From: Patescibacteria group bacterium | GTDB taxonomy: Bacteria; Patescibacteriota; Microgenomatia; UBA8517 | Length of the DNA stretch: 64,000 bases | Reading direction: 5' to 3' | NCBI GenBank assembly: GCA_025999275.1 | Contig: AP024680.1 | Location: 684,522 to 748,521 of the forward strand | Shown: positions 1 to 64,000 of the stretch, in pieces | Numbering within the stretch: position 1 is the first letter of the stretch | How the letters are laid out: every line of letters starts with the position of its first letter | Made by a program: the position numbers and the translations under genes | Notes under the pieces: model-generated | Told to the model about the DNA's origin: nothing | The model's database searches: none | Seen by the model: the letters and a program-made list of their open reading frames with translations, nothing else

Positions 1-308
1 GAAGAATTACAACTATACTTGACCATCAAACCAACAAGAGTTAGCACATCAAGACTTATACTATTGTTCTCCCCAACCAAATCCGCCAAAACATCTGTGC
101 CATAAAAATCTAAATCTTCCTTTTTGATCAAGACCTGCTGATTATTTATTTCACCGGTTTCCAACAGCCGAATAACCTCCGCTGCCAGATAAACTTTGGC
201 TACACTCGCAACTTCCCTTGCAACACTCGAATCTTTATCAGCCAAAATCTTTGCCCCTGAAGAATCAAACCTGACCAATAAAAATGATTCTTCCATTTGA
301 ATGCTCAT
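1..308 (-). CDS. Serine-hydrolase (beta-lactamase / DD-peptidase-like) protein, N-terminal part; gene runs off the window start
   Basis: Minus-strand ATG at 308-306 sits directly after the TAA (311-309) of the upstream gene. The frame is open to position 1. Translation MSIQMEESFLLVRFDSSGAKILADKDSSVAREVASVAKVYLAAEVIRLL contains an S-x-x-K (SVAK) active-site-like motif. Confidence 0.4.
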   Translation of the reverse strand, partial: MSIQMEESFLLVRFDSSGAKILADKDSSVAREVASVAKVYLAAEVIRLLETGEINNQQVLIKKEDLDFYGTDVLADLVGENNSISLDVLTLVGLMVKYSCNS

Positions 309-1559
309 TTACTCAACTACCACTGGCACTGATATCCCTGTACCTGCATTAATTTTCCCTTTAGATCTGCCAAATTGCTCACTTGTACAACCAAATGCCT
401 CCAAACTAATTCTTATTCTATCATCAAATCCTTTAAACCAATACACTCTAAGCAAAATCTTCAAATCTGTTTTACTATTACCCACCGACAACCTAGCAGT
501 AATAGGACTAACGTCCTCTTGGCATAACCAAACAACTTGCTCGGCAGGAACTCTTTCAAGAAAATCAGCTATTTCTTTAATCCTCAACGCATCTCCACCA
601 CTCTTACCTAATAGTAAGCTACTTGCCTGGCCAAAATCCCTTGCTATTAGAGATCGTAAAACATCTTTAGCCCACCTTTTAATCTCAGTATATTTAACAA
701 CATAAGCCTCACCTGCAGCTTCAAGTTTAATCCAAGGATGCTTTATTATCTGTTCTTCAGTAACATCAGTCCCCAAAACTATCTGCCCTGGAAACAATTG
801 TGGTTCTACATTTACTAAATGTCTCATAAAACCGCGGTAACCGAAATATGAAGAGATCAAAGGATTAATTACGGGTATTTTTTCCTTCCTTATTATCTCC
901 TCCAACTCCGGATACTTGGATGTAAAGATGTTGTTACTACAAAATCTCAAGATAATATAGGGAGTAAAACTCCCAAAATTATATTTATTGACAAAAGCCT
1001 CTGCATCACAAAAGACAGCCTCCATCCCACTATCTGACAGCTTGGAGACCACCCTTTCATAGGCTCTCCAAAAAGGGTTCTTTCGACTACCTAGAATTAA
1101 AATTCGACTGTAATTTTCCCCCTTTAGATAATCTACTAGATGTCCCAACAAACTAGGTTGGTCGTGTATACCCAAGATATCTTGCCTAAGATCCTGCAAA
1201 CCCATAGCTTGAACCCTCGGATTTACTTCAAGTATCTTAAAACTACCATCCTCACCTTTATAAATATCAAGACCTCCATACCTCATTTCTGAATTACCAT
1301 AACTATCTATCTGTCTACATCTACCCAGCACCCATAAGTCAGCTCCAATCACAGACGCACTACCCCGGCCATCAAAATCAAAATTATCAATAAGACTAAC
1401 TACTTTTTCTGAAATCAATTGGAGTTTTAGATACTCATCTTTAGTGACTACCAACGGTTCGTCGGCAACAAGATTCTCCTGGGGGATCTCACCCTCAGCA
1501 CCAAAGAGAATACGATTCTTTGAATCACTATGATTTTCAAGCCAAATTTCAGTTGCCAT
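309..1559 (-). CDS. ATP-grasp family ligase (possibly a circularly permuted type)
   Basis: 416-aa ORF. YGGLDIYKGEDGSFKILEVNPR resembles the ATP-grasp E-x-N-x-R metal/ATP motif but lies near the N-terminus. No other family signature was recognised. Confidence 0.5.
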   Translation of the reverse strand: MATEIWLENHSDSKNRILFGAEGEIPQENLVADEPLVVTKDEYLKLQLISEKVVSLIDNFDFDGRGSASVIGADLWVLGRCRQIDSYGNSEMRYGGLDIYKGEDGSFKILEVNPRVQAMGLQDLRQDILGIHDQPSLLGHLVDYLKGENYSRILILGSRKNPFWRAYERVVSKLSDSGMEAVFCDAEAFVNKYNFGSFTPYIILRFCSNNIFTSKYPELEEIIRKEKIPVINPLISSYFGYRGFMRHLVNVEPQLFPGQIVLGTDVTEEQIIKHPWIKLEAAGEAYVVKYTEIKRWAKDVLRSLIARDFGQASSLLLGKSGGDALRIKEIADFLERVPAEQVVWLCQEDVSPITARLSVGNSKTDLKILLRVYWFKGFDDRIRISLEAFGCTSEQFGRSKGKINAGTGISVPVVVE

Positions 1560-1743
1560 AAAACAGCTTATTTACACTTATAGGATATATTATATACGCC
1601 TTTCACAAAAAATCAATCAGTTTCTTAATTTTATTCAAACTAAACTTAAAACAGCTTCTACCTCTATTTTCAATAACAAAACAAACTTAAGATAAAGTGT
1701 GATATACTTACTCCAGCTGGAATTTTTGATATTAATTCAAACA

Positions 1744-2790
1744 ATGAAGGCTAATTTATTTGATTATTTCCTCCCTCAAAATTTAATTGCCCAAAAGCCA
1801 GCTAATCCAAGAGATAGCTCCAGACTTTTGGTTTTAGACCGAAATAAAGGCGAAATAAGCCATCATATATTTAGAGATATTGTTAAATTCCTAAATAAAG
1901 GCGATGTTTTAGTCTTCAACGACACCAAAGTTTTCCCTGCAAGGATTATGGCCAAAAAGGAAACTGGCGGAAAAATTGAGATACTTTTTCTTGAAGAAAT
2001 CTCTCCGCAAATATGGCAAGTCCTAACCAAGCCAGCAGTAAAAAAGGGCAAAAAAATAATTTTCAAAAACAAAACTTTTGAATGTGTTGAAAGCGGTTTA
2101 AGAACCTTAGTTAAAACAGATATGGATAAAGAAAAACTACTTCCTTTTCTCAAAAAATTTGGCAAAACTCCCCTACCCCCCTATATTAAAAACGGCCAAA
2201 AAGAATCCTACTTGAGACGAGTCTATCAAACAGTCTACGCTCAAAAAGAAGGTTCTGCTGCCGCGCCAACTGCAGGCTTTCACTTTACCCAAAGTCTAAT
2301 AGAAAAAATCAAAAACAAGGGTGTAAAAATCGAGTTTGTCACCCTGCATGTTGGCCTTGACACTTTTGTCCCAATCAAAACCGAAAATCTGGAAGATCAT
2401 AAAATGCACTCTGAATATTTTGAGATCAAAAAAGAAACAATTAAAAATCTGCTTGAAGCAAAAAGTAAAGGAAAAAGAATAATTGCTGTTGGCACAACCA
2501 CTGTGCGAGCTCTTGAAACATTAGCTTCTGACAAGGTCCGTCCTTGTCAAGGAAAAACAGACATCTTTATCTATCCACCTTATAAATTTAAATTAACAGA
2601 TGCGCTTATTACCAATTTTCACCTGCCAAAATCAACCTTGCTTGCACTTGTTTCAGCTTTCACCTCTTACCCCCAAACCAAAGACAAATTTAAAAGCTTC
2701 CAAAAAAGCCTAATTGGCAAAGCCTACAAGGAAGCTGTTAAAGAAAATTACCGCTTTTACTCTTTTGGAGATGCCTGCTTGATACTATAG
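1744..2790 (+). CDS. queA: S-adenosylmethionine:tRNA ribosyltransferase-isomerase
   Basis: QueA hallmarks are present: LFDYxLPxxLIAQ, LHVGxDTF, MHSE, AVGTTxVR, TNFHLP, YRFYSFGDA. The start was chosen at MKANLFDY inside the longer ORF 1699..2790. Confidence 0.9.
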   Translation: MKANLFDYFLPQNLIAQKPANPRDSSRLLVLDRNKGEISHHIFRDIVKFLNKGDVLVFNDTKVFPARIMAKKETGGKIEILFLEEISPQIWQVLTKPAVKKGKKIIFKNKTFECVESGLRTLVKTDMDKEKLLPFLKKFGKTPLPPYIKNGQKESYLRRVYQTVYAQKEGSAAAPTAGFHFTQSLIEKIKNKGVKIEFVTLHVGLDTFVPIKTENLEDHKMHSEYFEIKKETIKNLLEAKSKGKRIIAVGTTTVRALETLASDKVRPCQGKTDIFIYPPYKFKLTDALITNFHLPKSTLLALVSAFTSYPQTKDKFKSFQKSLIGKAYKEAVKENYRFYSFGDACLIL

Positions 2791-2816
2791 AACAGAACCT
2801 TTATAATCTTCTTGTT

Positions 2817-2892
2817 GCCTGGATAGCTCAGTCGGCAGAGCGCATTCTTGGTAAGAATGAGGTCTCGGGTTCGATTCCCGATCCAGGCTCCC
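2817..2892 (+). tRNA. tRNA-Thr (anticodon GGT)
   Basis: Cloverleaf read by eye: acceptor gcctgga/tccaggc; D stem gctc/gagc; anticodon stem cattc/gaatg with loop ttGGTaa; T arm tcggg-ttcgatt-cccga. TATAAT at 2802-2807. Confidence 0.9.
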
Positions 2893-2930
2893 ACAATAAA
2901 GCAAAATAAACCCTGCTTGCTTCTAGCAAG

Positions 2931-3007
2931 AGAGCGCATTCTTGACCTTACGGCGACTTGAAGTCTAAAGAATGAGGTCTTGAGTTGGATTCCCGATCCA
3001 GGCTCAC
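2931..3007 (+). pseudogene. Duplicated 3' portion of tRNA-Thr (lacks 5' acceptor and D arm; 25-nt insertion in the anticodon loop)
   Basis: agagcgcattcttg...gaatgaggtct(t/c)g(a)g(t)t(g/c)gattcccgatccaggctc repeats the tRNA-Thr from its D-stem 3' side to the acceptor 3' end. accttacggcgacttgaagtctaaa is inserted after cattcttg. The downstream 28 bp aataaagcaaaa(t)aaaccctgcttgctt is also duplicated (2896-2924 and 3011-3038). Confidence 0.45.
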
Positions 3008-3153
3008 AAAATAAAGCAAAAAACCCTGCTTGCTTTTATTGCTCTCCAACAATATTCGATGTTTCAAGCTGATCCACATCCGATATGGTTTAGACTGCCA
3101 CCTTAAAATTTTCCCCAATTGAAAAAAAATAAGCTTCTGATAAAATAAAAAGC

Positions 3154-3327
3154 ATGGCAAAAAAGGGAGCAAGAGAAATAGTTGGTTTAATCTGTAAAGA
3201 TTGCGGAAGCCAAAACTATGTAACCAGCCGCAATAAAGTTAATATGGAAAAAAAGCTGGAGATAAAAAAGTTCTGTCCAAAATGCAAAAAACACACCCTT
3301 CACAAAGAAACAAATAAACTCAAATAA
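3154..3327 (+). CDS. rpmG: 50S ribosomal protein L33
   Basis: 57-aa ORF below the ORF-track cutoff: [57 protein letters not shown]. It has a CxxC..CxxC zinc ribbon and the L33 consensus. Confidence 0.85.
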
Positions 3328-3331
3328 GCAA

Positions 3332-3931
3332 ATGGAGTCAAAAGAATATTTTAGAAGACCCTATGTAGAAGTCAAGGCCGACCCCTCCCCTAGCGAATTT
3401 AAAAAAATAATTGAAGGCAAAAGAACTATTCTTGAAGTGGGATGTGGCGAAACAAATCCTGCAAGAGGAATCTATCCCCGCTGCTCTTGGAAAACAGACT
3501 CGCCCGATATTGTGTGGGTGGGCTGTGACCCCAAAGCCATAGCCGAATCCAACGGAAAAGTATTCATTCAACCTAATCAAAAAACAGACCCAAATAATAT
3601 GATATTTTTTACAAGAGAGGTCGACAATTTGCCCCCCTTTAGCCCAAATTACATCTCATTAGTTGCCCCAAACCCAGAAGACATAGCAAGAGGATTGCTA
3701 TATGATCTCGAAAGATTTCTCAACAGAAGCGGACAAGTTGTTGTGATAGTTCTTGATAACAGAACTTGGGAAAGCAGAATACATGGCCGACAAGCTATTC
3801 AAGAAATAAATCGATGGGCAAGAAATAATAGGTTTGAAGTAATAGAAAGCAGAAAACCAGCAGAGTTTTCTCCCAACTCTGCAGATCTGGGGATATCAGG
3901 AAACAAATGGTTTGTCTTCAAAAAGAGATAA
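3332..3931 (+). CDS. Hypothetical protein, possible class I SAM-dependent methyltransferase fold
   Basis: 199-aa ORF. TILEVGCGE resembles MTase motif I. Nothing else was recognised. Confidence 0.4.
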   Translation: MESKEYFRRPYVEVKADPSPSEFKKIIEGKRTILEVGCGETNPARGIYPRCSWKTDSPDIVWVGCDPKAIAESNGKVFIQPNQKTDPNNMIFFTREVDNLPPFSPNYISLVAPNPEDIARGLLYDLERFLNRSGQVVVIVLDNRTWESRIHGRQAIQEINRWARNNRFEVIESRKPAEFSPNSADLGISGNKWFVFKKR

Positions 3932-4015
3932 ATAATTTTGAATGTAGAGTTAATCTTATCTGTTGGAATTCAAAAAATCGATTACAAAAACAATCTTTGA
4001 TATAATTAAACTAGT

Positions 4016-4088
4016 AGGGCTGTAGTTAAATGGCATAACAGCGGTCTCCAAAACCGCTATTGGGGGTTCGATTCCCTCCAGCCCTGCC
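4016..4088 (+). tRNA. tRNA-Trp (anticodon CCA)
   Basis: Acceptor agggctg/cagccct; anticodon stem gcggt/accgc with loop ctCCAaa; T arm gggggttcgattccctc. Extended -10 TGaTATAAT at 3998-4006. It lies upstream of secE-nusG as in many bacteria. Confidence 0.9.
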
Positions 4089-4198
4089 TAAAAATCTAAT
4101 CCACAATCCACACAATCCGCATCGGATGTGGATTAAATTGATACATCGGATTTAACGCGGCAACCACACAATGCTCGACGACTCTCAAGGGAGAGGAG

Positions 4199-4471
4199 GT
4201 GAAAAGGGTGAAAGACGAAACAATTTTGAAACAAAAGAAAACTTCATCTCCTCTGCCAAAAGACGAAAGTAGCGACTGGTATCCCGTTGGAGCATTTATT
4301 ACCGGAGTATTAATATTTGTGAGCATCTGGATTTATGCTATATCAGAATGGGGCCTTCTTTTAGGTCTAATGTTTGGCTGGATACCAGCTACCATAGGTG
4401 GAGTCGTTGGTGGGTTCCTCTGGCCAATTATTGCTCTTATTATAGTGTGGATCATTATCTCTTCCAGGTAA
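4199..4471 (+). CDS. Small hypothetical membrane protein (two predicted TM helices)
   Basis: 90-aa ORF with hydrophobic stretches VGAFITGVLIFVSIWIYAI and LWPIIALIIVWIII. Confidence 0.4.
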   Translation: MKRVKDETILKQKKTSSPLPKDESSDWYPVGAFITGVLIFVSIWIYAISEWGLLLGLMFGWIPATIGGVVGGFLWPIIALIIVWIIISSR

Positions 4472-4661
4472 ACATTTTAGAGCAAAAGATTAAGAGGGGT
4501 CTAACAAACACTAAACAGCAAAACACAACAAGCTGAGTTTTGTATTAAAAAGATAAACCATTCGGATGTAGATTAACCTGACACATTGGGATTCACAACC
4601 CCAGAAAGAAAGATTCTTAAAGTCATTGACTTAAGGCAAGTATAGGTGTATAAACTAATCA

Positions 4662-5192
4662 ATGGCCTCCAAAGGGCAAACCAATGTAATAATGGCAATA
4701 GTAATTGTTCTTCTTCTTGGAGTCACCGGGCTTCTTGTTTATCAAAACCTTCAGCTCCAACAATTAATAAAAAATAAACCAGAAAATCAAACTGAAGTAG
4801 AAGAGACTGTTGAGACACCAACTCAAGAAACAACAATTTCAGCAACTCCAACCCCCTCTCCCATCCCAACTACAAGCGTTCCCGCCGGCTGGCAGATTTA
4901 TAAAAATGAAAAATACGGCTTTCAAATCGCCTATCCGCCAAAATACAAAGCCCTAACAGATAAAGAAAATCTTTACGGCTGGCCAAATGCGGTAGTCTTA
5001 ATTTATTCAGGCGGACAATCCTACGACCTGCCAATAGAAGTCTGGAACTCTGAATCAGAGTATCAAGCAAAGTATAAAAATGAGCCAAATTTAGTAGTTA
5101 AAAAGGTAAACGGCAAATTTATAACTCTTCTTAACGCAAATCAATCAATCGAAGTTGAGCAAATCATCAAAACTTTCTCCATTTTAGAATAA
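4662..5192 (+). CDS. Hypothetical N-terminally anchored secreted protein
   Basis: 176-aa ORF. N-terminal TM (IMAIVIVLLLGVTGLLV), Thr/Pro linker, then a globular part. Confidence 0.5.
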   Translation: MASKGQTNVIMAIVIVLLLGVTGLLVYQNLQLQQLIKNKPENQTEVEETVETPTQETTISATPTPSPIPTTSVPAGWQIYKNEKYGFQIAYPPKYKALTDKENLYGWPNAVVLIYSGGQSYDLPIEVWNSESEYQAKYKNEPNLVVKKVNGKFITLLNANQSIEVEQIIKTFSILE

Positions 5193-5196
5193 TAAC

Positions 5197-5982
5197 TCAC
5201 TTTAAATTGTGATGACTCTCCTCACCACACTGGTAAATCCAGTCTACATCCCCATTTAGACTAACTTTTGCATGGCAACCACAAGAAGTATTTTTTATCT
5301 CAACCCCCCAACCCATCTTTAATCTGCTAAAATCATCTGGAGGGTTTTTCGAATTCCTTAATCTTTCAACAATTGGCGCTTTGGGATCAGCAACTACTTC
5401 AAAACCAAACCTGCGATACTCTAACACCATCTGATGCCATAAATAACGCGCCCAATTGTAAGATCTAGGCCTTTTTTCTTTATCCAAAAGATTAATTGGA
5501 AAACGTGGTTTTCTTGGTTTTTCAAATCTTGCCTCCCAAACACAAAAACCACTCAATGATGAGTTAAGAACATTTCTTTCAACAAGCCCTAGATCAATAA
5601 GTTTTCCTTCTCTATCCTCTTTGGGAACTTTCTCACCAGTTTTTTCAAAAACATAAAAAACAGCCGCCTTTTTCATATCCTCAACAGGCACAACTTCCAA
5701 ATCCAAAGAAGTGCAAACAATAACAACAGCAGCAAGTTTCTTGGGTCTCTTATCAACTTCCAACACCTGCCAATTTAATGGGTTAAAATAAGAAATTTCT
5801 ATATTCTCACCATTGTAATTAATTAAAACAGCATCTCCTTTTGGTCTATGTTGCCAAATTTTTCTTTTCTCAAGGAAAGTAACTATTTGACCCCCATAAT
5901 CTTTATCTAAGATGCTTTCAGGCACAAAAAACTTATTATCTTCTATGCCAAACCTCAATTGTGAGCTCATCCTTTCTTTCAT
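5197..5982 (-). CDS. Hypothetical protein (C-terminal CxC...C..HH cluster)
   Basis: 261-aa ORF with no recognised family. C-terminus reads SCGCHAKVSLNGDVDWIYQCGEESHH. Confidence 0.5.
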   Translation of the reverse strand: MKERMSSQLRFGIEDNKFFVPESILDKDYGGQIVTFLEKRKIWQHRPKGDAVLINYNGENIEISYFNPLNWQVLEVDKRPKKLAAVVIVCTSLDLEVVPVEDMKKAAVFYVFEKTGEKVPKEDREGKLIDLGLVERNVLNSSLSGFCVWEARFEKPRKPRFPINLLDKEKRPRSYNWARYLWHQMVLEYRRFGFEVVADPKAPIVERLRNSKNPPDDFSRLKMGWGVEIKNTSCGCHAKVSLNGDVDWIYQCGEESHHNLK

Positions 5983-6052
5983 AATGCCACTGGCAGTTGT
6001 TTGATAATTTTGTTAAAATTTAAAAGATTATATCAGAAAGGAGGCGATTTTA

Positions 6053-6256
6053 ATGGTTGTTGTCAAAAAACAAAAAGGTGAATCTGAAGACAAACTCATC
6101 AATAGATTTAAAAAAATCGTTTTGGATGAGGGAATTGTTATTGAAGCAAGAGAAAGAAAGGAATACAAACCTAAATCTCAAATCAGAAAAGAAAAAAAAT
6201 ACCGCCTCAAATTTTTGGATGAATTGGCCAGAAAAAGAGCCAAAAAAGACAAATAA
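6053..6256 (+). CDS. rpsU: 30S ribosomal protein S21
   Basis: 67-aa basic protein MVVVKKQKGESEDKLINRFKKIVLDEGIVIEARERKEYKPKSQIRKEKK matches the S21 consensus. Confidence 0.85.
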   Translation: MVVVKKQKGESEDKLINRFKKIVLDEGIVIEARERKEYKPKSQIRKEKKYRLKFLDELARKRAKKDK

Positions 6257-6257
6257 T

Positions 6258-6980
6258 CTAGCTTTCAATTATTGAGTCAATAAAAAGTCTGCGGTGAAAT
6301 CTTGTCTTTCCATATTTCTTAAGAGCAAAGATGTGGTCTCTTGTGCCATAACCCTTGTTTTTACCCCAGTTATACTTTTGATAAGCTTTTTTCTCTGAAA
6401 TTTTCTTCATTAGTCTATCTCTATAAACCTTGGCAATAATTGACGCAGCGGCAATAGAAAAAGACTTCTCGTCTCCATGAACCAAAGCCAATTGGCTAGC
6501 TTGGATTTTTAGCTTTTTAGCTTTTCTATTTGCTTTTCTTATCATTTTTCTTGGCATATTAATACCAGCTATATATGGGACATAAAAAGCATCTATGAGT
6601 ATAAAATTTATTCGTCTGTTTATCCTCTCTTCAGCATTTCTAATCGCCCGACGAAAACCCGAAAATGTTGCTTTTGCAATTCCCTTATTGTTAATTTCCG
6701 CAACACTTACAACCCCAACCCCCCAAGTCAAAGCATTTTTTTTAATCCATTTGAAAGACTTCTCTCTTTGTAAAGAAGTCATCTTTTTGGAATCGTTTAT
6801 ATTTATCTTTTGATCCTTGGCCAATTTGGAAATTTCTGAAAAAGAATCAGAAAAAACAACAGCCGCACAAACCAAAGGACCAGCCAACGCTCCCCTCCCT
6901 GCCTCATCAAGGCCGGCAACTAAACCGGGGATTCTCTTACTAACCAATTTTTCGTAATAAAAATTGGGGAGTTTTCTCAC
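6258..6980 (-). CDS. rnhB: Ribonuclease HII
   Basis: VAGLDEAGRGALAGPLV catalytic motif (GIDEAGRGPLAGPVV-type) near the N-terminus. Length 240 aa. Confidence 0.85.
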   Translation of the reverse strand: MRKLPNFYYEKLVSKRIPGLVAGLDEAGRGALAGPLVCAAVVFSDSFSEISKLAKDQKININDSKKMTSLQREKSFKWIKKNALTWGVGVVSVAEINNKGIAKATFSGFRRAIRNAEERINRRINFILIDAFYVPYIAGINMPRKMIRKANRKAKKLKIQASQLALVHGDEKSFSIAAASIIAKVYRDRLMKKISEKKAYQKYNWGKNKGYGTRDHIFALKKYGKTRFHRRLFIDSIIES

Positions 6981-7399
6981 AATTTTGAAGATGTTTCAAC
7001 TAGTCTATCCAAAACCGAAGCTATATCTTCCAACAACTGCTTTTTGCTATTCCTATCAAGGTTAGCCGCCCCAAAACCTCTTGCTATAATTTCAGGCAGA
7101 TTTTTTTTACCAATCCCTTTTGCCTTCAAAAGTTTAGTCAAAGAATCAAACCATTCGCCTTCTGCAATTAAATTATGATCACTTGTATCAATCTCACCAT
7201 AAACATCGGGTTTCATTTGCGACAGTTCAAAAGCAACTCTGGCTGAAACATTTCTCAAATCGCCTTGCAAATTTTTGGGAATCACTGGTAATCTATCTTT
7301 TCTTTCAACTGGTATAAATTGACCAGATTCGCTAAATCTTGCAACAACCATTTGCCTATCGCCAATATAAAGAATAACCAACCTTTCTCTACCTGCCAT
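6977..7399 (-). CDS. Hypothetical protein
   Basis: 140-aa ORF overlapping rnhB by 4 bp, which suggests coupling. No motif recognised. Confidence 0.5.
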   Translation of the reverse strand: MAGRERLVILYIGDRQMVVARFSESGQFIPVERKDRLPVIPKNLQGDLRNVSARVAFELSQMKPDVYGEIDTSDHNLIAEGEWFDSLTKLLKAKGIGKKNLPEIIARGFGAANLDRNSKKQLLEDIASVLDRLVETSSKL

Positions 7400-7448
7400 A
7401 CTTTAATTATATATTGTCTTGGCAAGTTGTTTTTGGTAGAATTGCGCT

Positions 7449-7634
7449 GTGGGAAAAATAATTGATTACCTTAAAGGAGTTCAACTAGAGCTCTCCAAAG
7501 TCACTTGGCCAAAAAAAGAAGAAACAATAAGATTAACTTTGACAGTAATTGTTTTTTCGGCTATAGTAGCAGGTTATGTGGGAGTTTTAGACTTCCTTTT
7601 TACAAGTTTATTAGCTAAAATCTTTACAAGATGA
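7449..7634 (+). CDS. secE: Preprotein translocase subunit SecE
   Basis: 61-aa protein with a single C-terminal TM, KGVQLELSKVTWP...TIRLTLTVIVFSAIVAGYVGVLD. It sits immediately upstream of nusG. The start is GTG 7449, only 6 nt after TAGAAT at 7437-7442. Confidence 0.8.
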   Translation: MGKIIDYLKGVQLELSKVTWPKKEETIRLTLTVIVFSAIVAGYVGVLDFLFTSLLAKIFTR

Positions 7635-8248
7635 CAAAAGCAAAAGAAGAAAAAAAAGAAGAACAAACACAAGATCAGCCAGTTAAAGTTGTAGGGCATT
7701 TTGTAATCAACAAAGAGGAAAATCCTCTTGCACGCTGGTATGTGGTTCACACTGCTTCAGGGCATGAAATGCGAGTTGCTGAGACCTTAAAACAAAGAGT
7801 TGAGTCAATGGGTTTTGAAAGAAATGTCTTTGAACTAATGGTCCCAACTCAAGACAGAGTCGTTATAAGAAGCGGTAAAAAATCGACTGTAAAAGAAAAG
7901 ATTCTCCCTGGTTATCTTTTGGTTAAAATGATTATGGATGATGCAACTTGGCTTGCTGTCAGAACCACCCCGGGAGTGACAGGATTTGTTGGTGCTGGCA
8001 AAAGTCCTACCCCATTAAGTGAAAAGGAAGTAGAAACCATTCTCAAATTTATCTCAACACCGGCAAAAAGGTTCAAAACCAGATTTTCAACTGGAGAGGC
8101 GGTCAAAATTGTCGACGGGCCATTTTCAGGATTCTTGGGTTCGATTAGCGAAATGGATGAAGAGCGTGGTAAAGTCAAAGTTTTGGTCTCCATCTTCGGC
8201 CGCGAGACTCCAGTCGAGCTTGATTTCTTGCAAATTCAAAAAGTCTAA
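7631..8248 (+). CDS. nusG: Transcription termination/antitermination factor NusG
   Basis: NGN and KOW domains: WYVVHTASGHE, GEAVKIVDGPFSGFLGSISEMD. Position secE-nusG-rplK. Confidence 0.9.
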   Translation: MTKAKEEKKEEQTQDQPVKVVGHFVINKEENPLARWYVVHTASGHEMRVAETLKQRVESMGFERNVFELMVPTQDRVVIRSGKKSTVKEKILPGYLLVKMIMDDATWLAVRTTPGVTGFVGAGKSPTPLSEKEVETILKFISTPAKRFKTRFSTGEAVKIVDGPFSGFLGSISEMDEERGKVKVLVSIFGRETPVELDFLQIQKV

Positions 8249-8367
8249 ACAGTTATATCAATCTAAAACAAAAAATTGCTTTAAACCAATTTCTACCTAA
8301 AATTTAATATCAAATCAAAAATCACTAAATAGCTGTAATTAAAAGACTATTGTGATATAATTAAAAC

Positions 8368-8610
8368 ATGGTAGAAGCAAAACAAGCAAGCGATCAGATC
8401 ACAGTGGAAAAAACTCCAAAAAAAGGGGCTGGTAGCACTCGGCCTACCCACAAACGAGAAGTTGATAGCGCAATAAAAGAGCTAGACGAAGTCCTTAAAG
8501 AAACAGGAGCTAAAGGAATACAGATAAACCCTGATGGCACCATCAAACTAATTAGAAAAGAAGAACAACAAGAACAACAAGAAGAAGAAAAACAAGAAGA
8601 AAATAAATAA
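8368..8610 (+). CDS. Hypothetical small acidic protein
   Basis: 80-aa ORF preceded by extended -10 TGtGATATAAT (8352-8362). Glu/Gln-rich tail. Confidence 0.4.
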   Translation: MVEAKQASDQITVEKTPKKGAGSTRPTHKREVDSAIKELDEVLKETGAKGIQINPDGTIKLIRKEEQQEQQEEEKQEENK

Positions 8611-8654
8611 AAAAACACCAAGATTCTCCAAACAATCTTCCTTATAAACCACAA

Positions 8655-9569
8655 TCAAGGACCAGCCAATAACTTATCAACCGGAGGAAAAGGACCACAT
8701 GAATTTAAAACAGAAGCCTGCAACCCCATTTTTTCTAATCTTTTCAAAATACCTTGCCTATACCCTTCCAAATTCCCACTTTTGTATAGTGCAGTTATTT
8801 GTTTAACCTCGCCTTGCTCAGTTAAACCAAATATAATAGAAGCCACCCTTTTTGCACCAGGGACAGTTCTTGATTCAACTTCAACGGCTAGATATAAGGC
8901 ATGTGTACAACCCTCAATAATACCCGCTGCAGCCAAACAAATAATCTCTTTAGGCAAAGGAGAATTAGGCTGCAAGAAAGCGGCTTCAACTATAGTTTTT
9001 ATATACTCAGCAAGTTCAGGCCCCCTTCTTTCAATTGTATGTTTGTTCAACTCAATAAGTCTTAAAACTTCCGTACTTGATTTGGCAACGGCAATTGCAC
9101 TAGCGGTCCCAAGTAAAACTAACAGTGCTGTCTCACCAATAGGTGTAGGCTCAAGTAAAGCGGGTGGAGATCCCAGAGCAATAACACTTGCCAAAGAAGG
9201 ATCTAAATTATCTTTAACCAACTGACTTAGACTGGCAGGCAATTCTATAACCCTTTCTTCTCTTGGACCATAAGTTATTTGAACTTTATATTCTTTGGCC
9301 AAATCCTCTATACTGGGAAAATTAGAAGAAATAGCAATAGAAACATCGTCTCCTCCCAAAACACTCTCAACCTCTCTAAGGCTATTTTCCAATTTGTCTA
9401 TTGCTGTCGAAGTCTTTTTATCTAATGACGAAGACCCCGACAGGTTTTCTTCAGGCCTTTGCTGCTCAAATGCTTTAGGGGCACAACTAGCAACCAATGC
9501 AGCCCCACCAGTCAAAGCTAACAATTTCAAAAATTCTCTACGCGAGATTTTACTAATATTTTCTGACAT
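8655..9569 (-). CDS. Hypothetical secreted protein with twin-arginine signal
   Basis: N-terminus ISRREFLKLLALTGGAALVASCAP matches the Tat consensus S/T-R-R-x-F-L-K and ends in a lipobox-like ASC. Confidence 0.55.
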   Translation of the reverse strand: MSENISKISRREFLKLLALTGGAALVASCAPKAFEQQRPEENLSGSSSLDKKTSTAIDKLENSLREVESVLGGDDVSIAISSNFPSIEDLAKEYKVQITYGPREERVIELPASLSQLVKDNLDPSLASVIALGSPPALLEPTPIGETALLVLLGTASAIAVAKSSTEVLRLIELNKHTIERRGPELAEYIKTIVEAAFLQPNSPLPKEIICLAAAGIIEGCTHALYLAVEVESRTVPGAKRVASIIFGLTEQGEVKQITALYKSGNLEGYRQGILKRLEKMGLQASVLNSCGPFPPVDKLLAGP

Positions 9570-9770
9570 AAGCTTATTTCACCATCAATAAAATAATCAA
9601 ACACATTATAGGATGAATTATATCATATATTTCACTGGTGTCAAAAGCAATATTTATCAAAATATAATAAAACCACAGCTCATACTACCAAAAATAAATA
9701 CCTAATATATATCAAACTTTACATTTTCAAAAATAACATTTATAATCAAAATACCTCTGCATCAAAGTGT

Positions 9771-9815
9771 GGAGGGAGACAATTTGATTGTAGTCGAAAC
9801 CCTCTAAAAACAGGC
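9771..9815 (+). promoter_or_regulatory. rplK 5' leader with GGGAG...CCCUC stem (candidate L1-binding autoregulatory element)
   Basis: ggagggagacaatttgattgtagtcgaaaccctc forms gaggg/ccctc pairing upstream of rplK. TATAAT at 9741-9746. Confidence 0.3.
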
Positions 9816-9840
9816 TTCTTCTGCAATCAAATCCAAAATT

Positions 9841-10266
9841 ATGGCAAAGAAAGTAAAGGTTGTAATCAAAGTGAATCTAAAAGGAGGAGAAGCAACTCCA
9901 GCTCCCCCATTGGGGCCGGCTTTAGGACAACATGGTGTTGCTATTATGGATTTCGTTAAGGCCTACAACGACAGGACTAAAGATATGAAAGGCCAAGTTG
10001 TCCCAGCTGTAATTACTATTTATGAGGACAGATCATTTGATTTTGAGATTAAAAAGGCTCCAGTTTCAGAAATGATTAAAAAAGAACTTGGTCTTGAGAA
10101 AGGCTCAGGTCAGGCATTAAGAGAAACAATTGGCACATTGACTAAAGAACAGCTTGAAAAAATTGCCAAAGAGAAAATAGATGATTTTAATACTGACGAT
10201 CTTGAAGCAGCCAAAAGAATTGTTGCTGGAACAGCAAGAAGCATGGGGGTTAAGGTAGAAGAATAA
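9841..10266 (+). CDS. rplK: 50S ribosomal protein L11
   Basis: MAKKVKVVIKVNLKGGEATPAPPLGPALGQHGV is the canonical L11 N-terminus. Confidence 0.95.
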   Translation: MAKKVKVVIKVNLKGGEATPAPPLGPALGQHGVAIMDFVKAYNDRTKDMKGQVVPAVITIYEDRSFDFEIKKAPVSEMIKKELGLEKGSGQALRETIGTLTKEQLEKIAKEKIDDFNTDDLEAAKRIVAGTARSMGVKVEE

Positions 10267-10346
10267 AACAAATAGACTACCTTAATCTGATTGTAAAAGT
10301 CAAAAGTTTAGAATTTAGATATTAGAGTTTAGAATTTTTTAAAAAT

Positions 10347-11159
10347 ATGGGAAAAACAAAAACAGCATTTGTTACAGGAACTCTTGAAGAAAATCTATCA
10401 GGAGAAGAAAAATATAAATTAAGGCTTAAGAAAAAGGCAGAACAAGAAGCCAAACAAAAAGCCAAAATTGAAGGCGTGGGCCTAAAAGGAGGAGAAAGAA
10501 TAAAGGTTGTAGGTGGTGAAATTCCTCAAGAAGAACCCAAAGAAGAAAAAATTGTTGAAAAGAAAGTTCAAAGAAAAAGATCAAGGGGCAAAAAATACTT
10601 GGCTTCAAAACAAAAGATAGACAAAAATAAAGAATACGAAGTCAAAGAAGCAATTAAACTAGTCAAGGAGGTTTCTTACTCTTCTTTTGACGGCACGATG
10701 GAGGCTCACTTAACCGTCAAGAAACAAGGTCTTAATGTAAGCATTAGCCTTCCCCACTCAACCGGCAAAACCAAAAAAATTGAGATTGCAGATGAAAAAA
10801 CAATAGAAAAACTGCAAAAAGGAATTATTGATTTTGATATTCTTTTGGCAACCCCTGATATGATGAAAAATCTTCTTCCTTTTGCAAGATTGCTTGGGCC
10901 AAAAGGACTTCTTCCCAATCCCAAGAACGGCACTTTGATAAAAACAAAAGAAGACGCCAAAAAGTTCTCGGCAGATAAAATGCAGCTTAAAACTGAAAAA
11001 GATTTTCCTCTAATTCACACTATTTTTGGAAAAGTAAGCATGGACGACAAAAAACTGGCTGAAAATTTAGAAGCAATAATCGACGCTATTGGAAGAAAAC
11101 AAATTGTAAAACTATTTATCAAATCTACAATGAGTCCGTCTGTGAAAGTAAAAATTTAA
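10347..11159 (+). CDS. rplA: 50S ribosomal protein L1 (with ~80-aa Lys/Glu-rich N-terminal extension)
   Basis: Core ...EAIKLVKEVSYSSFDGTMEAHLTVK...LPHSTGK...LLATPDMMKNLLPFARLLGPKGLLPNPKNGT matches L1. Confidence 0.9.
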   Translation: MGKTKTAFVTGTLEENLSGEEKYKLRLKKKAEQEAKQKAKIEGVGLKGGERIKVVGGEIPQEEPKEEKIVEKKVQRKRSRGKKYLASKQKIDKNKEYEVKEAIKLVKEVSYSSFDGTMEAHLTVKKQGLNVSISLPHSTGKTKKIEIADEKTIEKLQKGIIDFDILLATPDMMKNLLPFARLLGPKGLLPNPKNGTLIKTKEDAKKFSADKMQLKTEKDFPLIHTIFGKVSMDDKKLAENLEAIIDAIGRKQIVKLFIKSTMSPSVKVKI

Positions 11160-11227
11160 TCTCCAATCCATTCCACGCCGGGCTTGGAATAGCTTCGCAA
11201 GCCGGGTTTTATAAACTAAAACCCCTC

Positions 11228-11256
11228 TTGACTTAAGATTAAATAAAACATATAAT
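11228..11256 (+). promoter_or_regulatory. Sigma-70-type promoter of the rplJ-rplL operon
   Basis: TTGACT (11228-11233), 17-bp spacer, TATAAT (11251-11256). Confidence 0.55.
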
Positions 11257-11336
11257 CTTTTTGTTCCTAAGAAAGTGTGTTTTTAGGGCAACCTAAAGTA
11301 AATCGCACCGAGGAGCCAAAAAATTGTTTTTTTATA

Positions 11337-11358
11337 GGCGCCTTGGCGGCGCTTTTTT
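11337..11358 (+). terminator. rplJ leader attenuator-like hairpin plus T-run
   Basis: ggcgccttggcggcgc (gcgcc/ggcgc stem) followed by tttttt, between the promoter and the rplJ start. Confidence 0.45.
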
Positions 11359-11399
11359 AGTTGGCAAACTGGACAAGGTCGGACCCTGTCCCAAAGGAT

Positions 11400-11918
11400 A
11401 TGAAAAGAACTGAAAAAACATTGTTTGTAGAAAACCTAAAAGAAGAGCTAAAAAGCTCAACTTCTGTGGTGCTGATTGACTTTCAAGGCCTTTCAGTAAA
11501 GCTCCAGCAGGATTTGAAAAAAAGACTCAAAGAAGTTGGCGCCAAGATGGTTGTTGTCAAAAACACCCTCTTTAAAATCGCTTCAAAAGGCGCCAATATG
11601 CCAGAGGAAATCACATCAGACACTGTCCTTTGCGGCCCAAGCGCTATTGTTATTACAGAAGGTGATCCAATCGCTCCACTTCAAGTTTTAGCCAAATTCG
11701 CAAGCGAATTTGAAATTCCTCAATTTAAAGTAGGAGTAGTTGAAGGAAAATTCCAAGATAAAGAAAATTTAATTGCTCTTTCAAAGCTTCCTTCCAAAAA
11801 TGTCCTTTTGGGTCAAGCACTTGGCAGCATCTCCTCCCCTCTTTATGGAATTGTTGCTACTTTACAAAACAACTTACAGAAATTGGTTTTTATATTAGAT
11901 CAAGCAAGTAAAAAATAA
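11400..11918 (+). CDS. rplJ: 50S ribosomal protein L10
   Basis: MKRTEKTLFVENLKEELKSSTSVVLIDFQGLSV... typical L10. The ORF-track start 11361 would include the REP-like hairpin ggacaaggtcggaccctgtcc, so M at 11400 was chosen. Confidence 0.9.
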   Translation: MKRTEKTLFVENLKEELKSSTSVVLIDFQGLSVKLQQDLKKRLKEVGAKMVVVKNTLFKIASKGANMPEEITSDTVLCGPSAIVITEGDPIAPLQVLAKFASEFEIPQFKVGVVEGKFQDKENLIALSKLPSKNVLLGQALGSISSPLYGIVATLQNNLQKLVFILDQASKK

Positions 11919-11935
11919 GAGAGGGGGTGTTAAAT

Positions 11936-12355
11936 ATGGCAGAAGAAAAACAATCAAAAACAGTTGAAGAATTAGTTGAAAAAATTGCAAGCCTTTCAGT
12001 TTTGGAGCTCTCAGAATTAACTAAAGCTTTGCAGGAAAAACTTGGTGTTTCTGCAATGCCTGTTGCCGCCGCTGCTGCTGCACCTGCTGCCGGAAGCGCT
12101 GATCAGGCACAAGCTGAAGGAAATTCTGATAGTGCAGGCGGCGCAAACCAAACTTTGGTTATGACCAATGCCGGTGCAAATAAGATTGCTGTTATCAAAG
12201 CTCTTCGCGAGATCAATCAGAATTTGACCCTAATGGACGCAAAAGGAATGACTGAAAATGTTCCTGCTGAGATCTTAAAAGATGCCAAAGCAGAGGATGT
12301 TAAGGCTGCAGCTGACAAACTAAAAGCAGCTGGTGCAACTGTTGAGATTAAATAA
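11936..12355 (+). CDS. rplL: 50S ribosomal protein L7/L12
   Basis: MAEEKQSKTVEELVEKIASLSVLELSELTKALQEKLGV, Ala-rich hinge, C-terminal VKAAADKLKAAGATVEIK. RBS gagaggggg. Confidence 0.9.
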   Translation: MAEEKQSKTVEELVEKIASLSVLELSELTKALQEKLGVSAMPVAAAAAAPAAGSADQAQAEGNSDSAGGANQTLVMTNAGANKIAVIKALREINQNLTLMDAKGMTENVPAEILKDAKAEDVKAAADKLKAAGATVEIK

Positions 12356-12500
12356 AAATAGCAATCTTGCTATCTTTTAATAAAAGGGCTGAGTCTTTCA
12401 GCTCTTTTATTTTTGTAAAAAACCTATCATCTTAAGGAAGATTCACTAGCAAAAAGAATTGACAAGGATATCAACAAAATGTAATTATTAAATTGCACAC

Positions 12501-12530
12501 CACTATCAATACATCGATGTATTGATAGTG
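12501..12530. promoter_or_regulatory. Perfect 30-bp palindrome (candidate operator) abutting the start of the TrpR-like gene
   Basis: cactatcaatacatcgatgtattgatagtg is its own reverse complement. It ends 6 bp before ATG 12537. Confidence 0.5.
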
Positions 12531-12536
12531 GGAAAA

Positions 12537-12989
12537 ATGCCTAAATTATCATCAAAGAAAATAGATAGGCAGCTGGAAAAAGAAATACTAAACCAATTTT
12601 GGGTATCTATTGCCAAAATAAATACTGTTGACGGCGCTTCGCAATTCTTCTCAGATATACTCACTGAAACAGAAAAAAAGATGATTTCAAAAAGACTTGC
12701 TGCCGCTATTCTTCTTGCAAGAGAAAAGTCGGCAACAGATATCAAAAACTCATTAAACCTCACCTACTCAACCATAGGAACAATTGCAGCATGGGTAAAA
12801 AACGCCAAAAAAGAAACACGAAGAATACTCTTGCAATTCTCAAAAGAAAAAAACTGGGAGGCTATAGTTGATAAAATTGAGGAAATCCTCGATAAACTAC
12901 CGCCAAGATACGGCACTAACTGGTCACTGGTGGAAAAAGAAAGGTACCAAAGAAAAATCAAAAGAGCAAGAAAATCTCTCCTTCGCTAA
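12537..12989 (+). CDS. TrpR-like (YerC/YecD family) helix-turn-helix regulator
   Basis: FFSDILTETEKKMISKRLAAAILLAREKSATDIKNSLNLTYSTIGTI matches the YerC/TrpR-like pattern (FFxDLxTxxE...LAxRLxVAxML...TYxEI...STATI). Confidence 0.6.
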   Translation: MPKLSSKKIDRQLEKEILNQFWVSIAKINTVDGASQFFSDILTETEKKMISKRLAAAILLAREKSATDIKNSLNLTYSTIGTIAAWVKNAKKETRRILLQFSKEKNWEAIVDKIEEILDKLPPRYGTNWSLVEKERYQRKIKRARKSLLR

Positions 12990-13048
12990 AACCGCTAAGG
13001 CTATAAAAACCACCACAAAAACATCTCCAGAACAACCATCTCAATTAT

Positions 13049-13082
13049 TACTACTAATACATCGATGTATTAGTAGTAATGT
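13049..13082. promoter_or_regulatory. Second perfect palindrome (34 bp) sharing the 16-bp core aatacatcgatgtatt
   Basis: attactactaatacatcgatgtattagtagtaat is its own reverse complement. It lies 60 bp after the TrpR-like stop. Confidence 0.45.
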
Positions 13083-13224
13083 AGAGATAATCCCAAATAC
13101 AAGTCATTTTTACAATAGAAATAATGGAAATAAAATAGATAAATATAGAAATTTTAAATCATAAAATAACAACCAAGAGAATAAGCAGATCTTAATTCAA
13201 ACATAATGGTATAATACAAAAGCT

Positions 13225-13296
13225 CGGGGTGTAGGTCATCGGTAGACCGCTCGGTTCGGGTCCGAGAGGCACTGGGTTCAATTCCCAGCACCCCGA
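13225..13296 (+). tRNA. tRNA-Pro (anticodon CGG)
   Basis: Acceptor cggggtg/caccccg; anticodon stem ctcgg/ccgag with loop ttCGGgt; T arm ctggg-ttcaatt-cccag. TATAAT 13210-13215. Confidence 0.85.
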
Positions 13297-13389
13297 CATA
13301 AAAAATTACCAGGGTGTGAAGCTATCACACCCCCAGGGTGGGTAAAGAATTTTCCTTTTTATAAAAGCTATAATTAAGCTAATAAACCT

Positions 13390-14727
13390 ATGGACAATTT
13401 CCAACAACCAACACCACCATTTCAACCGAATGGCATGCCGCAGCTAACTACTCCCATTATCCCTGAACCAGCTAAGTCCAAACGCTGGCTATATATACTG
13501 GGCGGAGTTTTAATTGTCGGAGTAATAGCGACGGCGAGCATTATCTTCTTAAAAGAAAAATCTCCGCAATTGGAATTAGAATCGCCGAAAAAGGAAGTTC
13601 AGACTTCTAATCCCATGGATAAAACCGCTGAAGTCAACGCCGAATTCAGAGCGGTTTTTGCTGTTGTTGAGGGGTTGAAAATGAACATCTATTCATCTAA
13701 GGAAAATGGATCTGATAGAAAACTTATTTTGTCTCAAGATATTAGCGAACCAAATACACGAGCAAGGCCGTTTACTGTGGTAGATATAAAGGTTTCTCCA
13801 ACTAAAGATTTAATAGCTTACAAGTTTCCGCCCGCAGAAAACTATACAGTTTCCGGACCTGCTTCCGTTTTCTTGATTGACTCCCAAGGGCAAAATAGAA
13901 AGAAAATTCTTGATAAAGTAGAAACTTTTGGTTGGTCTCGTGATGGTAAAAAAAATCATCTACTCTACCGCAACTCCAAAATTTGATAATCCCAACGCTG
14001 GAGTATCTTTTTCCAGTCCTGGCGCGGAATGGCATATTTTTGATATAGCAAGTTCCAAAGACACAATCATTGCAAAACCAGAACAGCAAATTCCATTCTC
14101 TAGGTTCGTGGATCAATGAGAATAAGTTCATTTTTATCAGCATTAACATTTCCGGATCTGAGCTTGTGTTGTTTGACTCCACAACTCAAAAATCAGAGAA
14201 AATAAAACTCCCAGAAGGATATACTCAAGTTAGAGAAGTGAGCACAAACCCGTCCGGCAGTAAAACTGTTGTATCGCTCTTGCCAGAAGGTTACGGCATA
14301 AATTATTCTTGCGATTTTTATGAGATACAAATGAGCGGCAAGTTAGGCAATCACCTTATCGCTGACAAAAATTATTCTTGCGAGGGTGTCGCTTGGAATG
14401 GCGATAATGAATTTTATTACGGGAAAGGAACGGGACCGAAAGGCACTATTTCGACAAGCGAAACCAGCGAGTCGGGTTATTATGTACTTCTTTCCGTGTA
14501 TAAATATAATTTCAATACTGGAAAAAGATGTGCCAGTATTGAAAAGCGACGGAAAAGAAGTTTACAGATTCCAAGATGTACTTGAAAATCAGGGTTTTGT
14601 TGTGTCCAATGAGAGTAACAAGAGAGTCCCAAAATATATACTTGAGATGAGAAAACTGGACGGAAGCAGTCCACAGCAACTATTTACAAGCGATAAGGAA
14701 ATGTTGTTTATTGGTTGGAGTAAATAG
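13390..14727 (+). pseudogene. TolB-like beta-propeller membrane-anchored protein broken into four successive frames
   Basis: ORFs 13390-13986, 13928-14119, 14070-14585 and 14386-14727 follow each other in frames 1, 2, 0 and 1. They carry WSRDGKK / YSTATPKF-type propeller motifs and an N-terminal TM. It is either a frameshifted pseudogene or assembly error. Confidence 0.4.
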
Positions 14728-14776
14728 TGCGGCACGCCAACTTTGTTGGTACGAAATTCGGCGGCGGCGAAAGCGA

Positions 14777-14824
14777 GGGCGGGCAAAAATTCATTCCCCC
14801 AACCCCCTTTCTTTTTGCCCGCCC
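14777..14824. other. GC-rich 13-bp perfect inverted repeat (gggcgggcaaaaa / tttttgcccgccc) within an anomalous GC-rich ~260-bp island
   Basis: Stem 14777-14789 pairs with 14812-14824 around a 22-nt C-rich loop, followed by tattttt. The island (14727-14990) is far more GC-rich than its flanks and has no convincing ORF. Confidence 0.4.
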
Positions 14825-15136
14825 GCTATTTTTGGGCGGTGGATGGGTTGTGCGTTGCCTTTGGCGACGCACAAGTCAGTCAAGATTTTGTTCAAAAAAA
14901 GGTTCGTGCTTCGTTCAGTAATTGCGACCAATTTCTTACCAAAGAAAAGGAATTAAATTCCCAAGATCAGAAGTAATTAATCCTTTTTTTTTAACTTTCA
15001 CTTCGAATCACAAAATTTAAAAATTAATAATTTTACCCTCTTCTATATAGCCTCTCAAAATATTTTATTATCTCTCTTGCAGCATTAATCCCCGTTATAC
15101 TTCTCTAAACCTTCAAATTGAGGTGAAGGATTGACT

Positions 15137-15749
15137 TCAAGAATATAAAAACTTACCTGTACTCTTATTAATAATAATATCAACCCCAGCTATTTCAGTT
15201 CTTGTTACCTTTGCAGCCTTCTCAGCCAAATCCTTTATTTCAGGATATTTTTCCAAGTCAAAACTTTCCCCTTTTCCACCTTGGCTAATATTGCTCCTAA
15301 ACTCCCCTTCCCTTGTTGGCATTCTCTTCATTGCCCCTATTGCTTTATAACCAACGGTAAAAATCCTCAAGTCTCCATCATTAGGAATAAACTCACGAAT
15401 AATTTACAGATTTGGCTTGAGTTTTATGGATTTTATTTATAGCATTCTCAACATCAGAAAAATCGTTACACAAATAAACCCCCGTACCTTGTCTGCTGAT
15501 ACTTGTTTTGACTATCACAGGATACGAGAATTTATCAATCGCCATTTTTGCCCCTTTAATATTAAAAACAACAGCAGAATCAGGATAAGGCAAATTTGAT
15601 TCGGCCTGCCTCAAATAATCAATTGCCGGAGTTAGGTAATAATTATAATCAGAAGCTATAGACTTCTGGTTTACAATAACAGTTCCAAAATTTTTGGAAA
15701 GATAAAGGCACGCCGTATACCACTCCCAACGCCCTATTACTAACCACAA
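15137..15749 (-). pseudogene. RimK-like ATP-grasp ligase remnant (two frame fragments)
   Basis: 15393-15749 encodes YPVIVKTSISRQGTGVYLCNDFSDVENAI (ATP-grasp N-lobe). 15137-15370 encodes SNISQGGKGESFDL...IAGVDII (C-lobe) in another frame. Confidence 0.5.
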
Positions 15750-15930
15750 GATATATCAAGTCGTAATAAGAAAGCTTTCTACCATCAGCCAGATAAGCAT
15801 CAAAAAATCACTCCTACAATCAAGTATTAATCAGTCGCATAGCAACCATCAACCACATGGCCACGTTTTTCCCCTTCTTCTCTTAGCCTAACAACCTGAA
15901 TATTTTCAACAAGACCTGCTATTAATATTT

Positions 15931-16811
15931 TCATATTACCTTGCATTTTACTATTGCGTTCTCAAGCCAAATTTTGCCTATATTTTTACCCGTTGCCTTC
16001 TCCATACCAACAAAACCTGCGGTGTGATTAACCTCCAAAATATAGCGACTACCATCTTCCCCTATCAATATGTCAACCCCACCAACAGACATGTCAACCG
16101 TCTTTAGAGCTCTTATGGCAAGATTTTTATCATCAGAAGAGATATCAAAAGCTTGACAGAACCACCCAAGGAAAAATTCGCCCTAAACTCACCCTTTTTT
16201 GGTATTCTTTCCATACAAAAGGACATTATTACCAATTACTAAACACCTAAGATCATGCCGATAATCAATAAATTCCTGCATTAAATAACTTTTTGCCTCT
16301 TTTCCCTCAATTTTTAACCTTTCTATAAAAGAAGACAAATCATCCTTAGAATTAATCTTAAACACGGAATATCCTTTTCCAGCTCTTGCTGTTTTAATTA
16401 CTAAAGGAAAACCAATCTTTTGTGACAATTCCTCGTACTTAGAGAAATCATAACTATAAAAAGTCCTAGGTATAGGTATACCAGCCAAGGCAAGTTTGAG
16501 AATGTCTGAAACCTTATCAATTGAGTACTTATGTTGTGCAAGATTGTTGTCAAACACCTTAATTCCGCGATTTCTAAGATTACCTATAATTGTAGCAATT
16601 GGTTTGATACTATTTAAAAATACCCCTAAAAATAACCAGATCAGCTTCTAGCCTTTCAAGACCTTGCAAATCAATATTTCCCTTATCTATAAAAAAAGTA
16701 AAATTATGCAAATCAATTAACTCAAAATCATGTCCCCAGAGAAAGAACCTCTTCTTTAATTCTCTTATTTTCCTCCAAAGAAGGAAGTGTTGTAATTAAG
16801 ATTATCTTCAT
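15931..16811 (-). pseudogene. RimK-like ATP-grasp ligase broken into at least three frame fragments
   Basis: 16811-16611 reads MKIILITTLPSLEENKRIKEEVLSLGHDFELIDL (pre-ATP-grasp). 16557-16189 reads GFPLVIKTARAGKGYSVFKINSKDDL... 16107-15934 reads VDMSVGGVDILIGEDGSRYILEVNHTAGFVGMEKATGKNIGKIWLENAI. These sit in different frames separated by stops. Confidence 0.5.
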
Positions 16812-16856
16812 ATCTTAAAATTTCTAACCAACTCCTTCTTCTCTTCAGCATCGATA

Positions 16857-18137
16857 TCAGAACGAACAAGTACACCCTTTTAAATCTTTTCTTCCTACTA
16901 TAACAGGAAATTGCAAAGAGATTCTCTTGGCAACAGTAGCTGAAGTTTCAATTCTTCTACCATTAAGCCAGAAGGTTAAATTTATTACTTTCCTCTTCTC
17001 CCTACCCAAAGAACTTTTTACCTCTTTAGTCCAAAGAATATTGCTATCAGACAACAAGCCAAGTTTTTCCGCCAATCTTTTATCTATAGAGGTTCGCCAT
17101 GCACCAGTATCCATTTTGGCCGGCACCTCAAACTTATTTCCACCAGCAGACTTTATCTTTATTCTTTCAAATACATTAACCATTCTTATTCCCCCATCCG
17201 TCTTAACTCTATCAGCAAAAGGGCTAGCAAATAAAGCTTTGGCTATTCTAATTCCATGCTCAGCGTCACGCACTTCTAAATCTTCAATCTTCATTAACCT
17301 TTTCTTTAACCCTTCTCCATTTGCCATTTGAATTGAAAGACCGGGCTGAGAGTTAATTTCCAAAACCACAGGCCCTCTTTCAGGATGTAAAACCACATCC
17401 ACCCCAACATACCCCAAAAAACAAGCTTCTTGGGCCTTAACTGCGGTTTGCAAAATCTTGTCCCACTGTGGAATCTTAATCCCATGAAGCTTCCTTTTAG
17501 TTCCCGGTTTAAATTTAATCAAGTCCCCATGCCAAATTGCACGAGTTGTTATACCTGTTGCAATATCAACACCCACACCAATTGCCCCCTGATGCAAATT
17601 TGCTCTGCCACCTGATTCTTTGGTAGGAAGCCTAAGCATAGCCATCACCGGAACCTTGTTAAAAACAATCACTCGAATATCAGGCGTACCACGATATGCA
17701 TATTTTCTAAAAGCCTTGTGCCTTCCCACATACTCCTCAATATAGGCAATGTCAGGCTCGTTTCCCATTGAATAAGCACCCTCTATAATATCCGTTGCGT
17801 GAAGTTTTAAGTCATCAATTGTCACCTTTTTCCTCTGAGTAGTAATCCAACCATCTCCGTCTTTTGATCTCTTTTTAACAACAATTATTCCCTCTCCCCC
17901 TAAACCCTGATTTGGCTTCAAAGCAAAACTTGAAGGCAGACTGTTCCAATCAAAATTCCAAATCTCATCAGTATTTTTAAACTTGGCATACACTTCAGGA
18001 ATTGGGACCCCAGCTTGCTTTAGATATCTTTTTGTTTTTAATTTTGAAGCGGCAATGCTTTTGCCCTTAGAGCTATTATAAACATAGGAAAACAATTTAT
18101 TTCTTGCATTTATACCCAATAAATCGGAAGTTTTCAT
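16857..18137 (-). CDS. ATP-grasp amidoligase (alpha-L-glutamate-ligase-related type) fused to a C-terminal retropepsin-like aspartic protease domain
   Basis: N-terminal ~300 aa carries GGEGIIVVKK...VGVDVVLHPERGPVVLEINSQPG (ATP-grasp E-x-N motif). The C-terminal ~110 aa carries FEVPAKMDTGAWRTSID (D-T/S-G-A retropepsin signature). Confidence 0.65.
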   Translation of the reverse strand: MKTSDLLGINARNKLFSYVYNSSKGKSIAASKLKTKRYLKQAGVPIPEVYAKFKNTDEIWNFDWNSLPSSFALKPNQGLGGEGIIVVKKRSKDGDGWITTQRKKVTIDDLKLHATDIIEGAYSMGNEPDIAYIEEYVGRHKAFRKYAYRGTPDIRVIVFNKVPVMAMLRLPTKESGGRANLHQGAIGVGVDIATGITTRAIWHGDLIKFKPGTKRKLHGIKIPQWDKILQTAVKAQEACFLGYVGVDVVLHPERGPVVLEINSQPGLSIQMANGEGLKKRLMKIEDLEVRDAEHGIRIAKALFASPFADRVKTDGGIRMVNVFERIKIKSAGGNKFEVPAKMDTGAWRTSIDKRLAEKLGLLSDSNILWTKEVKSSLGREKRKVINLTFWLNGRRIETSATVAKRISLQFPVIVGRKDLKGCTCSF

Positions 18138-18163
18138 AATTTTTGATAGTAAAAATTAATCTT

Positions 18164-19081
18164 TTATTTATCAATCAGTTTCCTAAAACGCCAGTACTCC
18201 ATTAGACGAAGACCTGTATATTTACCAACCAAAAAATCAGCAACAAAAACCAAAAGTAAAAATACTTCTGGATTCAAAAGTGCAAAATAACGAAGCGGCT
18301 CAAAAGTTAAAAGCAAATAAGAAAGAAGAGCCAAAATTAAGGTCTCAGTTGTTAAATCAATAGCTGTTCTAATACTTTTACCCGTTTGGATTCTTGAAAA
18401 ATCCTCAGCCAAAAGAACAAGTATAAGAACAGGAAAAATAGAAATATTAGCCAAATCAGGCTGTTTAATAACAGGTGCCAAGAAGATAACCCCCAAAACA
18501 CCTATTACTACAAACCACAAAACCATCGCCATCCTTGGCAAATACTGGAGTTTTATTTTAAGTTTACGGGTAATCATCCTAAAAGCTGTTGAGAAAACAA
18601 TCATTACAACAAAAATAACCACTCCCAAGACAGGACCCGTAGCTATTAAGGCAACAGATAAGGCGGCGGGCATAAAAATTCCAAACCCACGAAGGCCAAT
18701 TAGATGCCTTGAGGCGGAAATAAAAGCGGCAACAGCAGGAAGAAGAAGCAAAAGCACAATTGTGTTAGCAGGAACACCGGCTGAAACTGCGTTTCTGATA
18801 GCATATTTGATAAAATTAAAGGGCCAAACTGGACCAACTTTTTGAGCCGATAAAGCCTTCTCCAGTGGACCAACTGATTCTTCTGTTTTTTGAGTAATAT
18901 CAACCTTGGGTTGTGGAGTTGGAGTAACCTCAACAGTTGGGCTTGGTTCAAGGGTGGGTGAAGCAAAAGGAGTAGCCAGCTTTATCTTTTGTGTACCCTG
19001 CCCCAAAGAAACCTTAGGAACAAAGAAAGAAAACAATAAGAGTAAAAACAAAATGGACGCAAAAAATCTCCTAGCCTTCAT
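18164..19081 (-). CDS. Multi-pass (about 6-7 TM) membrane protein, candidate partner of the ATP-grasp/protease gene
   Basis: 305 aa with a signal/TM N-terminus, a Pro/Thr linker and then repeated hydrophobic helices. It lies immediately upstream of 16857-18137 on the same strand. Confidence 0.55.
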   Translation of the reverse strand: MKARRFFASILFLLLLFSFFVPKVSLGQGTQKIKLATPFASPTLEPSPTVEVTPTPQPKVDITQKTEESVGPLEKALSAQKVGPVWPFNFIKYAIRNAVSAGVPANTIVLLLLLPAVAAFISASRHLIGLRGFGIFMPAALSVALIATGPVLGVVIFVVMIVFSTAFRMITRKLKIKLQYLPRMAMVLWFVVIGVLGVIFLAPVIKQPDLANISIFPVLILVLLAEDFSRIQTGKSIRTAIDLTTETLILALLSYLLLTFEPLRYFALLNPEVFLLLVFVADFLVGKYTGLRLMEYWRFRKLIDK

Positions 19082-19589
19082 AATTGTTTGTATTATACCT
19101 CAAATCAAACAAATAATCATTTAGTTAGATATGAATTATGAATATGGGTATGGGGTATGGGAAATATAATTCAAAATTCCTACCTAACGGCAGGCAGGCA
19201 AAGTTACCAGCCCTAGGCTGTTTGGTCTTGGGCCAAAAAATTAAAAGTTATAAAAATAATTTCTAAATTCTAATATCTAACTTCTAAACAAATTCTAGTT
19301 TTTCAATTTCACCAAATCACAAACAAACAATAATTTGTTTTTTTAAAGATAAATAATTAAATATTGCTTAGGATTTACAAATTAGGATTTAGGATTTCTA
19401 ATAAATATTTCATAAAAACCTTTGACTTTTGAATTTTAACCTTTGAATTATTTTTATTCATAATTCTTATAATTCTTAAATCTTAAATTATAAATCTTAA
19501 ATCTATATTCCTTTTCATTACCACAAGTTTATTTGGGATCTAAAGATCAACGGTCGAAGGATAGTAAAACTCTGATTTCTATATAGCAG

Positions 19590-19674
19590 TGGGCAAGGAG
19601 GGATTCGAACCCTCACGATGCTTTCGCACCACAAGTTTTTGAGACTTGCCTGTCTACCGTTCCAGCACTTGCCC
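19590..19674 (-). tRNA. tRNA-Leu (anticodon CAA)
   Basis: Reverse complement reads gggcaag..; anticodon stem caagt/acttg with loop ctCAAaa; long variable arm tggtgcgaaagcatc; T arm gaggg-ttcgaat-ccctc; acceptor cttgccc. Extended -10 TGtGATAAAAT upstream. Confidence 0.9.
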
Positions 19675-19882
19675 TCTTTGCAATATTTTATCACACTTTA
19701 CCTCGCAATTTAAAACAGCAGGAAAAACACTTAATTATTTATTAAGATAATCACCACAAAAGGAACAAAAACAGCCCAAAATTAATAATTAAAAAACAAA
19801 AGAATAAAGCAGAAACGTTTTTGACTACAGGAAACATTTAATTAATTGACAAAACAAAAAATAACCTTTATTCTAAAAACAA

Positions 19883-21028
19883 ATGCCCAATCAATATCCA
19901 AACCCATCAAATGAACCAACACAAGTAAGCGCAGATGAAATTGCTCTTAATTCTTCTGTTTCTATTAAACCACCAGATAGCGCATCTTTCAATCAAGAAC
20001 CACAAAACAACATCAACACCACTTCCTTTCCCCCACAAAATTCAGATAGCAATGGCAACAACAGCATAAAGAATAAAAAATCGCATACCAAAACAATTGT
20101 AGCTTCTATACTAGGAATTCTTTTACTTGCTGGTGGTGTTGGCGCTGGAACATTTTTGGTTAAACAAAGACAAGATATTAGAGAAAAAGCTGCACTACCC
20201 ACATGCGAACAAGAGGGAGGAAAATGTGTACCAGAATCCTATTATTGCACTGAAGGTAGTACAAGCGAATTTAGGTGTCCTACTGGTAAAAAATGTGGAT
20301 TCGGAGATTGTAGTCTACCCAAATCAACCCCTTCACCAATAAAAACAACAGAACCTAAACCAGAACCAACCAACCCGCCTTCGCTCTGCAACAGAGTTCC
20401 AACAAACCAAATAAGAAAAGAGTGGGGAAACACATTAACAATAACACAAGAAGATATCAATAAATGTAAAGCCGCCTGTCCAGATGGAGTAATCTGGGTA
20501 TCAAAATATAAGTGTGATGGTATAAACCTATCACAAGGATGCCAAGATAATGGAACCGTGCTAACATGGAACGCAAAAGCAGGTGACAGTTTTTCTGTTG
20601 GCACTTTAGATTGTGGCACAGTCCAAATAGATGCCGGGTGCAAAAATAGTGCAAACACTTATGGAAATGTTGCTTATCTTTCCACTTCTGCCAATGTGCC
20701 GTGTAATACCCCTGCCCCAACAAATCCTCCAATAGAAGAAACAACTCAGTGCTTAAACTTGAAAGTTTATGACACCAACTGGAACATTATCCCAAATAAC
20801 CTATTATCACAACTAAAACCTGGAGACAAAATCAGATTTGCCGCTAGTGGATCACCAGCAAACAAAATCGATAAAGCTAAATTTACAATAAATGGAGTTG
20901 AGACTCTCGAAATATCAAACAAAAAACCTGGTTCTGATGAATTCTATACTGAATACGAAATACCATCAGGTGTAAGAAGTTTCACAGTAACAGTAAAATT
21001 ACATCACATAACCTTGGGTTGGTTCTAA
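19883..21028 (+). CDS. Hypothetical membrane-anchored Cys-rich extracellular protein
   Basis: 381 aa. N-terminal low-complexity region, TM (IVASILGILLLAGGVGAG), then a domain with more than 20 Cys. Confidence 0.5.
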   Translation: MPNQYPNPSNEPTQVSADEIALNSSVSIKPPDSASFNQEPQNNINTTSFPPQNSDSNGNNSIKNKKSHTKTIVASILGILLLAGGVGAGTFLVKQRQDIREKAALPTCEQEGGKCVPESYYCTEGSTSEFRCPTGKKCGFGDCSLPKSTPSPIKTTEPKPEPTNPPSLCNRVPTNQIRKEWGNTLTITQEDINKCKAACPDGVIWVSKYKCDGINLSQGCQDNGTVLTWNAKAGDSFSVGTLDCGTVQIDAGCKNSANTYGNVAYLSTSANVPCNTPAPTNPPIEETTQCLNLKVYDTNWNIIPNNLLSQLKPGDKIRFAASGSPANKIDKAKFTINGVETLEISNKKPGSDEFYTEYEIPSGVRSFTVTVKLHHITLGWF

Positions 21029-21037
21029 CTTTTAAAG

Positions 21038-21547
21038 ATGGAAAAAAATAAAACAAAAATAACAATAGCAATAATTGGAATGCTTATATTGGCAAGTATT
21101 GCCATATTTATGGCAATAAGACTCTACCAATTAAGACAGTCTAGCGTCTCCCCAAATGCACCAGAAAGCAAACCAGAAGCAGCAGGCAACAATACAATTT
21201 CTTGCTCTACCCTCACATTTTCAATTTCAACACCCACCCCAACACCAACATCTACCCCAACCTTGACAAATACTCCAAGACCAACAAATTCTCCTACTCC
21301 CACAATAACACCAACTCCTACTTCAAGTGTTGTTCCCACAATAACACCAACTCCTACTTCAAGTATAAGACCCACAAACACTGCTACCCCAACTCCCACA
21401 AGAACACCAATCGTTCCAACTTCTATTAATCAACCAACTCCAACTCTAGAAGCCTCTCTCCCTGAAGCCGGAGTGTCTTGGCCAACTATCCTAGGTGTAG
21501 CTGGAGGTGCAATAATGCTGATTATATCATTGCTACTTGCCTTATAA
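21038..21547 (+). CDS. Pro/Thr-rich surface protein with C-terminal LPEAG + hydrophobic tail (sortase-signal-like)
   Basis: 169 aa. N-terminal TM, long (T/P)n linker, C-terminus [30 protein letters not shown]. Confidence 0.45.
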
Positions 21548-21565
21548 GGGAGTATTTATTTTCTT

Positions 21566-22867
21566 TTAAGCAACTCTCTCCTTCAAAGCTTTATAGTACT
21601 TCTCTAAATAATCAAAAGCTAAATCCCAATGTTCCTCACCCATTCCAGAAAGAGCTTTGTTTCTCTCCATTTCAGCCAAAACTCGCAGATGAGCCGCCTT
21701 GTCAAATTGATATCTTGAGATTCTATATTCCTCAGCCAAAAGATCTTTAACCACATCTTCCGCCTCAACCGCACCAACAGGATCGGCAGTACTGTTAATC
21801 TTCTGCCATTTTTTAATTTGCAATGAAGTTACAAGATCAGGTTCAAAGGCAAGCTTTAAATTCTTTTTGATAAGTTTATAAAAGCGCTTTAAAGGTCTTT
21901 TTGCTGCCTCCCATTCATGTTTGTCCCCGCTTATCAAAGCTTCAACCAAATGTTTTGCCGCCTCTTTGGCTAATTTCTTAGAAATACCATATTGTTCTTT
22001 CAAGTATTCGATCACAAAATCACGAAATCTCATACCCTGTGGCACTTTTGAAAGCCTCCACCAAGAAAGTTCAAGTTTAGCAACTACTTCAGGCCGAAAG
22101 GTAAAATGACGCTCTTTGTCATTTCCCCCAAATCTTCTTCTGCGACGAGAATAATCAATAATTGCATCTTTTAGCTTTTCAGGAGTAAAATCTGGCAGAT
22201 GCTCCTGTTCAAAATAATATTCAGCATAAACCATCTGCCAGGGTAAATAACCGCTTGTTCTTTGCTCACCTGAAGTCCTAATAAACAAATCAGGATACGG
22301 ATAAGGCTGGTTTTTTGTATCAAGATAAGAGGCAAAAAGCTCCTCGTCTATTTCTTCAGGAGGAATCTTGTCAGAGACAATAGCCCTAACAGCGCGCAAT
22401 ATTTCATCTCTTCCTCCATAATCAAGAGCCAAATTCAATATATTTTTATCAAAATGAGCGGTTTCTTTTTCTATTTTTTCAAGAAGAGAGGCAACATCTT
22501 TAGGGAACCTATCTTTTCTTCCTAAATGGACTAGTCGAATCTTTTCCTCCTTAGCCTCCTTAAGAAACTCTTTCAAACCTATTCTAAGAATATCTAAAAT
22601 TGCATCAATTTCCTCTTTGGGGCGAGACCAATTTTCAGTAGAAAAAGCCCAAATAGTAAATGTATGAACGCCCATTTCGCGAGCAGCTTTGGCAACTCTT
22701 TTAATCGCCTCATAACCAGCCTTATGCCCTTCCCATGGCTTAAGACCACGACAGCGCGCCCAACGACGGTTCCCATCCAAAATCATTGCAATATGATCCG
22801 GAACTTTAGTACCCTTAGGCAAACTTAAATCAAATTTGTCTAATCCAATTTTCATCTTTAAAACCAC
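21566..22867 (-). CDS. uppS: Isoprenyl transferase (undecaprenyl-diphosphate synthase family) with ~190-aa C-terminal extension
   Basis: HIAMILDGNRRWA, FSTENWSRP, LDYGGRDEI motifs occupy the first ~240 aa. The ORF then continues 190 aa with no recognised domain. Confidence 0.8.
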   Translation of the reverse strand: MVLKMKIGLDKFDLSLPKGTKVPDHIAMILDGNRRWARCRGLKPWEGHKAGYEAIKRVAKAAREMGVHTFTIWAFSTENWSRPKEEIDAILDILRIGLKEFLKEAKEEKIRLVHLGRKDRFPKDVASLLEKIEKETAHFDKNILNLALDYGGRDEILRAVRAIVSDKIPPEEIDEELFASYLDTKNQPYPYPDLFIRTSGEQRTSGYLPWQMVYAEYYFEQEHLPDFTPEKLKDAIIDYSRRRRRFGGNDKERHFTFRPEVVAKLELSWWRLSKVPQGMRFRDFVIEYLKEQYGISKKLAKEAAKHLVEALISGDKHEWEAAKRPLKRFYKLIKKNLKLAFEPDLVTSLQIKKWQKINSTADPVGAVEAEDVVKDLLAEEYRISRYQFDKAAHLRVLAEMERNKALSGMGEEHWDLAFDYLEKYYKALKERVA

Positions 22868-22931
22868 GCTAATAATTATAGCACGACAATAAAAAAGTTA
22901 TCTAAATAAAAACTTTACTGCGTAGAAAATT

Positions 22932-23924
22932 TTAATTGGGTAAGGAAACATTTATTTCCCAAGAAGGAATCCAAAGATCCTTGAAATCAATTCCCTCTTT
23001 AATTCCAACTGGATTTAGGCCCCTTTCAATAAGACCTTTAATAATTTTTTCAACAGCCAAAACATCACAATAACGCGTAGAGTGGCTAAGAACTATATCC
23101 CCATTTCTGGCACCTTTTACAACCCTAGAGACAGTTTTCTCAATCCCATCAAGACCGCCGCTTTCCAAACTCCAAATAACTGTTTGCATACCAAAGCAAG
23201 AGGCTACATCTACCACCATATTATTCCTACTCCCATACGGAGGTCTAAAAAAACGAACCTGATAGCCCGGCAAAATGTCCCAAGAAACCTCAAGAAAATG
23301 GCGAAGTTGCTCATAAACACCCTGTCTACCAAGCGAAGTCAACTCATCATGATTCCAACCATGACACCCTAAATCAAGACCTTTTGCCACAATCTCTCTG
23401 ACAATATCAGGATGCCTTTCTAACCACTCTCCTGTTATAAAAAAGGTGGCCTTAGCATTATATAGATTTAGTGCTTCCAATATCTGTCTAATGTTTTCTT
23501 CCTTTCCTCCATCATCATAAGTCAACATCACAACCGGCCGAGAAGTGTCACCTTTACTAATTACATGTTTTCTTAAAAATTCTTTATCCTCTTTGGTTAT
23601 AAGCGACAAATACTCATTAAGTGAATAACCTTCTAAACTAAAAATAAAATTCTGTTCGCTATTCTCAGAAGTTAAGTCTTTTGCTTCAATTGTTGTTTCT
23701 GTTGGAGTCAAAGTTTGTGTTGATGTTTTTGTGGGAGCAACTGTCGAGGTAGAAGTATTGTTAGGTTTAGGTGTTTCAGTAGAAATAGGATCACCTGTTT
23801 CAGCTGTTGAAGAAATTGATTCTAATGATTTATCAAGACCACAGGAAGCAGCACCCAAAGCAAGAAGTCCTAATCCCGCTTTTTTCAAGAATTCTCTTCT
23901 ACTAATTTTCCTTTCTGTACTCAC
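22932..23924 (-). CDS. Tat-signal lipoprotein with polysaccharide deacetylase (CE4/NodB) domain
   Basis: Shared N-terminal module (V)STERKISRREFLKKAGLGLLALGAASCG. C-terminal LTYDDGG...HGWNHD motifs of NodB-type deacetylases. Start taken as GTG 23924, as in the paralogs. Confidence 0.65.
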   Translation of the reverse strand: MSTERKISRREFLKKAGLGLLALGAASCGLDKSLESISSTAETGDPISTETPKPNNTSTSTVAPTKTSTQTLTPTETTIEAKDLTSENSEQNFIFSLEGYSLNEYLSLITKEDKEFLRKHVISKGDTSRPVVMLTYDDGGKEENIRQILEALNLYNAKATFFITGEWLERHPDIVREIVAKGLDLGCHGWNHDELTSLGRQGVYEQLRHFLEVSWDILPGYQVRFFRPPYGSRNNMVVDVASCFGMQTVIWSLESGGLDGIEKTVSRVVKGARNGDIVLSHSTRYCDVLAVEKIIKGLIERGLNPVGIKEGIDFKDLWIPSWEINVSLPN

Positions 23925-23934
23925 AGTAACTGGT

Positions 23935-23963
23935 ATTATAGGATATTTATCAAATCCAATCAA
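23935..23963 (-). promoter_or_regulatory. TTGATT-17-TATAAT promoter, 10 nt upstream of the GTG start (near-leaderless)
   Basis: Minus-strand read: ttgatt ggatttgataaatatcc tataat accagttact GTG. The same arrangement occurs at 34057-34085 and 35407-35435 for the paralogs. Confidence 0.5.
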
Positions 23964-24001
23964 GAGGATGCAAAAGTTTTTTATAATAAATAATAAAGCC
24001 T

Positions 24002-24544
24002 CTACCTTCTCTCAAGGATTAAGACACAATTGTGGGTTATAAAACTACAACTACTATCTATGCAGGAACCTTCAAAAGCAAGTTTGTCTTTTCCATTACT
24101 ATTTTTTAAAAACTCTAAAACCTTTTCAAATAACTCTGTCCTTTGTATAAAATCCTTACCTTCAGGTAATTGATAACTAGAAAAGACAATATTTTCACAA
24201 GCTATATTACTATTAAAAATTTCTCCTTTTAAGTTCTCGGGAGAAATCACTCTTAAAGAAAGTGCAGTATTATCGTTCTGAACCCCCAAAATCTCAAATC
24301 TTAAAACATCGTCCATACCAATTTGATTCTCGGAAGATGGGGGCTGTGTACCTTGAGAATATTGAATGTTTTGAGAAGATTCTTCTTTTTTAACCAATTG
24401 AGTATTATTAGAGCTCTCCCCCTCACCCCTATTAGTTCCTAGTGAATTATTGTTCTTCTTTAGATTAAAATACAAAAACAACTCTCCCACCACAATCAAA
24501 AACAATGAAAAAAATAAAGCTATTAAAATAAAGTTTTTCTTCAT
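24002..24544 (-). CDS. Small secreted 4-Cys protein (paralog of 32403-32972)
   Basis: 180 aa. N-terminal TM, Ser/Gln-rich linker, C-terminal domain I.C...ELFxK..FL.....L.F.G.C.D..C..I...C.L shared with the paralog. Confidence 0.5.
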   Translation of the reverse strand: MKKNFILIALFFSLFLIVVGELFLYFNLKKNNNSLGTNRGEGESSNNTQLVKKEESSQNIQYSQGTQPPSSENQIGMDDVLRFEILGVQNDNTALSLRVISPENLKGEIFNSNIACENIVFSSYQLPEGKDFIQRTELFEKVLEFLKNSNGKDKLAFEGSCIDSSCSFITHNCVLILERR

Positions 24545-24715
24545 TTACAATAAAGTTTAGTATTATAAATAATAATTTACAATGTTAATAGCCAAAATTG
24601 CAATAACTTCAAAGATAGATATCTTTCTTTTAAACCATCACCCTGCATAATTTCATATCTCAAAAAGACAATCGGAAAAAATCAAAATTAAAAACTTACA
24701 AATTTATATTCATTA

Positions 24716-26318
24716 TTTCCCTCTTCTTTAATAAAAGATTGTTTTAATTAATTTAATATAGGAGGAGTTGGTCCTGGAATAAAACCTCCTGGTGGTAGAG
24801 TTGGAGCTACGGGCACATCTGGAGGAAGAGTCGGTCTAGGAGTTGGTGTTGCTGGAGAAATTTCTTGGGGATTGGTTTCTCTCCAGTTGAACCTTCTTTC
24901 TTTAAGACTATTTGGTATTTGAAAAACAAAAGATGGATTAAAATTAAACACCTCAGATGGGTTGTTGTTGTCTGTAAGAGATCTTTGTAGTCTCACTCCT
25001 GAAAGAGAAACTACAGAACCATTAACATTAAGGGCAAAAGTATCCTGTCTTGAACCTAAAGTGCCTGTATTAAATGTTCCATTGGTTAGATAAATTCCTG
25101 ATATTGAAGAAACACTGGGGGAAATACTAATATTACCACTTGTTATAAACATTAAGAAATTGTTGCTGTTAACATTAATATTTGAATTTATGTTCAAATT
25201 TCCATCTACGAAGATTACATACCTTCCGCTTGAGATATTTATAGGACCATTGATAGTTAGACTACCTTGATTTAGACTATTCTTTTTGATTAGATACCAA
25301 GAATAGTTGTCACTGGTTGATATTGAGGGATTACCAAGATTGCTAAGAGAAGTTATGGATATATTACCTGATGTTACACCTACATTATTATTTTCCCAAT
25401 CATTTTTTACTCCTGATGGGACACGATTAAAGAAATAATTGTAATTAAAATTACTAAAAGATGAAATATCAGTATTAACAAGCCAACCGGTTTCAGAGAC
25501 TCTTCCAGCACCAAAAGAGAAAGATCCAGAATATACAGGAATACCAGGGGTAATAGCTCCTACTCTAAGATTAAAGTAGGTAGTTTGAGTGGGCAAAATA
25601 GATGAAATATTACCTCTTGTTATTACATCAGCGTTGTTAACCTGCCACCAAGAGCGAGGAATTATAGTTACATTCCCAGTTGCTTGACAGGTAAAACTAG
25701 GATTGGATGAAACAGTAGCAATTGCATTATATGTATAAGTACCTGTACCAGTTGTTGCTGTAACAGTAGTTGTAAAAGGAGATGTGGAAGTTGTTGAGGG
25801 ATTAAAGCTTAAAGCAGAAGAGTTGGAAGGAGTAAAAGATATTCTTGATATGTTCCCCACCAAATTAATTACTTGAGGAGGTGTCAAAATAGATGGCGTA
25901 ATTGTTCTAGAATCACCTAATCCATTAAGGGTTATGCTACCAACTGAAATTTGACAAGGTAAAAAGTAATGCCACCAAAGATCAGTATATCCATTAGCAG
26001 GAGAATTAACATTAACAGAAGAACCAACTGTAGGAGGATTACCATGACAATTGGTGGCGTTATAACATAAAGTATAACCTACAGCATATCCTGAAGGAAC
26101 TGAGACACTAACTGTATGATTTCCAACCACATTAGTACCAACAAAATAGTAAGGATTATTGGTATTAGGAGAACCGCCATCCAAATATACTGTTTGAGAG
26201 GAAGCCGGAGATGCAGCTGCATTACCAGGATAAATTACCTTGTAACCTTGAATGGTTGATGTTGGAGGAGGAGGTGTAGGTGTAGGGTCTGGTTGGCTTC
26301 CGCCTCCCCCACCACCAC
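24716..26318. repeat. Copy 1 of a ~1.6-kb near-identical direct repeat (partner at 30472-32096)
   Basis: Identical by eye from tttccctcttctttaataaaag to ggcttccgcctcccccaccaccac, apart from one synonymous change (gatgtgg vs gacgtgg near 25781/31539) and an 18-bp indel in the Pro/Thr-linker repeats. Confidence 0.9.
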
Positions 26319-26649
26319 AATCACAAGCAACAACTTGTGTATCACGAATATATCCATCACAACAAACCTGATTTTTATAACAACCGGGCGGCCTTACATT
26401 ATCATAATAAAGACATGGACCATTATCACACCAATTAGTACAACTATTGCTAACCGACCATGCACAAACGGGAGGGTCAACACTCCTATTACAAGTATAA
26501 GTACAATGACTATAACCATCACAACAAGATGCGCAATCGCTATAAGAAGAACAATAATAAGAGCATGCTGCTAAAGACAAAGAAGAAAAACTAAAAGAAA
26601 ATAAATAAAAACAAACAAATATGAGACAGAAATATAAAAACTTACGCAT
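24748..26649 (-). CDS. Large secreted surface protein: variable Cys-rich N-domain + conserved Ser/Thr/Asn-rich beta-rich domain + Pro-rich tail
   Basis: 633 aa. Signal peptide, ~85-aa domain with ~18 Cys, G6-SQPxPTP linker, then ~520 aa identical to the paralog 30504-32393 (NISITS/NGNISISP-type repeats suggest a beta-helix), ending PATPTPRPTLPPDVPVAPTLPPGG. Confidence 0.6.
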   Translation of the reverse strand: MRKFLYFCLIFVCFYLFSFSFSSLSLAACSYYCSSYSDCASCCDGYSHCTYTCNRSVDPPVCAWSVSNSCTNWCDNGPCLYYDNVRPPGCYKNQVCCDGYIRDTQVVACDCGGGGGGSQPDPTPTPPPPTSTIQGYKVIYPGNAAASPASSQTVYLDGGSPNTNNPYYFVGTNVVGNHTVSVSVPSGYAVGYTLCYNATNCHGNPPTVGSSVNVNSPANGYTDLWWHYFLPCQISVGSITLNGLGDSRTITPSILTPPQVINLVGNISRISFTPSNSSALSFNPSTTSTSPFTTTVTATTGTGTYTYNAIATVSSNPSFTCQATGNVTIIPRSWWQVNNADVITRGNISSILPTQTTYFNLRVGAITPGIPVYSGSFSFGAGRVSETGWLVNTDISSFSNFNYNYFFNRVPSGVKNDWENNNVGVTSGNISITSLSNLGNPSISTSDNYSWYLIKKNSLNQGSLTINGPINISSGRYVIFVDGNLNINSNINVNSNNFLMFITSGNISISPSVSSISGIYLTNGTFNTGTLGSRQDTFALNVNGSVVSLSGVRLQRSLTDNNNPSEVFNFNPSFVFQIPNSLKERRFNWRETNPQEISPATPTPRPTLPPDVPVAPTLPPGGFIPGPTPPILN

Positions 26650-26706
26650 GAAAGTTGCAAGATCAGCTTATTACAAGAAAATTTTATAGTCAATAGTCAA
26701 ATGAAG

Positions 26707-28356
26707 CTAATTTTTGGGTTTAATATCTCTTTGACGAAAAGGATTCCAAGGAGAAATAAATGCTAAAAGCAGCTGATTTCCTAATTCTTCTGGAGCCTTA
26801 TTTTCATTAAACCATTGTTGACAAAGAGTTCTTCTTTTTTGCACCTCTTCTTCATTCCGGTAATGTGTATTTATCATATACCCTTCGTACCTATTATAAT
26901 CATACCAATTATATGTTTTTCCATTATAAGCTGGCGAAACACCAATTAAAGGGTCAATCCTAACTTTAAAATTAGCCAGGGCAGAAACCATATTTAAAAC
27001 AAAAGGATCTTCGTAATTCTCAAAAGCAAAATGCAATATTGAAATACTTTTGTCTGGATTAAGAAAAGCAACTCCATATACTAAAAGTCTTGTTTCAGAA
27101 TCTACATCAACAAAGGATAAAGATAGAAGTCTAAAAGGAACAGCTTCAGGGTGATCAAGAAAGTAATCAGATATAATAGGATCGCCTGTAACAGGATCAG
27201 GAAGAAGAGCATGGATCCCTTCTATAAAACTATAATCATAATAATCCATGAGGTTTGGGGGTATTGTAGATTCAGTAAAAGGAGGAATTTTACCCTCCTC
27301 CATTAATTGTCTTTCTCTTTTAAGAAGCCTGCCTGAGGTAATGTCTTCTAATGAAATTGTAGGGATTTCTTTAAGATGTTCACCGAGCCTCCAATTACCA
27401 GATTCTATTCCACTGAAATTGTAAAATACTTCAAGAGGAACTTCTGTAGGAGTTGGTGTTTCTGTTGGTCTTGGTGTTGGAGTAAGTGTAGGAATGGGGG
27501 TAGGGATTTCAATAGTTACTGTTGGAGTAACGGTTGTAATATCTGGTGTAACAACTGCAGATGAAGCTTCTTGAGACTGGTTTTGATAAATAGTGGTTGA
27601 CTTTTCAACTATTGCAGGAGGTTGAGATAAAGGAACACATCCTGATAATACAGATGAAACAACTGAGGCTGCAAGAAGAACTCTTCGAGGATTTCTTTTT
27701 CCATCTTTTTCTTCCTCTGGTATTGCAAAATGAGCTATTCCTCTTCCTCCTTCTGTTGAAAGCTTTTCTCGATGAGAGACTATTTTATTTACTGCCCTTT
27801 GTAAATTGCATAATTCTCTTGACAAGGCTTGCGGGTCAACTTTTCTTTCTTGTTGATAACTTGATAAAAGTAAATTCAATATTCTAGAAACACCTTTTTT
27901 GTAATCAACTCTAATGATTCCCTCAATCTCTCCTAAATGCCTTTTGTCATCAGGATTATCACCCCAAGGTTTTCCATTCATTCCCTCAATTCCAACAACA
28001 CCAACAGTTAATTTTATTTTCTTTCCATCAACAATATTAGATTTAGATTTGTTAAATGATTCTAAAGCTCTACCAATTCTTCGCCCCAGAAGATAATCTA
28101 TTTCTTCTTTTGTGTAAACTTCATGAAGATAACTTGATCTTTCAGACTTAGTACTCCTTTTGGATTCAGCATCTTGATCTTCTTTGGGCAAACCCGCTAA
28201 ACCTCGAAGAAAAGGCTTTATTCTGCTTAAATCACCTCTTTTTTCTCCCCCTTGTTTTTCATTTTCAATTGAATTTAAGACATCAATAGCCCAATTGGAG
28301 ATTTCACTTGATCTTCCACCTGCTTCCAAACCATTTTTGATTAATTCTATTGACAT
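26707..28356 (-). CDS. Hypothetical bitopic membrane protein (cytoplasmic N-domain, TM, Thr/Pro linker, extracellular domain)
   Basis: 549 aa. TM at RRVLLAASVVSSVLSGCV. No family recognised. Confidence 0.5.
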   Translation of the reverse strand: MSIELIKNGLEAGGRSSEISNWAIDVLNSIENEKQGGEKRGDLSRIKPFLRGLAGLPKEDQDAESKRSTKSERSSYLHEVYTKEEIDYLLGRRIGRALESFNKSKSNIVDGKKIKLTVGVVGIEGMNGKPWGDNPDDKRHLGEIEGIIRVDYKKGVSRILNLLLSSYQQERKVDPQALSRELCNLQRAVNKIVSHREKLSTEGGRGIAHFAIPEEEKDGKRNPRRVLLAASVVSSVLSGCVPLSQPPAIVEKSTTIYQNQSQEASSAVVTPDITTVTPTVTIEIPTPIPTLTPTPRPTETPTPTEVPLEVFYNFSGIESGNWRLGEHLKEIPTISLEDITSGRLLKRERQLMEEGKIPPFTESTIPPNLMDYYDYSFIEGIHALLPDPVTGDPIISDYFLDHPEAVPFRLLSLSFVDVDSETRLLVYGVAFLNPDKSISILHFAFENYEDPFVLNMVSALANFKVRIDPLIGVSPAYNGKTYNWYDYNRYEGYMINTHYRNEEEVQKRRTLCQQWFNENKAPEELGNQLLLAFISPWNPFRQRDIKPKN

Positions 28357-28491
28357 AGATTAAATAAAAGCAGTGTTTATATAGCTATTAGATACTATTA
28401 TAGGCTAATATTAAAAATTGTCAATACCGCCACAAGTATAATTAAACTATCAAAAGCAAACACCACTATTACTTATCCTTAATCACCAAAA

Positions 28492-29289
28492 TCAAAAAGA
28501 TATTTCAGTGCCAGTCTTGAAATTAGATTTTGTAATAGATTTATAGAGGTTGTCTTTGATTTTTCCGTTCATAATATAAACCTTTGTTCCTCCTTTGGCC
28601 ATCTTTAAACTTTCCACTACTTTATGTAACATTCCACCAGTTACATCCGTGTTCTCTGATCCAAAAATAGATTTTCTGAGAATAGGAAAATTTTTAGGAG
28701 TAATCCTTTTTATAACTTTCCCCTTTTCATCGTAAACACCATCAGTAACCCCGCATTGAATAACCTTCTTTACCCTGTATCCTTTTTCCTTAAATTTGCT
28801 AAATAAATTATCAAGAACCTCTTCTCCAGAATAAATACAACAACCATATTTATCATCCAAAATAACATCCCCAAAAACCACTGGAACAATACCCATCTCA
28901 ACGGCTTTAATAATAGGTTCTACAAAAATAGATTTAAGAGATTTAGCTTGCGCAAAAATAAAAGAAGATGGAACAAAAGAAAGGCAATTAATCCCTTTAT
29001 TCAAAAACACCTTATTAACTATCCTATTTATAGCAATCGCATCCTGCTCAACAAGGCACAAACCCCTAATCCCCCTTTTATCTTTTATTCCATCGGCTGT
29101 TTTATACTTACTGGCCAGGGTATGACCAAAAGAACCACTCCCATGAGACACAACCAAATGGAAACCAAGATCCAAAGACTTTTTAATTTCTAACGCCAAA
29201 CGGTTAATAACCCTAATACGAGGAGTATAAGGCTTGCTTTTATCTGTAATTAAACTACCGCCAAGTTTAATAAAAACTAAATCAAACAT
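28492..29289 (-). CDS. Isopentenyl phosphate kinase (amino-acid-kinase fold)
   Basis: FIKLGGSLITDK, HGSGSFGH, GDVILDDKYG, TDVTGGM match archaeal-type IPK motifs. Start taken at MFDL, since the ORF-track start 29328 would overlap the upstream gene. Confidence 0.75.
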   Translation of the reverse strand: MFDLVFIKLGGSLITDKSKPYTPRIRVINRLALEIKKSLDLGFHLVVSHGSGSFGHTLASKYKTADGIKDKRGIRGLCLVEQDAIAINRIVNKVFLNKGINCLSFVPSSFIFAQAKSLKSIFVEPIIKAVEMGIVPVVFGDVILDDKYGCCIYSGEEVLDNLFSKFKEKGYRVKKVIQCGVTDGVYDEKGKVIKRITPKNFPILRKSIFGSENTDVTGGMLHKVVESLKMAKGGTKVYIMNGKIKDNLYKSITKSNFKTGTEISF

Positions 29290-29299
29290 AAAAGGTTGG

Positions 29300-30370
29300 C
29301 TAGTAAGAACGATTGGTAATAAAATCAACCAAGGTTAAAATGTAAGAACGATATGGTTCAAGGCGAATGAAGTCAAGATGCTGATCAAAATAATCCCTAG
29401 ATTTTTGTTTCCACTTTAAGGCGAGATCTTTTGCATAATCAATTGCACCATATTCTTTCATCATTTTCACAACCCATAGAACCTCATCTTCAGTTTTTTC
29501 CTCCCTACTTTTTCTCAAAATAGAAATAAGTTTCTTTTTATCGCTCAACGAAGCTTTTTTCAAAAGATACCCTAAAATAACTGTAACTTTCCCCTCATAA
29601 ACATCTCCTGCAAATTCCTTTCTACCACCAAAATCACTTGTAACATCAAGAATATCATCTGTTAACTGAAACGCACGCCCTAGATAAACACCAAACTTAG
29701 CCAATTTATCAAGCTGCTGATTATTACCATCGGCAATTATTGCCCCCAGTCTCATTGGGCAGGCAATTGTGTAATAAGAAGTCTTGCCATCAGCCACAAA
29801 ATACCAATCATTATCATCAAATTCCATCCTTTTATCTTTTGACCATCTTATCTCTGTCATCTGTCCTAAAGTCGTACGCATAAGCTGAGTGTAAAATTCA
29901 TTAAGGATCCTAAAAACCTTTTCTTCATCTAAAAATCTACGCGAATCAAAAAGCGCCCTCCACATGGCAACATGAAGCGCATCTCCTGCATTAACTGCCA
30001 AAGGGATGTTGTAAATTTTATGCAAAGAAGGAAACCCTCGCCTTTTAGGAGAATCATCTTCCAAATCATCATGAATTAAAAGCCACTCCTCTGAAATCTG
30101 CATAGCCGAAGCTACAGGAACAACATCTTCAAGTTTAGCTCCCATCGCCTGAGCAGTTAGAGATAAAAGTGTAGGCCTCAGGTACTTTCCTTTTCTTTTA
30201 GGATACTCAGAAATTATCTCCTGGAAAAAATTTTTTTCACTATCATATTTACTCGGAATCTTAAATGATGACGGAAACATAGGAGTTTTTAGATATCTCA
30301 AAACTCTTGGGTAAATAAAGTCACGATAGTAAGAAAGAATCCCCTCAGCAGATTTTAGCTCTTTCGCCAT
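29300..30370 (-). CDS. Trans-isoprenyl diphosphate synthase (polyprenyl synthetase family)
   Basis: First Asp-rich motif LIHDDLEDDSPKRRG and second motif FQLTDDILD. Confidence 0.8.
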   Translation of the reverse strand: MAKELKSAEGILSYYRDFIYPRVLRYLKTPMFPSSFKIPSKYDSEKNFFQEIISEYPKRKGKYLRPTLLSLTAQAMGAKLEDVVPVASAMQISEEWLLIHDDLEDDSPKRRGFPSLHKIYNIPLAVNAGDALHVAMWRALFDSRRFLDEEKVFRILNEFYTQLMRTTLGQMTEIRWSKDKRMEFDDNDWYFVADGKTSYYTIACPMRLGAIIADGNNQQLDKLAKFGVYLGRAFQLTDDILDVTSDFGGRKEFAGDVYEGKVTVILGYLLKKASLSDKKKLISILRKSREEKTEDEVLWVVKMMKEYGAIDYAKDLALKWKQKSRDYFDQHLDFIRLEPYRSYILTLVDFITNRSY

Positions 30371-30471
30371 TTTTAAATTATAAACACAAAAAATATATAA
30401 GGCAAGAAAAACTAAATATTTAATTTAGTAATTTTAAATTAACTTTAGATATCAAACACTTAAACCAAAAA

Positions 30472-32096
30472 TTTCCCTCTTCTTTAATAAAAGATTGTTT
30501 TAATTAATTTAATATAGGAGGAGTTGGTCCTGGAATAAAACCTCCTGGTGGTAGAGTTGGAGCTACGGGCACATCTGGAGGAAGAGTCGGTCTAGGAGTT
30601 GGTGTTGCTGGAGAAATTTCTTGGGGATTGGTTTCTCTCCAGTTGAACCTTCTTTCTTTAAGACTATTTGGTATTTGAAAAACAAAAGATGGATTAAAAT
30701 TAAACACCTCAGATGGGTTGTTGTTGTCTGTAAGAGATCTTTGTAGTCTCACTCCTGAAAGAGAAACTACAGAACCATTAACATTAAGGGCAAAAGTATC
30801 CTGTCTTGAACCTAAAGTGCCTGTATTAAATGTTCCATTGGTTAGATAAATTCCTGATATTGAAGAAACACTGGGGGAAATACTAATATTACCACTTGTT
30901 ATAAACATTAAGAAATTGTTGCTGTTAACATTAATATTTGAATTTATGTTCAAATTTCCATCTACGAAGATTACATACCTTCCGCTTGAGATATTTATAG
31001 GACCATTGATAGTTAGACTACCTTGATTTAGACTATTCTTTTTGATTAGATACCAAGAATAGTTGTCACTGGTTGATATTGAGGGATTACCAAGATTGCT
31101 AAGAGAAGTTATGGATATATTACCTGATGTTACACCTACATTATTATTTTCCCAATCATTTTTTACTCCTGATGGGACACGATTAAAGAAATAATTGTAA
31201 TTAAAATTACTAAAAGATGAAATATCAGTATTAACAAGCCAACCGGTTTCAGAGACTCTTCCAGCACCAAAAGAGAAAGATCCAGAATATACAGGAATAC
31301 CAGGGGTAATAGCTCCTACTCTAAGATTAAAGTAGGTAGTTTGAGTGGGCAAAATAGATGAAATATTACCTCTTGTTATTACATCAGCGTTGTTAACCTG
31401 CCACCAAGAGCGAGGAATTATAGTTACATTCCCAGTTGCTTGACAGGTAAAACTAGGATTGGATGAAACAGTAGCAATTGCATTATATGTATAAGTACCT
31501 GTACCAGTTGTTGCTGTAACAGTAGTTGTAAAAGGAGACGTGGAAGTTGTTGAGGGATTAAAGCTTAAAGCAGAAGAGTTGGAAGGAGTAAAAGATATTC
31601 TTGATATGTTCCCCACCAAATTAATTACTTGAGGAGGTGTCAAAATAGATGGCGTAATTGTTCTAGAATCACCTAATCCATTAAGGGTTATGCTACCAAC
31701 TGAAATTTGACAAGGTAAAAAGTAATGCCACCAAAGATCAGTATATCCATTAGCAGGAGAATTAACATTAACAGAAGAACCAACTGTAGGAGGATTACCA
31801 TGACAATTGGTGGCGTTATAACATAAAGTATAACCTACAGCATATCCTGAAGGAACTGAGACACTAACTGTATGATTTCCAACCACATTAGTACCAACAA
31901 AATAGTAAGGATTATTGGTATTAGGAGAACCGCCATCCAAATATACTGTTTGAGAGGAAGCCGGAGATGCAGCTGCATTACCAGGATAAATTACCTTGTA
32001 ACCTTGAATGGTTGATGTTGGAGGAGGAGGTGTAGGGTCTGGTTCTGGTTCTGGTGTGGGTTGGCTTCCGCCTCCCCCACCACCACTATACCTACT
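30472..32096. repeat. Copy 2 of the ~1.6-kb direct repeat
   Basis: See 24716-26318. Offset between copies is 5756 bp. Confidence 0.9.
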
Positions 32097-32393
32097 TTCA
32101 CAACTGGTATCGCATGCAAAAGTATGGGAATAATAACCTGGGCCCCCATTACAAAGCAAATAATGCTCGTAATAATTATAATAGGTTCTCCCATAACAAC
32201 CTTGGCCATTTTGATTGTTATAGCATACTTCTTCGGGTAATCTTGAACCGCAATATAGCATAGGATCTGATGTCCTCCAACAAGTCGCCCAGACATCTTT
32301 AATAGTCAAGAATGAAAAAGTAGCAAACAAAAACAAAATAAGATAAATTCTCAAAAACAAATTTGACAAAATTGTTTTTTCTTTGTATTTCAT
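30504..32393 (-). CDS. Large secreted surface protein, paralog with a different Cys/Tyr-rich N-domain
   Basis: 629 aa. The N-terminal ~110 aa (WATCWRTSDPMLYCGSRLPEEVCYNNQNGQGCYGRTYYNYYEHYLLCNGGPGYYSHTFACDTSCESRYS) is unrelated to copy 1. The rest is identical. Confidence 0.6.
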   Translation of the reverse strand: MKYKEKTILSNLFLRIYLILFLFATFSFLTIKDVWATCWRTSDPMLYCGSRLPEEVCYNNQNGQGCYGRTYYNYYEHYLLCNGGPGYYSHTFACDTSCESRYSGGGGGGSQPTPEPEPDPTPPPPTSTIQGYKVIYPGNAAASPASSQTVYLDGGSPNTNNPYYFVGTNVVGNHTVSVSVPSGYAVGYTLCYNATNCHGNPPTVGSSVNVNSPANGYTDLWWHYFLPCQISVGSITLNGLGDSRTITPSILTPPQVINLVGNISRISFTPSNSSALSFNPSTTSTSPFTTTVTATTGTGTYTYNAIATVSSNPSFTCQATGNVTIIPRSWWQVNNADVITRGNISSILPTQTTYFNLRVGAITPGIPVYSGSFSFGAGRVSETGWLVNTDISSFSNFNYNYFFNRVPSGVKNDWENNNVGVTSGNISITSLSNLGNPSISTSDNYSWYLIKKNSLNQGSLTINGPINISSGRYVIFVDGNLNINSNINVNSNNFLMFITSGNISISPSVSSISGIYLTNGTFNTGTLGSRQDTFALNVNGSVVSLSGVRLQRSLTDNNNPSEVFNFNPSFVFQIPNSLKERRFNWRETNPQEISPATPTPRPTLPPDVPVAPTLPPGGFIPGPTPPILN

Positions 32394-32402
32394 AATTTAT
32401 TA

Positions 32403-32972
32403 CTAAGGCAAACTAAGATAACAATCCCTGTTTATCTCCTCACAATTATTATCACCACAAAGACCAAAAAATAAAATGGGCTCGCCTAACGATCCTTGTA
32501 GATAGAGTTTAATTTTTGTAAATAGTTCAGATTTATTTATACTCGTTAAGTTTTCACTGGAACGAGATTTAAGTTTTATGTCTGAATCTGCACAGGTTAT
32601 TTTACTTTCAAACATTCTACCTTCCCATGAATTGGGCCAAACTACAATTAACCCAAGGGTTTCTTTTTCAGTATTTACTGACTCGACTTTAAAAACTGCA
32701 GAATTTACAGAAGGATTAAAATTAGTAGTCAACTCAGCTGGAAGCGGAAGTGGTTCTGCTGATGGTGTAGGTTCTTGGTTTGATAAAGCTACTTTATTAT
32801 TACTGCTACTACTATCAGGCTTTCTTAAAACTAAATTGGGAAAACCATTTAGACGAACAAAAAACAGTAATTCAACAACAATCACTAAAGCTAAGACAAC
32901 AAGCACACCTACCAAAATACCAGAAGTTTTACTCATCAATATCAGATTAGAAAAGAATTCCTTGTCTGTCAA
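32403..32972 (-). CDS. Small secreted 4-Cys protein (paralog of 24002-24544)
   Basis: 189 aa, TM + linker + C-terminal ...TCADSDIKL...ELFTKIKLYLQGSLGEPILFFGLCGDNNCEEINRDCYL. Confidence 0.5.
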   Translation of the reverse strand: MTDKEFFSNLILMSKTSGILVGVLVVLALVIVVELLFFVRLNGFPNLVLRKPDSSSSNNKVALSNQEPTPSAEPLPLPAELTTNFNPSVNSAVFKVESVNTEKETLGLIVVWPNSWEGRMFESKITCADSDIKLKSRSSENLTSINKSELFTKIKLYLQGSLGEPILFFGLCGDNNCEEINRDCYLSLP

Positions 32973-32981
32973 GAATGAATT

Positions 32982-34046
32982 TCACTTATTCTCAGAAAAA
33001 TTATTAGAAGAATCGGGAGAAAAAATAACACCACCAATTTGGTTTCCAACTCTCTTAAACGAGACGTAATTCAACAATGAGTAAAGATCTTCTCCTGACA
33101 TCCCAACTAAAAATGCCAAACTCTCATAAGAAGAATCAAAAGGGCCTTCAGGTTTAATTTGACTATTCGGATAAACTATAAAAACAAAATTATCGGGATA
33201 AACAGGATATTTTTTATTATCTTTTACACCACAAAAAAATGATAGAATAAAGTTGCCCAATTTCTCACCTTTTGGGTCATAAACGGTAATGGAAATGCCG
33301 CCTGTACGATCAGTTAAATTAGCACTAAACAAAAACTCAGATAAATAATAGCCAGTACCATTTTTATAATCTCTAGTTATATGTTGTTGCAACCATCTAT
33401 CATAAAAACTTATACTTGGAAAAGTTTCTAAAGGAGTTCCATCTACTTTAATGGCATATTCAACCAGCCTAGTAAAAGCCTCAACATAAGCCTCCATTTT
33501 ACCCTCCTCATCCAAAGTTTCCGAAATTAAAAAGGCCGGAAACTCTTTTCTTTGCAAAGCTCCATCCTCTTCTTCATAAACCACCTCTATAATTCCACCC
33601 TCCCAAGGTCTTTTAAATTCATTGCCATCATATACATACCATGCCCATTTTTCTTTGGTGTCATCACGATAGATAATTAGTTCAGGATTTATGGCACTGA
33701 TACTACCCTTCTTGAAGGTTCGTCCATCTTCTGCAGTGTAAGTTTCAGGAGCTAGTCGAAAACGCTCTTCAGGAGTAATTGAATGCCAATCTACAGGAGT
33801 TGGGGTTTCTGTTGGTGTAGGAGTTGGTGTTTCTGTAGGTTTAGCTGTTGGTGTAGGTGTTTCTGTAGGTGTAGGAGTATTGTTAGGTTTAGGTGTTTCA
33901 GTAGAAATAGGATCACCTGTTTCAGCTGTTGAAGAAATTGATTCTAATGATTTATCAAGACCACAGGAAGCAGCACCCAAAGCAAGAAGTCCTAATCCCG
34001 CTTTTTTCAAGAATTCTCTTCTACTAATTTTCCTTTCTGTACTCAC
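32982..34046 (-). CDS. Tat-signal lipoprotein paralog B (unknown C-terminal domain)
   Basis: GTG start. N-terminal 151 aa identical to paralog C. SRREFLK twin-arginine motif, LAASCG lipobox, Thr/Pro linker. Confidence 0.55.
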   Translation of the reverse strand: MSTERKISRREFLKKAGLGLLALGAASCGLDKSLESISSTAETGDPISTETPKPNNTPTPTETPTPTAKPTETPTPTPTETPTPVDWHSITPEERFRLAPETYTAEDGRTFKKGSISAINPELIIYRDDTKEKWAWYVYDGNEFKRPWEGGIIEVVYEEEDGALQRKEFPAFLISETLDEEGKMEAYVEAFTRLVEYAIKVDGTPLETFPSISFYDRWLQQHITRDYKNGTGYYLSEFLFSANLTDRTGGISITVYDPKGEKLGNFILSFFCGVKDNKKYPVYPDNFVFIVYPNSQIKPEGPFDSSYESLAFLVGMSGEDLYSLLNYVSFKRVGNQIGGVIFSPDSSNNFSENK

Positions 34047-34343
34047 AGTAACTGGTATTATAGGCTACTTATTATATTGGGTCAAATAGGTGTAAAATTA
34101 TACAAAATTTAACCAATTATTTTAAATTTGGCATAAAATTGCAAAATTTAAGGAAAGGATTAAATGAAATTATAAGAGAAATAATACTTTACTTTTTAAT
34201 ATTTGGAATACACAAAGTTTTTGACTATGATAAAAGTAAATTCTTGAATCAAAAACAAGTGGTATACAAAATCAATATGATAAATTAAGAAATCTTAAAA
34301 ATCATTTTTAATTTACAAAAACAAGACAATTGTCAATAAATTA

Positions 34344-35396
34344 CTAAGGTTTTGGTTGAGAATCTGAAGTAAAAGACTGCAACTCCAATGCACTTAAACC
34401 TATATAATCAATTAAAGACTCAAGGTCTTTTCCTGAAACACCAACTAAGAAAGCTACGTCTAAATCAGAAGGAAGAAATTCTCCTTCTCCCCCTCTCAAC
34501 CAGTAACTACCATTGGGATAATAAATACGTACAAACTTATAAGGGTACACAGGGTTTAGATTGTTTTCTGACACACCGTGAGACATAAGAAGAATAAATT
34601 TCCCCACCTTCTCTCCATGAAAAGAAACAGTAAATGAAGATCCAATTATCAAATCTAATGGTGGATGATTAACAAAGTTTTCAGGACCCAATCTACCATC
34701 TTTAACAAAAGAATCTAAGTTGGATTTTTTCGTAAGAAAATTATTATTAAAATCAAGAGAATCTTTGAAAAAAAGTGGGGTATGACTTTTATTAACCCCA
34801 TATTCGATAAGTTTTATTAGAGCCTCAATTGTCGCTTGTTTTTTCTCATCATCACTAGCATCATCTTGTAGATAAACCATAAAAGCAGGACCTTCTAGTC
34901 TTTCCAAAGTTCCATCACCTCTACGAAAAACCATTTCTAAAACCCCACCCTCCCAAGGTCTTTTAAATTCATTGCCATCATATACATACCATGCCCATTT
35001 TTCTTTGGTGTCATCACGATAGATAATTAGTTCAGGATTTATGGCACTGATACTACCCTTCTTGAAGGTTCGTCCATCTTCTGCAGTGTAAGTTTCAGGA
35101 GCTAGTCGAAAACGCTCTTCAGGAGTAATTGAATGCCAATCTACAGGAGTTGGGGTTTCTGTTGGTGTAGGAGTTGGTGTTTCTGTAGGTTTAGCTGTTG
35201 GTGTAGGTGTTTCTGTAGGTGTAGGAGTATTGTTAGGTTTAGGTGTTTCAGTAGAAATAGGATCACCTGTTTCAGCTGTTGAAGAAATTGATTCTAATGA
35301 TTTATCAAGACCACAGGAAGCAGCACCCAAAGCAAGAAGTCCTAATCCCGCTTTTTTCAAGAATTCTCTTCTACTAATTTTCCTTTCTGTACTCAC
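34344..35396 (-). CDS. Tat-signal lipoprotein paralog C (C-terminal domain homologous to but diverged from B)
   Basis: First 469 bp including the promoter are identical to B (33595-34062 vs 34945-35412). The C-terminal halves share GEK(L/V)G(N/K)FIL...NPVYP...AFLVG(M/V)SG(E/K)DL(Y/E)SL. Confidence 0.55.
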   Translation of the reverse strand: MSTERKISRREFLKKAGLGLLALGAASCGLDKSLESISSTAETGDPISTETPKPNNTPTPTETPTPTAKPTETPTPTPTETPTPVDWHSITPEERFRLAPETYTAEDGRTFKKGSISAINPELIIYRDDTKEKWAWYVYDGNEFKRPWEGGVLEMVFRRGDGTLERLEGPAFMVYLQDDASDDEKKQATIEALIKLIEYGVNKSHTPLFFKDSLDFNNNFLTKKSNLDSFVKDGRLGPENFVNHPPLDLIIGSSFTVSFHGEKVGKFILLMSHGVSENNLNPVYPYKFVRIYYPNGSYWLRGGEGEFLPSDLDVAFLVGVSGKDLESLIDYIGLSALELQSFTSDSQPKP

Positions 35397-35509
35397 AGTA
35401 ACTGGTATTATAAGATATTTATTATACTAGGTCAAGTAAAAATAAGACAAATAAACCCATACCCGCTTAAAATTACAAATACACAGGGTCAAAAGACAAC
35501 TTGAAAAGA

Positions 35510-35760
35510 CACCTTGAGGGTGTACTAGCTTGGCACCTAACTGATTAACTCAAAAGTCAAAAGGCAAAACTCAAAATTACAATTCAAAATTTAAAAATAT
35601 TTAATTAAATTTAATTAAGGAAAACTTTTGACTTTTAACTTGTAGTTTTGACTTTTGAATTTTAACTTTTGAATTATTTTTATTCATAAATTATAAATCT
35701 TAAACCTATATTCCTTTCCCCTTCCTATCAGCACTGGCTACTGTTTTTAAAGTTTAGATA
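35510..35760. repeat. Partial copy of the MITE-like element family (internal AT-rich hairpin part)
   Basis: caccttgagggtgtactagcttggcacctaactgattaactcaaaagtcaaaaggcaaaactcaaaa...tttgacttttgaattttaac is near-identical to 52225-52400. Confidence 0.45.
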
Positions 35761-35791
35761 TTAGAGGTTAGAATTTAGGATTTTAACTTCC

Positions 35792-36022
35792 CTATTCCTG
35801 ATTACTTTGAATTCCAAGAAGCCAAAGAACCGCTTCTTTTTTGTAGCGGCGGTCACCACGAGAGTTGATACGAATTGCAGGAAGCTTGCCCCTTTTGCCC
35901 CAGCGTTTGATAGTCAAAGGAGAAACCCTAAGAAGATCAGCCACCTCACGAACTGTTAGAAGATCAGGTAAATCCTCAAGCTTTATTTTTTTCTTTTTCC
36001 TTGGCGCTTTATCTTCAGGCAT
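35792..36022 (-). CDS. Excisionase-family (Xis/MerR-like) helix-turn-helix DNA-binding protein
   Basis: LLTVREVADLLRVSPLTIKRWGKRGKLPAIRINSRGDRRYKKEAV fits the excisionase-family HTH pattern. 76 aa. Confidence 0.55.
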   Translation of the reverse strand: MPEDKAPRKKKKIKLEDLPDLLTVREVADLLRVSPLTIKRWGKRGKLPAIRINSRGDRRYKKEAVLWLLGIQSNQE

Positions 36023-36121
36023 TTTTGATATATTTTTAACCCTTAGATTATACTTTTATATAATCTCAAGGCTAAAGCCTAACTTTAGTTAATCAGACAA
36101 TATCAAAGTCAAACATTCCTG

Positions 36122-37021
36122 TCAAGAGCCTTTTTTAAATTTATAGATAGAAACTTTAACTGGAAAAACAAAAACTGCCCTAAAAATGCGACCAAGCCTC
36201 TTTGGCTGAACCAAAAGCCGCCAAAGCCATTCTAAGCCTGCTTTTTCCAAAAAACGAGGAGGATACTTCAGTCTTCCTGAAACATAATCAAAAGTTCCAC
36301 CCACCACCATCATTCCACCCACATCAAGCTTGTCTTTGTTTCTCCAAATCCACTTTTCCTGCTTTGGAGCACCAAACCCAACAAAAACAAGGTGAGGCCT
36401 AATTTTATTAATAGAATTTATTATTTCCTTCTCCTTTAATCTTTCCTTATCATCAAAAGGCTTGCCTTCCCTGTCAAGACGCGGCCCGCTAAAAGCAAAA
36501 ATATTAACCTTTTTATAATTACCTTTCAAAGCGCCAGCTGCTTTTTGAGCGCTTTGCTTATCATCGCCAATTAAAACAACTCTAAATTTCTTCTTATTTG
36601 CCAAGAAAATTAAATCCTCAAAAAGCCGCCGACCCTTTATTACATTCAAACCAGAAAAAAGCTTATCCTTACTAAACAATGTCAAAAAGAAAACTTTAAG
36701 CCATCCAAAAATCAAAGCCAAAAACCTAAGTGGCAAAAAAGAATAATTAGGCAAAGAGAGAAAGAGGTTAGATTGAGCAAGACCAATACCATCAGGAATA
36801 GCAAAATCAGCAGAATTTAAAATCAAAGCCAATTCCCTATCTTTCTGAGCCTCAAGAACTATCTCTGGGTTAGGAGTAACTATATAAAAAGGCTTGAAAA
36901 TAGGCGATTTAGCCTCAAAAAGAGCCAATTTAACCCTAACCTCTCTTAGCACTCTATTCCTTGAAATGCTATCTAAGGCTATATCTAATATTTTGGCCTG
37001 TTTTTGGTCTTTTTCTATCAT
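36122..37021 (-). CDS. WecB/TagA/CpsF-family glycosyltransferase
   Basis: IVTPNPE, FVGFGAPKQEKWI, MMVVGGTFDYVSG, GLEWLWRL motifs. Confidence 0.7.
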   Translation of the reverse strand: MIEKDQKQAKILDIALDSISRNRVLREVRVKLALFEAKSPIFKPFYIVTPNPEIVLEAQKDRELALILNSADFAIPDGIGLAQSNLFLSLPNYSFLPLRFLALIFGWLKVFFLTLFSKDKLFSGLNVIKGRRLFEDLIFLANKKKFRVVLIGDDKQSAQKAAGALKGNYKKVNIFAFSGPRLDREGKPFDDKERLKEKEIINSINKIRPHLVFVGFGAPKQEKWIWRNKDKLDVGGMMVVGGTFDYVSGRLKYPPRFLEKAGLEWLWRLLVQPKRLGRIFRAVFVFPVKVSIYKFKKGS

Positions 37022-37496
37022 AAATTTTCAAATTTTCTTCATTTTTTAGCGGCTCAAACTCACCCAAAAACTTTTTTAGCATTAAAAACAACATTTTAAT
37101 CTCAAACTATAGGTAAATTTTACAATTTTTATAAATTCCCCTAACAATTTTTGCTTAATAGTCTTAAAGATTATCTGCGAAATCACTTTTTGCCACCCTA
37201 GTCAAAATGCTTAAATTACTATAGGTAATATACCTAAATCTTATCTCGTAAAAAAACTAAAATTATGAACAAAAAAATTTCTCAAAATTCAGGCTTCATT
37301 TTTAAACACTTATCCTCAATGTATCCGCAAAAAATTATTAAAATGATATTGACTACTATATCTCTTTATTCCTCATTTCCGTTCCTATACTACAAAGCGT
37401 TTTTTTAACGCAAAAATTACCGCTTTGTCTTATATAGAAACCTAAAAAGTAACCTTTTAAAGAACCTATAAATTTTATTATAAAGATAAATTAGCC

Positions 37497-38510
37497 TTAC
37501 CTTTTGGTTGTTACACTTCTTTTCCAAAGTTCAATATTTTCAAGCACCAAACCAGTCCCTTTAACTACACAAAGCTTGGGATCATCAGCTACATGAGCCG
37601 GAACACCAGTTTCCATAGTTAAATACTTGTCCAAATTCTTGAGAAGGCTGCTTCCCCCACTCATAATTATACCTTTGTCTATAATGTCAGCTGCTAACTC
37701 AGGAGGTGTATCTTCAAGCACGGCCTTAACAGCACCAACAATTTGGTTAACAGGCCCTCTTATCGCATCGCAAATCTCTTTGGAAGATAAAACCACACTC
37801 CTTGGCAAGCCAAAAACAAGGTCGCGGCCGGAAACCTCAAGTTTTTCTTCCTTCACATCTTTAGTAGCCGAACCAATTTTAATTTTTATGTCTTCTGCCG
37901 TTTGGTCTCCAATTATCAGATTGTATTTTTTTCTAAGATAATCTTGAATTGCCTCATCAATTTTGTTACCAGCAACACGCACGCTCTTGCTAACCACAAC
38001 CCCACCAAGCGAAATCACTGCCGCCTCCGTCGCCCCTCCGCCTATATCAACAATCATATGACCCGAGGGGGCAGAAACCGGAATTCCAGCCCCAATTGCA
38101 GCAGCCAAAGGCTCATCAATCAAAAAAGCATGAGCTGCACCAGCTGAAAGAGTAGCGTCAAGAGCGGCTCGTCTTTCAACTTGAGTACAGCCGGCAGGCA
38201 CACAAACCATCACATCGGGCTTGAAAAAAAGAAATCTGCCGCTAACCTTCTGAATAAAATAACGAAGCATTGCCTCCGTAATCTGATAGTCAGCAATCAC
38301 ACCATCTCGCATTGGTCGAGAAGCAATCAAGCTTTCAGGAGTCCGCCCCAGCATCTTCTTTGCCTCTTCCCCAACAGCCACAACTTGATTATCTTCAGCT
38401 GAAACAGCAACTACTGTAGGTTCATTGGCAACTATTCCCTCCCCTGCAAGCCAGACTAGTGTGTTTGCCGTCCCCAAATCGATTGCAATCTTCTTTCTAA
38501 TTTCTATCAT
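37497..38510 (-). CDS. mreB: Rod-shape-determining actin homolog MreB
   Basis: IAIDLGTANTLVW, EPTVVAV, IVDIGGGATEAAVISLGGVV, GIIMSGGSSLL. Confidence 0.9.
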   Translation of the reverse strand: MIEIRKKIAIDLGTANTLVWLAGEGIVANEPTVVAVSAEDNQVVAVGEEAKKMLGRTPESLIASRPMRDGVIADYQITEAMLRYFIQKVSGRFLFFKPDVMVCVPAGCTQVERRAALDATLSAGAAHAFLIDEPLAAAIGAGIPVSAPSGHMIVDIGGGATEAAVISLGGVVVSKSVRVAGNKIDEAIQDYLRKKYNLIIGDQTAEDIKIKIGSATKDVKEEKLEVSGRDLVFGLPRSVVLSSKEICDAIRGPVNQIVGAVKAVLEDTPPELAADIIDKGIIMSGGSSLLKNLDKYLTMETGVPAHVADDPKLCVVKGTGLVLENIELWKRSVTTKR

Positions 38511-38616
38511 ATATTTTGATATAAAAAATAAGTATTTTGATATAAATCAACTAAAGAAAACTAACAAACATTGTAGAAAAAAAAGAAGACAACTACAAGA
38601 AGAAAATGGTAAAAAG

Positions 38617-38772
38617 ACATCGGACATCGGACATCAGCTATCAGTCATCAGTCATCAGATATCAGATATCAGAGATCAGTTATCGGTCAGAGCTGGTCGG
38701 AGTTGGTCAGAGTTAGTCCCAGCCTACGGCGGGGTTAGTCGGAGTTAGTCGAAATTAGTCAAAGTTGGTACT
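38617..38772. repeat. Member of the dispersed ATCAGY-microsatellite / gtcggagttagtc repeat family
   Basis: gacatcggacatcagctatcagtcatcagtcatcagatatcag...ggtcggagttggtcagagttagtccc...ggcggggttagtcggagttagtc resembles the reverse complement of the 52440-52600 interior of the MITE-like element. Confidence 0.5.
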
Positions 38773-38919
38773 TTTGTATATCTAACTAACCGCAGGATCG
38801 TATACTATAAGTAATAACTTTTAGCTTTGAATTAACTTTTAGAGATTAAGATTTGGATTTTAATCTTATTCTTGGAGCCTATTTATCTTATTCCCCACAT
38901 CTAGGTAATTCTTCCAGTT

Positions 38920-38995
38920 TGGTGCCGGTGGGGGGAGTTGAACCCTCAACCTTTCCCTTAGGACGGGACTGCTCTATCCTTTGAGCTACACCGGC
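38920..38995 (-). tRNA. tRNA-Arg (anticodon CCT)
   Basis: Reverse complement reads gccggtgtagctcaaaggatagagcagtcccgtcctaagggaaaggttgagggttcaactccccccaccggcacca. Loop gtCCTaa, CCA encoded. The anticodon stem has one G.A mismatch, hence reduced confidence. Extended -10 TGaTAGAAT upstream. Confidence 0.7.
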
Positions 38996-39021
38996 TTGAA
39001 TTTACATTCTATCAAAAACGA

Positions 39022-39711
39022 TCACTTTCCCTCAACCACAACCACAATTTCCCCCTTCAAATGAGGAACAGCCTTAATTTTTTCAATAACTGACTTGAGA
39101 TCTCCGCGATAAATGCTTTCATAAACTTTAGTTAATTCCCTACCAACAAAAACTCTTCTACCACCATCAAAAACCTCAAGCAACCAAGTAAGAGTCTTCA
39201 AAATCCGATTTGGTGACTCATAAAAAGCAAAGGTAAAACCTCCTTCAGAAAGCCATTTAATAAGTTTTTCTCTACCCTTTTTGGGCAAAAAACCCAAAAA
39301 TACAAATTTATCAGCTCGAAATCCGCAAACAGAAAGGGCTGATGTTAAAGCAGAAGGACCCGGCACCGGCACAATCTTCAAAGATTCTGTGTTTAATGGG
39401 TAATTTGATAACAAAAAATCAATAAGCTCGCCCCCCGGATCAGAAATTCCAGGAGTTCCAGCGTCTGTCACCAAAGCCAAATCTTTACCTTCTAGTAATA
39501 GTTTTAATATCTCAAGTTTCCTTTCTTGGCTGCTATGCTGATGGTAGCTCAAAATATTCTTTTTTATATCGTAATGATTCAAAATCTTTGAGGCTACCCG
39601 GGTATCTTCGGCTAAAATCAGATCCACCTCCTTTAATACCCTTAAAGCCCTCAAAGTGATATCTTCAAGATTACCAATTGGGGTCGCAACCACATAAAGA
39701 GTTCTCGACAT
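39022..39711 (-). CDS. rsmI: 16S rRNA 2'-O-methyltransferase RsmI (tetrapyrrole-methylase fold)
   Basis: LYVVATPIGNLEDITLRALRVLKEVDLILAEDTR N-terminus is typical of RsmI. Confidence 0.85.
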   Translation of the reverse strand: MSRTLYVVATPIGNLEDITLRALRVLKEVDLILAEDTRVASKILNHYDIKKNILSYHQHSSQERKLEILKLLLEGKDLALVTDAGTPGISDPGGELIDFLLSNYPLNTESLKIVPVPGPSALTSALSVCGFRADKFVFLGFLPKKGREKLIKWLSEGGFTFAFYESPNRILKTLTWLLEVFDGGRRVFVGRELTKVYESIYRGDLKSVIEKIKAVPHLKGEIVVVVEGK

Positions 39712-39781
39712 AATTAAGATTATAACAACAAATAGTGGAAAGTAGAAAGCATTATTGAACAGGGTCCGACCCTGTCCAAAA

Positions 39782-40279
39782 CTATTCCTCTACTTCATCT
39801 CTTGAATAAATAAGGCACTCTGAAGCGCTGATGTAATCAAAAATCTCATCGTCTGAGAATATTAGTGTTTTTTCCTTCTGGGCCGCCTCAGCTGAATCTG
39901 AAGCATGAATAAGATTCTGGCTTCCACTCATACCAAAATCACCCCTGATTGAACCTGCCTCAGCTTCCCTACCCTTGGTTGTACCAACAATCTTTCTTAC
40001 CGTTGCTATAGCATCTAAGCCCTCCCAAACCATAGCCACAATTGGAGTCCACTCCATAAAATTCTTTAAGGTTGGAAAAAAGGACTTGTCTTTATGGTGA
40101 GCGTACCACTCGTCAATTATCTCATCTGTAAGTTTAAGCATCTTAATTCCAACAAGCTTTAAACCTTTTCTATCAAAGCGATGAATAATTTCCCCCGTTA
40201 AGCCGCGCTGAAGAGCATCCGGCTTAATTAAGACTACTGTTTGTTCCATTTTAGACATAATATTCAAGTCAAAAGTCAA
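39782..40279 (-). CDS. ndk: Nucleoside diphosphate kinase
   Basis: EQTVVLIKPDALQRGLTGEIIHRFDRKGLKLV, NLIHASDS. The true start is probably MEQT (40249) within the ORF-track extent. Confidence 0.85.
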   Translation of the reverse strand: MTFDLNIMSKMEQTVVLIKPDALQRGLTGEIIHRFDRKGLKLVGIKMLKLTDEIIDEWYAHHKDKSFFPTLKNFMEWTPIVAMVWEGLDAIATVRKIVGTTKGREAEAGSIRGDFGMSGSQNLIHASDSAEAAQKEKTLIFSDDEIFDYISASECLIYSRDEVEE

Positions 40280-40414
40280 AAGTTAAAAGTTAAAATTCAA
40301 AAGTCAAAATCACAAATAAATTATCAAACATTAAAGTAAAATGGTCAAGGGCAAATTAAAATTGCTTATAATACATTGGCTTTTGAAACCTAAAAATAAT
40401 ATAATAAGTTCACA

Positions 40415-41635
40415 ATGGTTAAGTTAAGGGTTGTCATTCTTATTACAACTATAACAATAGTTGGAGTTTTTAGCTACCTCTTATCGCTTTACGCTCGCGG
40501 TTATCGATTTGATAACAAAAATTTGAAATTGACCCCAAACGGACTCCTTGTTGTTAAATCAAACCCAGAAGGAGCTCAGATTTTTATCAACCAAGAGCTA
40601 AAAGGAGCCACAAACGCAAATTTTAATCTCGCACCTGATACATACGATATCACTGTCAAGAAAGAAGGATATTCAAGTTGGAACAAAAGATTAACTATAA
40701 AAAAAGAAGAGGTAACAGAAGTAGATGCTCATCTTTTTAAAATTGCCCCTTCCCTTTCAGCCGTAACTTTTAACTCCTGTATTAACCCTCAAGCATCTCC
40801 CGACTCAACAAAAATTGCATTTATCGTACCCCCAACTCAAGAAAACATTGCTCAAGACAAAGAAGGTCTTTGGGTATTAGAGAATATTAATCTCCCGCTT
40901 GGCTTTTCCAGAGACCCAAGAAGAATAACAGATGGTGATCTAAAGGATTCAGACTGGATATGGTCACCTGACAGCAGACAGATCTTGCTTTTGACCCCAA
41001 GGGGAAAATTCTTACTTGATGTTAGCAACTTTACCCCCCAAGACAAAAGAGTAAATATCGCCAACAAAGCCGACCTATTAATTGAAGATTGGCAAAAGGA
41101 AGAAGAAAAGATATTAAAATCAAAGATTAAAAGTACGCCTGATAAAATTGCTGAAATACTTCAAAATTATGCAGAAAACATTACTTTTTCTCCTGATGAA
41201 ACAAAAGTTCTATACACCGCCACTGTCGATTACAAAATTCCCGATGAAATCATTAAACCCATACCAGGAGCTTCGACTCAAAAGCAAGAAAGAGATATCA
41301 GAAAAGGTAAAACTTATGTTTATGATATCAAAGAAGATCGAAATTTTTGGATAGCAGCTGAAGAACCAGATCTGCAAATAGATCAAAATGTTCCTAAAGA
41401 TAAAGAAGTAAAACAAAAAATAGTTTGGTTTGCGACATCAAGACATTTGATTTGGGCAAAAGAAGGAAAGATAATCATCATGGATTATGATGGCACAAAC
41501 AGACAAGAAGTCTATTCTGGAAGCTATTTTGCTCCTTTTGCCTTTCCTACTTTAAGTAACGACAGAATTCTGATTTTAACTAATCTTGGCGCCGACTCTC
41601 AAAACGCGAATTTATACTACCTCAATATAAAATAG
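40415..41635 (+). CDS. Membrane-anchored PEGA-domain + beta-propeller-like protein
   Basis: N-terminal TM, VKSNPEGAQIFINQELKGATNA (PEGA motif), later WSPDSRQILL / FSPDETKVLY propeller-like repeats. Confidence 0.55.
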   Translation: MVKLRVVILITTITIVGVFSYLLSLYARGYRFDNKNLKLTPNGLLVVKSNPEGAQIFINQELKGATNANFNLAPDTYDITVKKEGYSSWNKRLTIKKEEVTEVDAHLFKIAPSLSAVTFNSCINPQASPDSTKIAFIVPPTQENIAQDKEGLWVLENINLPLGFSRDPRRITDGDLKDSDWIWSPDSRQILLLTPRGKFLLDVSNFTPQDKRVNIANKADLLIEDWQKEEEKILKSKIKSTPDKIAEILQNYAENITFSPDETKVLYTATVDYKIPDEIIKPIPGASTQKQERDIRKGKTYVYDIKEDRNFWIAAEEPDLQIDQNVPKDKEVKQKIVWFATSRHLIWAKEGKIIIMDYDGTNRQEVYSGSYFAPFAFPTLSNDRILILTNLGADSQNANLYYLNIK

Positions 41636-41805
41636 TAACAAATAACAAGGGGGAAACGAATTGGAATTAGAATTTATGAATCAAGGAGTATAAATTTATG
41701 GGTAAATAATTCAAAATTTAGAATTCATAATTCATTTTCCCTCACTACTTTCTACATTCTACTTTCTACCATCTTCGCCTTCCCATACCCCTTAATTCAT
41801 AATTC

Positions 41806-43068
41806 TTAAATCCCAACTTCGATTTTATCCTGCGGTCCAATTAAAGCAATATTTAAACGATTCTCCTGAAAAATCTTTTTTGCCACATCATAAACATCAC
41901 TGACACTCACCTTGTCTATCGCTTCAAAAACTTCCTGCAATGTCCTTGGCTTGCCAAGATAAAGCTCTTCAAGAGCAAAAAATTCGCTCACCGTCGAGGT
42001 TGATTCAAGAGAAAGTGCGAGATTTCCTTTTAAATACTCCTTTGCTTTTGCAAATTCCTTGGCAGAAATTTTGTATCTCTTGTCTCTCAAGCCATAATAC
42101 TGATCAAGAATAACTTTGGCAGCCTCATTAACCTTATCAACCCTCACTCCTGCATAAGTAAGGAAGCTTCCCATATCAAAAGCGTGATCAGATGACGTTC
42201 TAACAGAATAAGCAAGTCCTCTTTTCTCTCTAACTTCAATGAACATCCTTGAGCTCATTCCCCCACCAAGAATTGTTGAAAGCAAAGCTTCAGCATATCG
42301 CCCTTCCCAACCATATTTTTCTCCTTTAAAGCCAATGACTAAATGTGTCTGATCAGTCTTTTTCTTTTTAATCAATACCTCAGGTTGTCCTTGAGTTAAC
42401 GATTCACAAATAAAATCAGGCTTCTTTCGAGAGGCTTCAAGACTACCAAAATACTTATTTGCAAGTTTTAACATTTCTTTCTCATAAAAACCTCCCGCAA
42501 TTGTCAAAAGCATATTTTCAGGATAATAATGTTTGTTTCTGTAATTGATGAAATCCTCGCGCTTCATCTTGCTTACTGTTTCTTTAGTGCCTGCAATATC
42601 GCGAGCAAGTGAAGACCCCTTAAAAACCAAGTTGTCAAAAACATCATAAATCTTAATCATGGGAGTATCTTCATACATAGCAATCTCCTCTAAAATCACA
42701 CCTTTCTCTTTTTCTATTTCTTCTTCTTTAAGAAGCGGGTTTAAGACAATGTCTGACAATATATCAAACGCCTTCTCAAGTATGTCAGAACGAGCACGAA
42801 TGTAAAAGTTTGTCCACTCCTTTGATGTCCCCGCATTGGTTTGAGCGCCAATAGAGTCAATTTCTTCAGAAACAGCCTTTGCAGAAGGGCGCCTCTTTGA
42901 TCCTTTAAAAACCATATGCTCCAAGAAGTGGCTGATTCCTGCTACTCTATCGCTTTCAAACCTTGAGCCAGTCTTAACCCAAATAGTAACCACAGCCGAT
43001 TCCAAAGCCGGCATCGGTGCCAAGATTACCCTCAAATTATTCTTTAAAATTTCCTTTTTATACTTCAT
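41806..43068 (-). CDS. M16-family (pitrilysin/insulinase-like) zinc peptidase
   Basis: HFLEHMVFKG inverted zinc motif HxxEH. Start chosen at ATG (MKYKKEIL). The ORF-track TTG start 43080 would overlap a REP hairpin. Confidence 0.8.
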   Translation of the reverse strand: MKYKKEILKNNLRVILAPMPALESAVVTIWVKTGSRFESDRVAGISHFLEHMVFKGSKRRPSAKAVSEEIDSIGAQTNAGTSKEWTNFYIRARSDILEKAFDILSDIVLNPLLKEEEIEKEKGVILEEIAMYEDTPMIKIYDVFDNLVFKGSSLARDIAGTKETVSKMKREDFINYRNKHYYPENMLLTIAGGFYEKEMLKLANKYFGSLEASRKKPDFICESLTQGQPEVLIKKKKTDQTHLVIGFKGEKYGWEGRYAEALLSTILGGGMSSRMFIEVREKRGLAYSVRTSSDHAFDMGSFLTYAGVRVDKVNEAAKVILDQYYGLRDKRYKISAKEFAKAKEYLKGNLALSLESTSTVSEFFALEELYLGKPRTLQEVFEAIDKVSVSDVYDVAKKIFQENRLNIALIGPQDKIEVGI

Positions 43069-43074
43069 ATCTAC

Positions 43075-43134
43075 TGACAAGGTCCGTCTTTGTCAAAAAC
43101 CAAGGCGAGAAACTGACAAGGACGGACCTTGTCA
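43075..43134. repeat. REP doublet (REPIN-like): tgacaaggtccgtctttgtca ...18 nt... tgacaaggacggaccttgtca
   Basis: Each unit is an 8-bp stem (tgacaagg/ccttgtca) with a 5-nt loop. The two units are in opposite orientation at 43075-43095 and 43114-43134. Confidence 0.7.
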
Positions 43135-43161
43135 AGCGGCCTAACAACAGCCTAAGAAAAA

Positions 43162-44904
43162 TCACATTTTTTCAACCGCCTCTATACCCAAGATTCCAAG
43201 TCCTTTCTTTAAAACCAAAGAAACTGCCTCAGTCAATTTTAAACGTAGCTGTCTTTTTTTCAAGTCTTCTTCTTTCAAAATCGGATACTTATCATAAAAG
43301 CTGTTAAACTTCTGGCAAAGTTCAAAAAGAAAGTCACAAAGAAGATTTGGGGAAAATTCAAAAGCAGCCTTTTTTATCACCTCTTCAAAATGGAAAATAA
43401 ACCGCAAAAGAGACTTCTCATCCTCATTAACTTCAAAAGCACTCTTAAAATCAAATTTAAAACTACCCGCCTTTTTCAAAACACTAAAAGTGCGAGCAAA
43501 TGTGTATTGTAAATAAGGACCAGAATTGCCTTCAAGAGACAAGATCTTATTCCAATCAAAAACAATATCACTTTTAACCGAATGCTTTAAATCAAAATAC
43601 TTAATTGCTCCAATACCTACCTTCTCTGATACTTCCTCTATCTTGTCACTAGATAAATTTCTAGAAGTAGCAGAATTTGTAATAATCTCTTTGGCTTTTT
43701 TTATTGCCTCTTTTAAAACATCTTCCAAATTTACCACCCCACCCTTGCGAGTTGAAAATTTATGTCCTGATTGGTCCAAATAAAGACCATGTTGAGTGTG
43801 ATAAAGGATAACATCTTCAGGAACAATTCCAAGCTTGCGGCTAGCAGCAAAAACCTGCTTAAAATGAAGCGTCTGCTCCTGACCCACCTCATAAATAACA
43901 ATATCGGCAGAAAATCTCCGCATCCTAAAGCGAAGACAAGCCAAATCGCGAGTGGCATAGGTAGTCGCCCCATCACTTTTTAAAACCATCAAAGGCGTTT
44001 TTATTCCAAACTCATCAAGTCTAATTATTTTTGCCCCAGCTTCCCCTTCCTCAAGATTCTCAATAAGTTTTTTATCTTTAAGAAGCGCCTTCATTTCATC
44101 CTCGTAGTAGCTCTCCCCCAGAACAAAATCAAAAGAAACACCAAGAAGTTTGTAAATCCGTTCAAATTCTTCTAAAGAGATTTTCCGACAAGTCTGCCAA
44201 ATTTTTCTTGCCTTGGGATCACCATCCTCAAGTTTTTTAAACCAAAAACGAGCCTGATCTTGCAATTTGGGATCTTCTTTTGCTTTGCGATTAAACTCAA
44301 CATACATCTCCTCAAGTTTCTCAACCGTCAAACTATCCAAGCTAACATTTGAATTGATAATCTCGCAAATTAAAGCGCCAAACTGAGAACCCCAATCACC
44401 CAAGTGGTTGTCACCAATTACTCTATAACCTAAAAATGAATAAAGATTGTAAAGAGCCTGACCAATTATGGTAGAACGCAAATGGCCAATTGAAAAATTC
44501 TTGGCGATATTGGGAGAAGAATAATCAATTACAACAGTCTTTCCCCTACCAATATTCTTGTTTTTATATGTATCCAAATATCTCAAATTATAAATTAGAG
44601 TATCTTCTTTAAGCCAAAAGTTTATAAAACCCGGCCTTTTTACCTCAATTTTACCAACAAACTGCATCAGATCTTTACTTTTTTCAAGAAAAGAAGCTAT
44701 AGATAAGGCTAAATCCTGAGGGCTTTTGCCTTTTTCTATTTCCTTTGGCAATCTTGAAAATAGATTCTTGTCGCCAAATGCCCTCATGGCAATATTGGTT
44801 GTATAATCACCAAAATTCTGATTTTCAGGAATCTCGACAGAAAGATCGTCCCTTTCAAGTCCAAGAAGAGAAACTAAAATATCTTTCAGTCTATCATCTA
44901 ACAT
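43162..44904 (-). CDS. argS: Arginine--tRNA ligase
   Basis: N-terminal add-on domain, SPNIAKNFSIGHLRSTIIG (HIGH-region equivalent), class-I fold and anticodon-binding C-terminus. 580 aa. Confidence 0.85.
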   Translation of the reverse strand: MLDDRLKDILVSLLGLERDDLSVEIPENQNFGDYTTNIAMRAFGDKNLFSRLPKEIEKGKSPQDLALSIASFLEKSKDLMQFVGKIEVKRPGFINFWLKEDTLIYNLRYLDTYKNKNIGRGKTVVIDYSSPNIAKNFSIGHLRSTIIGQALYNLYSFLGYRVIGDNHLGDWGSQFGALICEIINSNVSLDSLTVEKLEEMYVEFNRKAKEDPKLQDQARFWFKKLEDGDPKARKIWQTCRKISLEEFERIYKLLGVSFDFVLGESYYEDEMKALLKDKKLIENLEEGEAGAKIIRLDEFGIKTPLMVLKSDGATTYATRDLACLRFRMRRFSADIVIYEVGQEQTLHFKQVFAASRKLGIVPEDVILYHTQHGLYLDQSGHKFSTRKGGVVNLEDVLKEAIKKAKEIITNSATSRNLSSDKIEEVSEKVGIGAIKYFDLKHSVKSDIVFDWNKILSLEGNSGPYLQYTFARTFSVLKKAGSFKFDFKSAFEVNEDEKSLLRFIFHFEEVIKKAAFEFSPNLLCDFLFELCQKFNSFYDKYPILKEEDLKKRQLRLKLTEAVSLVLKKGLGILGIEAVEKM

Positions 44905-44934
44905 ACATCAATTATAACCTCTCTAGAAATTATT

Positions 44935-45858
44935 TCATCTCTTAATTTTCCACTCCTTACCATCTGAAATGACTTCTACATCACCCATCTGGTCAGTTCT
45001 AAAAACTGAAACTCCAAAGGAAGAAAGCATATTTAAAATTTCAGGGTTTGGATGTCCATAAGAATTCTTGCCTACTGATATTACAGCCACTTTAGGCTTC
45101 AATAATTCCAGCAAATCTTGCGTTAATCCATTTTTACTGCCGTGATGAGGCACTTTGATATATTCGACTAAACCATCTTCAAGCGTTGGCAAGGCTGTTT
45201 CAAGACTAGTCTTAACCTCATCGGAAATTGCAGGAGTGGTGTCTCCAGAAAGCCAGGCGTCAAATTCACCAAAACTAAGAATAAGGTTAATCGAGAACTC
45301 ATTTGCCTGTATTTTGGTAGTTCTTGCCCCAAGCACTGATATATTTTGATTATCATTTTCCTTTTCTTTGACAAGCGTATTGTCGGCCAAAAACTGATTT
45401 GAAGGGTGAAGTATAACAAAATGCATCATACCCAACCTGATAAATTTGCCTTCATCCGGAAATATAACCTTTACACCCCCACTCCCCACCTGATTTTTTA
45501 GCAATTGATATTCTTGACTGCTAGAATCAAGCGAGGAAACCAAAAATGAATCTACTTTATACCTCCTAAAAACTTCCAAAAGCCCTCCATAGTGATCTTT
45601 TTCAGGATGGGTCAAAACCACAAGCTCAATTTTCCTGTCCCAAAACGGCATATGAGAAGAAAGACAATCCAAAATCTTACTTGTCGGCCCGCCATCAATC
45701 AAAACCTGAGTATCTTTATAATAAGCAAGAATTCCATCCCCCTGCCCCACATCGCAAGCCACCAGATGAAAATAATTATCAGGAAGCGAAAAAACCAAAA
45801 GCCAAACTAAAGAGGCAACAAGAAAAAGACAGAAAAGAAAAAACCTTGTCTTACTCAT
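44935..45858 (-). CDS. ComEC C-terminal metallo-beta-lactamase-fold domain protein
   Basis: VACDVGQGDGILAYYKDTQVLIDGG and HPEKDHYGG. The start ATG overlaps the stop of the upstream ORF as ATGA. Confidence 0.7.
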   Translation of the reverse strand: MSKTRFFLFCLFLVASLVWLLVFSLPDNYFHLVACDVGQGDGILAYYKDTQVLIDGGPTSKILDCLSSHMPFWDRKIELVVLTHPEKDHYGGLLEVFRRYKVDSFLVSSLDSSSQEYQLLKNQVGSGGVKVIFPDEGKFIRLGMMHFVILHPSNQFLADNTLVKEKENDNQNISVLGARTTKIQANEFSINLILSFGEFDAWLSGDTTPAISDEVKTSLETALPTLEDGLVEYIKVPHHGSKNGLTQDLLELLKPKVAVISVGKNSYGHPNPEILNMLSSFGVSVFRTDQMGDVEVISDGKEWKIKR

Positions 45859-46925
45859 AAGCGGGCAAATAAAGAAACTACACTAATAAAAAAATAAGTC
45901 AAAGGATAAGTCAAAAGAAGCAATATTCTTGCCAATAAAGGAGATAAAAATACAAAAACAGAGGAAATCATACCCAAAACGGTAATATAAGGTACAACCC
46001 ACAACACTAGACCATTGATAATTGGAGACCATATCGAAAAGTATCCAAATGTAAAATAAAGTATCGGCGCTACCAAAATTTGAGCCGAGAGTGAGGTTGA
46101 AAAACCTTCTCTTAAAAATTTGGGTATAAACTTTAACTTATTATCAATCTTCCTCCCAAACAAAATCAAAGATAGTGTAGCAGCAAAAGAAAGAATAAAG
46201 CCAACATCAAAAATATAATAGGGATTAAAAACAAGCATTATAAAGAAAGTATAAAACAAAGCCTTCAGGGCAAAACTCATCCGACCAAAAATTACCGCAG
46301 AAAAACTAATAGTTGCCATAAGACAAGCGCGAATAATTGGAGCATCAAAACCAGATAAAAATGCATAAAACCAGATAAAAACAAGCGAGATAATCAAGGC
46401 AACAGGCCTTCTAACAAAAAGAATCAAAAAAGAGATCAAAAAACCAGCAACTAAGGTAACATTCATACCGGAGGCAACAACTACATGAGCAGTGCCAGTT
46501 TTTTTAAGTTCATCCCAAAACCAAGAAGGAAGAGATGATTTTGACCCCAAAACCATTCCGGCAACCAAAGAAGAATGCGGCTCCGGCAAAACCGACTGAT
46601 AAAAGTTTAAAATTTTCTCTCTTATCCCAAACAAAAAGCCACCTTTTTTAATTTCAATTAGTTTGGTATCCTCAAGAGTCTTCTTTTTAAGATTTACCCT
46701 CCCCTCAAGTGTGACAATATCTCCATAATTGGCAGAAGGAAAAGACGGCAAATAGGCTTTAAGCCCTAGAATTTTTATTTGCTGGCTCTTTTCAAAAACC
46801 AAAGGCTCGCTTTTTATTCTTTCTTGATTAATTCTTATTCTAGATCCATCAATAAAATTAGGTCGAAGTTGGTAAGCTCGAAAAACAATCAAAACAATCA
46901 ACAAAACCCACAAAACCATCTTGGA
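45855..46925 (-). CDS. ComEC N-terminal polytopic membrane (competence) domain protein
   Basis: Multiple TM helices and competence-domain-like hydrophobic core. Start taken at MSKMVLWVLL (46925), because the ORF-track N-terminus 46926-47000 runs into the tandem-repeat region. Confidence 0.6.
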   Translation of the reverse strand, partial: SKMVLWVLLIVLIVFRAYQLRPNFIDGSRIRINQERIKSEPLVFEKSQQIKILGLKAYLPSFPSANYGDIVTLEGRVNLKKKTLEDTKLIEIKKGGFLFGIREKILNFYQSVLPEPHSSLVAGMVLGSKSSLPSWFWDELKKTGTAHVVVASGMNVTLVAGFLISFLILFVRRPVALIISLVFIWFYAFLSGFDAPIIRACLMATISFSAVIFGRMSFALKALFYTFFIMLVFNPYYIFDVGFILSFAATLSLILFGRKIDNKLKFIPKFLREGFSTSLSAQILVAPILYFTFGYFSIWSPIINGLVLWVVPYITVLGMISSVFVFLSPLLARILLLLTYPLTYFFISVVSLFARL

Positions 46926-46949
46926 CATACAATTTAAGTGTAAAGAGAA

Positions 46950-47190
46950 ATTGAGGTAATGGTCAATGATCAATGATCGATGGTTGATGTAACTGGACAC
47001 CTTAACTGGACACCTTCAATATGTACCAGCTTAACACCTGGAACAATAGACAAGCTGATGACCGATGGCTGATGACCGGTAGCTGATGACCGATGGCTGA
47101 TGACCGGTAGCTGATGACCGATGGCTGATGCCTGATACTGATAGCTAATGTCTGACAGCCGACAGCCGATAGCTGACATCCTTTTACTCC
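46950..47190. repeat. Tandem and direct repeat block (28-bp unit gctgatgaccgatggctgatgaccggta x ~2.7; aactggacacctt x2) of the ATCAGY family
   Basis: The tandem array is read at 47054-47130. It is flanked by ggtcaatgatcaatgatcgatggttgatg and gacagccgacagccgatagctgacatcc. Confidence 0.6.
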
Positions 47191-47191
47191 G

Positions 47192-47854
47192 CTACCACAC
47201 CGTTATCTTATCCTTTATTTTTTCGTAAGTTGATTGGGGTATAACCTTCTTGGATACTAATTCTTCCAAATTTGAGTAAGGCCTTTGTTCAATAATCTTT
47301 TGGGCGTAAACTTGGCCAATTCCTGGCAAAGAATCAAGCTCTTTGGCACTTGCAGTGTTAATATTTATCAAACCCCCATTTTTATCACCCAAAACGCTTG
47401 ATATATTTTGATACCCTCCATTTTTATTAGCACTCAGGCTATTTGATTGCTTATCTGGAATAAAAATCTTTTGTCCATCAGTTAATTTTGCCGCCCGATT
47501 TAGCATCTTCTCCACCCAATCTCTGTCAGCATCAGCTGAAAGACCACCAGCTAAAATCAGCGCGTCTTCAACCCTTGCTCCAGTTTCCAACTTATAAACA
47601 CCAGGCTTCTCAACCGCACCAGCAACCTCAACCACCAATTCTTTTTGTTTTTGTTCAACAGGGCTTTCTAAAACTTCAACCTTTGAACTTGAATAGCCTC
47701 TTGTTCCTAAAAAGAAAGCGCCAATGCCAGCAAAAATAAGCCCAAGAAGAACAAAAATAATCAAAGATCGATTGCTATTAAAAAATTTATCTAAATCAAA
47801 GCCTCTACCCTCTTTTTCATTGCCAAAATCAATAATCTCAAGGCTTTCAGGCAT
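47192..47854 (-). CDS. comEA: ComEA-like DNA-binding competence protein (SLBB + helix-hairpin-helix)
   Basis: ININTASAKELDSLPGIGQVYAQKIIEQRPYSNLEEL (HhH motif) at the C-terminus. N-terminal TM. Confidence 0.75.
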   Translation of the reverse strand: MPESLEIIDFGNEKEGRGFDLDKFFNSNRSLIIFVLLGLIFAGIGAFFLGTRGYSSSKVEVLESPVEQKQKELVVEVAGAVEKPGVYKLETGARVEDALILAGGLSADADRDWVEKMLNRAAKLTDGQKIFIPDKQSNSLSANKNGGYQNISSVLGDKNGGLININTASAKELDSLPGIGQVYAQKIIEQRPYSNLEELVSKKVIPQSTYEKIKDKITVW

Positions 47855-47923
47855 TAAAAAAATAATATCAAGAAGAAATTAAAAACTCAAAAAAGATTTT
47901 GTTCCAAAAGAAAACTAGAAAAC

Positions 47924-50473
47924 TCAAATAGTAACAAAGTTCAAAAGCTTGGCAGGAACAAATATCGTCTTCTTAATTTTGCCACTGCCAAGCCATTTGG
48001 AGATTTTCTCGTCTGATTTTGCCATCTCAACTACTTTGTCTTCATCTTTCGCCTGCTCAAAAGGAAGTTCAACGATACCTCTTAACTTTCCATTAACCTG
48101 AACAGGAATTTTAACGGTCTCTTCAACCACCAAAGCTGGGTTATATTTTGGCCAAGGTTCAAAATGAACACTCTTGAATTCTTCTCCCTTTGCAAATCTC
48201 ATCTGCCAAACCTCCTCTGCCAAGTGAGGTGCAAAAGGAGCAAGCATCAAAACCAGATTCTTTATCGCCTCATCCCAAACCTTATCATCCCCACCTTTAA
48301 AGGAGGCTCCCTTAAAGTTCTCAAGAGAGTTAACAAAAATCATAATCTGAGCTATAGCAGTATTGTATCTAAAAGACTCTATATCCTCAGTTACTTTCTT
48401 TATAGTCTGATTCATTTTAATCTTAATCTCCCTAGCCTCTTTTTCTCCCAATTCAACACTACCACTCTCAAACAGCTTCCAAAGTCTCTCAACAAATCTT
48501 CTCATGCCCTCAATTCCCTCGTCACGAAAATCAGGATATCCATCCATCGGCCCCATAAACATCAAGTAAAGTCTCAGTGTATCAGCGCCATATTTTTCAA
48601 TGTAACTGTCGGGGTTAACCACATTGCCACGAGACTTGCTCATTTTTGCCCCATCTTTAATCATCAATCCATGAGCAAAAAAGCGAGGAAAGGGCTCGTC
48701 AAAAGAGACCAAGCCCAAATCATAAAGAACCATAGTAATAAACCTTGCATACATCAAATGCAAAACTGAATGCTCCGCCCCACCAAAATAAAGATCAACA
48801 GGAAGCCATTTTTCAGTAATCTCAGGATCAAACGGCTTGTCATCTATTCCAACTGAAGGATAACGCAGGAAGTACCAAGAACTATCCAAAAAGGTATCAG
48901 AAACATCAGTTTCGCGAATAGCATCACCACCACAATGGGGACACTTTGTCTTGTAAAACTCCGGATGGTTTGCCAAAGGCCCCTTGCCAGATCCTTCAGG
49001 TTTCCAATCAGAAAGTTCAGGAAGAAGAACAGGTAGATCCTTCTCGTCAACAGGCCACCAGCCAGCTGGATCCCAATCAGACTGATCTTTTCTGATAACT
49101 TTTGCATCACCTTTAAAGATTGAATCTTTAAAGTAGGAGAGGCCTTTTTCGGCACAAGACTGACAATAAACCAAAGGAATTGGAGGCCCCCAATAGCGCT
49201 GACGCGAAATCAGCCAATCACGAAGGTGATAATTAACTTCCCTTTTCCCCCAACCATTCTTTTCCAAATCAGACAAAATAAACTCTATGTCATCAGGATA
49301 TTTCTTGCCATTCCAATTGCCAGAATTAATAATCTCCCCCTCCCCGTCATAAGCTGACTTTGAATAATCGTTATTTGAAGAAATAACAGGAACAATCTGT
49401 AAATGGTATTTACTGGCAAACTCCCAATCTCTTTGATCATGTGCCGGCACACCCATTACCACCCCTGTTCCATAATCATCTAAAACATAATCAGCTACAA
49501 AAACAGGTAAAGAAGCCCCACTTGCCGGATTTTTAGCCAGAAGACCAAGGAAAACACCTGTTTTGTCTTTTCCCTCTTCCCCCCGCTTTTTTTCAGCCTC
49601 AGAAATATAATTCTTAACCTCATCAAGCCTTTGTGAGTCCACAAATTCCAACAAATTTTTCTTAACAAAAGATGGAGAAACAACTATAAAAGTAGTTCCA
49701 TATAAAGTATCAGGCCGAGTTGTAAAAACTTCAAGCTCAAAATTATGATTTTCAAGGGCAAATTTTATTCTTGCTCCCTCTTTTTTGCCAATCCAGTTTC
49801 TCTGGGCAACTATAACCCTCTCACTCCAGTCTATCTTTTTATGACCTTCAAGTAAGCGGTCTGCATAATCTGTAATCCTAAAAAACCATTGCTTCAAACT
49901 TTTCTTCTCAACTTGGCTGTCACAACGCTCGCAAAGACCACCTATAACCTGTTCATCGGCAATTACAGTTTTACAGGAAGGACAAAAATTAACTTCGGCC
50001 TCTTTTTGATAAGCAAGTCCTGCCTTAAAAAGCTGCAAGAATAACCACTGGGTAAAGCGATAATAGTTGGGTTCAGAAACCGTAACCGTCTTTGTCCAAT
50101 CATAACCATGACCAAGTTTTTTGAGCTGAAATTCGTAGTGTTTAGTGGTTCTATCAAGCATCTTTTTGGGATGCTCACCAATCTTTAAAGCATAATTCTC
50201 ACTATGAATTCCAAAAGAATCATAACCAATAGGCTGAAAAACATCCTTGCCATGCATTCTCATAAAACGGCCGTAGATATCAGAACCTGTTGAAGCAAAT
50301 GCATGACCTGCATGAAGACCCTCAGCTGAAGGATATGGATACATCCAAAGATTATAAAAAGGATTTTTGGCATTCTTGATGTCAGGACTGTAAATTTTTT
50401 CATCAAGCCACTTTTTCTGCCACTTTTGTTCTATCTTTTGGTGATCGTATTTCATAAGAGTAAATTTTACCAC
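47924..50473 (-). CDS. leuS: Leucine--tRNA ligase
   Basis: PYPSAEGLHAGHAFASTGSDIYGRF (HIGH-type), KMSKSRGN, CP1 editing domain. 849 aa. Confidence 0.95.
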   Translation of the reverse strand: MVKFTLMKYDHQKIEQKWQKKWLDEKIYSPDIKNAKNPFYNLWMYPYPSAEGLHAGHAFASTGSDIYGRFMRMHGKDVFQPIGYDSFGIHSENYALKIGEHPKKMLDRTTKHYEFQLKKLGHGYDWTKTVTVSEPNYYRFTQWLFLQLFKAGLAYQKEAEVNFCPSCKTVIADEQVIGGLCERCDSQVEKKSLKQWFFRITDYADRLLEGHKKIDWSERVIVAQRNWIGKKEGARIKFALENHNFELEVFTTRPDTLYGTTFIVVSPSFVKKNLLEFVDSQRLDEVKNYISEAEKKRGEEGKDKTGVFLGLLAKNPASGASLPVFVADYVLDDYGTGVVMGVPAHDQRDWEFASKYHLQIVPVISSNNDYSKSAYDGEGEIINSGNWNGKKYPDDIEFILSDLEKNGWGKREVNYHLRDWLISRQRYWGPPIPLVYCQSCAEKGLSYFKDSIFKGDAKVIRKDQSDWDPAGWWPVDEKDLPVLLPELSDWKPEGSGKGPLANHPEFYKTKCPHCGGDAIRETDVSDTFLDSSWYFLRYPSVGIDDKPFDPEITEKWLPVDLYFGGAEHSVLHLMYARFITMVLYDLGLVSFDEPFPRFFAHGLMIKDGAKMSKSRGNVVNPDSYIEKYGADTLRLYLMFMGPMDGYPDFRDEGIEGMRRFVERLWKLFESGSVELGEKEAREIKIKMNQTIKKVTEDIESFRYNTAIAQIMIFVNSLENFKGASFKGGDDKVWDEAIKNLVLMLAPFAPHLAEEVWQMRFAKGEEFKSVHFEPWPKYNPALVVEETVKIPVQVNGKLRGIVELPFEQAKDEDKVVEMAKSDEKISKWLGSGKIKKTIFVPAKLLNFVTI

Positions 50474-50507
50474 AACAAATACCTTAAAAAAACAACACCA
50501 AAACTAC

Positions 50508-50567
50508 TGACAAGGTCCGTCTCTGTCAATTTACCAACTCGATTTTTGACAAGGACGGACCTTGTCA
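50508..50567. repeat. REP doublet: tgacaaggtccgtctctgtca ...18 nt... tgacaaggacggaccttgtca
   Basis: Units at 50508-50528 and 50547-50567. The spacer atttaccaactcgatttt resembles the spacer of the 58117-58176 doublet. Confidence 0.7.
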
Positions 50568-50636
50568 GGTAAACACTTTCAGGTAAACACTTTAAACACT
50601 TTGCAGAAAAGAAGAAAAATGTTATAAACTAAGACA

Positions 50637-51359
50637 ATGTCCGAAAACACCGAAAGAAGAATAATTCAAACACTGCTTATACTCCTGGCTGTAAGTATTT
50701 CTTTTATCTTGGGTAAGGGCATACCCCAATTTACACTCCAAGTCATTGCCTTTCTTATTGCCTGCTATATAGCCTCCCATTTTCTCTCGCGCAAAATAAA
50801 GTTTATAAGAAACAACAAGACAATTATTGATTTTTTGCTTATCACCCTTGCTGTTTACACAATAATATTTTCAACCGGTGATCTCTTCTCACCGGCATTT
50901 TTCCTAATTCACTTTCTACTCTTTGGAGTTACTCTCCTTTTCGAGCCATTTTCAGCCTTACTACTTGCTACCATATCAACTGTTTTTTTCCTTCTTACCC
51001 CCCAAAAAGGCTTCTGGCTTGAAGCAATTCAACTTGGATCGATATTTTTAATTTCCCCTCTAGCCTTAATCTTTGGCAACCAATATTTAAAACTTCAGGA
51101 AAAAGAAACTGAAATAGAAATACTTAAAAAAGAAGAAAAGATTTTAGCCTCGGAAGTTGTCTCTCAAGAAAAAGCTGTTCGGGAATGGGCATTTGGAGAA
51201 TTTCGAAATCAACTTATTAAAATCTGGGAAAACTTGGAAAAAATCTCAAGAAGAGAAAACTTAACAAAAGGAAGTCAACAAAAATTAACTGAAATTTCAA
51301 ACCAACTTTCAAACTTGTTAAAAAGTGCGCAAACACTTGAGAGAAAGATATCAAAATAG
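50637..51359 (+). CDS. Hypothetical polytopic membrane protein with C-terminal coiled-coil-like tail
   Basis: 240 aa with 4-5 hydrophobic helices. Confidence 0.5.
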   Translation: MSENTERRIIQTLLILLAVSISFILGKGIPQFTLQVIAFLIACYIASHFLSRKIKFIRNNKTIIDFLLITLAVYTIIFSTGDLFSPAFFLIHFLLFGVTLLFEPFSALLLATISTVFFLLTPQKGFWLEAIQLGSIFLISPLALIFGNQYLKLQEKETEIEILKKEEKILASEVVSQEKAVREWAFGEFRNQLIKIWENLEKISRRENLTKGSQQKLTEISNQLSNLLKSAQTLERKISK

Positions 51360-51384
51360 TTCAATATATAAACTTCCGTAAAAT

Positions 51385-52146
51385 ATGGACAGAAAACTTT
51401 TAATTACCACATTCATATTTGCAACCATTGCTTCATTTATACTGCCAAAAAAAGTCTTCTCACAAGCCAAAGTAACATCACCAAACTATCAAATTCAACT
51501 TCCAGGATTCAACGCAGGTGCAGGAGTGCCTAAATCAACTAATTTCTGGACACGAGGCACCCTTGGTCAAACTGCTCCCGGCCTTTTTAGTTCGGCTAAT
51601 TATAGAGTTAGATCAGGCTTCCAATACATAAGCACAATAATTCCCTTTTCTTTCTCCATCTCAAATATATCTGTTAATTTTGGTGAATTAACACCAAATA
51701 CACCTGTAACAAGAACAGCAACTTTAACAGTAAAGGCAGGGGGTGCAGGCGGTTATACTGTCAAAGCGCAGGAAATGCATCCACTTCAGACTGTTGGAGG
51801 AGGTTCGACCATTAAAAATGTAACCTGCGATAGCGGAAGCTGTACCCGAACCTCTGCCGGACTTTGGACACTAAATTCAACCGATGGATTTGGATTTAAT
51901 ATGTCAGGAGATGATGTACCTGTTGATTTTATAAACTCAAACTATTTCAGACCTTTTGCTGACGCTTCTCTTGGCGAAGAACCGGCAATTATTATGGCTA
52001 AAAATCAAGTAACCTGGAATTATCCAAATAACACCTGGCCGTGGGAAAGCCAAGCTGTTATCACTTACAAAGTTAACATTCTAGGAACACAGGCAGCCGG
52101 AACTTATAACACGATCATTAAATTCACTGCAATACCATCACTCTAA
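51385..52146 (+). CDS. Secreted protein sharing a C-terminal domain with 53735-55285 (WxL-like, inference)
   Basis: Signal peptide. ...LTVKAGGAGGYTVKAQE...GLWTLNS...YNTIIKFTAIPSL aligns with LTVSTNAVSGYKVYIEE...YYNIVKYTAVPTF of the larger protein. Confidence 0.45.
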   Translation: MDRKLLITTFIFATIASFILPKKVFSQAKVTSPNYQIQLPGFNAGAGVPKSTNFWTRGTLGQTAPGLFSSANYRVRSGFQYISTIIPFSFSISNISVNFGELTPNTPVTRTATLTVKAGGAGGYTVKAQEMHPLQTVGGGSTIKNVTCDSGSCTRTSAGLWTLNSTDGFGFNMSGDDVPVDFINSNYFRPFADASLGEEPAIIMAKNQVTWNYPNNTWPWESQAVITYKVNILGTQAAGTYNTIIKFTAIPSL

Positions 52147-52167
52147 ATAAATAGGTAAAAGGCAAGA

Positions 52168-52711
52168 GATAAAGGGTAAAAGGCTATCAGCCATCAGCTA
52201 TCAGCCATCAGCCAAAGGACACCTTAAGGGTGTACTAGGTTGGCACCTAACTGATTAACTCAAAAGTCAAAAGGCAAAACTCAAAAGTACAATTCAAAAT
52301 TTAAAATTATTTAATTATGCAATTAAACCTTTGACTTTTAACTTGCAATTTTGACTTTTGAATTTTAATTTTTGAATTATTTTATTCTTAATTCTTAAAT
52401 CGTGAATCTTAATTCTTTTTTACCCTTACTACTTACTGCTTTCTACTTACTATTATCTTCCAGCTCTGACTAACTTAGACTAACTCCGACCAACCCCGCC
52501 GCAGGCGGGGCCAACTTTGACTAATCCCGCCGCAGGCGGGGACTAACTCCGACCAACTCCGACCATCATCTGACAAATGATAGCTGATGACTGGTAGCCG
52601 TTTCGTCAGGTGTCAACCTATTTTGAAAGAAGGTGCCAACCTAGTACACCCTTAAGGTGTCCTTTGGCTGATGGCTGATAGCTGATGGCTGATAGCCTTT
52701 TACCTTTTATA
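52168..52711. mobile_element. MITE-like non-coding element with ~80-bp terminal inverted repeats
   Basis: Left end ggctatcagccatcagctatcagccatcagccaaaggacaccttaagggtgtactaggttggcacc (52182-52247) is the exact reverse complement of 52632-52697. Inversion symmetry extends ~15 bp further (ggtaaaag / cttttacc). The interior has AT-rich long hairpins and cccgccgcaggcgggg GC-rich repeats. No ORF. Confidence 0.55.
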
Positions 52712-52734
52712 TATTTCTAGCTATACTTAAACCA

Positions 52735-53700
52735 ATGAAAAAGAAAATTGTTATCACAATCCTTTCATTATTATTAATCAACTTTTACACTAATACGGGC
52801 TTAGCTCAAAATGTATCCTTGTCTATCTCCCCTCCTATACTTGAGGCCGTTATTAAACCCGGCGAAGTGGTTGAACAAGCCTACACTCTACAAAATTCAG
52901 GCAATGAAACCACGGCCTCAATTCAAATCTATCAATTTGAACAAGCCGATGAATTTGGCAATGCAAAAATAGAAAGAAGTCTAGAAGAATACGATCCACT
53001 AAACTTAAAAGAATGGTTCAAAATAAAAGAGCCTCAAATTTCAATCGGAGACAAATTCACACTTGGTCAAGGTGAACAAAAAACTATCCGTCTTGTAATT
53101 AATCCACCGGATAATGCTCCCGATGGAGATTACTATTTCACCCTAATATTTAAAACCAGCTTGGAAAATTCTTTCATTAACACAAACACCAAAACTGCCC
53201 TATCACAAGCAGAAATTGGATCAAACATATTGATAACTATATCAAAAGAAGGCTTAGTAAACCGAAAGGCAAAAATCAAAGAATTCAAAGCACCAAAAGT
53301 TATTGATTCATTCAAACATTTAAATTATGAATTGCAAATTGCCAATATTGGCGAAGGTTTTTTCAAACCGTTTGGCAAAATTACCATCGAATCAATTCTA
53401 GGCAAAAAATATATTCTAAATATAGCTCCGCAAAACATCATTAGTGCTTCATCAAGAAAGATATCTTGTATTGAAAACGAAAGGCTTATTCCCTGTCAAA
53501 TCCCTGCCAAATTCTTAATCGGCCCATATAAAGCAACTCTTTCATTCCAGATAGAAGGAGATAAAAAAGATTATAAAGAAACAGTTACTAGTTTTGGAGT
53601 TCCTTTTGTAATCTTGTCAATAATAATTATTTCTGCTCTGGTTATTATCCTAATCTATCGGAAAAAACTATTGACAAACAGAAAGGATATGCTAGCCTAA
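52735..53700 (+). CDS. Secreted protein with C-terminal TM anchor and short basic tail (DUF916/DUF3324-like architecture, inference)
   Basis: Signal peptide, beta-rich body, C-terminus FGVPFVILSIIIISALVIILIYRKKLL. Confidence 0.45.
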   Translation: MKKKIVITILSLLLINFYTNTGLAQNVSLSISPPILEAVIKPGEVVEQAYTLQNSGNETTASIQIYQFEQADEFGNAKIERSLEEYDPLNLKEWFKIKEPQISIGDKFTLGQGEQKTIRLVINPPDNAPDGDYYFTLIFKTSLENSFINTNTKTALSQAEIGSNILITISKEGLVNRKAKIKEFKAPKVIDSFKHLNYELQIANIGEGFFKPFGKITIESILGKKYILNIAPQNIISASSRKISCIENERLIPCQIPAKFLIGPYKATLSFQIEGDKKDYKETVTSFGVPFVILSIIIISALVIILIYRKKLLTNRKDMLA

Positions 53701-53734
53701 AAATAGGGGTAATATAAATTACCATTAAGAAATT

Positions 53735-55285
53735 ATGAAAACTTCTTTAAAGTTTATTATTTTTGTTTTTGCTTTTTTTGTTTCAATTTTTGCTTTTGCT
53801 TTCTATCTTTTTAAACCAACAAAAGTCAAGTCTGCAAACTTTACCAATGTTACAGCCTCTCTTTCAAACTCCAGATTTTCATTCTACGCAGGATACTCTG
53901 CAGGCTCTATTGGCCAATCAAGAATTACAATTGACACCTCAGGAAATCCAGATAAAGACGTTGATAACCTTTTTGTAGGAGATTATATTTGTATTGCTCC
54001 AAGCAATTTTGTTGGATGTAGAGATAACACAACCTATGGTGTTGTAACAACAGAAGGGACGAATGGAGATGAATTTACCATTAGCCCCGCTCTTATCTCA
54101 ACACCAGATGCTAATGATCTAATAATTGCCACATCATCAGGAATCTTGACTGTCCAATTTACTCTTACCAACAATGTTCCAGATGGTGGGGATATATTAA
54201 TTACAATTCCAAGTGATGATGACACAACCTCCACCACCAGTACTGACGGTTTTCCTGATGCTGCAGCGACAACATCCGTTGGGGGATTTGATTTAAATGG
54301 CATCACTTCAACTCATGTCTCAACATCAACATCCTCCTCTGGATCTTGTAATAACTCCCATTGGTCGGCAACGGAAACAATAACACCAGGAAATGGCACC
54401 ACCGATCACACAATTAGAATCGACAGAAGCGGATCTGAATGTCAAGCAAACAATACCGTAATTACTGTTACCATTGGAACAACAAGCAAAGGTATAGTTG
54501 TTCCTCCTCCAACAACCAATGCCAGAACTCAAGGAGTAGCCGATATCTACTCTATCAACATCAAAACTCGCGACAACACCGATAACACAATTGACCAATC
54601 AAATGCCTTGGTTGCACCAGTTGAGGGAGTTTTTGTATCAGCCACTGTCCGCGAGACTCTTTCTTTCCAAGTGGCAGGAGACACTAGCGGAGCCTCAAGA
54701 TGCGGACAAACAACCGATGTTACCACCACCGCTACATCTGTTCCTTGGGGTGAGATATCAACCACAGGAACATTCTTCGAAGCAAGTCAAATACTAACAG
54801 TGTCTACTAATGCCGTCTCAGGTTACAAAGTATATATTGAAGAAAACGATCAAATGGGTAAGGATGGTAACACTTGTACTGGAACAGTGCCCTCATCAGG
54901 ACAATTTACTTTTGGTAGCGGAATTTGTATTAGAGACACGGTTTGTAATGCAACCACTTGCTCTGAATCAGTAGGTTACAATTGGACAAATGCTTCAACC
55001 TATCCTGGATTGGGCATTTCCCTCCAAAATCTAAGTGGAACAGATGCTGCATGGGTTTACAATTCAAACGATCCGTGTAGTACTACAGCAGGTACGGGCT
55101 CATTCTGTGCCAAGCAAATTGCAGATACGACAGAAGGAGGAGAAACAAGAAGCTATGTGATGACTAATTCTGGTCCTGTTGATTCAAGTCAGGTTTATCT
55201 TTGTTTCAGACTATCAATTCCTGGTACACAACCCGCAGGATTTTACTATAATATAGTTAAGTATACAGCTGTTCCAACATTCTAA
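53735..55285 (+). CDS. Large Thr/Ser-rich secreted protein with WxL-like C-terminal domain (inference)
   Basis: 516 aa. Signal/TM N-terminus. C-terminal ~220 aa homologous to 51385-52146. Confidence 0.45.
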   Translation: MKTSLKFIIFVFAFFVSIFAFAFYLFKPTKVKSANFTNVTASLSNSRFSFYAGYSAGSIGQSRITIDTSGNPDKDVDNLFVGDYICIAPSNFVGCRDNTTYGVVTTEGTNGDEFTISPALISTPDANDLIIATSSGILTVQFTLTNNVPDGGDILITIPSDDDTTSTTSTDGFPDAAATTSVGGFDLNGITSTHVSTSTSSSGSCNNSHWSATETITPGNGTTDHTIRIDRSGSECQANNTVITVTIGTTSKGIVVPPPTTNARTQGVADIYSINIKTRDNTDNTIDQSNALVAPVEGVFVSATVRETLSFQVAGDTSGASRCGQTTDVTTTATSVPWGEISTTGTFFEASQILTVSTNAVSGYKVYIEENDQMGKDGNTCTGTVPSSGQFTFGSGICIRDTVCNATTCSESVGYNWTNASTYPGLGISLQNLSGTDAAWVYNSNDPCSTTAGTGSFCAKQIADTTEGGETRSYVMTNSGPVDSSQVYLCFRLSIPGTQPAGFYYNIVKYTAVPTF

Positions 55286-55288
55286 TAA

Positions 55289-56308
55289 ATGAAAAAGTCT
55301 GCCAAAATAATTTCTATCATCGCAATTAGCCTTTTTGTTTCTTTGTCAGTCAAAGGCGCAGAGGCTCAAACCATCTTACCCCTAACCGTCTCCCCTGCCC
55401 GACAAACTATAAATATTGACCCAGGTACAACAGAAAAAACAACAATCAGCTTCTTTAATCAAGCAGACATACCTGTTGCTGGCAATCTAAAAGTGGTTGA
55501 TTTCATTGTTACTGACAACACCGGCACACCCTATCTTCTTGAAGGTGAAACTGCCATTCCAACTAAATACTCAGCTGCCAAATGGATTAGTATCCAAGCT
55601 GACAAAGCAATCATCCCTGCAAACGCATCATTTAAGGTACAATTGACAATCACCGCCCCCAAAGATGCAGCTGCCGGTGGAAGATATGCAGCAGTTTATT
55701 TTGAACCTACTGGAACTTTGCCAAACACCAGAGCCTTTATTAACCAAAAAGAAGGTCAACAATCAGTAACCTCAAGACTAGTAGGATTAATTAATATCAG
55801 AGTAAATGGACCAATAATTGAAGAGGCGGCAGTTAAATATCTTTCAGTTCCCAATTTTATTGAATACGGCCCAGTTGAAGTAAAAACAGAAATATACAAC
55901 AACGGAAGCTACCACATTACTCCAAAAGGTAAAATTACTCTCATCGACTGGCAAGGAAAAGTTGTTGATGAATACACACTTGAAGAAAGAAATATATTCC
56001 CGGAAAGATCAAGAATTTATGAAACAGAGCTCGGAAAAAGACTAATGATTGGAAAATACAAGGTTGAGCTTTTGGCAATGTATGGAGACTCAAATCAAAT
56101 ACTCTCAGCCAGCCAAGTTTTTTGGGCTTTCCCTTGGAGAATAACAGTAGCTATCGTATTAGCAGTTATTATAGCCATACTTCTTATCATCCTAATTACC
56201 AAGAAGATGCAAAAGAGGCAAAAAGAACTTGAGGAAAAGCTTGAAAAGGAAATCGATGAAATTGAAAAACTGAAGGAGAAATTCAAAGACTCCTCCTCTT
56301 CCAAATAA
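55289..56308 (+). CDS. Secreted protein with C-terminal TM anchor + charged coiled tail (paralogous architecture to 52735-53700)
   Basis: Signal peptide. ...WAFPWRITVAIVLAVIIAILLIILITKKMQKRQKELEEK. Confidence 0.45.
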   Translation: MKKSAKIISIIAISLFVSLSVKGAEAQTILPLTVSPARQTINIDPGTTEKTTISFFNQADIPVAGNLKVVDFIVTDNTGTPYLLEGETAIPTKYSAAKWISIQADKAIIPANASFKVQLTITAPKDAAAGGRYAAVYFEPTGTLPNTRAFINQKEGQQSVTSRLVGLINIRVNGPIIEEAAVKYLSVPNFIEYGPVEVKTEIYNNGSYHITPKGKITLIDWQGKVVDEYTLEERNIFPERSRIYETELGKRLMIGKYKVELLAMYGDSNQILSASQVFWAFPWRITVAIVLAVIIAILLIILITKKMQKRQKELEEKLEKEIDEIEKLKEKFKDSSSSK

Positions 56309-56318
56309 ATCCTTCTTC

Positions 56319-56406
56319 TGACAAGGTCCGTCCTTGTCAGTAAAATTAGCCTTGACAAAACTACTCGTTCTATCAATAATGAATTTGACAAAGACGGACC
56401 TTGTCA
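56319..56406. repeat. REP doublet immediately upstream of the RAYT gene
   Basis: tgacaaggtccgtccttgtca (56319-56339) and tgacaaagacggaccttgtca (56386-56406) in opposite orientation with a 46-nt spacer. Confidence 0.7.
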
Positions 56407-56414
56407 AAAAGGCT

Positions 56415-57113
56415 ATGCCCGCAAAAAACAGCTTAAAAGTGTTTGCAGAAAATACCTACTATCATATCTACAACCGTGGTGTTGAAAAGAGAAATATATT
56501 TATAGATAACCAAGACTACGAGGTTTTCTTAAATCTACTAAAGTATTATTTATCCGAAAATAACCAAGCAATTTACCACCCCATTGAAATAATTGCACCA
56601 GATAACAGGCCCCTAAGGCCAAGACCTCTTAAAAATCTAAACAAAGAAATTGAACTAATAGCCTACTGCCTTATGCCCAATCATTTTCACCTACTAATAA
56701 AGCAGATCTCAAAAGATGGAATGACAAAGCTAATGAGAGCATTATCTACCAGCTATGCCCTTTATTTTAACCGTCGCTACAAGCGCGAAGGAACCCTTTT
56801 CCAAGGAAGATACAAAGCAGTTATTATTAAAAATGACTCATACCTTCTTCATCTCTCGCGATATATTCATCTTAACCCCTCAAGCATATTGACAAGGACG
56901 GACATTGTCACTTGGCCCTATTCAAGCTACTCATACTTTCTTGGAACAAAAAAGGCTGACTGGGTAAAACCGCAAATTGTCTTAGATTTCTTTAAAAGGC
57001 CTGAAAATTCCCCTATCCCGCTAGAAAAATTTCAAACCTACCAGCAATTCGTTGAGGCTGGCAAGGAAAATCCTAAGGAAAATATAGAAAAACTAATACT
57101 CGAAGATGAATAA
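56415..57113 (+). CDS. REP-associated tyrosine transposase (IS200/IS605-like HUH enzyme, RAYT type)
   Basis: TYYHIYNRGVEKRNIF (Y-H-x-x-NRG), LIAYCLMPNHFHLLI (HuH motif), FQGRYKAV and YIHLNP (catalytic Tyr region). Start taken at ATG 56415 after the REP doublet. Confidence 0.75.
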   Translation: MPAKNSLKVFAENTYYHIYNRGVEKRNIFIDNQDYEVFLNLLKYYLSENNQAIYHPIEIIAPDNRPLRPRPLKNLNKEIELIAYCLMPNHFHLLIKQISKDGMTKLMRALSTSYALYFNRRYKREGTLFQGRYKAVIIKNDSYLLHLSRYIHLNPSSILTRTDIVTWPYSSYSYFLGTKKADWVKPQIVLDFFKRPENSPIPLEKFQTYQQFVEAGKENPKENIEKLILEDE

Positions 57114-58110
57114 GCCACAATTATCACCTGACAAGGTCCGTCTTTGTCAGATCAGTATAACTACAATCATTTTGTTTTTAATACCTAATAACACCATCAG
57201 AGCTCAAACAGCAACTCCGGTAACTAGTGATACTACTGTATCTGTCACTTTCAAAGTAGTCGAGGGAGAAACTCCAACCCCAACTGCCACTACTACCCCC
57301 ACCCCCATAACCAGTGGAACACCCACTCCTACAATTTCTCCCCAACCACAAATATCCCCAACACCCACACCAGAAGCCACCAAAGCCCCTCAAATCAATC
57401 TAAAGATATTCGGTTATGGCCCGCCTGATATACCAGTATCCTTAGTGGGAAAAAACATCTTAGAATTAACCACATCAAACGAGATTGGTTATTTCGAGTT
57501 TAGGAACATTCCCCTGCCAGAAATAAAAGGATTATTTAAACTATATCCTGAGCTTTGCCTGCAAGGTTACTATAAAGAGAGCTCAACACAGCCAGTTTGC
57601 CTACCAAGGCTGCCGGTAGGCAATCTCGAATACAATATCGGCCCTGTCATCCTTTCCCCAATTATAATAATTGAAAAAGGAGAAATCGCCTCAGGTGAAC
57701 AAGTAAAAGCAACCGGTAAAACCACACCCAATTCAGAAGTTTCAATTTACCTAGCCAAAGAAAAACAAAAAACATTCTTTAATTTTTTTGAAGAAATAAA
57801 ACTCATAAAGACTGCCTCAGCTTACTATCTCCCAAAGTATCAAACAACATCAAATGCCAACGGAGACTTCGAATTTAACCTACCTAGCGAATCACCGGCA
57901 AAATGGCGTCTTTTTTCCGCAGCTTCCTTCCAAGGCCAAAACTCTCCCAAGAGCAACACTCTTTCCTATCTAGTTGTCCCAAAAACATTTGAATTCTTTA
58001 AGAATATAATCGGTTTTCTTATTTCATTCTTCTCTCACTGGTTTTCAATTCTTATCGCAATTGAAATTGTATCTATCATCATTCTTCTATACTTTACCAG
58101 CAAAGATTGA
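57106..58110 (+). CDS. Hypothetical secreted Thr/Pro-rich protein with C-terminal TM
   Basis: 334-aa ORF. The stated N-terminus (MNKPQLSPDKVRLCQ) is encoded by a REP hairpin, so the real start is probably downstream at the signal peptide ISITTIILFLIPNN. Confidence 0.45.
   Translation: MNKPQLSPDKVRLCQISITTIILFLIPNNTIRAQTATPVTSDTTVSVTFKVVEGETPTPTATTTPTPITSGTPTPTISPQPQISPTPTPEATKAPQINLKIFGYGPPDIPVSLVGKNILELTTSNEIGYFEFRNIPLPEIKGLFKLYPELCLQGYYKESSTQPVCLPRLPVGNLEYNIGPVILSPIIIIEKGEIASGEQVKATGKTTPNSEVSIYLAKEKQKTFFNFFEEIKLIKTASAYYLPKYQTTSNANGDFEFNLPSESPAKWRLFSAASFQGQNSPKSNTLSYLVVPKTFEFFKNIIGFLISFFSHWFSILIAIEIVSIIILLYFTSKD
57129..57149. repeat. Single REP unit tgacaaggtccgtctttgtca just after the RAYT stop
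   Basis: Same 8-bp stem / 5-nt loop hairpin. Confidence 0.65.
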
Positions 58111-58116
58111 AGGGAT

Positions 58117-58176
58117 TGACAAGGTCCGTCCTTGTCAATTTACCGCTTTGATTTATGACAAAGACGGACCTTGTCA
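58117..58176. repeat. REP doublet: tgacaaggtccgtccttgtca ...18 nt... tgacaaagacggaccttgtca
   Basis: Units at 58117-58137 and 58156-58176. Spacer atttaccgctttgattta. Confidence 0.7.
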
Positions 58177-58187
58177 GAAAAGCAAAA

Positions 58188-58739
58188 CTAAAGTTCAAAG
58201 GTAACGGTTACTCGTTGAGGTAAAACTTTGCCATCAACTGAGGCCTCAATTGAATAAACTCCGGCCACCGAAGAAGAAACTTCAAAAATTGCCTTGCCAA
58301 CATCATCAGTAATAGGCTGAACCTCGTCGACTTCCAGATTGTCACTCTTGCCCAAAACCACCATCTTGCCACCAACCCCCAAACCTTGAGAATCAAGAAT
58401 AAAAATAGTTATTCTTATCCTTTCCCCACTTGCCACCTTAGCTTTTAGAGGAGAAGCAAAAAGATAAGAATTGGCAAGCTCCATTTTGCGTGTCAAAGAA
58501 GAACTTTCAGCCTTGCTTGATATTCTTGTTCTTTCAGAAACTAAATAAACTGAATAAACAAGCCCTAAAAGTAAAAACAAAACCAAAATAATAAGAAACA
58601 AAGTCAAGAGAACACTCTTCCTTTTTTCCCTATTTAGCTCTTCTCTTTGTTTTTTTATCTCATCCTCTTTGTCTGTCAATAAAATTTCCGGCTTTTTTGA
58701 GTCCAGATAAGCAGGATTCTCTAGATCTTGACTAATCAT
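58188..58739 (-). CDS. Membrane-anchored protein with C-terminal Ig-like/Big-like beta domain
   Basis: 183 aa. TM (VLLTLFLIILVLFLLLGLVYSVYLV), then a beta-rich ~100 aa. Confidence 0.45.
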   Translation of the reverse strand: MISQDLENPAYLDSKKPEILLTDKEDEIKKQREELNREKRKSVLLTLFLIILVLFLLLGLVYSVYLVSERTRISSKAESSSLTRKMELANSYLFASPLKAKVASGERIRITIFILDSQGLGVGGKMVVLGKSDNLEVDEVQPITDDVGKAIFEVSSSVAGVYSIEASVDGKVLPQRVTVTFEL

Positions 58740-59276
58740 TATTTCAAGATACTATATAAAATACACCTTTTCAACACCTGGGAAACTCCTTTTCCCTCAC
58801 AAAAAATTGTTTAAAGCATCAAAGATCAATATACCGTAAAACAGGCGTTATTTGCCACTTTTTTTTATTAGCAAACAAGATTGATAAGTGACAAATTGAG
58901 GCTAAAATCATATTCAAAAAAACAAAAAATTAAAAATCATAAGATGCAATTAAAGATGATCGAATTAATCCATTAACCGCAAAATCAACGCAAGACCTAT
59001 ATTTTTTTTATACCCTTCTCCGCAATAAATTTTATCTTATTTTTGAAAATTATTTAAAATACTATCGGAATTGCAAAAAATATATTTAGATATATTTAAG
59101 TAAGCAAAAATATTATGCGGAAAAAATGTTATTGACACTGTGAAAATTATAGCTTATTTAAGGGCTTTTTTTAGCTTTAATCAGCTCTTGACAATTATTA
59201 ATAAATAATTTTAGAATAGTATAATGCATATAATTTGTATAATCTAGCCTCAATTTATGATAATTATCTAAAAACC

Positions 59277-62200
59277 ATGATAGACCGCATAACACAACTT
59301 TTTCTGCAGTACTTAAAATCCTGTAATGTTTCGGAAAAAACTCTTCGATACTACAAATCTGATATTGCCATGTTTTCAGCCTGGCTAATATTTCAGGCAA
59401 AATCAATTGGAGCTGATTGCAACAATCTCCAAGAAGCTTTACCCTTCATTAACAAAAAAACAGCCAAGGAGTATAGAGACTTCCTTATCAAAAATGGCAA
59501 CTCAATTCAAACCATCAATCGCCGGCTTTCAACCTTAAGAACATTTTCAAAATTTCTCTTTGAAAACGAGCTGCTCTCTTTTAACTTCGCTAAAAAAATA
59601 AAAAACATTTCAAGATCTGTTTTCATTCCCCCACTCTCACAAGCAATAAACCAATTCTCCTCATACCTGGAATCACAAAAAGTATCTGCCCTAACCAGAA
59701 AAAATTATCTTGCAGATATTAATCAATTTTCCAGATGGGTAGAAAAAACTGGCAAAAAAGAAGTTAAGGAAATAACATCAAAAGATATAAAAAGATATCT
59801 AATCATAGAATTGTCAAATGCTCCTGAGGCTACAAAAGATAGAAAAATTTCTTCACTAAAGAAATTCTTTACCTGGGCAGTTCAGGAAAGTAAAACAAAT
59901 ACAAATCCAGTTGAAGAATATCTAAAAGACACTGCTTACTTAAAGCCAATAGAAAAATCCATTTCTGAGCTTACAGAACCTAGTATTAACCGCAAAGTTT
60001 TCGGTAATTATCCTTCCTATGAGAGCTTGAAAGAGAAAATTAACGCATATATTGCGGATAAACCCAAGTTACAGAAGCTAGTCTACCATCTTCTCTATAC
60101 CAGACCTAAGTGGTACAAAGCTTATCATTCCCTTGCAATCAGTCGTTATATTAACTTTGCCATTCTTACCATTTTTGCTGCCGGGCTTGGATTCGGAATT
60201 TATCAACAACTTTTTGCCAAACCTCAAACACCTATTGCCTATCCCACTCAACCAGTTGCACCAAAAAGATATCTTTCCTTTCAAGGTCGTCTGACAAACC
60301 AATACAATACCCCCATTACTACTGCCACAAATATTATCTTTAAACTTTATGATGCTTCAACTGGTGGCAATGTCCTTTGGAATTCTGCTGGTGTTTCCTG
60401 CTCTATCACCCCTGACCAAGACGGAATCTTTTCAATTCTCCTTGGAACTCAATCGGGTGACGGCTATACCTGTACTGGCATTTCCGGCATTGACGCCTCT
60501 GTATTTAGTGAAAACGCTGAGGTCTGGCTAGGAATAAAAGTTGGTTCTGATCCTGAAGCTACCCCCAGAATTCAAATTGCTACCGTTGCCTATGCTTTAA
60601 ATGCTGAAACACTTCAAGGCTATCCCATCAACGCGACAGGTTCTGCTACTGTCAATACAGTTTTAACTATGAATTCAGGTGGCGAGGTTGTTTTGGCAGA
60701 AGTAGGACCAAAGATAAAATCTGTTTCCGGTAATTTTGGAATCCAAGGTGAAGCAATTACAATTCAAGCAAACGGAGGTGGAATCCCCGGCGATATTACC
60801 CTTTCCCCTTCCTCAAATGGAACTGTATCCATTTTGGCAAGCGGTACAACAAATGATTCTTTATATATCCAAAACGCTCAAATAACATCAGGAGCATTGA
60901 TCCACGGATATTATGGCGGAACAGCAACTAATGTTGATCTTCTAAAACTTGGCGCAGGTCCAAGTGAATCAACAAAATTCCTAGTTGAATCATCTGGTGA
61001 TACATTTATCGCCTCAGGTGCCGACTTGTTCATCGGAGGGATAGGGCTAAATGATAACAGCTCTACATCCTCAGGTGCTTCACTAATCGGTGTCTTTGAT
61101 GATTCAATGACATATATATCAGGTAATACCAATGTTCAATCTGCTATTAAGCAATTAGATACTGCCATTGGTAGCCTTTCAGGATCAGCTAGTGGATGGA
61201 CTGATGATGGAGTCATAGTAAGACTTACTACTTCATCTGATAGAGTTGGTATTGGAACAACCATTCCCAACTCAGCCAATAAACTAGCAGTTTTAGGTGG
61301 TGTGGGAATAGGATCAACAGCATATACAGAAGCTGCTGGAGCCCCAACTAATGGGATGATTGTTGAAGGAAATGTGGGAATTGGTACTACTGCCCCTCTT
61401 GCTACTCTTGATGTTGCTGGAAATATTCTTGTTAACAATGGTGGAACAATCGATACAAGATCAGCTGGAACACTAACTATTGGTGGAACAATACAAACAG
61501 GATTGACACTAGGAAGAAGTGGAGCAACTACCACCATAGCAGGATCTTCTGTTAATGTAGCCAATTTAACAACAGATGGAGTTGTATATACCTCAGGTGG
61601 TAATGGAACACTGAATTCTGAAGCTCTTCTTGCCATATCAAGAGGTGGAACAAATTCAAATGCTACTCCAACAGCAGGAGCAGTAGCATATGGTACAGGA
61701 ACTGCATATGCCTTCAATACTGCCGGCACTTCAGGACAACCTCTACTTTCAGGAGGAACAGGAGCACCTACATTTGGAACATTGGGACTAACATATGGTG
61801 GGACAAATGCTGACCTTTCAGGTGTAGCAACAGGAGGATTAATATATAAAGGAGCTTCTGCTTTAGCTGGTACATCTGCACTAACAGGTATTCTTCAGGG
61901 TAATGGATCATCAGCTCCATCTGCCATTACTGGTACTGTCAATTACATACCAAAATGGAGTTCATCTGCCCCCTACCTTACTGCAACATCACTAATATAT
62001 GATGATGGAACAAATGTAGGTATTGGAACAACTGTTCCTACAAAAGGAAAACTTAATGTATTAGGTTCTGTTGCCATTGGATCAACTGCATACACAGAGA
62101 CTAGTGGTGCTGCACCAACAAATGGAATGATTGTTGAGGGGAATGTGGGAATTGGGACAACAGCTCCAGCATATAAGCTTGATGTTAGTGGTGATATTTA

Positions 62201-64000
62201 TTCATCAGGAAATATAAGAGCTAATACTGATTTATACATTGCGGGAACTGCCTTGTCTGCCAATACTTCAACAACATCAGGTGCATCAAAGGTTGGTCTA
62301 TATGATGATTCAATGACATATATATCAGGTAATACCAATGTTCAATCTGCTATTAAACAACTTGATACTGCAATAGGTAGCCTTTCAGGATCAGCTGGTG
62401 GATGGACTGATGATGGAACAATTGTAAGACTTACTACTTCAACTGATAGAGTTGGTATTGGTACAACATCTGTTAATGCAAATACAAAGCTTGGTGTTCT
62501 TGGAGGTGTTGCCATTGGAAGCCAGACCTACTCTGATGCTCAAGCTCCTACTAATGGAATGATTGTTGAGGGTAATGTGGGAATTGGAACTACCAACCCA
62601 TCCACTTTCAAACTTGAAATAGCCGGCTCAGTCGGCCCATCAGCTGATAACACATACAATCTTGGTTCTTCATCAAGAAGATGGGCAAACATCTACGGAA
62701 CCAATATCTACGGCAATATAACTCCCTCTGGTTTTACCCAAGGATCTGTAATCTTTGCTGGCACTGGAGGAGTTCTTTCTCAAAACAACTCTCAATTCTA
62801 TTGGGACAATGCTAATTACAGGCTAGGAATTGGAACAACAACCCCATCTGTTTCCATTGATTCAACTGGAAGTTTAAGACTTACAGCTGGAACTTTCCAA
62901 ATTGGCAACGCTGCAAATGCAGCTTACAATAGAATTGGCACTTCAGCTACCAACCGTGGACTTTCCGCTGCAAACGATCTCTTGATCAATGGTAAACTCG
63001 AAGTCGACCAAGCCCTATTCCCTGATTCAGGTATTTACGGTTCAGCTGGAACACTGGTTGTTAACTTTCCTAACAACGACGCCTGGTTCTCAGATGAAGT
63101 TTGGGTTGATGGAAAAATTGGTATTGGCACAACATCACCTGTTTCAAAATTCCATGTCAGATGGTCCAACACTAATTGCGGCAGCCAATGTTTCACAGAT
63201 GCGGCAGTCTTTGAAAATAACGGTAATGTATTTCTTCAATTAATGGGTAGTAATTCTGGCGAAAAATCTGTTAATTTTGGATCACCAACAAACGGTGCCG
63301 CAGGCGCCATAAAATTTAACTACCACAATTTGAATGAATTAAGCTTTTGGACTGGAGGCAATGTTGAACAAATGGTAATTAGAGAAAATGGGAAAGTCGG
63401 CATCGGGACGACGGCGCCGGGGATGAAATTAGACGTCTCTGGAGATATAAGAGCAAGTGGAGAAACAATTGGAACTATCGGGAGTGGATACGGCCAATTT
63501 AGAGCAATATCTGGCAACTATGGCTTTATGCTTAGAAATGATGGGTCAAATACCTATTTTCTTCTTACTGCTTCTGGTAATCAATATGGTAGCTGGAATA
63601 GTTTAAGACCATTCCGTATAGCTAATGCCACTGGCGATGTGGCCCTTGGAAATGATACCTTGTATGTAGTTCACGGCGGCAACGTCGGCATCGGGACGAT
63701 AAGTCCACTACGCAAACTTGAAGTAAACAATGCAATGAAATTTACAAATAATTCTGCCGATACCAATGATGGTGTAATCGGCACCGCGCCTTTTCTTGCT
63801 GGACTTAATATCGTTGGTATTAACACTGATGGTGGCGGTCGCAAAATAAACTATTGGGGTTCACTTATTCAGAATGAGAACCCCGTTGGGAATACCTTTA
63901 TTGGTAATACATTTTTCCCTGGCTCTGGGGTTTGGAATTCAGCCGGCAACGTCGGCATCGGGACGACAAATCCGGGTTATAGATTAGTAGTAAGTCAAAC
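59277..64000 (+). CDS. Giant (>1570 aa, 3' end beyond window) glycine-rich repeat protein: two integrase-SAM-like N-terminal domains + TM + GNVGIGTTxP-type repeats
   Basis: Frame 0 is open from ATG 59277 to the window end. It is absent from the ORF track only because it has no in-window stop. The N-terminal ~270 aa contain two copies of a pattern like the tyrosine-recombinase N-terminal SAM/core-binding domain (SEKTLRYYKSDIAMFSAWL...IQTINRRLSTLRTFSKFL; LTRKNYLADINQFSRWV...RKISSLKKFFTWA). A TM helix FAILTIFAAGLGFGIY follows. Then >1200 aa carry recurring GMIVEGNVGIGTTAP..KLDV.G and SMTYISGNTNVQSAIKQLDTAIGSLSGSA blocks. Confidence 0.75.
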   Translation, partial: MIDRITQLFLQYLKSCNVSEKTLRYYKSDIAMFSAWLIFQAKSIGADCNNLQEALPFINKKTAKEYRDFLIKNGNSIQTINRRLSTLRTFSKFLFENELLSFNFAKKIKNISRSVFIPPLSQAINQFSSYLESQKVSALTRKNYLADINQFSRWVEKTGKKEVKEITSKDIKRYLIIELSNAPEATKDRKISSLKKFFTWAVQESKTNTNPVEEYLKDTAYLKPIEKSISELTEPSINRKVFGNYPSYESLKEKINAYIADKPKLQKLVYHLLYTRPKWYKAYHSLAISRYINFAILTIFAAGLGFGIYQQLFAKPQTPIAYPTQPVAPKRYLSFQGRLTNQYNTPITTATNIIFKLYDASTGGNVLWNSAGVSCSITPDQDGIFSILLGTQSGDGYTCTGISGIDASVFSENAEVWLGIKVGSDPEATPRIQIATVAYALNAETLQGYPINATGSATVNTVLTMNSGGEVVLAEVGPKIKSVSGNFGIQGEAITIQANGGGIPGDITLSPSSNGTVSILASGTTNDSLYIQNAQITSGALIHGYYGGTATNVDLLKLGAGPSESTKFLVESSGDTFIASGADLFIGGIGLNDNSSTSSGASLIGVFDDSMTYISGNTNVQSAIKQLDTAIGSLSGSASGWTDDGVIVRLTTSSDRVGIGTTIPNSANKLAVLGGVGIGSTAYTEAAGAPTNGMIVEGNVGIGTTAPLATLDVAGNILVNNGGTIDTRSAGTLTIGGTIQTGLTLGRSGATTTIAGSSVNVANLTTDGVVYTSGGNGTLNSEALLAISRGGTNSNATPTAGAVAYGTGTAYAFNTAGTSGQPLLSGGTGAPTFGTLGLTYGGTNADLSGVATGGLIYKGASALAGTSALTGILQGNGSSAPSAITGTVNYIPKWSSSAPYLTATSLIYDDGTNVGIGTTVPTKGKLNVLGSVAIGSTAYTETSGAAPTNGMIVEGNVGIGTTAPAYKLDVSGDIYSSGNIRANTDLYIAGTALSANTSTTSGASKVGLYDDSMTYISGNTNVQSAIKQLDTAIGSLSGSAGGWTDDGTIVRLTTSTDRVGIGTTSVNANTKLGVLGGVAIGSQTYSDAQAPTNGMIVEGNVGIGTTNPSTFKLEIAGSVGPSADNTYNLGSSSRRWANIYGTNIYGNITPSGFTQGSVIFAGTGGVLSQNNSQFYWDNANYRLGIGTTTPSVSIDSTGSLRLTAGTFQIGNAANAAYNRIGTSATNRGLSAANDLLINGKLEVDQALFPDSGIYGSAGTLVVNFPNNDAWFSDEVWVDGKIGIGTTSPVSKFHVRWSNTNCGSQCFTDAAVFENNGNVFLQLMGSNSGEKSVNFGSPTNGAAGAIKFNYHNLNELSFWTGGNVEQMVIRENGKVGIGTTAPGMKLDVSGDIRASGETIGTIGSGYGQFRAISGNYGFMLRNDGSNTYFLLTASGNQYGSWNSLRPFRIANATGDVALGNDTLYVVHGGNVGIGTISPLRKLEVNNAMKFTNNSADTNDGVIGTAPFLAGLNIVGINTDGGGRKINYWGSLIQNENPVGNTFIGNTFFPGSGVWNSAGNVGIGTTNPGYRLVVSQ

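Follow-up and report, generated by a model that had tools for sequence, protein, structure and literature searches.

The 64-kb stretch of DNA analysed here (the window) belongs to a CPR (Patescibacteria) bacterium of ~0.8 Mb and carries two co-directional genes of a Pam-pilus-like operon separated by a 588-bp spacer, which is filled by a repeat element (the 52k element). The upstream gene encodes a PamT-like protein matched by the NCBIfam models NF058579 (PamT, E 1.4e-14) and NF058581 (Pam pilin C-domain), both below their curated cut-offs. The product of the downstream gene matched no family in profile scans but has the layout given for Pam chaperones in a 2026 preprint (10.64898/2026.03.03.709456), and may be one; more pilin-like and chaperone-like genes follow it, and the gene set of the window matches the pam operon of that preprint. 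The locus comprises:

51385–52146, + strand: upstream gene, 253 aa, PamT-like CPR pilus (tip pilin) protein.
52147–52163, + strand: left spacer flank, following the TAA stop codon (52144–52146), with an extra outer copy of GGTAAAAGGC at 52154–52163 (inverted and direct repeats).
52164–52248, + strand: left arm, composed of the 'AAAAGG module' (to 52183), a (GCTATCA GCCATCA)x2 array (52183–52213) and a 35-nt core (52214–52248) with GRCACCT at 52218 and 52242 (repeat finding, blastn, base-by-base check, core alignment).
52249–52259, + strand: linker AACTGATTAAC, containing TAACTGA and common to the copy at 35.5 kb (alignments).
52257–52378: AT-rich imperfect hairpin, (GTCAAAA-like)n, TTAATT centre, (TTTTGAC-like)n; the block forming its 3' arm is TTGCAATTTTGACTTTTGAATTTTAA.
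52381–52455, + strand: heptamer arrays, ATTCTTA at 52384–52417 and CTTACTA at 52425–52452 (TRF, alignment).
52456–52567, + strand: decamer array (GACTAACTCC / GACCAACTCC) carrying two GC hairpins, CCCCGCCGCAGGCGGGG at 52494–52510 and CCCGCCGCAGGCGGGG at 52526–52541.
52568–52603, − strand: vestige of an older right terminus, in the form of a short GCTGATG-type array with AGCCGTTT at its end.
52604–52630, − strand: partial second core TAGGTTGACACCTGAC, with GACACCT at 52608–52614, in tandem with the core of the right arm.
52631–52715, − strand: right arm, composed of core, GCTGATRG array and CCTTTTACC.
52699–52727, + strand: promoter-like TTTACC-17-TATACT, a consensus match only, that spans the outer boundary of the right arm just before the ATG at 52735.
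52735–53700, + strand: downstream gene, its product of 321 aa carrying a signal peptide as well as a membrane helix at the C-terminus.

The interior of the spacer is non-coding, its longest ORF reaching 33 aa, and holds the AT-rich hairpin at about 52257–52378 (inverted pairs, fold) as well as the short-period arrays and GC-rich repeats that a preliminary description had noted, here resolved as heptamer arrays (TRF) and the two GC hairpins. Several 7-nt tandem families occur in the window, all confined to intergenic DNA (TRF); among periods 4–15, only 7 and 14 pass a strict filter, and none does so in shuffled sequence. The first heptamer block (ATTCTTA) aligns colinearly with copies at 35.7 kb and 19.45 kb, the sole other copy of the decamer array within the window lies inverted at 38694–38768, and the GRCACCT direct repeats of the core are spaced by 24, 23 or 13 nt. 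The right arm ends where homology to the pre-ATG sequence (TTCTA...) of a relative, L003, starts, and the last ~23 nt before the ATG can be aligned by eye between the two.

Repeat finding and blastn define two inverted arms of 85 nt (52164–52248 and 52631–52715) that are 96% identical, with three mismatches, and are separated by 382 nt, giving an arm-to-arm unit of ~552 bp. Base-by-base comparison places the mismatches at 52166, 52168 and 52174 only, and the perfect inverted run is therefore 74 nt (52175–52248 against 52631–52704). The 66-nt exact reverse complement reported previously (52182–52247 and 52632–52697) is thus real and part of a longer run, whereas the perfect run falls slightly short of the accompanying claim of ~80 bp. 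All three mismatches fall in the outer 11 nt of the arms and none in the inner 74 nt, a clustering which under a uniform spread has a probability of C(11,3)/C(85,3) = 165/98,770 = 0.0017. The slippage-prone array has the same number of units in both arms, and the arm cores are identical to each other, while the core at 35.5 kb differs from them at 2 of 31 positions. Chance can be excluded as the origin of the inverted repeat, since the core pattern matches four times in the window and not once in 100 shuffles, and the predicted fold of a 601-nt stretch reaches −251 kcal/mol (z −21.7).

Some long-read and amplification-based libraries are known to produce inverted duplications artefactually, so the repeat could in principle represent a false foldback or chimeric join. 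However, a separate short-read assembly of sample DRR290133 recovers both outer gene-to-arm junctions: contig L001 carries the left gene and the outer left arm and ends at window position 52204, while contig L002 begins at 52675 and carries the outer right arm and the right gene. Each stops exactly one 31-mer past the first arm mismatch, where the 31-mer becomes ambiguous, which is where a graph built with k=31 (the value assumed here for this assembly) should break on meeting a perfect inverted repeat, and the three outer arm differences are each confirmed in their own contig. As these independent contigs carry both outer junctions, we reject an assembly artefact, to which next to no probability attaches.

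The five partial copies of the element named in the preliminary description were all recovered by blastn, repeat finding and alignment:

19399–19514, + strand: partial copy, with the 3' arm of the hairpin and TCTTAAA-type arrays.
35491–35745, + strand: partial copy, with GGGTCAAAAGAC, a 13-nt tandem duplication, a core at 35504–35538, the same linker as in the 52k element, the hairpin and TCTTAAA-type arrays.
38597–38768, − strand: right-end-type copy, with GGTAAAAAG, 10 ATCAGNN-type heptamers and decamers with a GC hairpin.
40266–40335, + strand: GTCAAAA / GTTAAAA heptamer array of the 5'-arm type of the hairpin module (TRF, blastn).
46990–47190, + strand: diverged-core copy, with a 13-nt tandem duplication (TAACTGGACACCT x2), GACACCT...AACACCT, then (GCTGATGACCGATG)n and CCTTTTAC.

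Two further related fragments (41665–41790 and 10306–10340) bring the total to at least seven, with four copies of the core, in 64 kb. The copy at 35.5 kb is colinear with the 52k element over 214 nt (35504–35717, 86% identity) and lacks both the ATCAGCY array and a right arm. At 38.6 kb a right terminus of the 52k type is present without a core, and at 47 kb the core stands, relative to its GCTGATG array, in the orientation opposite to that of the core in the right arm at 52 kb. No second copy with both arms was found in the 64-kb window.

The repeats at 52 kb can be resolved into three layers of differing distribution. The first is the AT-rich hairpin, ~120 nt of GTCAAAA/TTTTGAC heptamers, whose 3' block (pattern TTGNANTTTTGACTTTTRAMTTTTRA) is widespread in metagenome contigs, with at least 120 stretches matched; in 81 of 124 instances the block forms the 3' arm of a hairpin with an upstream partner. 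One contig (L096) has three consecutive spacers of ~100 nt, each with a TTTTGAC-type hairpin, and a HIP1-rich contig (L084), presumably cyanobacterial, is among those matched by the (TTTTGAC)n block. The block shows no orientation bias with respect to neighbouring genes (24 against 19 co-directional cases, by crude ORF calling in which 49 'inside ORF' cases probably reflect over-extension of ORFs through arrays); an oriented promoter or 5'-UTR element was rejected on that ground, and there is no preference for the site just upstream of start codons.

The second layer consists of ATTCTTA/TCTTAAA arrays, CTTACTA/TTTCTAC arrays and GGTAAAAGG, the AAAAGG module, in an order that recurs at 35.5, 19.4 and 41.7 kb in the window as well as in L003 and L009; the 13-mer TAAAAGGCAAGAG at the left end is common to the window and L003. 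Together, the first two layers make up a dispersed composite repeat of ~150–270 nt, of which the 64 kb contain at least four copies. There is no support for a module order that holds throughout the CPR, the other modules being rare near 132 metagenome instances of the block. The third layer comprises ATCAGCY arrays capped by GGTAAAAGG, the 35-nt GRCACCT core, and the decamers with their GC hairpins. No relative of the arm, core or decamer modules was found in 739 kb of related loci, the core pattern GACACCTTNNNNNTGTACNAGNTTNNCACCT had 0 matches in GTDB species representatives, JGI metagenomes and IMG/VR, and the whole element gave no blastn match to plasmids or phages; on these searches the modules of the third layer appear to be private to this genome. 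Nor is it supported that bacteria carrying the REP found in this genome generally have heptamer arrays, as that REP occurs without arrays in four 8-kb loci of Ca. Woesebacteria Ch104a (CP055308.1). Our literature searches found no paper that links MITEs or heptamer arrays with Patescibacteria, and none with tandem GTCAAAA/TTTTGAC strings.

The nearest relatives of the host share at most 77% LeuRS identity with it, the named ones being Woesebacteria and Levybacteria. The syntenic relative L132 (LeuRS 67%) has a pam spacer of 23 bp and no heptamer array in 22 kb, while in L003 (LeuRS 77%) the same spacer measures 383 bp and holds CAACAGY heptamers, two REP palindromes, and GTCAAAA and TCTTAAA arrays, with no core. 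With the orthologous spacers of relatives far shorter or differently filled, the content of the 52k spacer is, on sequence comparison, inserted material, and the empty site in L132 is equally compatible with a single insertion and with stepwise accretion. The two spacers flanking comEA are likewise shortest in L134 (44 and 37 bp), longer in the window (69 and 191 bp) and longest in L003 (349 and 236 bp), where comEA is flanked by a 140-nt inverted pair of 97% identity whose boundaries lie inside arrays and not at defined ends. This pair offers a parallel to the 52k case.

The element was initially taken to be MITE-like, and a good part of that reading stands, as the 52k element is non-coding, AT-rich, intergenic, very stably folded and bounded by long inverted termini, belongs to a dispersed family of related fragments, and faces an empty orthologous site of 23 bp in L132. 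If it were a true non-autonomous transposon (a long-TIR or foldback MITE), the ~552-bp unit would have arrived in a single step, through the action in trans of a transposase that binds GRCACCT in both arms, and the direct repeats of this motif in each arm do recall the several subterminal binding sites that some transposons have. There is also a possible TA flank of the AAAGGGT...ACCTTTT ends (52170–52171 and 52708–52709), where a Tc1/IS630-type duplication and a mere extension of the inverted repeat are inseparable. However, the target-site duplications expected of such an element are absent from both plausible pairs of ends, the flanks at 52163/52716 (GGTAAAAGGC on the left and TCTAGCTATA on the right) having no direct repeat in common. 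Neither was a partner transposase with matching ends found in Pfam and NCBIfam scans of the ~57 ORFs of the window, which contain no DDE transposase or recombinase and only a Y1 (RAYT-like) gene. The tips of IS elements and MITEs are normally their best-conserved part; here the arm mismatches are confined to the outer tips, the opposite of what a transposase would conserve, and a vestigial terminus lies inside the right arm. The other copies in the window have the core in either orientation or none at all, and syntenic L003 has different repeats in the same spacer. Prokaryotic MITEs usually have inverted termini of ~4–30 bp and lengths below 500 bp, which the arms, at 85 nt, exceed about threefold and the whole unit slightly exceeds at 552 bp, and their direct repeats can decay with age (PMC10969869). 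Without a target-site duplication or a second two-armed copy in 64 kb, with mismatches at the tips and a vestigial terminus inside, the 552-bp unit is better read as a nested mosaic, one end of which was duplicated recently; a single discrete transposon we regard as unlikely. We do not file the unit as a MITE, and 'MITE-like dispersed family' is a fair description of its constituent layers.

We hold, with somewhat more belief than doubt, that the inverted repeat arose recently within an older composite repeat, through conversion or inverted duplication of its left end. This is favoured by the restriction of mismatches to the outer tips next to a perfect inner 74 nt, and by the equal array copy number and identical cores of the two arms when set against the differing core at 35.5 kb. 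It is further favoured by the degenerate terminus at 52578–52603, which is 88% identical to the present terminus at 52676–52701 and lies, with the partial core at 52604–52630, directly inside the right arm, and by the copies elsewhere, of which that at 38.6 kb has the right-end type without a core and that at 47 kb has its core in the opposite orientation. The vestigial terminus, the core-less 38.6-kb copy and the orientation of the 47-kb core also suggest that inverted AAAAGG-plus-heptamer modules, made up of inverted GGTAAAAGG with ATCAGCY/GCTGATG arrays, already formed the ends of the older composite. The 569 bp from 52147 to 52715 would then be nested non-coding repeats filling a once very short intercistronic gap in the operon, in which, very recently, 74 nt of the left end (array and core) may have been copied, inverted, to a place next to the old right terminus. 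The anatomy points to the quasi-palindromic arrays as likely partners in a template switch or gene conversion that did this, while the family itself probably spread by means of a trans-acting enzyme and the arrays probably grew and shrank by replication slippage. The 85-nt arms, if formed in this way, would not be a matched pair of tips kept intact by a transposase.

If transcription of the operon continues across the spacer, the arms would form an 85-bp RNA duplex, which should uncouple the tip-pilin gene from the genes downstream, and this predicted duplex is a plausible RNase III target or roadblock. In our view the spacer is very unlikely to be under selection as a cis-regulatory structure at the RNA or DNA level (for example an insulator, a terminator or a processing site) that separates the tip-pilin gene from the chaperone and pilin genes, even though its predicted fold is very stable (−251 kcal/mol, z −21.7), its position is between co-directional genes of one operon, and L003 also has a long spacer at the same position. 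The sequence and structure are not conserved in L003, the spacer of L132 measures only 23 bp, and its modules recur in unrelated spacers, where they face either way with respect to genes. The spacer holds no terminator-like site and has no Rfam match even at E<=1, and at gathering thresholds the window yields five tRNAs and nothing else. The Rfam searches, relatives and terminator scan thus suggest no conserved function for the spacer.

Inverted repeats of such length are substrates for RecA-dependent inversion, and recombination between the 85-nt arms could flip the 382-bp interior and so change expression of the downstream Pam genes (phase variation). The segment between the perfect 74-nt inverted repeats has promoter-like sites on both strands (consensus matches) and lies inside a surface-pilus operon; on the other hand, promoter-like matches are to be expected in AT-rich DNA (seven found against 2.2 expected, in a consensus scan only), window scans found no recombinase gene nearby, and the arrangement is not conserved in L003 or L132. 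Described invertons also have much shorter repeats. We therefore consider an invertible switch highly improbable, and place at the same low level the bolder proposal that the arms with their GRCACCT repeats are recombination sites of a cassette built from undescribed heptamer-hairpin mobile repeats, perhaps widespread in the CPR and sharing a 7-nt syntax with cyanobacterial STRRs. If it were true, the chaperone and pilin genes that follow, which belong to the recently described CPR Pam pilus, would be switched by flipping of the interior.

CPR genomes are very small and tightly packed, and here hundreds of base pairs of fast-evolving repeats lie inside a pilus operon, against 23 bp in a relative. 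The TTTTGAC hairpin family, present on at least 120 metagenome contigs, had no description that we could find in the searchable literature, and the layered repeats may be an unrecognised class of small repeats in the CPR radiation, with a 7-nt syntax like that of the cyanobacterial STRRs. Such repeats break short-read assemblies at operon spacers, as in L001 and L002, which end in them, and so affect the contiguity of MAGs and the reconstruction of operons. The 85-bp duplex between the pilus genes is, for its part, a candidate for transcript processing or DNA inversion.

Among known repeat systems, the prokaryotic MITEs, such as Nezha of Anabaena/Nostoc, Correia, RUP and ERIC (PMC10969869, PMC3184786), share with the 52k element a small size, an AT-rich and non-coding sequence, an intergenic position, inverted termini and a very stable stem-loop; membership of a dispersed family and an empty site in a relative are further likenesses. 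The 52k element differs in its longer arms and overall length, in lacking a direct-repeat duplication and, within the window, a parent IS with matching ends, and in having tips that are its least conserved part, arms that are largely microsatellite, and the structure of a nested mosaic instead of one unit. In the MITE with an internal minisatellite of Porphyromonas gingivalis (PMC4596501), tandem repeats likewise lie inside a small inverted-repeat element; the 52k element differs in that its arrays contribute to the inverted termini themselves and in its stack of several array families.

The genome also has a classic system of the REP/RAYT type (Bertels & Rainey 2011, PMC3116915). Its REP palindrome TGACAAGGTCCGTCCTTGTCA forms inverted doublets 39 nt apart and flanks the Y1 transposase gene (56379–57113), which has HFH and YIHLNP motifs and a weak match to the REP-associated tyrosine transposase model; no second RAYT was found in the window. 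Like a REPIN, the 52k element is an inverted-repeat pair that forms a hairpin, but its arms are unrelated to the window REP, are four times longer and stand 382 nt apart. They also lack TGACAAGG...CCTTGTCA, and genuine doublets have 16–18 nt between the REPs.

The arrays themselves can be compared with heptanucleotide repeats, including the STRR tandem repeats of heterocystous cyanobacteria that Mazel et al. are said to have described in 1990. Shared with these and with the TAACTGA repeats are the intergenic location, the dominant 7-nt period and the many unit types side by side. The heptamer units of the window mostly differ from the canonical STRR1-3 units, and the host is a CPR bacterium, not a heterocystous cyanobacterium. 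Long simple sequence repeats dominated by 7-nt units were reported by Mrazek et al. 2007, according to the summary in PMC4679880, and TAACTGA repeats are found in Beggiatoaceae, Cyanobacteria and Bacteroidetes (PMC4679880); the window has arrays of the near units TAGCTGA and TGGCTGA, and TAACTGA itself in the linker. Unlike these heptanucleotide repeats, the 52k arrays form hairpins, keep a fixed order, make up dispersed composite units and show no bias to a position before start codons. What sets the 52k element apart from the known kinds is thus the combination of a CPR host, arrays that form hairpins and keep a fixed order, and arms composed mostly of microsatellite together with a GRCACCT cluster.

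The genes flanking the nested repeat stack with 85-nt inverted arms (the element, 52164-52715), at 50637-56308 of the window, resemble the Pam pilus operon of CPR bacteria, every family match in this operon falling under the curated cut-offs. Its products include:

PamT-like protein, 253 aa
Proteins of 321 and 339 aa, both with C-terminal membrane helices; the 339-aa one matches WxLIP_PGBD weakly
Pilin-like protein, 516 aa

The window also carries a REP/RAYT-type system, here in a CPR genome, at 56312-57150, with further sites at 2529-2549, 43075-43134, 50508-50567 and 58117-58176. The REP palindrome TGACAAGGTCCGTCCTTGTCA occurs about 10 times in the window, including three inverted doublets of REPIN-like form, the paired REPs standing 16-18 nt apart, and further copies border the Y1 transposase gene (56379-57113), whose product contains HFH and YIHLNP motifs and scores 49 bits against NF047646 (cut-off 80). 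This REP is common to the window, the relative with a 77% identical LeuRS (L003), the locus sharing the window's module order (L009), the relative compared at comEA spacers (L134) and Ca. Woesebacteria Ch104a (CP055308.1). Directly adjoining a REP doublet, positions 50565-50602 hold two copies of TCAGGTAAACACTT, a perfect 14-nt tandem duplication, followed by two of TAAACACTT.

Next to the element-related fragment at 35491-35745 lies an orphan gene (35792-36022, minus strand) for a 76-aa DNA-binding protein of the MerR/HTH_17 (excisionase) type, with no integrase near it. A very long reading frame (59277-64000, plus strand) continues past the window end; two N-terminal regions resemble, on visual inspection, the SAM/core-binding domains of integrases, and are followed by a membrane segment and a long, tail-fibre-like stretch of GNVGIGTT-type repeats, with no catalytic recombinase domain seen in the portion read.

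Large genes with Thr/Pro-rich linker repeats and no Pfam matches carry recent duplications, one pair showing 100% identity across 300 nt or more and the rest 85-92%:

24715-25014 and 30471-30770, identical pair
33524-33823 and 34874-35173, similar pair
23685-23975, 33807-34097 and 35157-35447, similar triplet

Elsewhere, positions 14700-14880, within an 807-bp region lacking long ORFs, are palindrome-rich and locally GC-rich, with zero Rfam matches at E<=1. DnaA-box-like ATCCACA/TGTGGAT motifs cluster in inverted arrangement at 4098-4151 and 3054-3091, with tRNA-Trp alongside.

Beyond the window, comEA of L003 lies between the two 140-nt members of an inverted pair built from the heptamer composite (12640-12779 and 13551-13690, 97% identity), and the ends of this pair lie inside arrays. 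The (GTCAAAA)n-loop-(TTTTGAC)n hairpin, about 100 nt long, recurs in many low-GC metagenome contigs (L012-L131), in some gene rows occupying each spacer (e.g. L096, 1-110, 895-1010 and 1497-1595), and CCGCCAGCTGGCGG-type GC palindromes often adjoin it (22 loci among the matches listed). The TTTTGAC-array block also matches L084 (JAESGS010000057.1), a presumably cyanobacterial contig that has 10 copies of the HIP1 site (GCGATCGC) across 11.6 kb, which would place the heptamer array in very distant phyla.

Follow-up and report, generated by a model that had tools for sequence, protein, structure and literature searches.

Among the closest described systems is the REPtron of Escherichia coli, with rayT (yafM)/TnpA-REP, REP and BIME (PDB 4er8; PMC3333891, PMC3479197, PMC8266576); like the locus described here, it has a single-copy Y1 HUH gene, and the hairpins flanking the gene are also scattered elsewhere. 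E. coli TnpA-REP contains the motifs YHxxxRG, HUH, Q-x-R/Y and Y-I-x-x-N-P, the last followed by WP[FY]S[ST][FY], and an extension C-terminal to the Tyr helix; all are shared by the protein of our locus. In the REPIN-RAYT systems of Pseudomonas and enterobacteria (Bertels & Rainey; PMC3116915, PMC5581495), inverted REP pairs with a short spacer form one long hairpin, spacers at different loci are related, inheritance is vertical and evolution is slow compared to that of a housekeeping gene, all as found here. The TnpA enzymes of IS200/IS605 elements (IS608, ISDra2) are alike in fold and catalytic motifs, and near-identical hairpins border their coding sequences too. Intragenic REPs and Rickettsia palindromic elements (RPE), as presented in PMC3733652, resemble the copies in queA, ORF 57106 and the RAYT gene of our locus; they are in-frame palindromes that fall in variable loops of proteins and encode 'passenger' peptides. 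TnpA-Y1 classes 2.6 and 3 (Quentin et al. 2018, PMC6006769) also have flanking hairpins without GT[AG]G, and large C-terminal domains occur in some of their subclasses; these classes were defined on complete genomes (Bacteroidetes, Acidobacteria and others), and it is by description that we liken them to the CPR family. Our literature search returned no paper linking RAYT or REP to Patescibacteria/CPR, and none on such a system.

The window, i.e. the whole 64-kb stretch of DNA analysed, probably holds a REP/REPIN-RAYT system of a Patescibacteria (Microgenomates/Woesebacteria-like) genome, with a mechanism that we infer below. A search with TGACAAGGNNNNNCCTTGTCA, allowing up to two mismatches, gave 11 copies in the window against 0.01 expected, and none of 100 shuffles reached 11; the sequence-only reading had counted at least nine. 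The 11 copies follow the 21-nt formula TGACAAGG-N5-CCTTGTCA, a hairpin that has an 8-bp stem and is, its loop apart, a perfect palindrome, and start at 2529, 43075, 43114, 50508, 50547, 56319, 56386, 56890, 57129, 58117 and 58156. Orientation was read from the loop: TCCGT is F, and its reverse complement ACGGA is R. The single units, two diverged hairpins and the gene at the centre of the locus are as follows (no strand is assigned where none is given).

2529–2549: REP unit, F, perfect, in frame in queA; it encodes DKVRPCQ, which falls in a variable loop.
11371–11391: diverged hairpin GGACAAGGTCGGACCCTGTCC in the rplA-rplJ spacer (L10 confirmed).
39757–39777: diverged hairpin GAACAGGGTCCGACCCTGTCC, with a GGG/CCC stem, between a TP_methylase/rsmI-like gene and ndk.
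56319–56339: REP unit, F, perfect, the distal upstream unit of an 88-nt doublet (motif search, folding).
56352–56380, plus strand: promoter-like TTGACA-17-AATAAT between the two upstream hairpins (11/12 matches, consensus match only); L088, L089 and L097 have a TTGACA at the corresponding place.
56386–56406: REP unit, R form, TGACAAAGACGGACCTTGTCA, ending 8 nt ahead of the ATG of the RAYT-like gene (motif search).
56415–57113, plus strand: RAYT-like Y1 HUH gene, 232 aa, with YYHIYNRG, NHFHLL (HUH) and RYIHLNP (catalytic Tyr150).
56890–56910: REP unit, R form, within the RAYT reading frame (site 2); it encodes LTRTDIV between YIHLNP and PYSSY.
57129–57149: REP unit, F form, in the N-terminus of ORF 57106–58110, 16 nt past the RAYT stop; it encodes PDKVRLCQ.

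Six of the 11 copies lie within 2 kb of ORF 56415–57113, and the flanking repeat is over-represented elsewhere too, with seven further copies in the window against 0.01 expected. The sequence-only reading had recorded the flanking units correctly but overlooked the copies inside the HUH ORF and queA, and also that the single unit at 57129 falls within the next ORF; the diverged units that it placed before rplJ and between rsmI and ndk were recovered, at 11371–11391 and 39757–39777. The GGG/CCC stem type of the latter is the current REP of related genomes ('LTGSDPV' type). One related 802-kb genome contains seven exact 21-mers, so the copy number looks low. On their 5′ side the 11 copies have varied tetranucleotides, such as cttc, ctac, cacc and ggat, and no conserved tag, be it GTAG, a GT[AG]G foot or another; a Rfam scan of the whole window returned five tRNAs only, and the hairpins were covered by no family.

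Four doublets are present in the window, all F then R. One is the 88-nt doublet at 56319–56406, with 46 nt between its units; the spacer is 18 nt in the other three.

43075–43134: REPIN-like doublet between the 3′ end of argS and the 5′ end of an M16 peptidase gene.
50508–50567: REPIN-like doublet in the divergent spacer upstream (5′) of leuS (minus strand); its spacer resembles that of the 58117 doublet.
58117–58176: REPIN-like doublet, F-18 nt-R, between the convergent ORFs 57106–58110 (plus) and 58188–58739 (minus).

Opposite-orientation pairs, three with about 18 nt between them and one with 46 nt, had been claimed at exactly these positions. All four doublets have the architecture of a REPIN: each folds as one long ssDNA hairpin (−20 to −22 kcal/mol; z, −6.6 to −7.8). 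The spacers at 50508 and 58117 match at 12 of 17 positions, and that at 43075 is similar as reverse complement; these are the only three 60-nt units in the window. Doublets had also been described after argS/peptidase and after leuS; the doublet at 50508 is instead 5′ of leuS, in a divergent spacer.

The protein encoded at 56415–57113 scored 49 bits against Pfam PF01797 (Y1_Tnp; cut-off 23), and its HUH motif (H90, H92), catalytic Tyr (Y150) and YHxxNRG are invariant in 98 homologues, in agreement with its earlier description as an IS200-like HUH protein with Y-H-x-x-NRG and HuH motifs. Among the NCBIfam models, REP_Tyr_transpos gave 49.4 bits (equivalog cut-off 80) and IS200 gave 13.2 bits (cut-off 55). 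By profile score the protein is thus nearer to RAYT than to IS200, though it falls short of a RAYT equivalog. The structure model has a pLDDT of 84.6; in Foldseek its top match is E. coli TnpA-REP (4er8, E=4.7e-7), and IS608, ISDra2 and IS200 follow at about 2e-4. A PDB search with the sequence gave only a marginal match to the same entry (E=0.83). Compared to E. coli TnpA-REP, which is 165 aa in size, the protein is bigger (232 aa), and the identity between the two is 14%. Taken together, the profile scores and the predicted fold support the view that the protein behaves as a RAYT-type enzyme. A doublet 5′ of the gene and a single unit and a doublet after it, the arrangement that had been read as that of a RAYT with its REPINs, correspond to the copies at 56319/56386, 57129 and 58117/58156; the REP/REPIN-RAYT organisation is supported, but without a GTAG tag and in Patescibacteria (Microgenomates).

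The HUH gene is present in one copy in the window. Its neighbourhood, i.e. leuS, five ORFs, the HUH gene, one ORF and a Big_1 gene, is the same in the window and in the related genomes L002, L088, L089 and L097; the start of ORF 57106–58110 overlaps the RAYT stop codon (ATGAATAA). Between genomes, the HUH protein is 77–80% identical, whereas QueA is only 63–68% identical. With one copy in the window and a gene order shared by five genomes, it behaves as a fixed, vertically inherited host gene and not as a moving element. A different account would regard the gene and its two flanking hairpins as an autonomous IS200/IS605-type insertion sequence, with the other hairpins as solo ends or remnants. 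The hairpins do bracket the gene tightly, at 2–40 nt 5′ of the ATG and −3 to +30 nt relative to the stop codon, much like sub-terminal LE/RE hairpins; in addition, L076 and L080 each contain two paralogous genes, and the fold matches the TnpA of IS608, ISDra2 and IS200 too. However, such an element is difficult to reconcile with the single gene copy, with a location and gene order conserved across five genomes or with a divergence lower than that of QueA. Also against it are a stop codon that overlaps with the start of the following host gene, a downstream hairpin situated within this neighbour, an NCBIfam IS200 score of 13 bits (cut-off 55) and doublets with their own spacers far from any gene copy. 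We consider an insertion sequence very improbable.

To compare the hairpins of homologous genes, we used k-mer sharing and segments mapped with a profile HMM. The hairpins occupy four canonical positions: just 5′ of the start codon, site 1 (residues ∼56–70), site 2 (residues 156–167) and just 3′ of the stop. A core of at least 12 nt is common to two of the four positions in 74 of 89 homologous genes. Both flanks share a 10-mer in 67 of the 87 unique homologous genes (77%); site 1 shares a 10-mer with the flanks in 20 of the 87, site 2 in 30 and either coding site in 45 (52%), compared to 6% in the cross-locus control for an in-gene copy. Between loci the hairpin sequence is completely different; within a locus it matches. 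No fixed orientation rule for flanking and in-gene copies was found across the homologues. Judged from these comparisons, the hairpin is tied to the HUH gene, because one and the same locus-specific hairpin stands on both flanks in 77% of the 87 genes.

This association also bears on whether the hairpins are host regulatory elements, such as terminators, mRNA-stabilising stem-loops or palindromic operators, that are functionally unconnected with the HUH gene. Several copies stand at the ends of genes or in spacers between divergent promoters. The 5′ arm TTGACA is identical to the −35 consensus, with promoter-like sites overlapping copies. One copy (56384–56408, minus strand) fits the terminator pattern. 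However, a T tract is present at only one of the 11 copies, three coding sequences contain copies in frame, and the hairpin varies by genome but tracks the copies at the HUH gene across the 87 genes, an association that is family-wide. It is very unlikely that host regulation explains the hairpins, and a secondary regulatory use of some copies may exist beside a REP-RAYT system. As a separate matter, the intrinsic terminator was rejected as a candidate: 10 of the 11 copies lack the T tract, and 56384–56408 is the only one that fits.

The hairpins also turn over and disperse. Orthologous loops are flipped, being F in the window (56319, 57129) and R in L002, L088 and L089; the window has the doublet upstream of leuS, L088 has a degenerate form of it and L089 has none. 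Compared to a 96.8%-identical relative, two of the three multi-base indels in 7.4 kb fall at hairpins. In 570 kb of homologue loci, 27 distant hairpin copies were found against 4.7 expected from the cross-locus control; 18 of the 31 long homologue loci lack any distant copy over a range of 10 kb.

Among the in-gene copies, site 2 is occupied at one codon position in 19 aligned homologues (54–97% identity), and its frame L-T-x-x-x-x-V recurs with a few substitutions across the 98-sequence set. In the 98 proteins, residues whose codons pair go together, G with P 39 times and R/K with L 42 times; the exceptions are G with L (G.T wobble, 10 times) and R with P (mismatch, five times), and double changes from T/V to K/F and I/I are also seen. 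In a nine-sequence DNA alignment of site 2, 87% of the cells are paired and five pairs are changed on both sides; none of 500 shuffles reached the covariation score, in counts that take no account of phylogeny. The in-gene stems reach past the REP core by locus-specific, covarying pairs, one of which is synonymous: L002 and L089 differ at a third-position pair (CTT/ACA vs CTA/ACT), and the 12-bp stem is kept with the peptide unchanged. As far as covariation can tell, compensatory changes preserve base pairing at the in-gene site. Within a single gene, the same DNA is read in different frames at sites 1 and 2. Conservation driven by the peptide was rejected, as peptides and frames vary between loci and sites while the DNA is identical. 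On our reading, the in-gene hairpins would be kept as nucleic-acid structures, not for their peptides.

One of the two in-gene loops directly follows the catalytic-Tyr helix. The in-gene copy was also considered as a seven-codon insertion, for which there is no support: site 2 has the length of the matching segment of E. coli TnpA-REP, in the 87 genes the loops at sites 1 and 2 are of similar length whether or not the gene has a current copy, and the queA loop with its hairpin is not longer than that of T. maritima QueA.

Even if the REP-RAYT reading holds, the in-gene copies could be passive, i.e. inserted or copied mainly near the gene and surviving only in two peptide-tolerant loops. In-frame copies of the same REP also occur in queA and the next ORF, and intragenic REPs are documented in other bacteria (PMC3733652). 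Peptides and reading frames at both sites vary freely, and a current copy is present in only about one half of the genes; the window's own copy has a G.A mismatch in its stem and a weak fold (−5.7 kcal/mol). Chance survival fits less well with site 2 being at the same codon position in the 19 homologues with its frame recurring across the 98, and with stems extended beyond the REP core by covarying locus-specific pairs. E. coli rayT, which is REP-flanked, was searched for an in-gene copy and has none. Passive copies are a serious contender to which we give somewhat less than an even chance; that the in-gene hairpins are functional rather than merely tolerated is, in our view, about evenly balanced.

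For the REP-RAYT system itself, the mechanism can be outlined on the model of E. coli TnpA-REP and of the TnpA of IS200/IS605 elements. The enzyme would recognise the folded hairpin on single-stranded DNA, cut beside it through Tyr150 and the HUH-bound metal, and the strand would then be rejoined. As an outcome, hairpin units would be copied, replaced or flipped, with an action strongest near the enzyme's own gene. The in-gene hairpins would most likely be cis targets of the enzyme, serving self-limitation or as a REP master copy protected by selection. Our broader proposal, which is tentative and falls short of probable, is that a CPR-wide RAYT-like subfamily (about 2,100 clusters at 50% identity, E<=1e-30) carries its own target hairpin in frame in two fixed surface loops, with the structure under selection for cis self-control or as a master copy for reseeding. 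If true, this would account for the lasting match between REP and RAYT through long vertical descent.

To our knowledge, how REPs are copied, what a RAYT does for the cell and how RAYT and REP are matched are open questions that have been studied almost only in proteobacteria. The present system offers minimal genomes (∼0.8 Mb), small REP populations and a very short, simple hairpin. Its in-gene copies give a direct comparative read-out of REP-RAYT co-evolution across thousands of metagenomic loci, and the in-gene hairpin is a simple experimental handle, as it can be disrupted synonymously. Repeat units also shape CPR coding sequences, as in the QueA loop and the N-terminus of the surface protein encoded by ORF 57106–58110.

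Different from E. coli REPs, the window hairpin is short (8-bp stem), without a GTAG foot and probably present in tens, not hundreds, of copies; the window protein, besides its greater length and low identity to TnpA-REP, scores below the NCBIfam RAYT cut-off, and its gene has REP copies in the reading frame, which E. coli rayT lacks. Compared to the REPINs of Pseudomonas and enterobacteria, the units here are 60 nt long, of low copy number and found in the phylum Patescibacteria, and some doublets in relatives of the window are direct (R,R), not inverted. Different from IS200/IS605, the gene is neither multi-copy nor mobile as a unit within the clade; its protein has an NP motif after the Tyr, a long C-terminal extension and an IS200 score of 13 bits. 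In the available portions of the RAYT/REP literature searched for in-gene REP copies in RAYT, none is reported; what could be consulted of the survey PMC3733652 mentions REP overlaps with RAYT genes at the 5′ and 3′ only. Relative to the RPE and intragenic REPs in that same material, the host here is the gene of the presumed mobilising enzyme itself, and its copies stand at two fixed positions and change in concert with the flanks. Judged from the compared genes, what is new relative to known REP-RAYT systems is that hairpin copies lie in the enzyme's own gene and change with the copies outside it, in a CPR bacterium.

The hairpin families of these genomes are genome-specific and tied to a RAYT-like gene. 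In the window, the 21-nt palindrome TGACAAGG-N5-CCTTGTCA (the REP unit) is found in 11 copies at ≤2 mismatches, where 0.01 were expected and no shuffle reached 11; the sequence-only reading had counted at least nine. The stem is a perfect palindrome, and polarity is set by the loop alone, TCCGT (F) or ACGGA (R).

REP units and related features (window positions)
2529-2549: in-frame REP copy in queA, peptide DKVRPCQ
11371: diverged hairpin with GGG/CCC stem, rplA-rplJ spacer
39757: diverged hairpin with GGG/CCC stem, ndk side
43075/43114: doublet, spacer 18 nt
50508/50547: doublet, spacer 18 nt, upstream of leuS
52164-52248 and 52631-52715: arms of an 85-nt inverted repeat
56319/56386: doublet, spacer 46 nt, upstream of the RAYT gene
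56352-56380: promoter-like TTGACA-17-AATAAT
56415-57113, + strand: RAYT gene
56890: in-frame REP copy in the RAYT gene itself, peptide LTRTDIV
57129: in-frame REP copy, N-terminus of the ORF next to the RAYT gene
58117/58156: doublet, spacer 18 nt
59220-63998, + strand: open frame of at least 1,593 codons, running past the right window end

All four doublets are F-then-R. Their positions and spacers are those of the sequence-only reading, which also had the diverged units before rplJ (placed there at 11373) and near ndk; that reading misplaced one doublet after leuS and overlooked the three in-frame coding copies. Every doublet, modelled as single-stranded DNA, forms a single long hairpin (−20 to −22 kcal/mol; z near −7). 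Each consists of one perfect and one stem-changed unit, so that the long 21-bp stem is never free of imperfections; on the strand with the TCCGT loop the change reads as a G.T wobble, and the 50508 unit has one more change. Two of the spacers are clearly related, which by sequence fits copying of a 60-nt doublet unit.

In REP units preceded by T, the 5′ arm, TTGACA(AGG), is the sigma-70 −35 consensus on both strands; REP copies can therefore supply −35 boxes. The best promoter-like match within 16.5 kb (11/12 positions, a consensus match only) falls between the two units of the doublet that precedes the RAYT gene, so a transcript from it would start at the proximal hairpin. A further −35-type position at a REP arm is 56318-56346.

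The RAYT gene product, of 232 aa, is above the Pfam Y1_Tnp cut-off; with NCBIfam it scored 49.4 bits for REP_Tyr_transpos (cut-off 80) and 13.2 bits for IS200. The best fold match of its AlphaFold model, built from 98 homologues (pLDDT 84.6, pTM 0.85), is E. coli TnpA-REP with bound REP hairpin (4er8; E=4.7e-7, TM 0.67 on target), followed by IS608, ISDra2 and IS200 TnpA at ∼2e-4. An IS200-like HUH protein of RAYT type had been proposed from the sequence; family and fold agree, and the curated scores place it closer to RAYT than to IS200 but below the RAYT cut-off. YHxxNRG, NHFH, QG and S-R-Y-x-H-x-N-P show little or no variation among the homologues, which abound in CPR bacteria of the Microgenomates type (Woesebacteria, Chisholmbacteria, Shapirobacteria). 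A profile search returned 2,108 clusters (50% identity) at E≤1e-30 and 18,756 at E≤1e-10.

The RAYT gene stands within a + strand row of secreted/surface-protein genes, and its stop codon overlaps the start of the following ORF (ATGAATAA). The order leuS, five ORFs, RAYT gene, ORF and Big_1 gene is identical in kind in four relatives: complete Woesebacteria Ch104a (L002) and Ch104c (L088), a 780-kb JGI contig (L089), and the closest relative, L097, with 97% protein identity. Between these genomes the RAYT protein is 77–80% identical, compared to 63–68% for QueA. Since the gene is present in one copy in the 64-kb window, with shared neighbours and an identity above that of QueA, it behaves like a domesticated RAYT, not like an insertion sequence.

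Elsewhere, L076 has two paralogous RAYT-like genes (10001-10705 and 12031-12732) with the same doublet after both, and L080 has two (5226-5939, and 10956-11675 on the reverse strand) with a hairpin family each. In three long or complete relatives (L088, L089, L092) the gene lies ∼1–7 kb from record position 1, which could be due to genome rotation or to assembly breaks in a difficult region nearby. The inverted repeat (96% complementary, 382 nt between arms) is situated in the 590-nt spacer directly upstream of the surface-gene row; its arms carry GCTATCAGCCATCA twice, and its interior 10/31-nt repeats plus a pair of CCCCGCCGCAGGCGGGG hairpins. An invertible segment and a MITE-like element are the candidate readings; short contigs of the close relatives L097 and L090 end in or beside this region. 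The open frame at 59220 probably encodes a giant surface protein, and the gene in the matching position of L089 exceeds 1,165 aa. GC skew of the + strand is negative nearly throughout the window (down to −0.33), irrespective of gene orientation, and weakens only past ∼60.5 kb, within this frame; unusual strand disparity has been described for a complete Microgenomates genome (PMC7143001).

To follow the link between gene and hairpin across the family, four segments per gene were mapped with a profile HMM in 80 metagenomic loci of homologues at 39–54% identity: U (120 nt upstream), D (120 nt downstream), site 1 (from helix 1 to the strand that follows it, near window residues 56–70) and site 2 (between YIHxNP and PYSS, window residues 156–167).

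10-mers in common between segments, unique genes
U and D: 67/87 (77%)
Site 1 and flanks: 20/87
Site 2 and flanks: 30/87
Either coding site and flanks: 45/87 (52%)
Cross-locus control, in-gene copy: 6%

In the E. coli K-12 rayT control, the two flanks had 68 10-mers in common with each other, and no 10-mer in common with the coding sequence. The hairpin is wholly different between loci (L060, CCTGCAGGGCCAGGCCCTGCAGG; L057, TCTCGCAAGGCGTCCCCTTGCGAGA; L016, GTAAAGGAGACTCCTTTAC; L008, TGACAGGGTCTCGCCCTGTCA; L092, TTGACAGGGCCGCACCCTGTCAA), yet the same at all positions of one locus; within and beside the gene, the copies at the four canonical positions show concerted evolution. The apex, A-R-G-G-(T)/(A)-C-C-Y-T, is common, while lower stem and loop vary. 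The flanking copies often come as tight inverted doublets. Far from the gene, copies are few (27 in 570 kb, where 4.7 were expected; any at all in 13 of the 31 long loci), and a related 802-kb genome has only seven exact 21-mers; REP populations here are low-copy.

Within the coding sequence, pairing is preserved. Site 2 in the window's clade reads L-T-[G/R/K]-x-x-[P/L]-V, and at the DNA level base 1 of the G/R/K codon is paired with base 2 of the P/L codon.

Site 2 combinations in 98 proteins (raw counts, kinship ignored)
G with P: 39, Watson-Crick
R/K with L: 42, Watson-Crick
G with L: 10, G.T wobble
R with P: 5, mismatch

In the same proteins there are two changes of T...V to K...F and two to I...I, each of them compensatory (again raw counts). 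In a nine-sequence DNA set, 87% of cells are paired and five pairs have changed on both sides, kinship ignored; no shuffle reached its covariation score, and slid controls collapse. Between L002 and L089, which have the same peptide (PLSLVTRTDLVTSW), two synonymous third-position changes pair with each other and retain the 12-bp stem, a single such pair. In L060 and L030, identical DNA occupies sites 1 and 2 of one gene in different frames, so the peptide is a passenger. By these sequence comparisons, the in-gene hairpin is preserved as a structure. The in-gene copy of L097 differs from that of the window at 2/21 positions and is identical to the proximal upstream copy of L097 itself.

There are signs of ongoing turnover; the hairpins, which are scattered in low copy number and form doublets of REPIN type, change through flips and indels. 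The units at 56319 and 57129 are F in the window, whereas their orthologues in L002, L088 and L089 are R, a difference that needs an inversion or a replacement and not point mutation. Of the doublet upstream of leuS, L088 has a degenerate form and L089 none. Between the window and L097 (96.8% identical over 7.4 kb) there are three multi-base indels, two of them at hairpins: in L097, an extra 85 nt with a GGG-type hairpin, GGAACAGGGTCAGACCCTGTCC, beside the distal upstream REP (L097 3695-3779, window 56317), and an 11-nt duplication of the proximal REP's 3′ arm (L097 3860-3870, window 56397). Those at 11371 and 39757 are similar to the REP now current in relatives with LTGSDPV at site 2, and have the look of relics from an older REP variant.

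The same variable QueA loop has an in-frame REP unit in at least three genomes (the window, L095 2117-2137 and L096 10789-10809), always as DKVR[PL]CQ; other QueA homologues have DRDGPCQ or DGPCQ there. The unit's loop is TCCGT in the window and in L095, whose 3′ arm has one change that replaces Pro by Leu. In L096 the loop is TTCGA, which is synonymous and matches the REP type of RAYT locus L009. This points to either an insertion hot spot or concerted evolution of an old in-frame copy.

All function of the system here is inferred by analogy with the biochemistry of E. coli TnpA-REP and IS200/IS605 (PMC3479197, PMC8266576). The enzyme would bind the folded hairpin on single-stranded DNA, cleave near it via Tyr150 and rejoin the strands; this would copy or replace hairpin units, preferentially in cis. 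We favour the in-gene hairpin as a cis target that would serve self-limitation or act as a protected master copy, with roughly even odds against its being merely tolerated in permissive loops.

The system works like REPtron/REPIN-RAYT systems and shares most of their defining features; the sequence-only reading had recognised the organisation described for them in proteobacteria. Intragenic REPs and REPs overlapping RAYT gene ends are already known (PMC3733652); our literature search returned no report of internal REP copies in a RAYT gene or of RAYT systems in CPR bacteria, and absence there is not proof. Different from the known systems, the hairpin here is without a GTAG foot and the protein is below the curated equivalog score; host phylum, hairpin type and copy number differ as well. 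The main difference is that the enzyme's own gene carries REP copies in frame, at two fixed sites.

Follow-up and report, generated by a model that had tools for sequence, protein, structure and literature searches.

The ultrasmall CPR bacteria or Patescibacteria account for much of the diversity of bacteria and lead a cell-attached life, with molecules for mediating and sensing attachment that are mostly uncharacterised. Among the described systems with which a surface protein of these organisms can be compared, ToxR, TcpP and CadC are membrane-tethered one-component regulators in which a cytoplasmic N-terminal DNA-binding domain is followed by a single transmembrane (TM) helix and an extracytoplasmic domain. 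In plants, the ALOG factors use the core-binding domain of a recombinase, exapted to bind DNA sequence-specifically (PMC3537659, PMC10927535). Closest to the locus described here is the pam operon, where a recent preprint (Troman et al., bioRxiv 10.64898/2026.03.03.709456, June 2026) dedicates one sentence to a co-localised 'tail fibre-like protein'. In that work the anchoring function is assigned to PamR and the fibre stays outside the model, without an assigned role, and there is no mention of a recombinase-type head, a TM anchor, a split or fused domain, or a cis-element.

The stretch of DNA analysed here (64 kb, hereafter the window) ends within a gene of this kind, which we read, with somewhat more confidence than doubt, as coding for a host-contact surface fibre that carries a membrane-tethered, DNA-binding and possibly autoregulatory head. 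From an ATG at position 59277 of the forward strand the frame stays open for 1574 codons up to the end of the window (59277..64000) with zero stops, an event with a chance of ~4e-45 as calculated from base composition. An initial reading made from the sequence alone (the sequence-only reading) had noted an uninterrupted frame of more than 1570 codons, missing from the list of open reading frames solely for want of a stop within the window, and both points proved correct, because that list leaves out frames that run off the end. Orthologs exist in the loci L165, which belongs to a closed genome and encodes a complete protein of 1,831 aa, and L083/L084. The window protein shares 76% identity with the L165 protein across the first 721 aa, and collinearity between the two indicates that it probably ends ~290 aa past the window, for a total of ~1,860-1,900 aa. 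The same collinearity qualifies the term 'giant' used in the sequence-only reading: the protein is large, but the true giants of the family are other members. A protein of 3,232 aa (P0267) was considered as the full-length version and discarded, as its 45% identity covers the first ~600 aa and the sequences diverge beyond.

The first ~215 aa correspond to two core-binding (SAM-like) domains of the XerC/XerD type, as the sequence-only reading had proposed and as Pfam, NCBIfam and fold searches now agree. Domain 1 (aa 1-106, 59277..59594; this and all other features of the protein lie on the forward strand) matches Pfam Phage_int_SAM_5 at aa 9-106, and its AlphaFold2 (AF2) model shows confident helices between residues 4 and 96 (pLDDT >95). 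Domain 2 (aa 119-214, 59631..59918) matches the SAM_1 and SAM_4 models at aa 124-204 and carries an arginine, R189, which is invariant in the alignments of the whole family. Moreover, Phage_int_SAM_1 recognised two stretches of the protein (E=2.4e-23), and the XerC model of NCBIfam hit domain 2 with E=7e-26. A search of the PDB with the single protein sequence returned only noise and for this reason a profile was used. In the fold search the best PDB matches were core-binding domains of tyrosine recombinases, among them those of XerD (1a0p, rmsd 2.1 Å over 94 columns), lambda Int (2oxo, TMt 0.77), Cre and XerA. A match to the Pfam ALOG_dom model was marginal (E=0.084, 13.5 bits against a cutoff of 26.6), and no OmpR/PhoB-type winged helix was found in the head, where the Pfam matches are all to SAM-like or core-binding models. 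The public databases name members of this family 'site-specific integrase', 'XerD' or 'phage integrase SAM-like domain-containing protein', which would speak for a functional site-specific integrase or, failing that, for a chimera of integrase and fibre genes created by assembly or frameshift errors. We regard both as practically out of the question. The NCBIfam XerC/XerD models align at their positions 2-93 of ~295 only, and the Phage_integrase catalytic domain of Pfam is absent from the 1574 aa of the window protein and from complete orthologs of 1,831 and 3,285 aa, which makes recombination chemistry impossible; where the catalytic part of a recombinase would sit, we find a TM helix and a fibre. 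The comparison with related genomes suggested by the sequence-only reading revealed the same fusion in hundreds of independent assemblies, including the closed genome, and it is thus genuine and conserved.

Between the head and the membrane lies a basic linker with juxtamembrane helices (aa 215-286, 59919..60134; pI 9.6), where the alignments show a conserved motif RP(K/N)WYK.YHS and AF2 places helices at residues 251-285. The single TM helix anticipated after the N-terminal domains was recovered by two approaches, since aa 286-310 form the sole strongly hydrophobic segment of the protein and the AF2 model has a helix at 287-313 (60135..60215), with a predicted N-in/C-out orientation. In this line, the parts before and after the helix show median pI values of 10.0 and 4.06 among 78 loci, and a basic head followed by an acidic ectodomain was seen in 78 of the 78 loci measured. 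The ectodomain begins with a beta-rich base (aa 329-435, 60261..60581), which opens with an invariant P.R.LSFQGRLT strand and is modelled by AF2 as beta strands with pLDDT 85-92. Fold searches gave secondary Ig-like matches for this base, and its distant sequence relatives include annotated tail fibres with a Collar domain. Altogether, we are highly confident that this is a type II membrane protein in which a single TM helix separates a basic head in the cytoplasm from a fibre predicted to lie outside the cell.

Beyond the base, the protein is acidic, modular and repeat-rich, with abundant Gly, Thr, Ser and Asn, and homologous to gp34 of T4 and other tail fibres. Its repeats were located by DNA self-comparison and regular expressions, because a protein self-BLAST yielded nothing useful. 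The motif GMIVEGNVGIGTT occurs three times (aa 693, 950 and 1094), SMTYISGNTNVQSAIKQLDTAIGSLSGSA twice (aa 610 and 1012), and G[IV]G[TS] 12 times, whereas at the DNA level positions 61062-61390 and 62268-62593 show 79% identity. These repeats are part of two copies of a fibre module with the arrangement ...SMTYISGNTNVQSAIKQLDTAIGSLSGSA...GMIVEGNVGIGTT, at 60963..61412 and 62157..62615. Compared with the L165 ortholog, the second copy has arisen by duplication, as aa 961-1203 of the window protein align back onto aa 563-789 of L165. Further on, aa 1381-1448 (63417..63620) match the trimerization domain of T4 gp34 (Gp34_trimer, PF21446; E=1.9e-20), and the last segment matches 14 PHROG families, 9 of them annotated as tail or tail-fibre. 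A tblastn search retrieved 892 phage records, with proximal subunits of the long tail fibres of T4-like phages, the best at ~34% identity over 215 aa. A Peptidase_S74 intramolecular chaperone closes the proteins of the relatives L081, L099 and L105; no such match was obtained in the complete L165 ortholog or in some other relatives, and the window protein is cut before its C-terminus. Across relatives, the N-terminal ~600-720 aa are conserved and the distal modules vary. The likeness to Gly-rich phage tail fibres suggested by the sequence-only reading is therefore well founded, and the fibre probably adopts a trimeric rod fold, as judged from these homologies.

Such a clear homology with gp34 and with many tail-fibre PHROGs, together with the Peptidase_S74 of some relatives, could also be taken as the sign of a phage or prophage tail-fibre gene whose product belongs in a virion. 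This seems very improbable to us, because a cytoplasmic head and a TM anchor are foreign to virion fibres, and the anchor module had no relative among 2.9 million viral contigs. Moreover, no other phage genes were found near the fibre gene, and its context is that of a cellular chromosome (LeuRS, ComEA and pam-type genes), kept in dozens of genomes including the closed one.

The architecture itself had been described from the sequence alone as unusual, but it is not a singular oddity, since head, TM helix and fibre define a large CPR-specific family. Clustering at 50% identity gives at least 754 clusters of such proteins, which measure between 1,294 and 6,346 aa and come nearly all from Microgenomatia-type CPR bacteria. 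The head was SAM-like and basic in 64 of the 64 members scanned (median pI 10, against 4.1 for the acidic ectodomains), with weak additional HTH matches in a few of them (HTH_24 in 4/64). Every family member examined keeps R189 and the helix signature of the Xer type, T.NRRLS.LR.F. SAM-like domain 1 is encoded by a separate ORF of ~160 aa in 43 of 82 related loci, and in others it is fused; per-protein domain counts serve here for the split, fused and single classes only, because the single-domain HMM fragmented its matches. This alternation between a fused domain and a separate ORF is a new observation, and the fact that both forms stand under the same promoter argues that the domain pair is a selected unit. 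Our survey of the literature on CPR bacteria, integrases and tail fibres gave no account of this architecture; that on the giant genes of Omnitrophota was judged irrelevant to this family.

Upstream of the fibre gene, the window contains a homolog of the Pam-pilus-type operon (50637..58110, forward strand), recognised by NCBIfam matches, fold, paralogy and synteny. It encodes in this order a polytopic membrane protein (50637-51359), a PamT-like tip pilin (51385-52146), a chaperone-like protein with a signal peptide and a C-terminal TM segment (52735-53700), a two-domain pilin (53735-55285), a second chaperone-like protein (55289-56308), an inserted IS200-like ORF (56334-57113), and a protein that starts with a hydrophobic stretch, continues with a Pro/Thr-rich linker and ends in a TM segment (57106-58110), which is a candidate PamR by its position. 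The NCBIfam models CPR_pilus_PamT (E=1.4e-14) and CPR_Pam_pilin_C (E=3.8e-6) matched in the operon, both below their cutoffs, and paralog pairs occur among its members. The AF2 model of one chaperone-like protein (o339) found its best matches in WxLIP and chaperone-usher chaperones. Between this operon and the fibre gene there is a small membrane protein with an N-terminal TM helix and an Ig-like domain (Pfam Big_1), encoded on the reverse strand (58188..58739); such a gene lies directly upstream of the fibre gene and divergent from it in 63 of 82 loci, and pam-type genes are syntenic with the fibre gene in 37-56 of 82.

So tight and widespread a synteny, with chaperone-like partners encoded nearby, raises the idea that the fibre belongs to the structure of the Pam pilus, which it would anchor in the membrane or cap as a terminal adhesin, with the LSFQGRLT strand linking it to the pilins by donor-strand exchange. 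This invariant strand does follow a phi-x-F-x-G-x-phi pattern, which may resemble that of the donor strands found at the N-terminus of chaperone-usher pilins. In the AF2 monomer, however, the strand is placed with high confidence within the protein's own beta-sandwich; the fibre gene is preceded by a promoter of its own, with the divergent gene standing between it and the pam-like ones; and the published model gives anchoring to another protein. No match between the fibre protein and the Pam models of NCBIfam was obtained, and its architecture differs from those of PamA, B, C, D, E, T and R. We consider a structural role in the pilus improbable, and keep to a fibre that is a neighbour of the pilus rather than a piece of it.

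The intergenic region that precedes the fibre gene (58740-59276) is 537 bp long with 25-28% GC, in good accordance with the AT-rich leader of about 540 bp already described. It is neither a structured RNA (z=-0.12) nor a member of a known RNA family, as Rfam gave no match. A consensus scan revealed a sigma-70-like promoter (TTGACA, 18 nt, TAGAAT; 11/12 match) at 59188..59217 of the forward strand, followed at 59220..59243 by three TATAAT hexamers with a 9-nt period and a CTAGCCT, which together represent a candidate operator. The exact TATAAT-N3-TATAAT is found nowhere else in the window. Among related loci the array unit generalises to GT(A/C)TAAT, with GTCTAAT units in a divergent clade and a 10-nt period as variants, and the change from GTATAAT to GTCTAAT between clades is essentially a single evolutionary event. 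An array is present in ~70 of 85 loci, the remaining ~15 having none that can be recognised, and among 68 array-bearing loci 66 keep a TTGAC at a fixed phase upstream of it (mode, 41 nt). In distant loci whose leaders have diverged elsewhere, a block of 36-41 nt is still 86-88% conserved. The generalised array occurs at 0.747 per kb upstream of the fibre unit against 0.0074 per kb elsewhere (~100-fold). The possibility that promoters in these genomes commonly look like this was discarded, because in 1.75 Mb the array was met only 13 times away from the upstream zone, and 3 of these are true positives missed by the way that zone was defined. This promoter-phased tandem array is a new mark of the fibre unit.

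Which functions could be joined in such a protein? The part outside would fold as a tail-fibre-like rod projecting from the cell, and a role as a surface fibre in adhesion is likely; it would work next to the Pam pili in touching a host or partner cell, and its distal modules may undergo reshuffling and duplication from strain to strain, as happens in the receptor-binding fibres of phages. The cytoplasmic head may still bind DNA, as core-binding domains did ancestrally, and we see this as an even call. The most plausible target would be the tandem GT(A/C)TAAT array, which, in the promoter of the fibre unit itself, appears to run from the -10 position into the initially transcribed region, and specific recognition of this candidate by the head is proposed here only tentatively. 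If so, the protein, together with soluble domain 1 where the head is split, could behave as a membrane-tethered repressor or regulator of its own expression, with a ToxR-like logic.

The same surface fibre can also be conceived with core-binding domains that serve as a cytoplasmic protein-protein module and do not bind DNA: the head might tie the fibre to a partner in the cytoskeleton or in assembly, offer a platform for oligomerisation, or act topogenically as a 'stop' domain, whereas the array would be a promoter feature, either tandem -10 boxes or a site of sigma-70-dependent promoter-proximal pausing that helps the transcription of a very long gene. RodZ, which uses an HTH-type domain in a similar topology for protein binding, is a precedent for it. 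The array units fit the -10 consensus in phase with the -35 element, and the basic charge of the head is not specific to DNA binding, because the positive-inside rule also yields it in the cytoplasmic flank of any signal-anchor. The ~15 of 85 loci without a recognisable array, and the single evolutionary event behind the GTCTAAT units, likewise speak against the DNA-binding reading. Less easily explained in this way are the retention by every member of the T.NRRLS.LR.F helix and R189, the GTCTAAT units, which lack the second-position A that sigma needs, an array essentially confined to one transcription unit in 1.75 Mb, and a split or fused domain pairing that resembles the paired half-site binding of Xer. 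We hold this explanation to be possible, albeit on the doubtful side, and prefer the fibre with a DNA-binding head.

A more speculative extension, which we think rather unlikely, is that these proteins form an unrecognised class of contact-sensing, membrane-tethered DNA-binding proteins, where a long tail-fibre-like rod in touch with the host cell is coupled through one TM helix to recombinase-derived domains. These would sit on a tandem-repeat operator at their own promoter, and perhaps at other sites, and attachment of the fibre, tension or proteolysis could be converted directly into a transcriptional response. If true, contact sensing of this class would operate in organisms with very few conventional signalling systems. 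Regardless of this idea, the family is abundant and tied to the sole CPR-specific pilus system described to date, and its systematic mis-annotation as 'integrase/XerD' makes mobile-element genes seem more numerous in CPR genomes than they are, while a major surface structure goes unnoticed. The family is also a clear example, from bacteria, of how the core-binding domain of a recombinase can persist, fused or split, once the catalytic partner is gone, and the candidate DNA target that accompanies the head is sharply defined.

Compared with the 'tail fibre-like protein' of the pam operon, the window protein lies in the same kind of neighbourhood (a PamT-like pilin, a two-domain pilin and two chaperone-like proteins, each with a signal peptide and a C-terminal TM helix), in this case in Microgenomatia; the protein of the preprint comes from Saccharimonadia, and the two are compared here by gene neighbourhood. 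With T4 gp34 and other long tail fibres, it has in common the trimerization-domain homology and the G.VGIGTT.P..KL.V repeats, also present in tail-fibre PHROGs, as well as a conserved proximal part and a variable, modular distal end, with an S74 chaperone in some members. Long tail fibres sit on a baseplate, whereas this protein is chromosomal and non-viral, predicted to be held in the cell membrane by its N-terminal TM helix, and it carries a cytoplasmic domain, a part not known in any virion fibre. The head shares with XerC and XerD the four-helix core-binding domain with the Xer-type helix, here in two copies, but it has no catalytic domain and its domains, in tandem or split over two genes, are membrane-tethered. 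Plant ALOG factors are comparable as recombinase N-terminal DNA-binding domains that lost the catalytic partner and were exapted (PMC3537659, PMC10927535), although they are eukaryotic and soluble, with a zinc-ribbon insert and an origin in DIRS1 retroposons; the domain match is marginal, and this is an analogy and not a family assignment. Finally, ToxR, TcpP and CadC resemble the window protein in predicted topology, in a candidate direct-repeat promoter target and in the association with a pilus locus, but they use an OmpR-type winged helix and a small sensor outside the cell, in contrast to the core-binding domain and the fibre of more than 1,200 aa encountered here.

The reading frame opened by the ATG at position 59277 on the forward strand remains stop-free to the end of the window over 1574 codons (probability ~4e-45 from base composition), and it was missing from the ORF list solely because it runs off that end, just as the sequence-only reading had proposed. 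The AT-rich leader described there was also confirmed (intergenic region 58740-59276, 537 bp, 25-28% GC), and the quoted repeats do exist, GMIVEGNVGIGTT in three copies and SMTYISGNTNVQSAIKQLDTAIGSLSGSA in two, together with twelve G[IV]G[TS] motifs in the encoded fibre protein and, at the DNA level, two segments (61062-61390 and 62268-62593) sharing 79% identity. At the N-terminus, Pfam assigned residues 9-106 to Phage_int_SAM_5 and residues 124-204 to Phage_int_SAM_1/4 (E=2.4e-23 for SAM_1 over the whole protein), and the NCBIfam models of XerC, XerD and XerA gave strong matches (best E=7e-26) that aligned solely at positions 2-93 of ~295, which correspond to the core-binding domain alone. 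An AlphaFold2 model of residues 1-480, computed from a 26-sequence family alignment (mean pLDDT 82.6), showed two helical bundles at pLDDT >95, which are followed by juxtamembrane helices, one long helix spanning 287-313 and, at 333-435, a beta-rich domain. The best PDB matches of this model in Foldseek were tyrosine-recombinase core-binding domains (Brujita Int, lambda Int, XerA), with an rmsd of 2.1 A over 94 columns for XerD (1a0p) and TMt values of 0.77 for the isolated lambda Int CB domain (2oxo) and 0.76 for 3nrw. Profiles, model and fold matches therefore uphold the earlier proposal of a tandem pair of SAM/core-binding domains with a TM helix after them. No catalytic-domain family was matched in the 1574 residues of the fibre protein, nor in the complete orthologs L165 (1,831 aa; closed genome CP055308.1 of 802,554 bp) and L092 (3,285 aa), so that a real integrase is effectively excluded. 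When the family head was compared by sequence with the PDB, the top match was a 401-aa chain in a ribosome entry (9i5v, chain 14). The table names this chain 'RaiA', yet its N-terminus aligns in the manner of an integrase core-binding domain, and the label is probably misleading.

The sole strongly hydrophobic segment of the fibre protein (residues 286-310) is preceded by a basic part (pI 9.7; K+R 48 vs D+E 28) and followed by a part that is acidic throughout (pI 4.6-4.8). The same asymmetry of basic head and acidic ectodomain was found in all 78 related loci measured, with a median pI of 10.0 (minimum 9.24) before the helix and 4.06 (maximum 4.94) after it. From the hydrophobic segment and this asymmetry, the protein is predicted to be an N-in/C-out signal-anchor, the head lying in the cytoplasm and the fibre outside the cell.

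Judged by homology searches, the fibre protein belongs to a family and is no isolated case. With the head as query, a word-indexed search returned eight relatives, of which every source-named one was from Patescibacteria and several were annotated as 'site-specific integrase, partial'; a profile built on the module of juxtamembrane part, TM helix and base retrieved 136, the named ones from Shapirobacteria, Roizmanbacteria, Beckwithbacteria, Collierbacteria, Dojkabacteria and the Microgenomates group. Most of the members found in these word-indexed searches were short pieces from the N-terminus that carry the label 'integrase, partial'. When 1.84 billion cluster representatives were searched exhaustively with HMMER, at least 754 proteins passed E<=1e-30; each of the top 150 scored above 400 bits, and the longest had 6,346 aa. 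In public sources they go by names such as 'site-specific recombinase XerD', 'site-specific integrase', 'phage integrase SAM-like domain-containing protein' or even 'bactofilin'. Phage_int_SAM_1 was matched by all 64 cytoplasmic heads scanned. Among 80 metagenome loci, apparently intact complete genes encode 1,294-3,285 aa, and several were still open past 3,700 aa at the contig end. Short-read assemblies fragment within the fibre repeats (the Logan contig of the same organism, L163/L164, cuts the gene at residue 585), and in long-read assemblies such as L081 frameshifts divide the fibre gene into at least 6 ORFs. The anchor module had no relative among 2.9 million viral contigs. The architecture, its conservation and the lack of a catalytic domain are established. 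An assembly chimera is effectively excluded, as the architecture recurs across the family, including a closed genome, and so is a prophage fibre, given the cellular context and an anchor module with no relative in those viral contigs.

The last third of the visible protein matched many tail-fibre PHROGs, including T4-type long-tail-fibre subunits, and Gp34_trimer was found at residues 1381-1448 (Pfam, E=1.9e-20). In tblastn, residues 1281-1574 matched 892 phage records, the best being gp34-type proximal long-tail-fibre subunits with ~34% identity over 215 aa. Three relatives (L081, L099 and L105) end in a C-terminal Peptidase_S74 domain, an intramolecular chaperone typical of trimeric phage fibres and spikes, which others lack. 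The last ~75 residues of a 2,464-aa gene product (L107) gave an Intein_splicing match, indicative of a Hint/intein-type end. A Hint/intein-type insertion ('CIEENSLI...') also occurs in the database protein P0024, and another such site in locus L096 at ~5593; these sequences could be bacterial intein-like autoprocessing domains. The fibre protein and L165 share 76% identity over the first 721 residues, beyond which modules are reshuffled and the window protein carries an additional copy of a ~400-aa module. With the more distant member P0267, the alignment is limited to the first ~600 residues (45% identity). Receptor-binding fibres follow the same pattern of a conserved proximal end and a variable, modular distal end. 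Because of its collinearity with L165, the full-length protein should reach ~1,860-1,900 aa, ending ~290 aa past the window. We infer that the external part would form a tail-fibre-like rod, probably trimeric, for host or partner contact.

The head occurs in different arrangements among 82 loci: fused with two domains in ~22, the window included, with a single core-binding domain detected in 17, and split in 43, where a giant gene with one core-binding domain follows a ~160-aa ORF on the same strand that encodes a SAM-like domain (Pfam, E 1e-13 to 1e-17). Since the two domains recur either fused or split, the pair looks like a selected unit, and a role of the head as a mere topogenic stuffer is poorly compatible with this recurrence. 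Both the split/fused head and a promoter-associated repeat array are established. Phylogenetic footprinting of the leader revealed a 36-41-nt block just 5' of the start codon, 86-88% conserved even in loci with otherwise unalignable leaders. The block consists of three TATAAT hexamers with a 9-nt period and variable spacers (59220-59243, +, in the window), followed by CTAGCCT. The exact TATAAT-N3-TATAAT has no other occurrence in the 64 kb, and when family loci totalling 835 kb were scanned, 60 of its 63 occurrences were upstream of the giant gene or its separate first-domain ORF, on the gene's strand; arrays 450-1,400 nt from the giant gene precede that separate ORF, occasionally with another small ORF between. 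The generalised pattern T[AC]TAA[TG]-N3/4-T[AC]TAAT was present in the upstream zone of 68 of 85 loci and in two more that the definition of this zone had missed, at 0.747/kb upstream vs 0.0074/kb elsewhere. The leader RNA showed no significant structure (z=-0.12) and no Rfam match.

The array could be the target of the head, which would bind DNA, making the protein a ToxR-like, membrane-tethered autoregulator. In the main rival explanation, the head would serve for protein binding or anchoring, and the array would be a promoter or pausing device. The distance between array and TTGAC is most often 41 nt, with side peaks ~9-10 nt off, and from this fixed phase the repeats start at the -10 position and reach into the initially transcribed region. 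One clade has a 10-nt period, and a divergent one (L144, L153, L155) uses GTCTAAT units, where the C at the second position is, by its sequence, incompatible with a functional -10 hexamer. The only other similar place in the window, at 28402 (-) upstream of an uncharacterised 549-aa ORF (26707-28356), combines a TTGACA-N17-TATAAT promoter with an extra TCTAAT unit; it may be due to chance or be a second target of the array's reader.

The cellular, non-viral context and the association with a Pam-type operon and a Big_1 gene are also established. In a tblastn comparison of the window's neighbour genes with 82 family loci, the Big_1 membrane protein gene, immediately upstream and divergent (58188-58739, -), was kept in 63, followed by the neighbours o334 (56), o339 (50), o516 (44), o321 (39), o253 (37) and LeuRS (21). 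The region 50637-58110 fits, by sequence, a homolog of the CPR 'pam' pilus operon, kept in 37-56 of the 82 loci. It encodes, all on the forward strand, a polytopic membrane protein (50637-51359), a PamT-like tip pilin (o253, 51385-52146), a chaperone-like protein (o321, 52735-53700), a two-domain pilin (o516, 53735-55285), a second chaperone-like protein (o339, 55289-56308) and a candidate PamR-like protein by position (57106-58110), which combines a hydrophobic stretch at the N-terminus with a Pro/Thr-rich linker and a TM helix at the C-terminus. The tip pilin, which aligns with the C-terminal domain of o516, matched two NCBIfam models under their curated cutoffs: 'CPR-type pilus protein PamT' at E=1.4e-14, and 'Pam pilus system pilin subunit' at E=3.8e-6. 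The two chaperone-like proteins are distantly paralogous, and both have a signal peptide and, at the C-terminus, a TM helix, as described for PamC/PamD in Ca. Mycosynbacter amalyticus (Troman et al., June 2026 preprint, 10.64898/2026.03.03.709456). That system also comprises the donor-strand-exchange pilins PamA/B/E, the tip pilin PamT and the tether PamR, with homologs in Saccharimonadia and Microgenomatia. In a second rival explanation, the base of the fibre would be joined to the Pam pilus through such donor-strand exchange. The AF2 model of o339 (pLDDT 85, two beta-sandwich domains) best matched the E. faecium WxLIP structures 9i25 and 9i1y (E~1e-12), and then the chaperone-usher chaperones CfaA, CsuC and Caf1M; Pfam gave a sub-threshold WxLIP_PGBD (DUF916) match. 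Since WxLIP matches beat the Gram-negative ones, one superfamily may encompass both the Pam system of CPR bacteria and the WxL/Csc surface-protein loci of Gram-positive bacteria. An IS200-like Y1 transposase ORF (56334-57113) lies within the cluster and shares 8 nt with the next gene. Only the closest relatives (L083, L084, L165-L168) plus L141 and L159 have it at this position; most loci lack it, and it could be a stably inherited or domesticated copy. Just outside, a ComEA-like DNA receptor (SLBB + HhH; 47192-47854, -) adjoins LeuRS, and in close relatives ComEC and a gene of the metallo-beta-lactamase fold lie there as well (L165, 1255-3076), so that in this lineage competence genes and fibre gene are ~10 kb apart.

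Databases already contain the family under wrong labels. Its position beside pam genes has been reported a single time, in one sentence of the Pam preprint about 'a tail fibre-like protein' that consistently accompanies the operon, with no mention of a recombinase-type head or membrane anchor (10.64898/2026.03.03.709456). The searchable literature yielded no account of a protein built from such a head, TM helix and fibre, of the separately encoded first domain, or of the repeat array. Among known kinds, we place the fibre protein with surface fibres or adhesins, membrane-tethered DNA-binding proteins and exapted core-binding domains. In this last regard, the ALOG family of plants, where a recombinase core-binding domain was exapted as a sequence-specific DNA binder (PMC3537659; PMC10927535), offers a precedent for the role proposed for the head.
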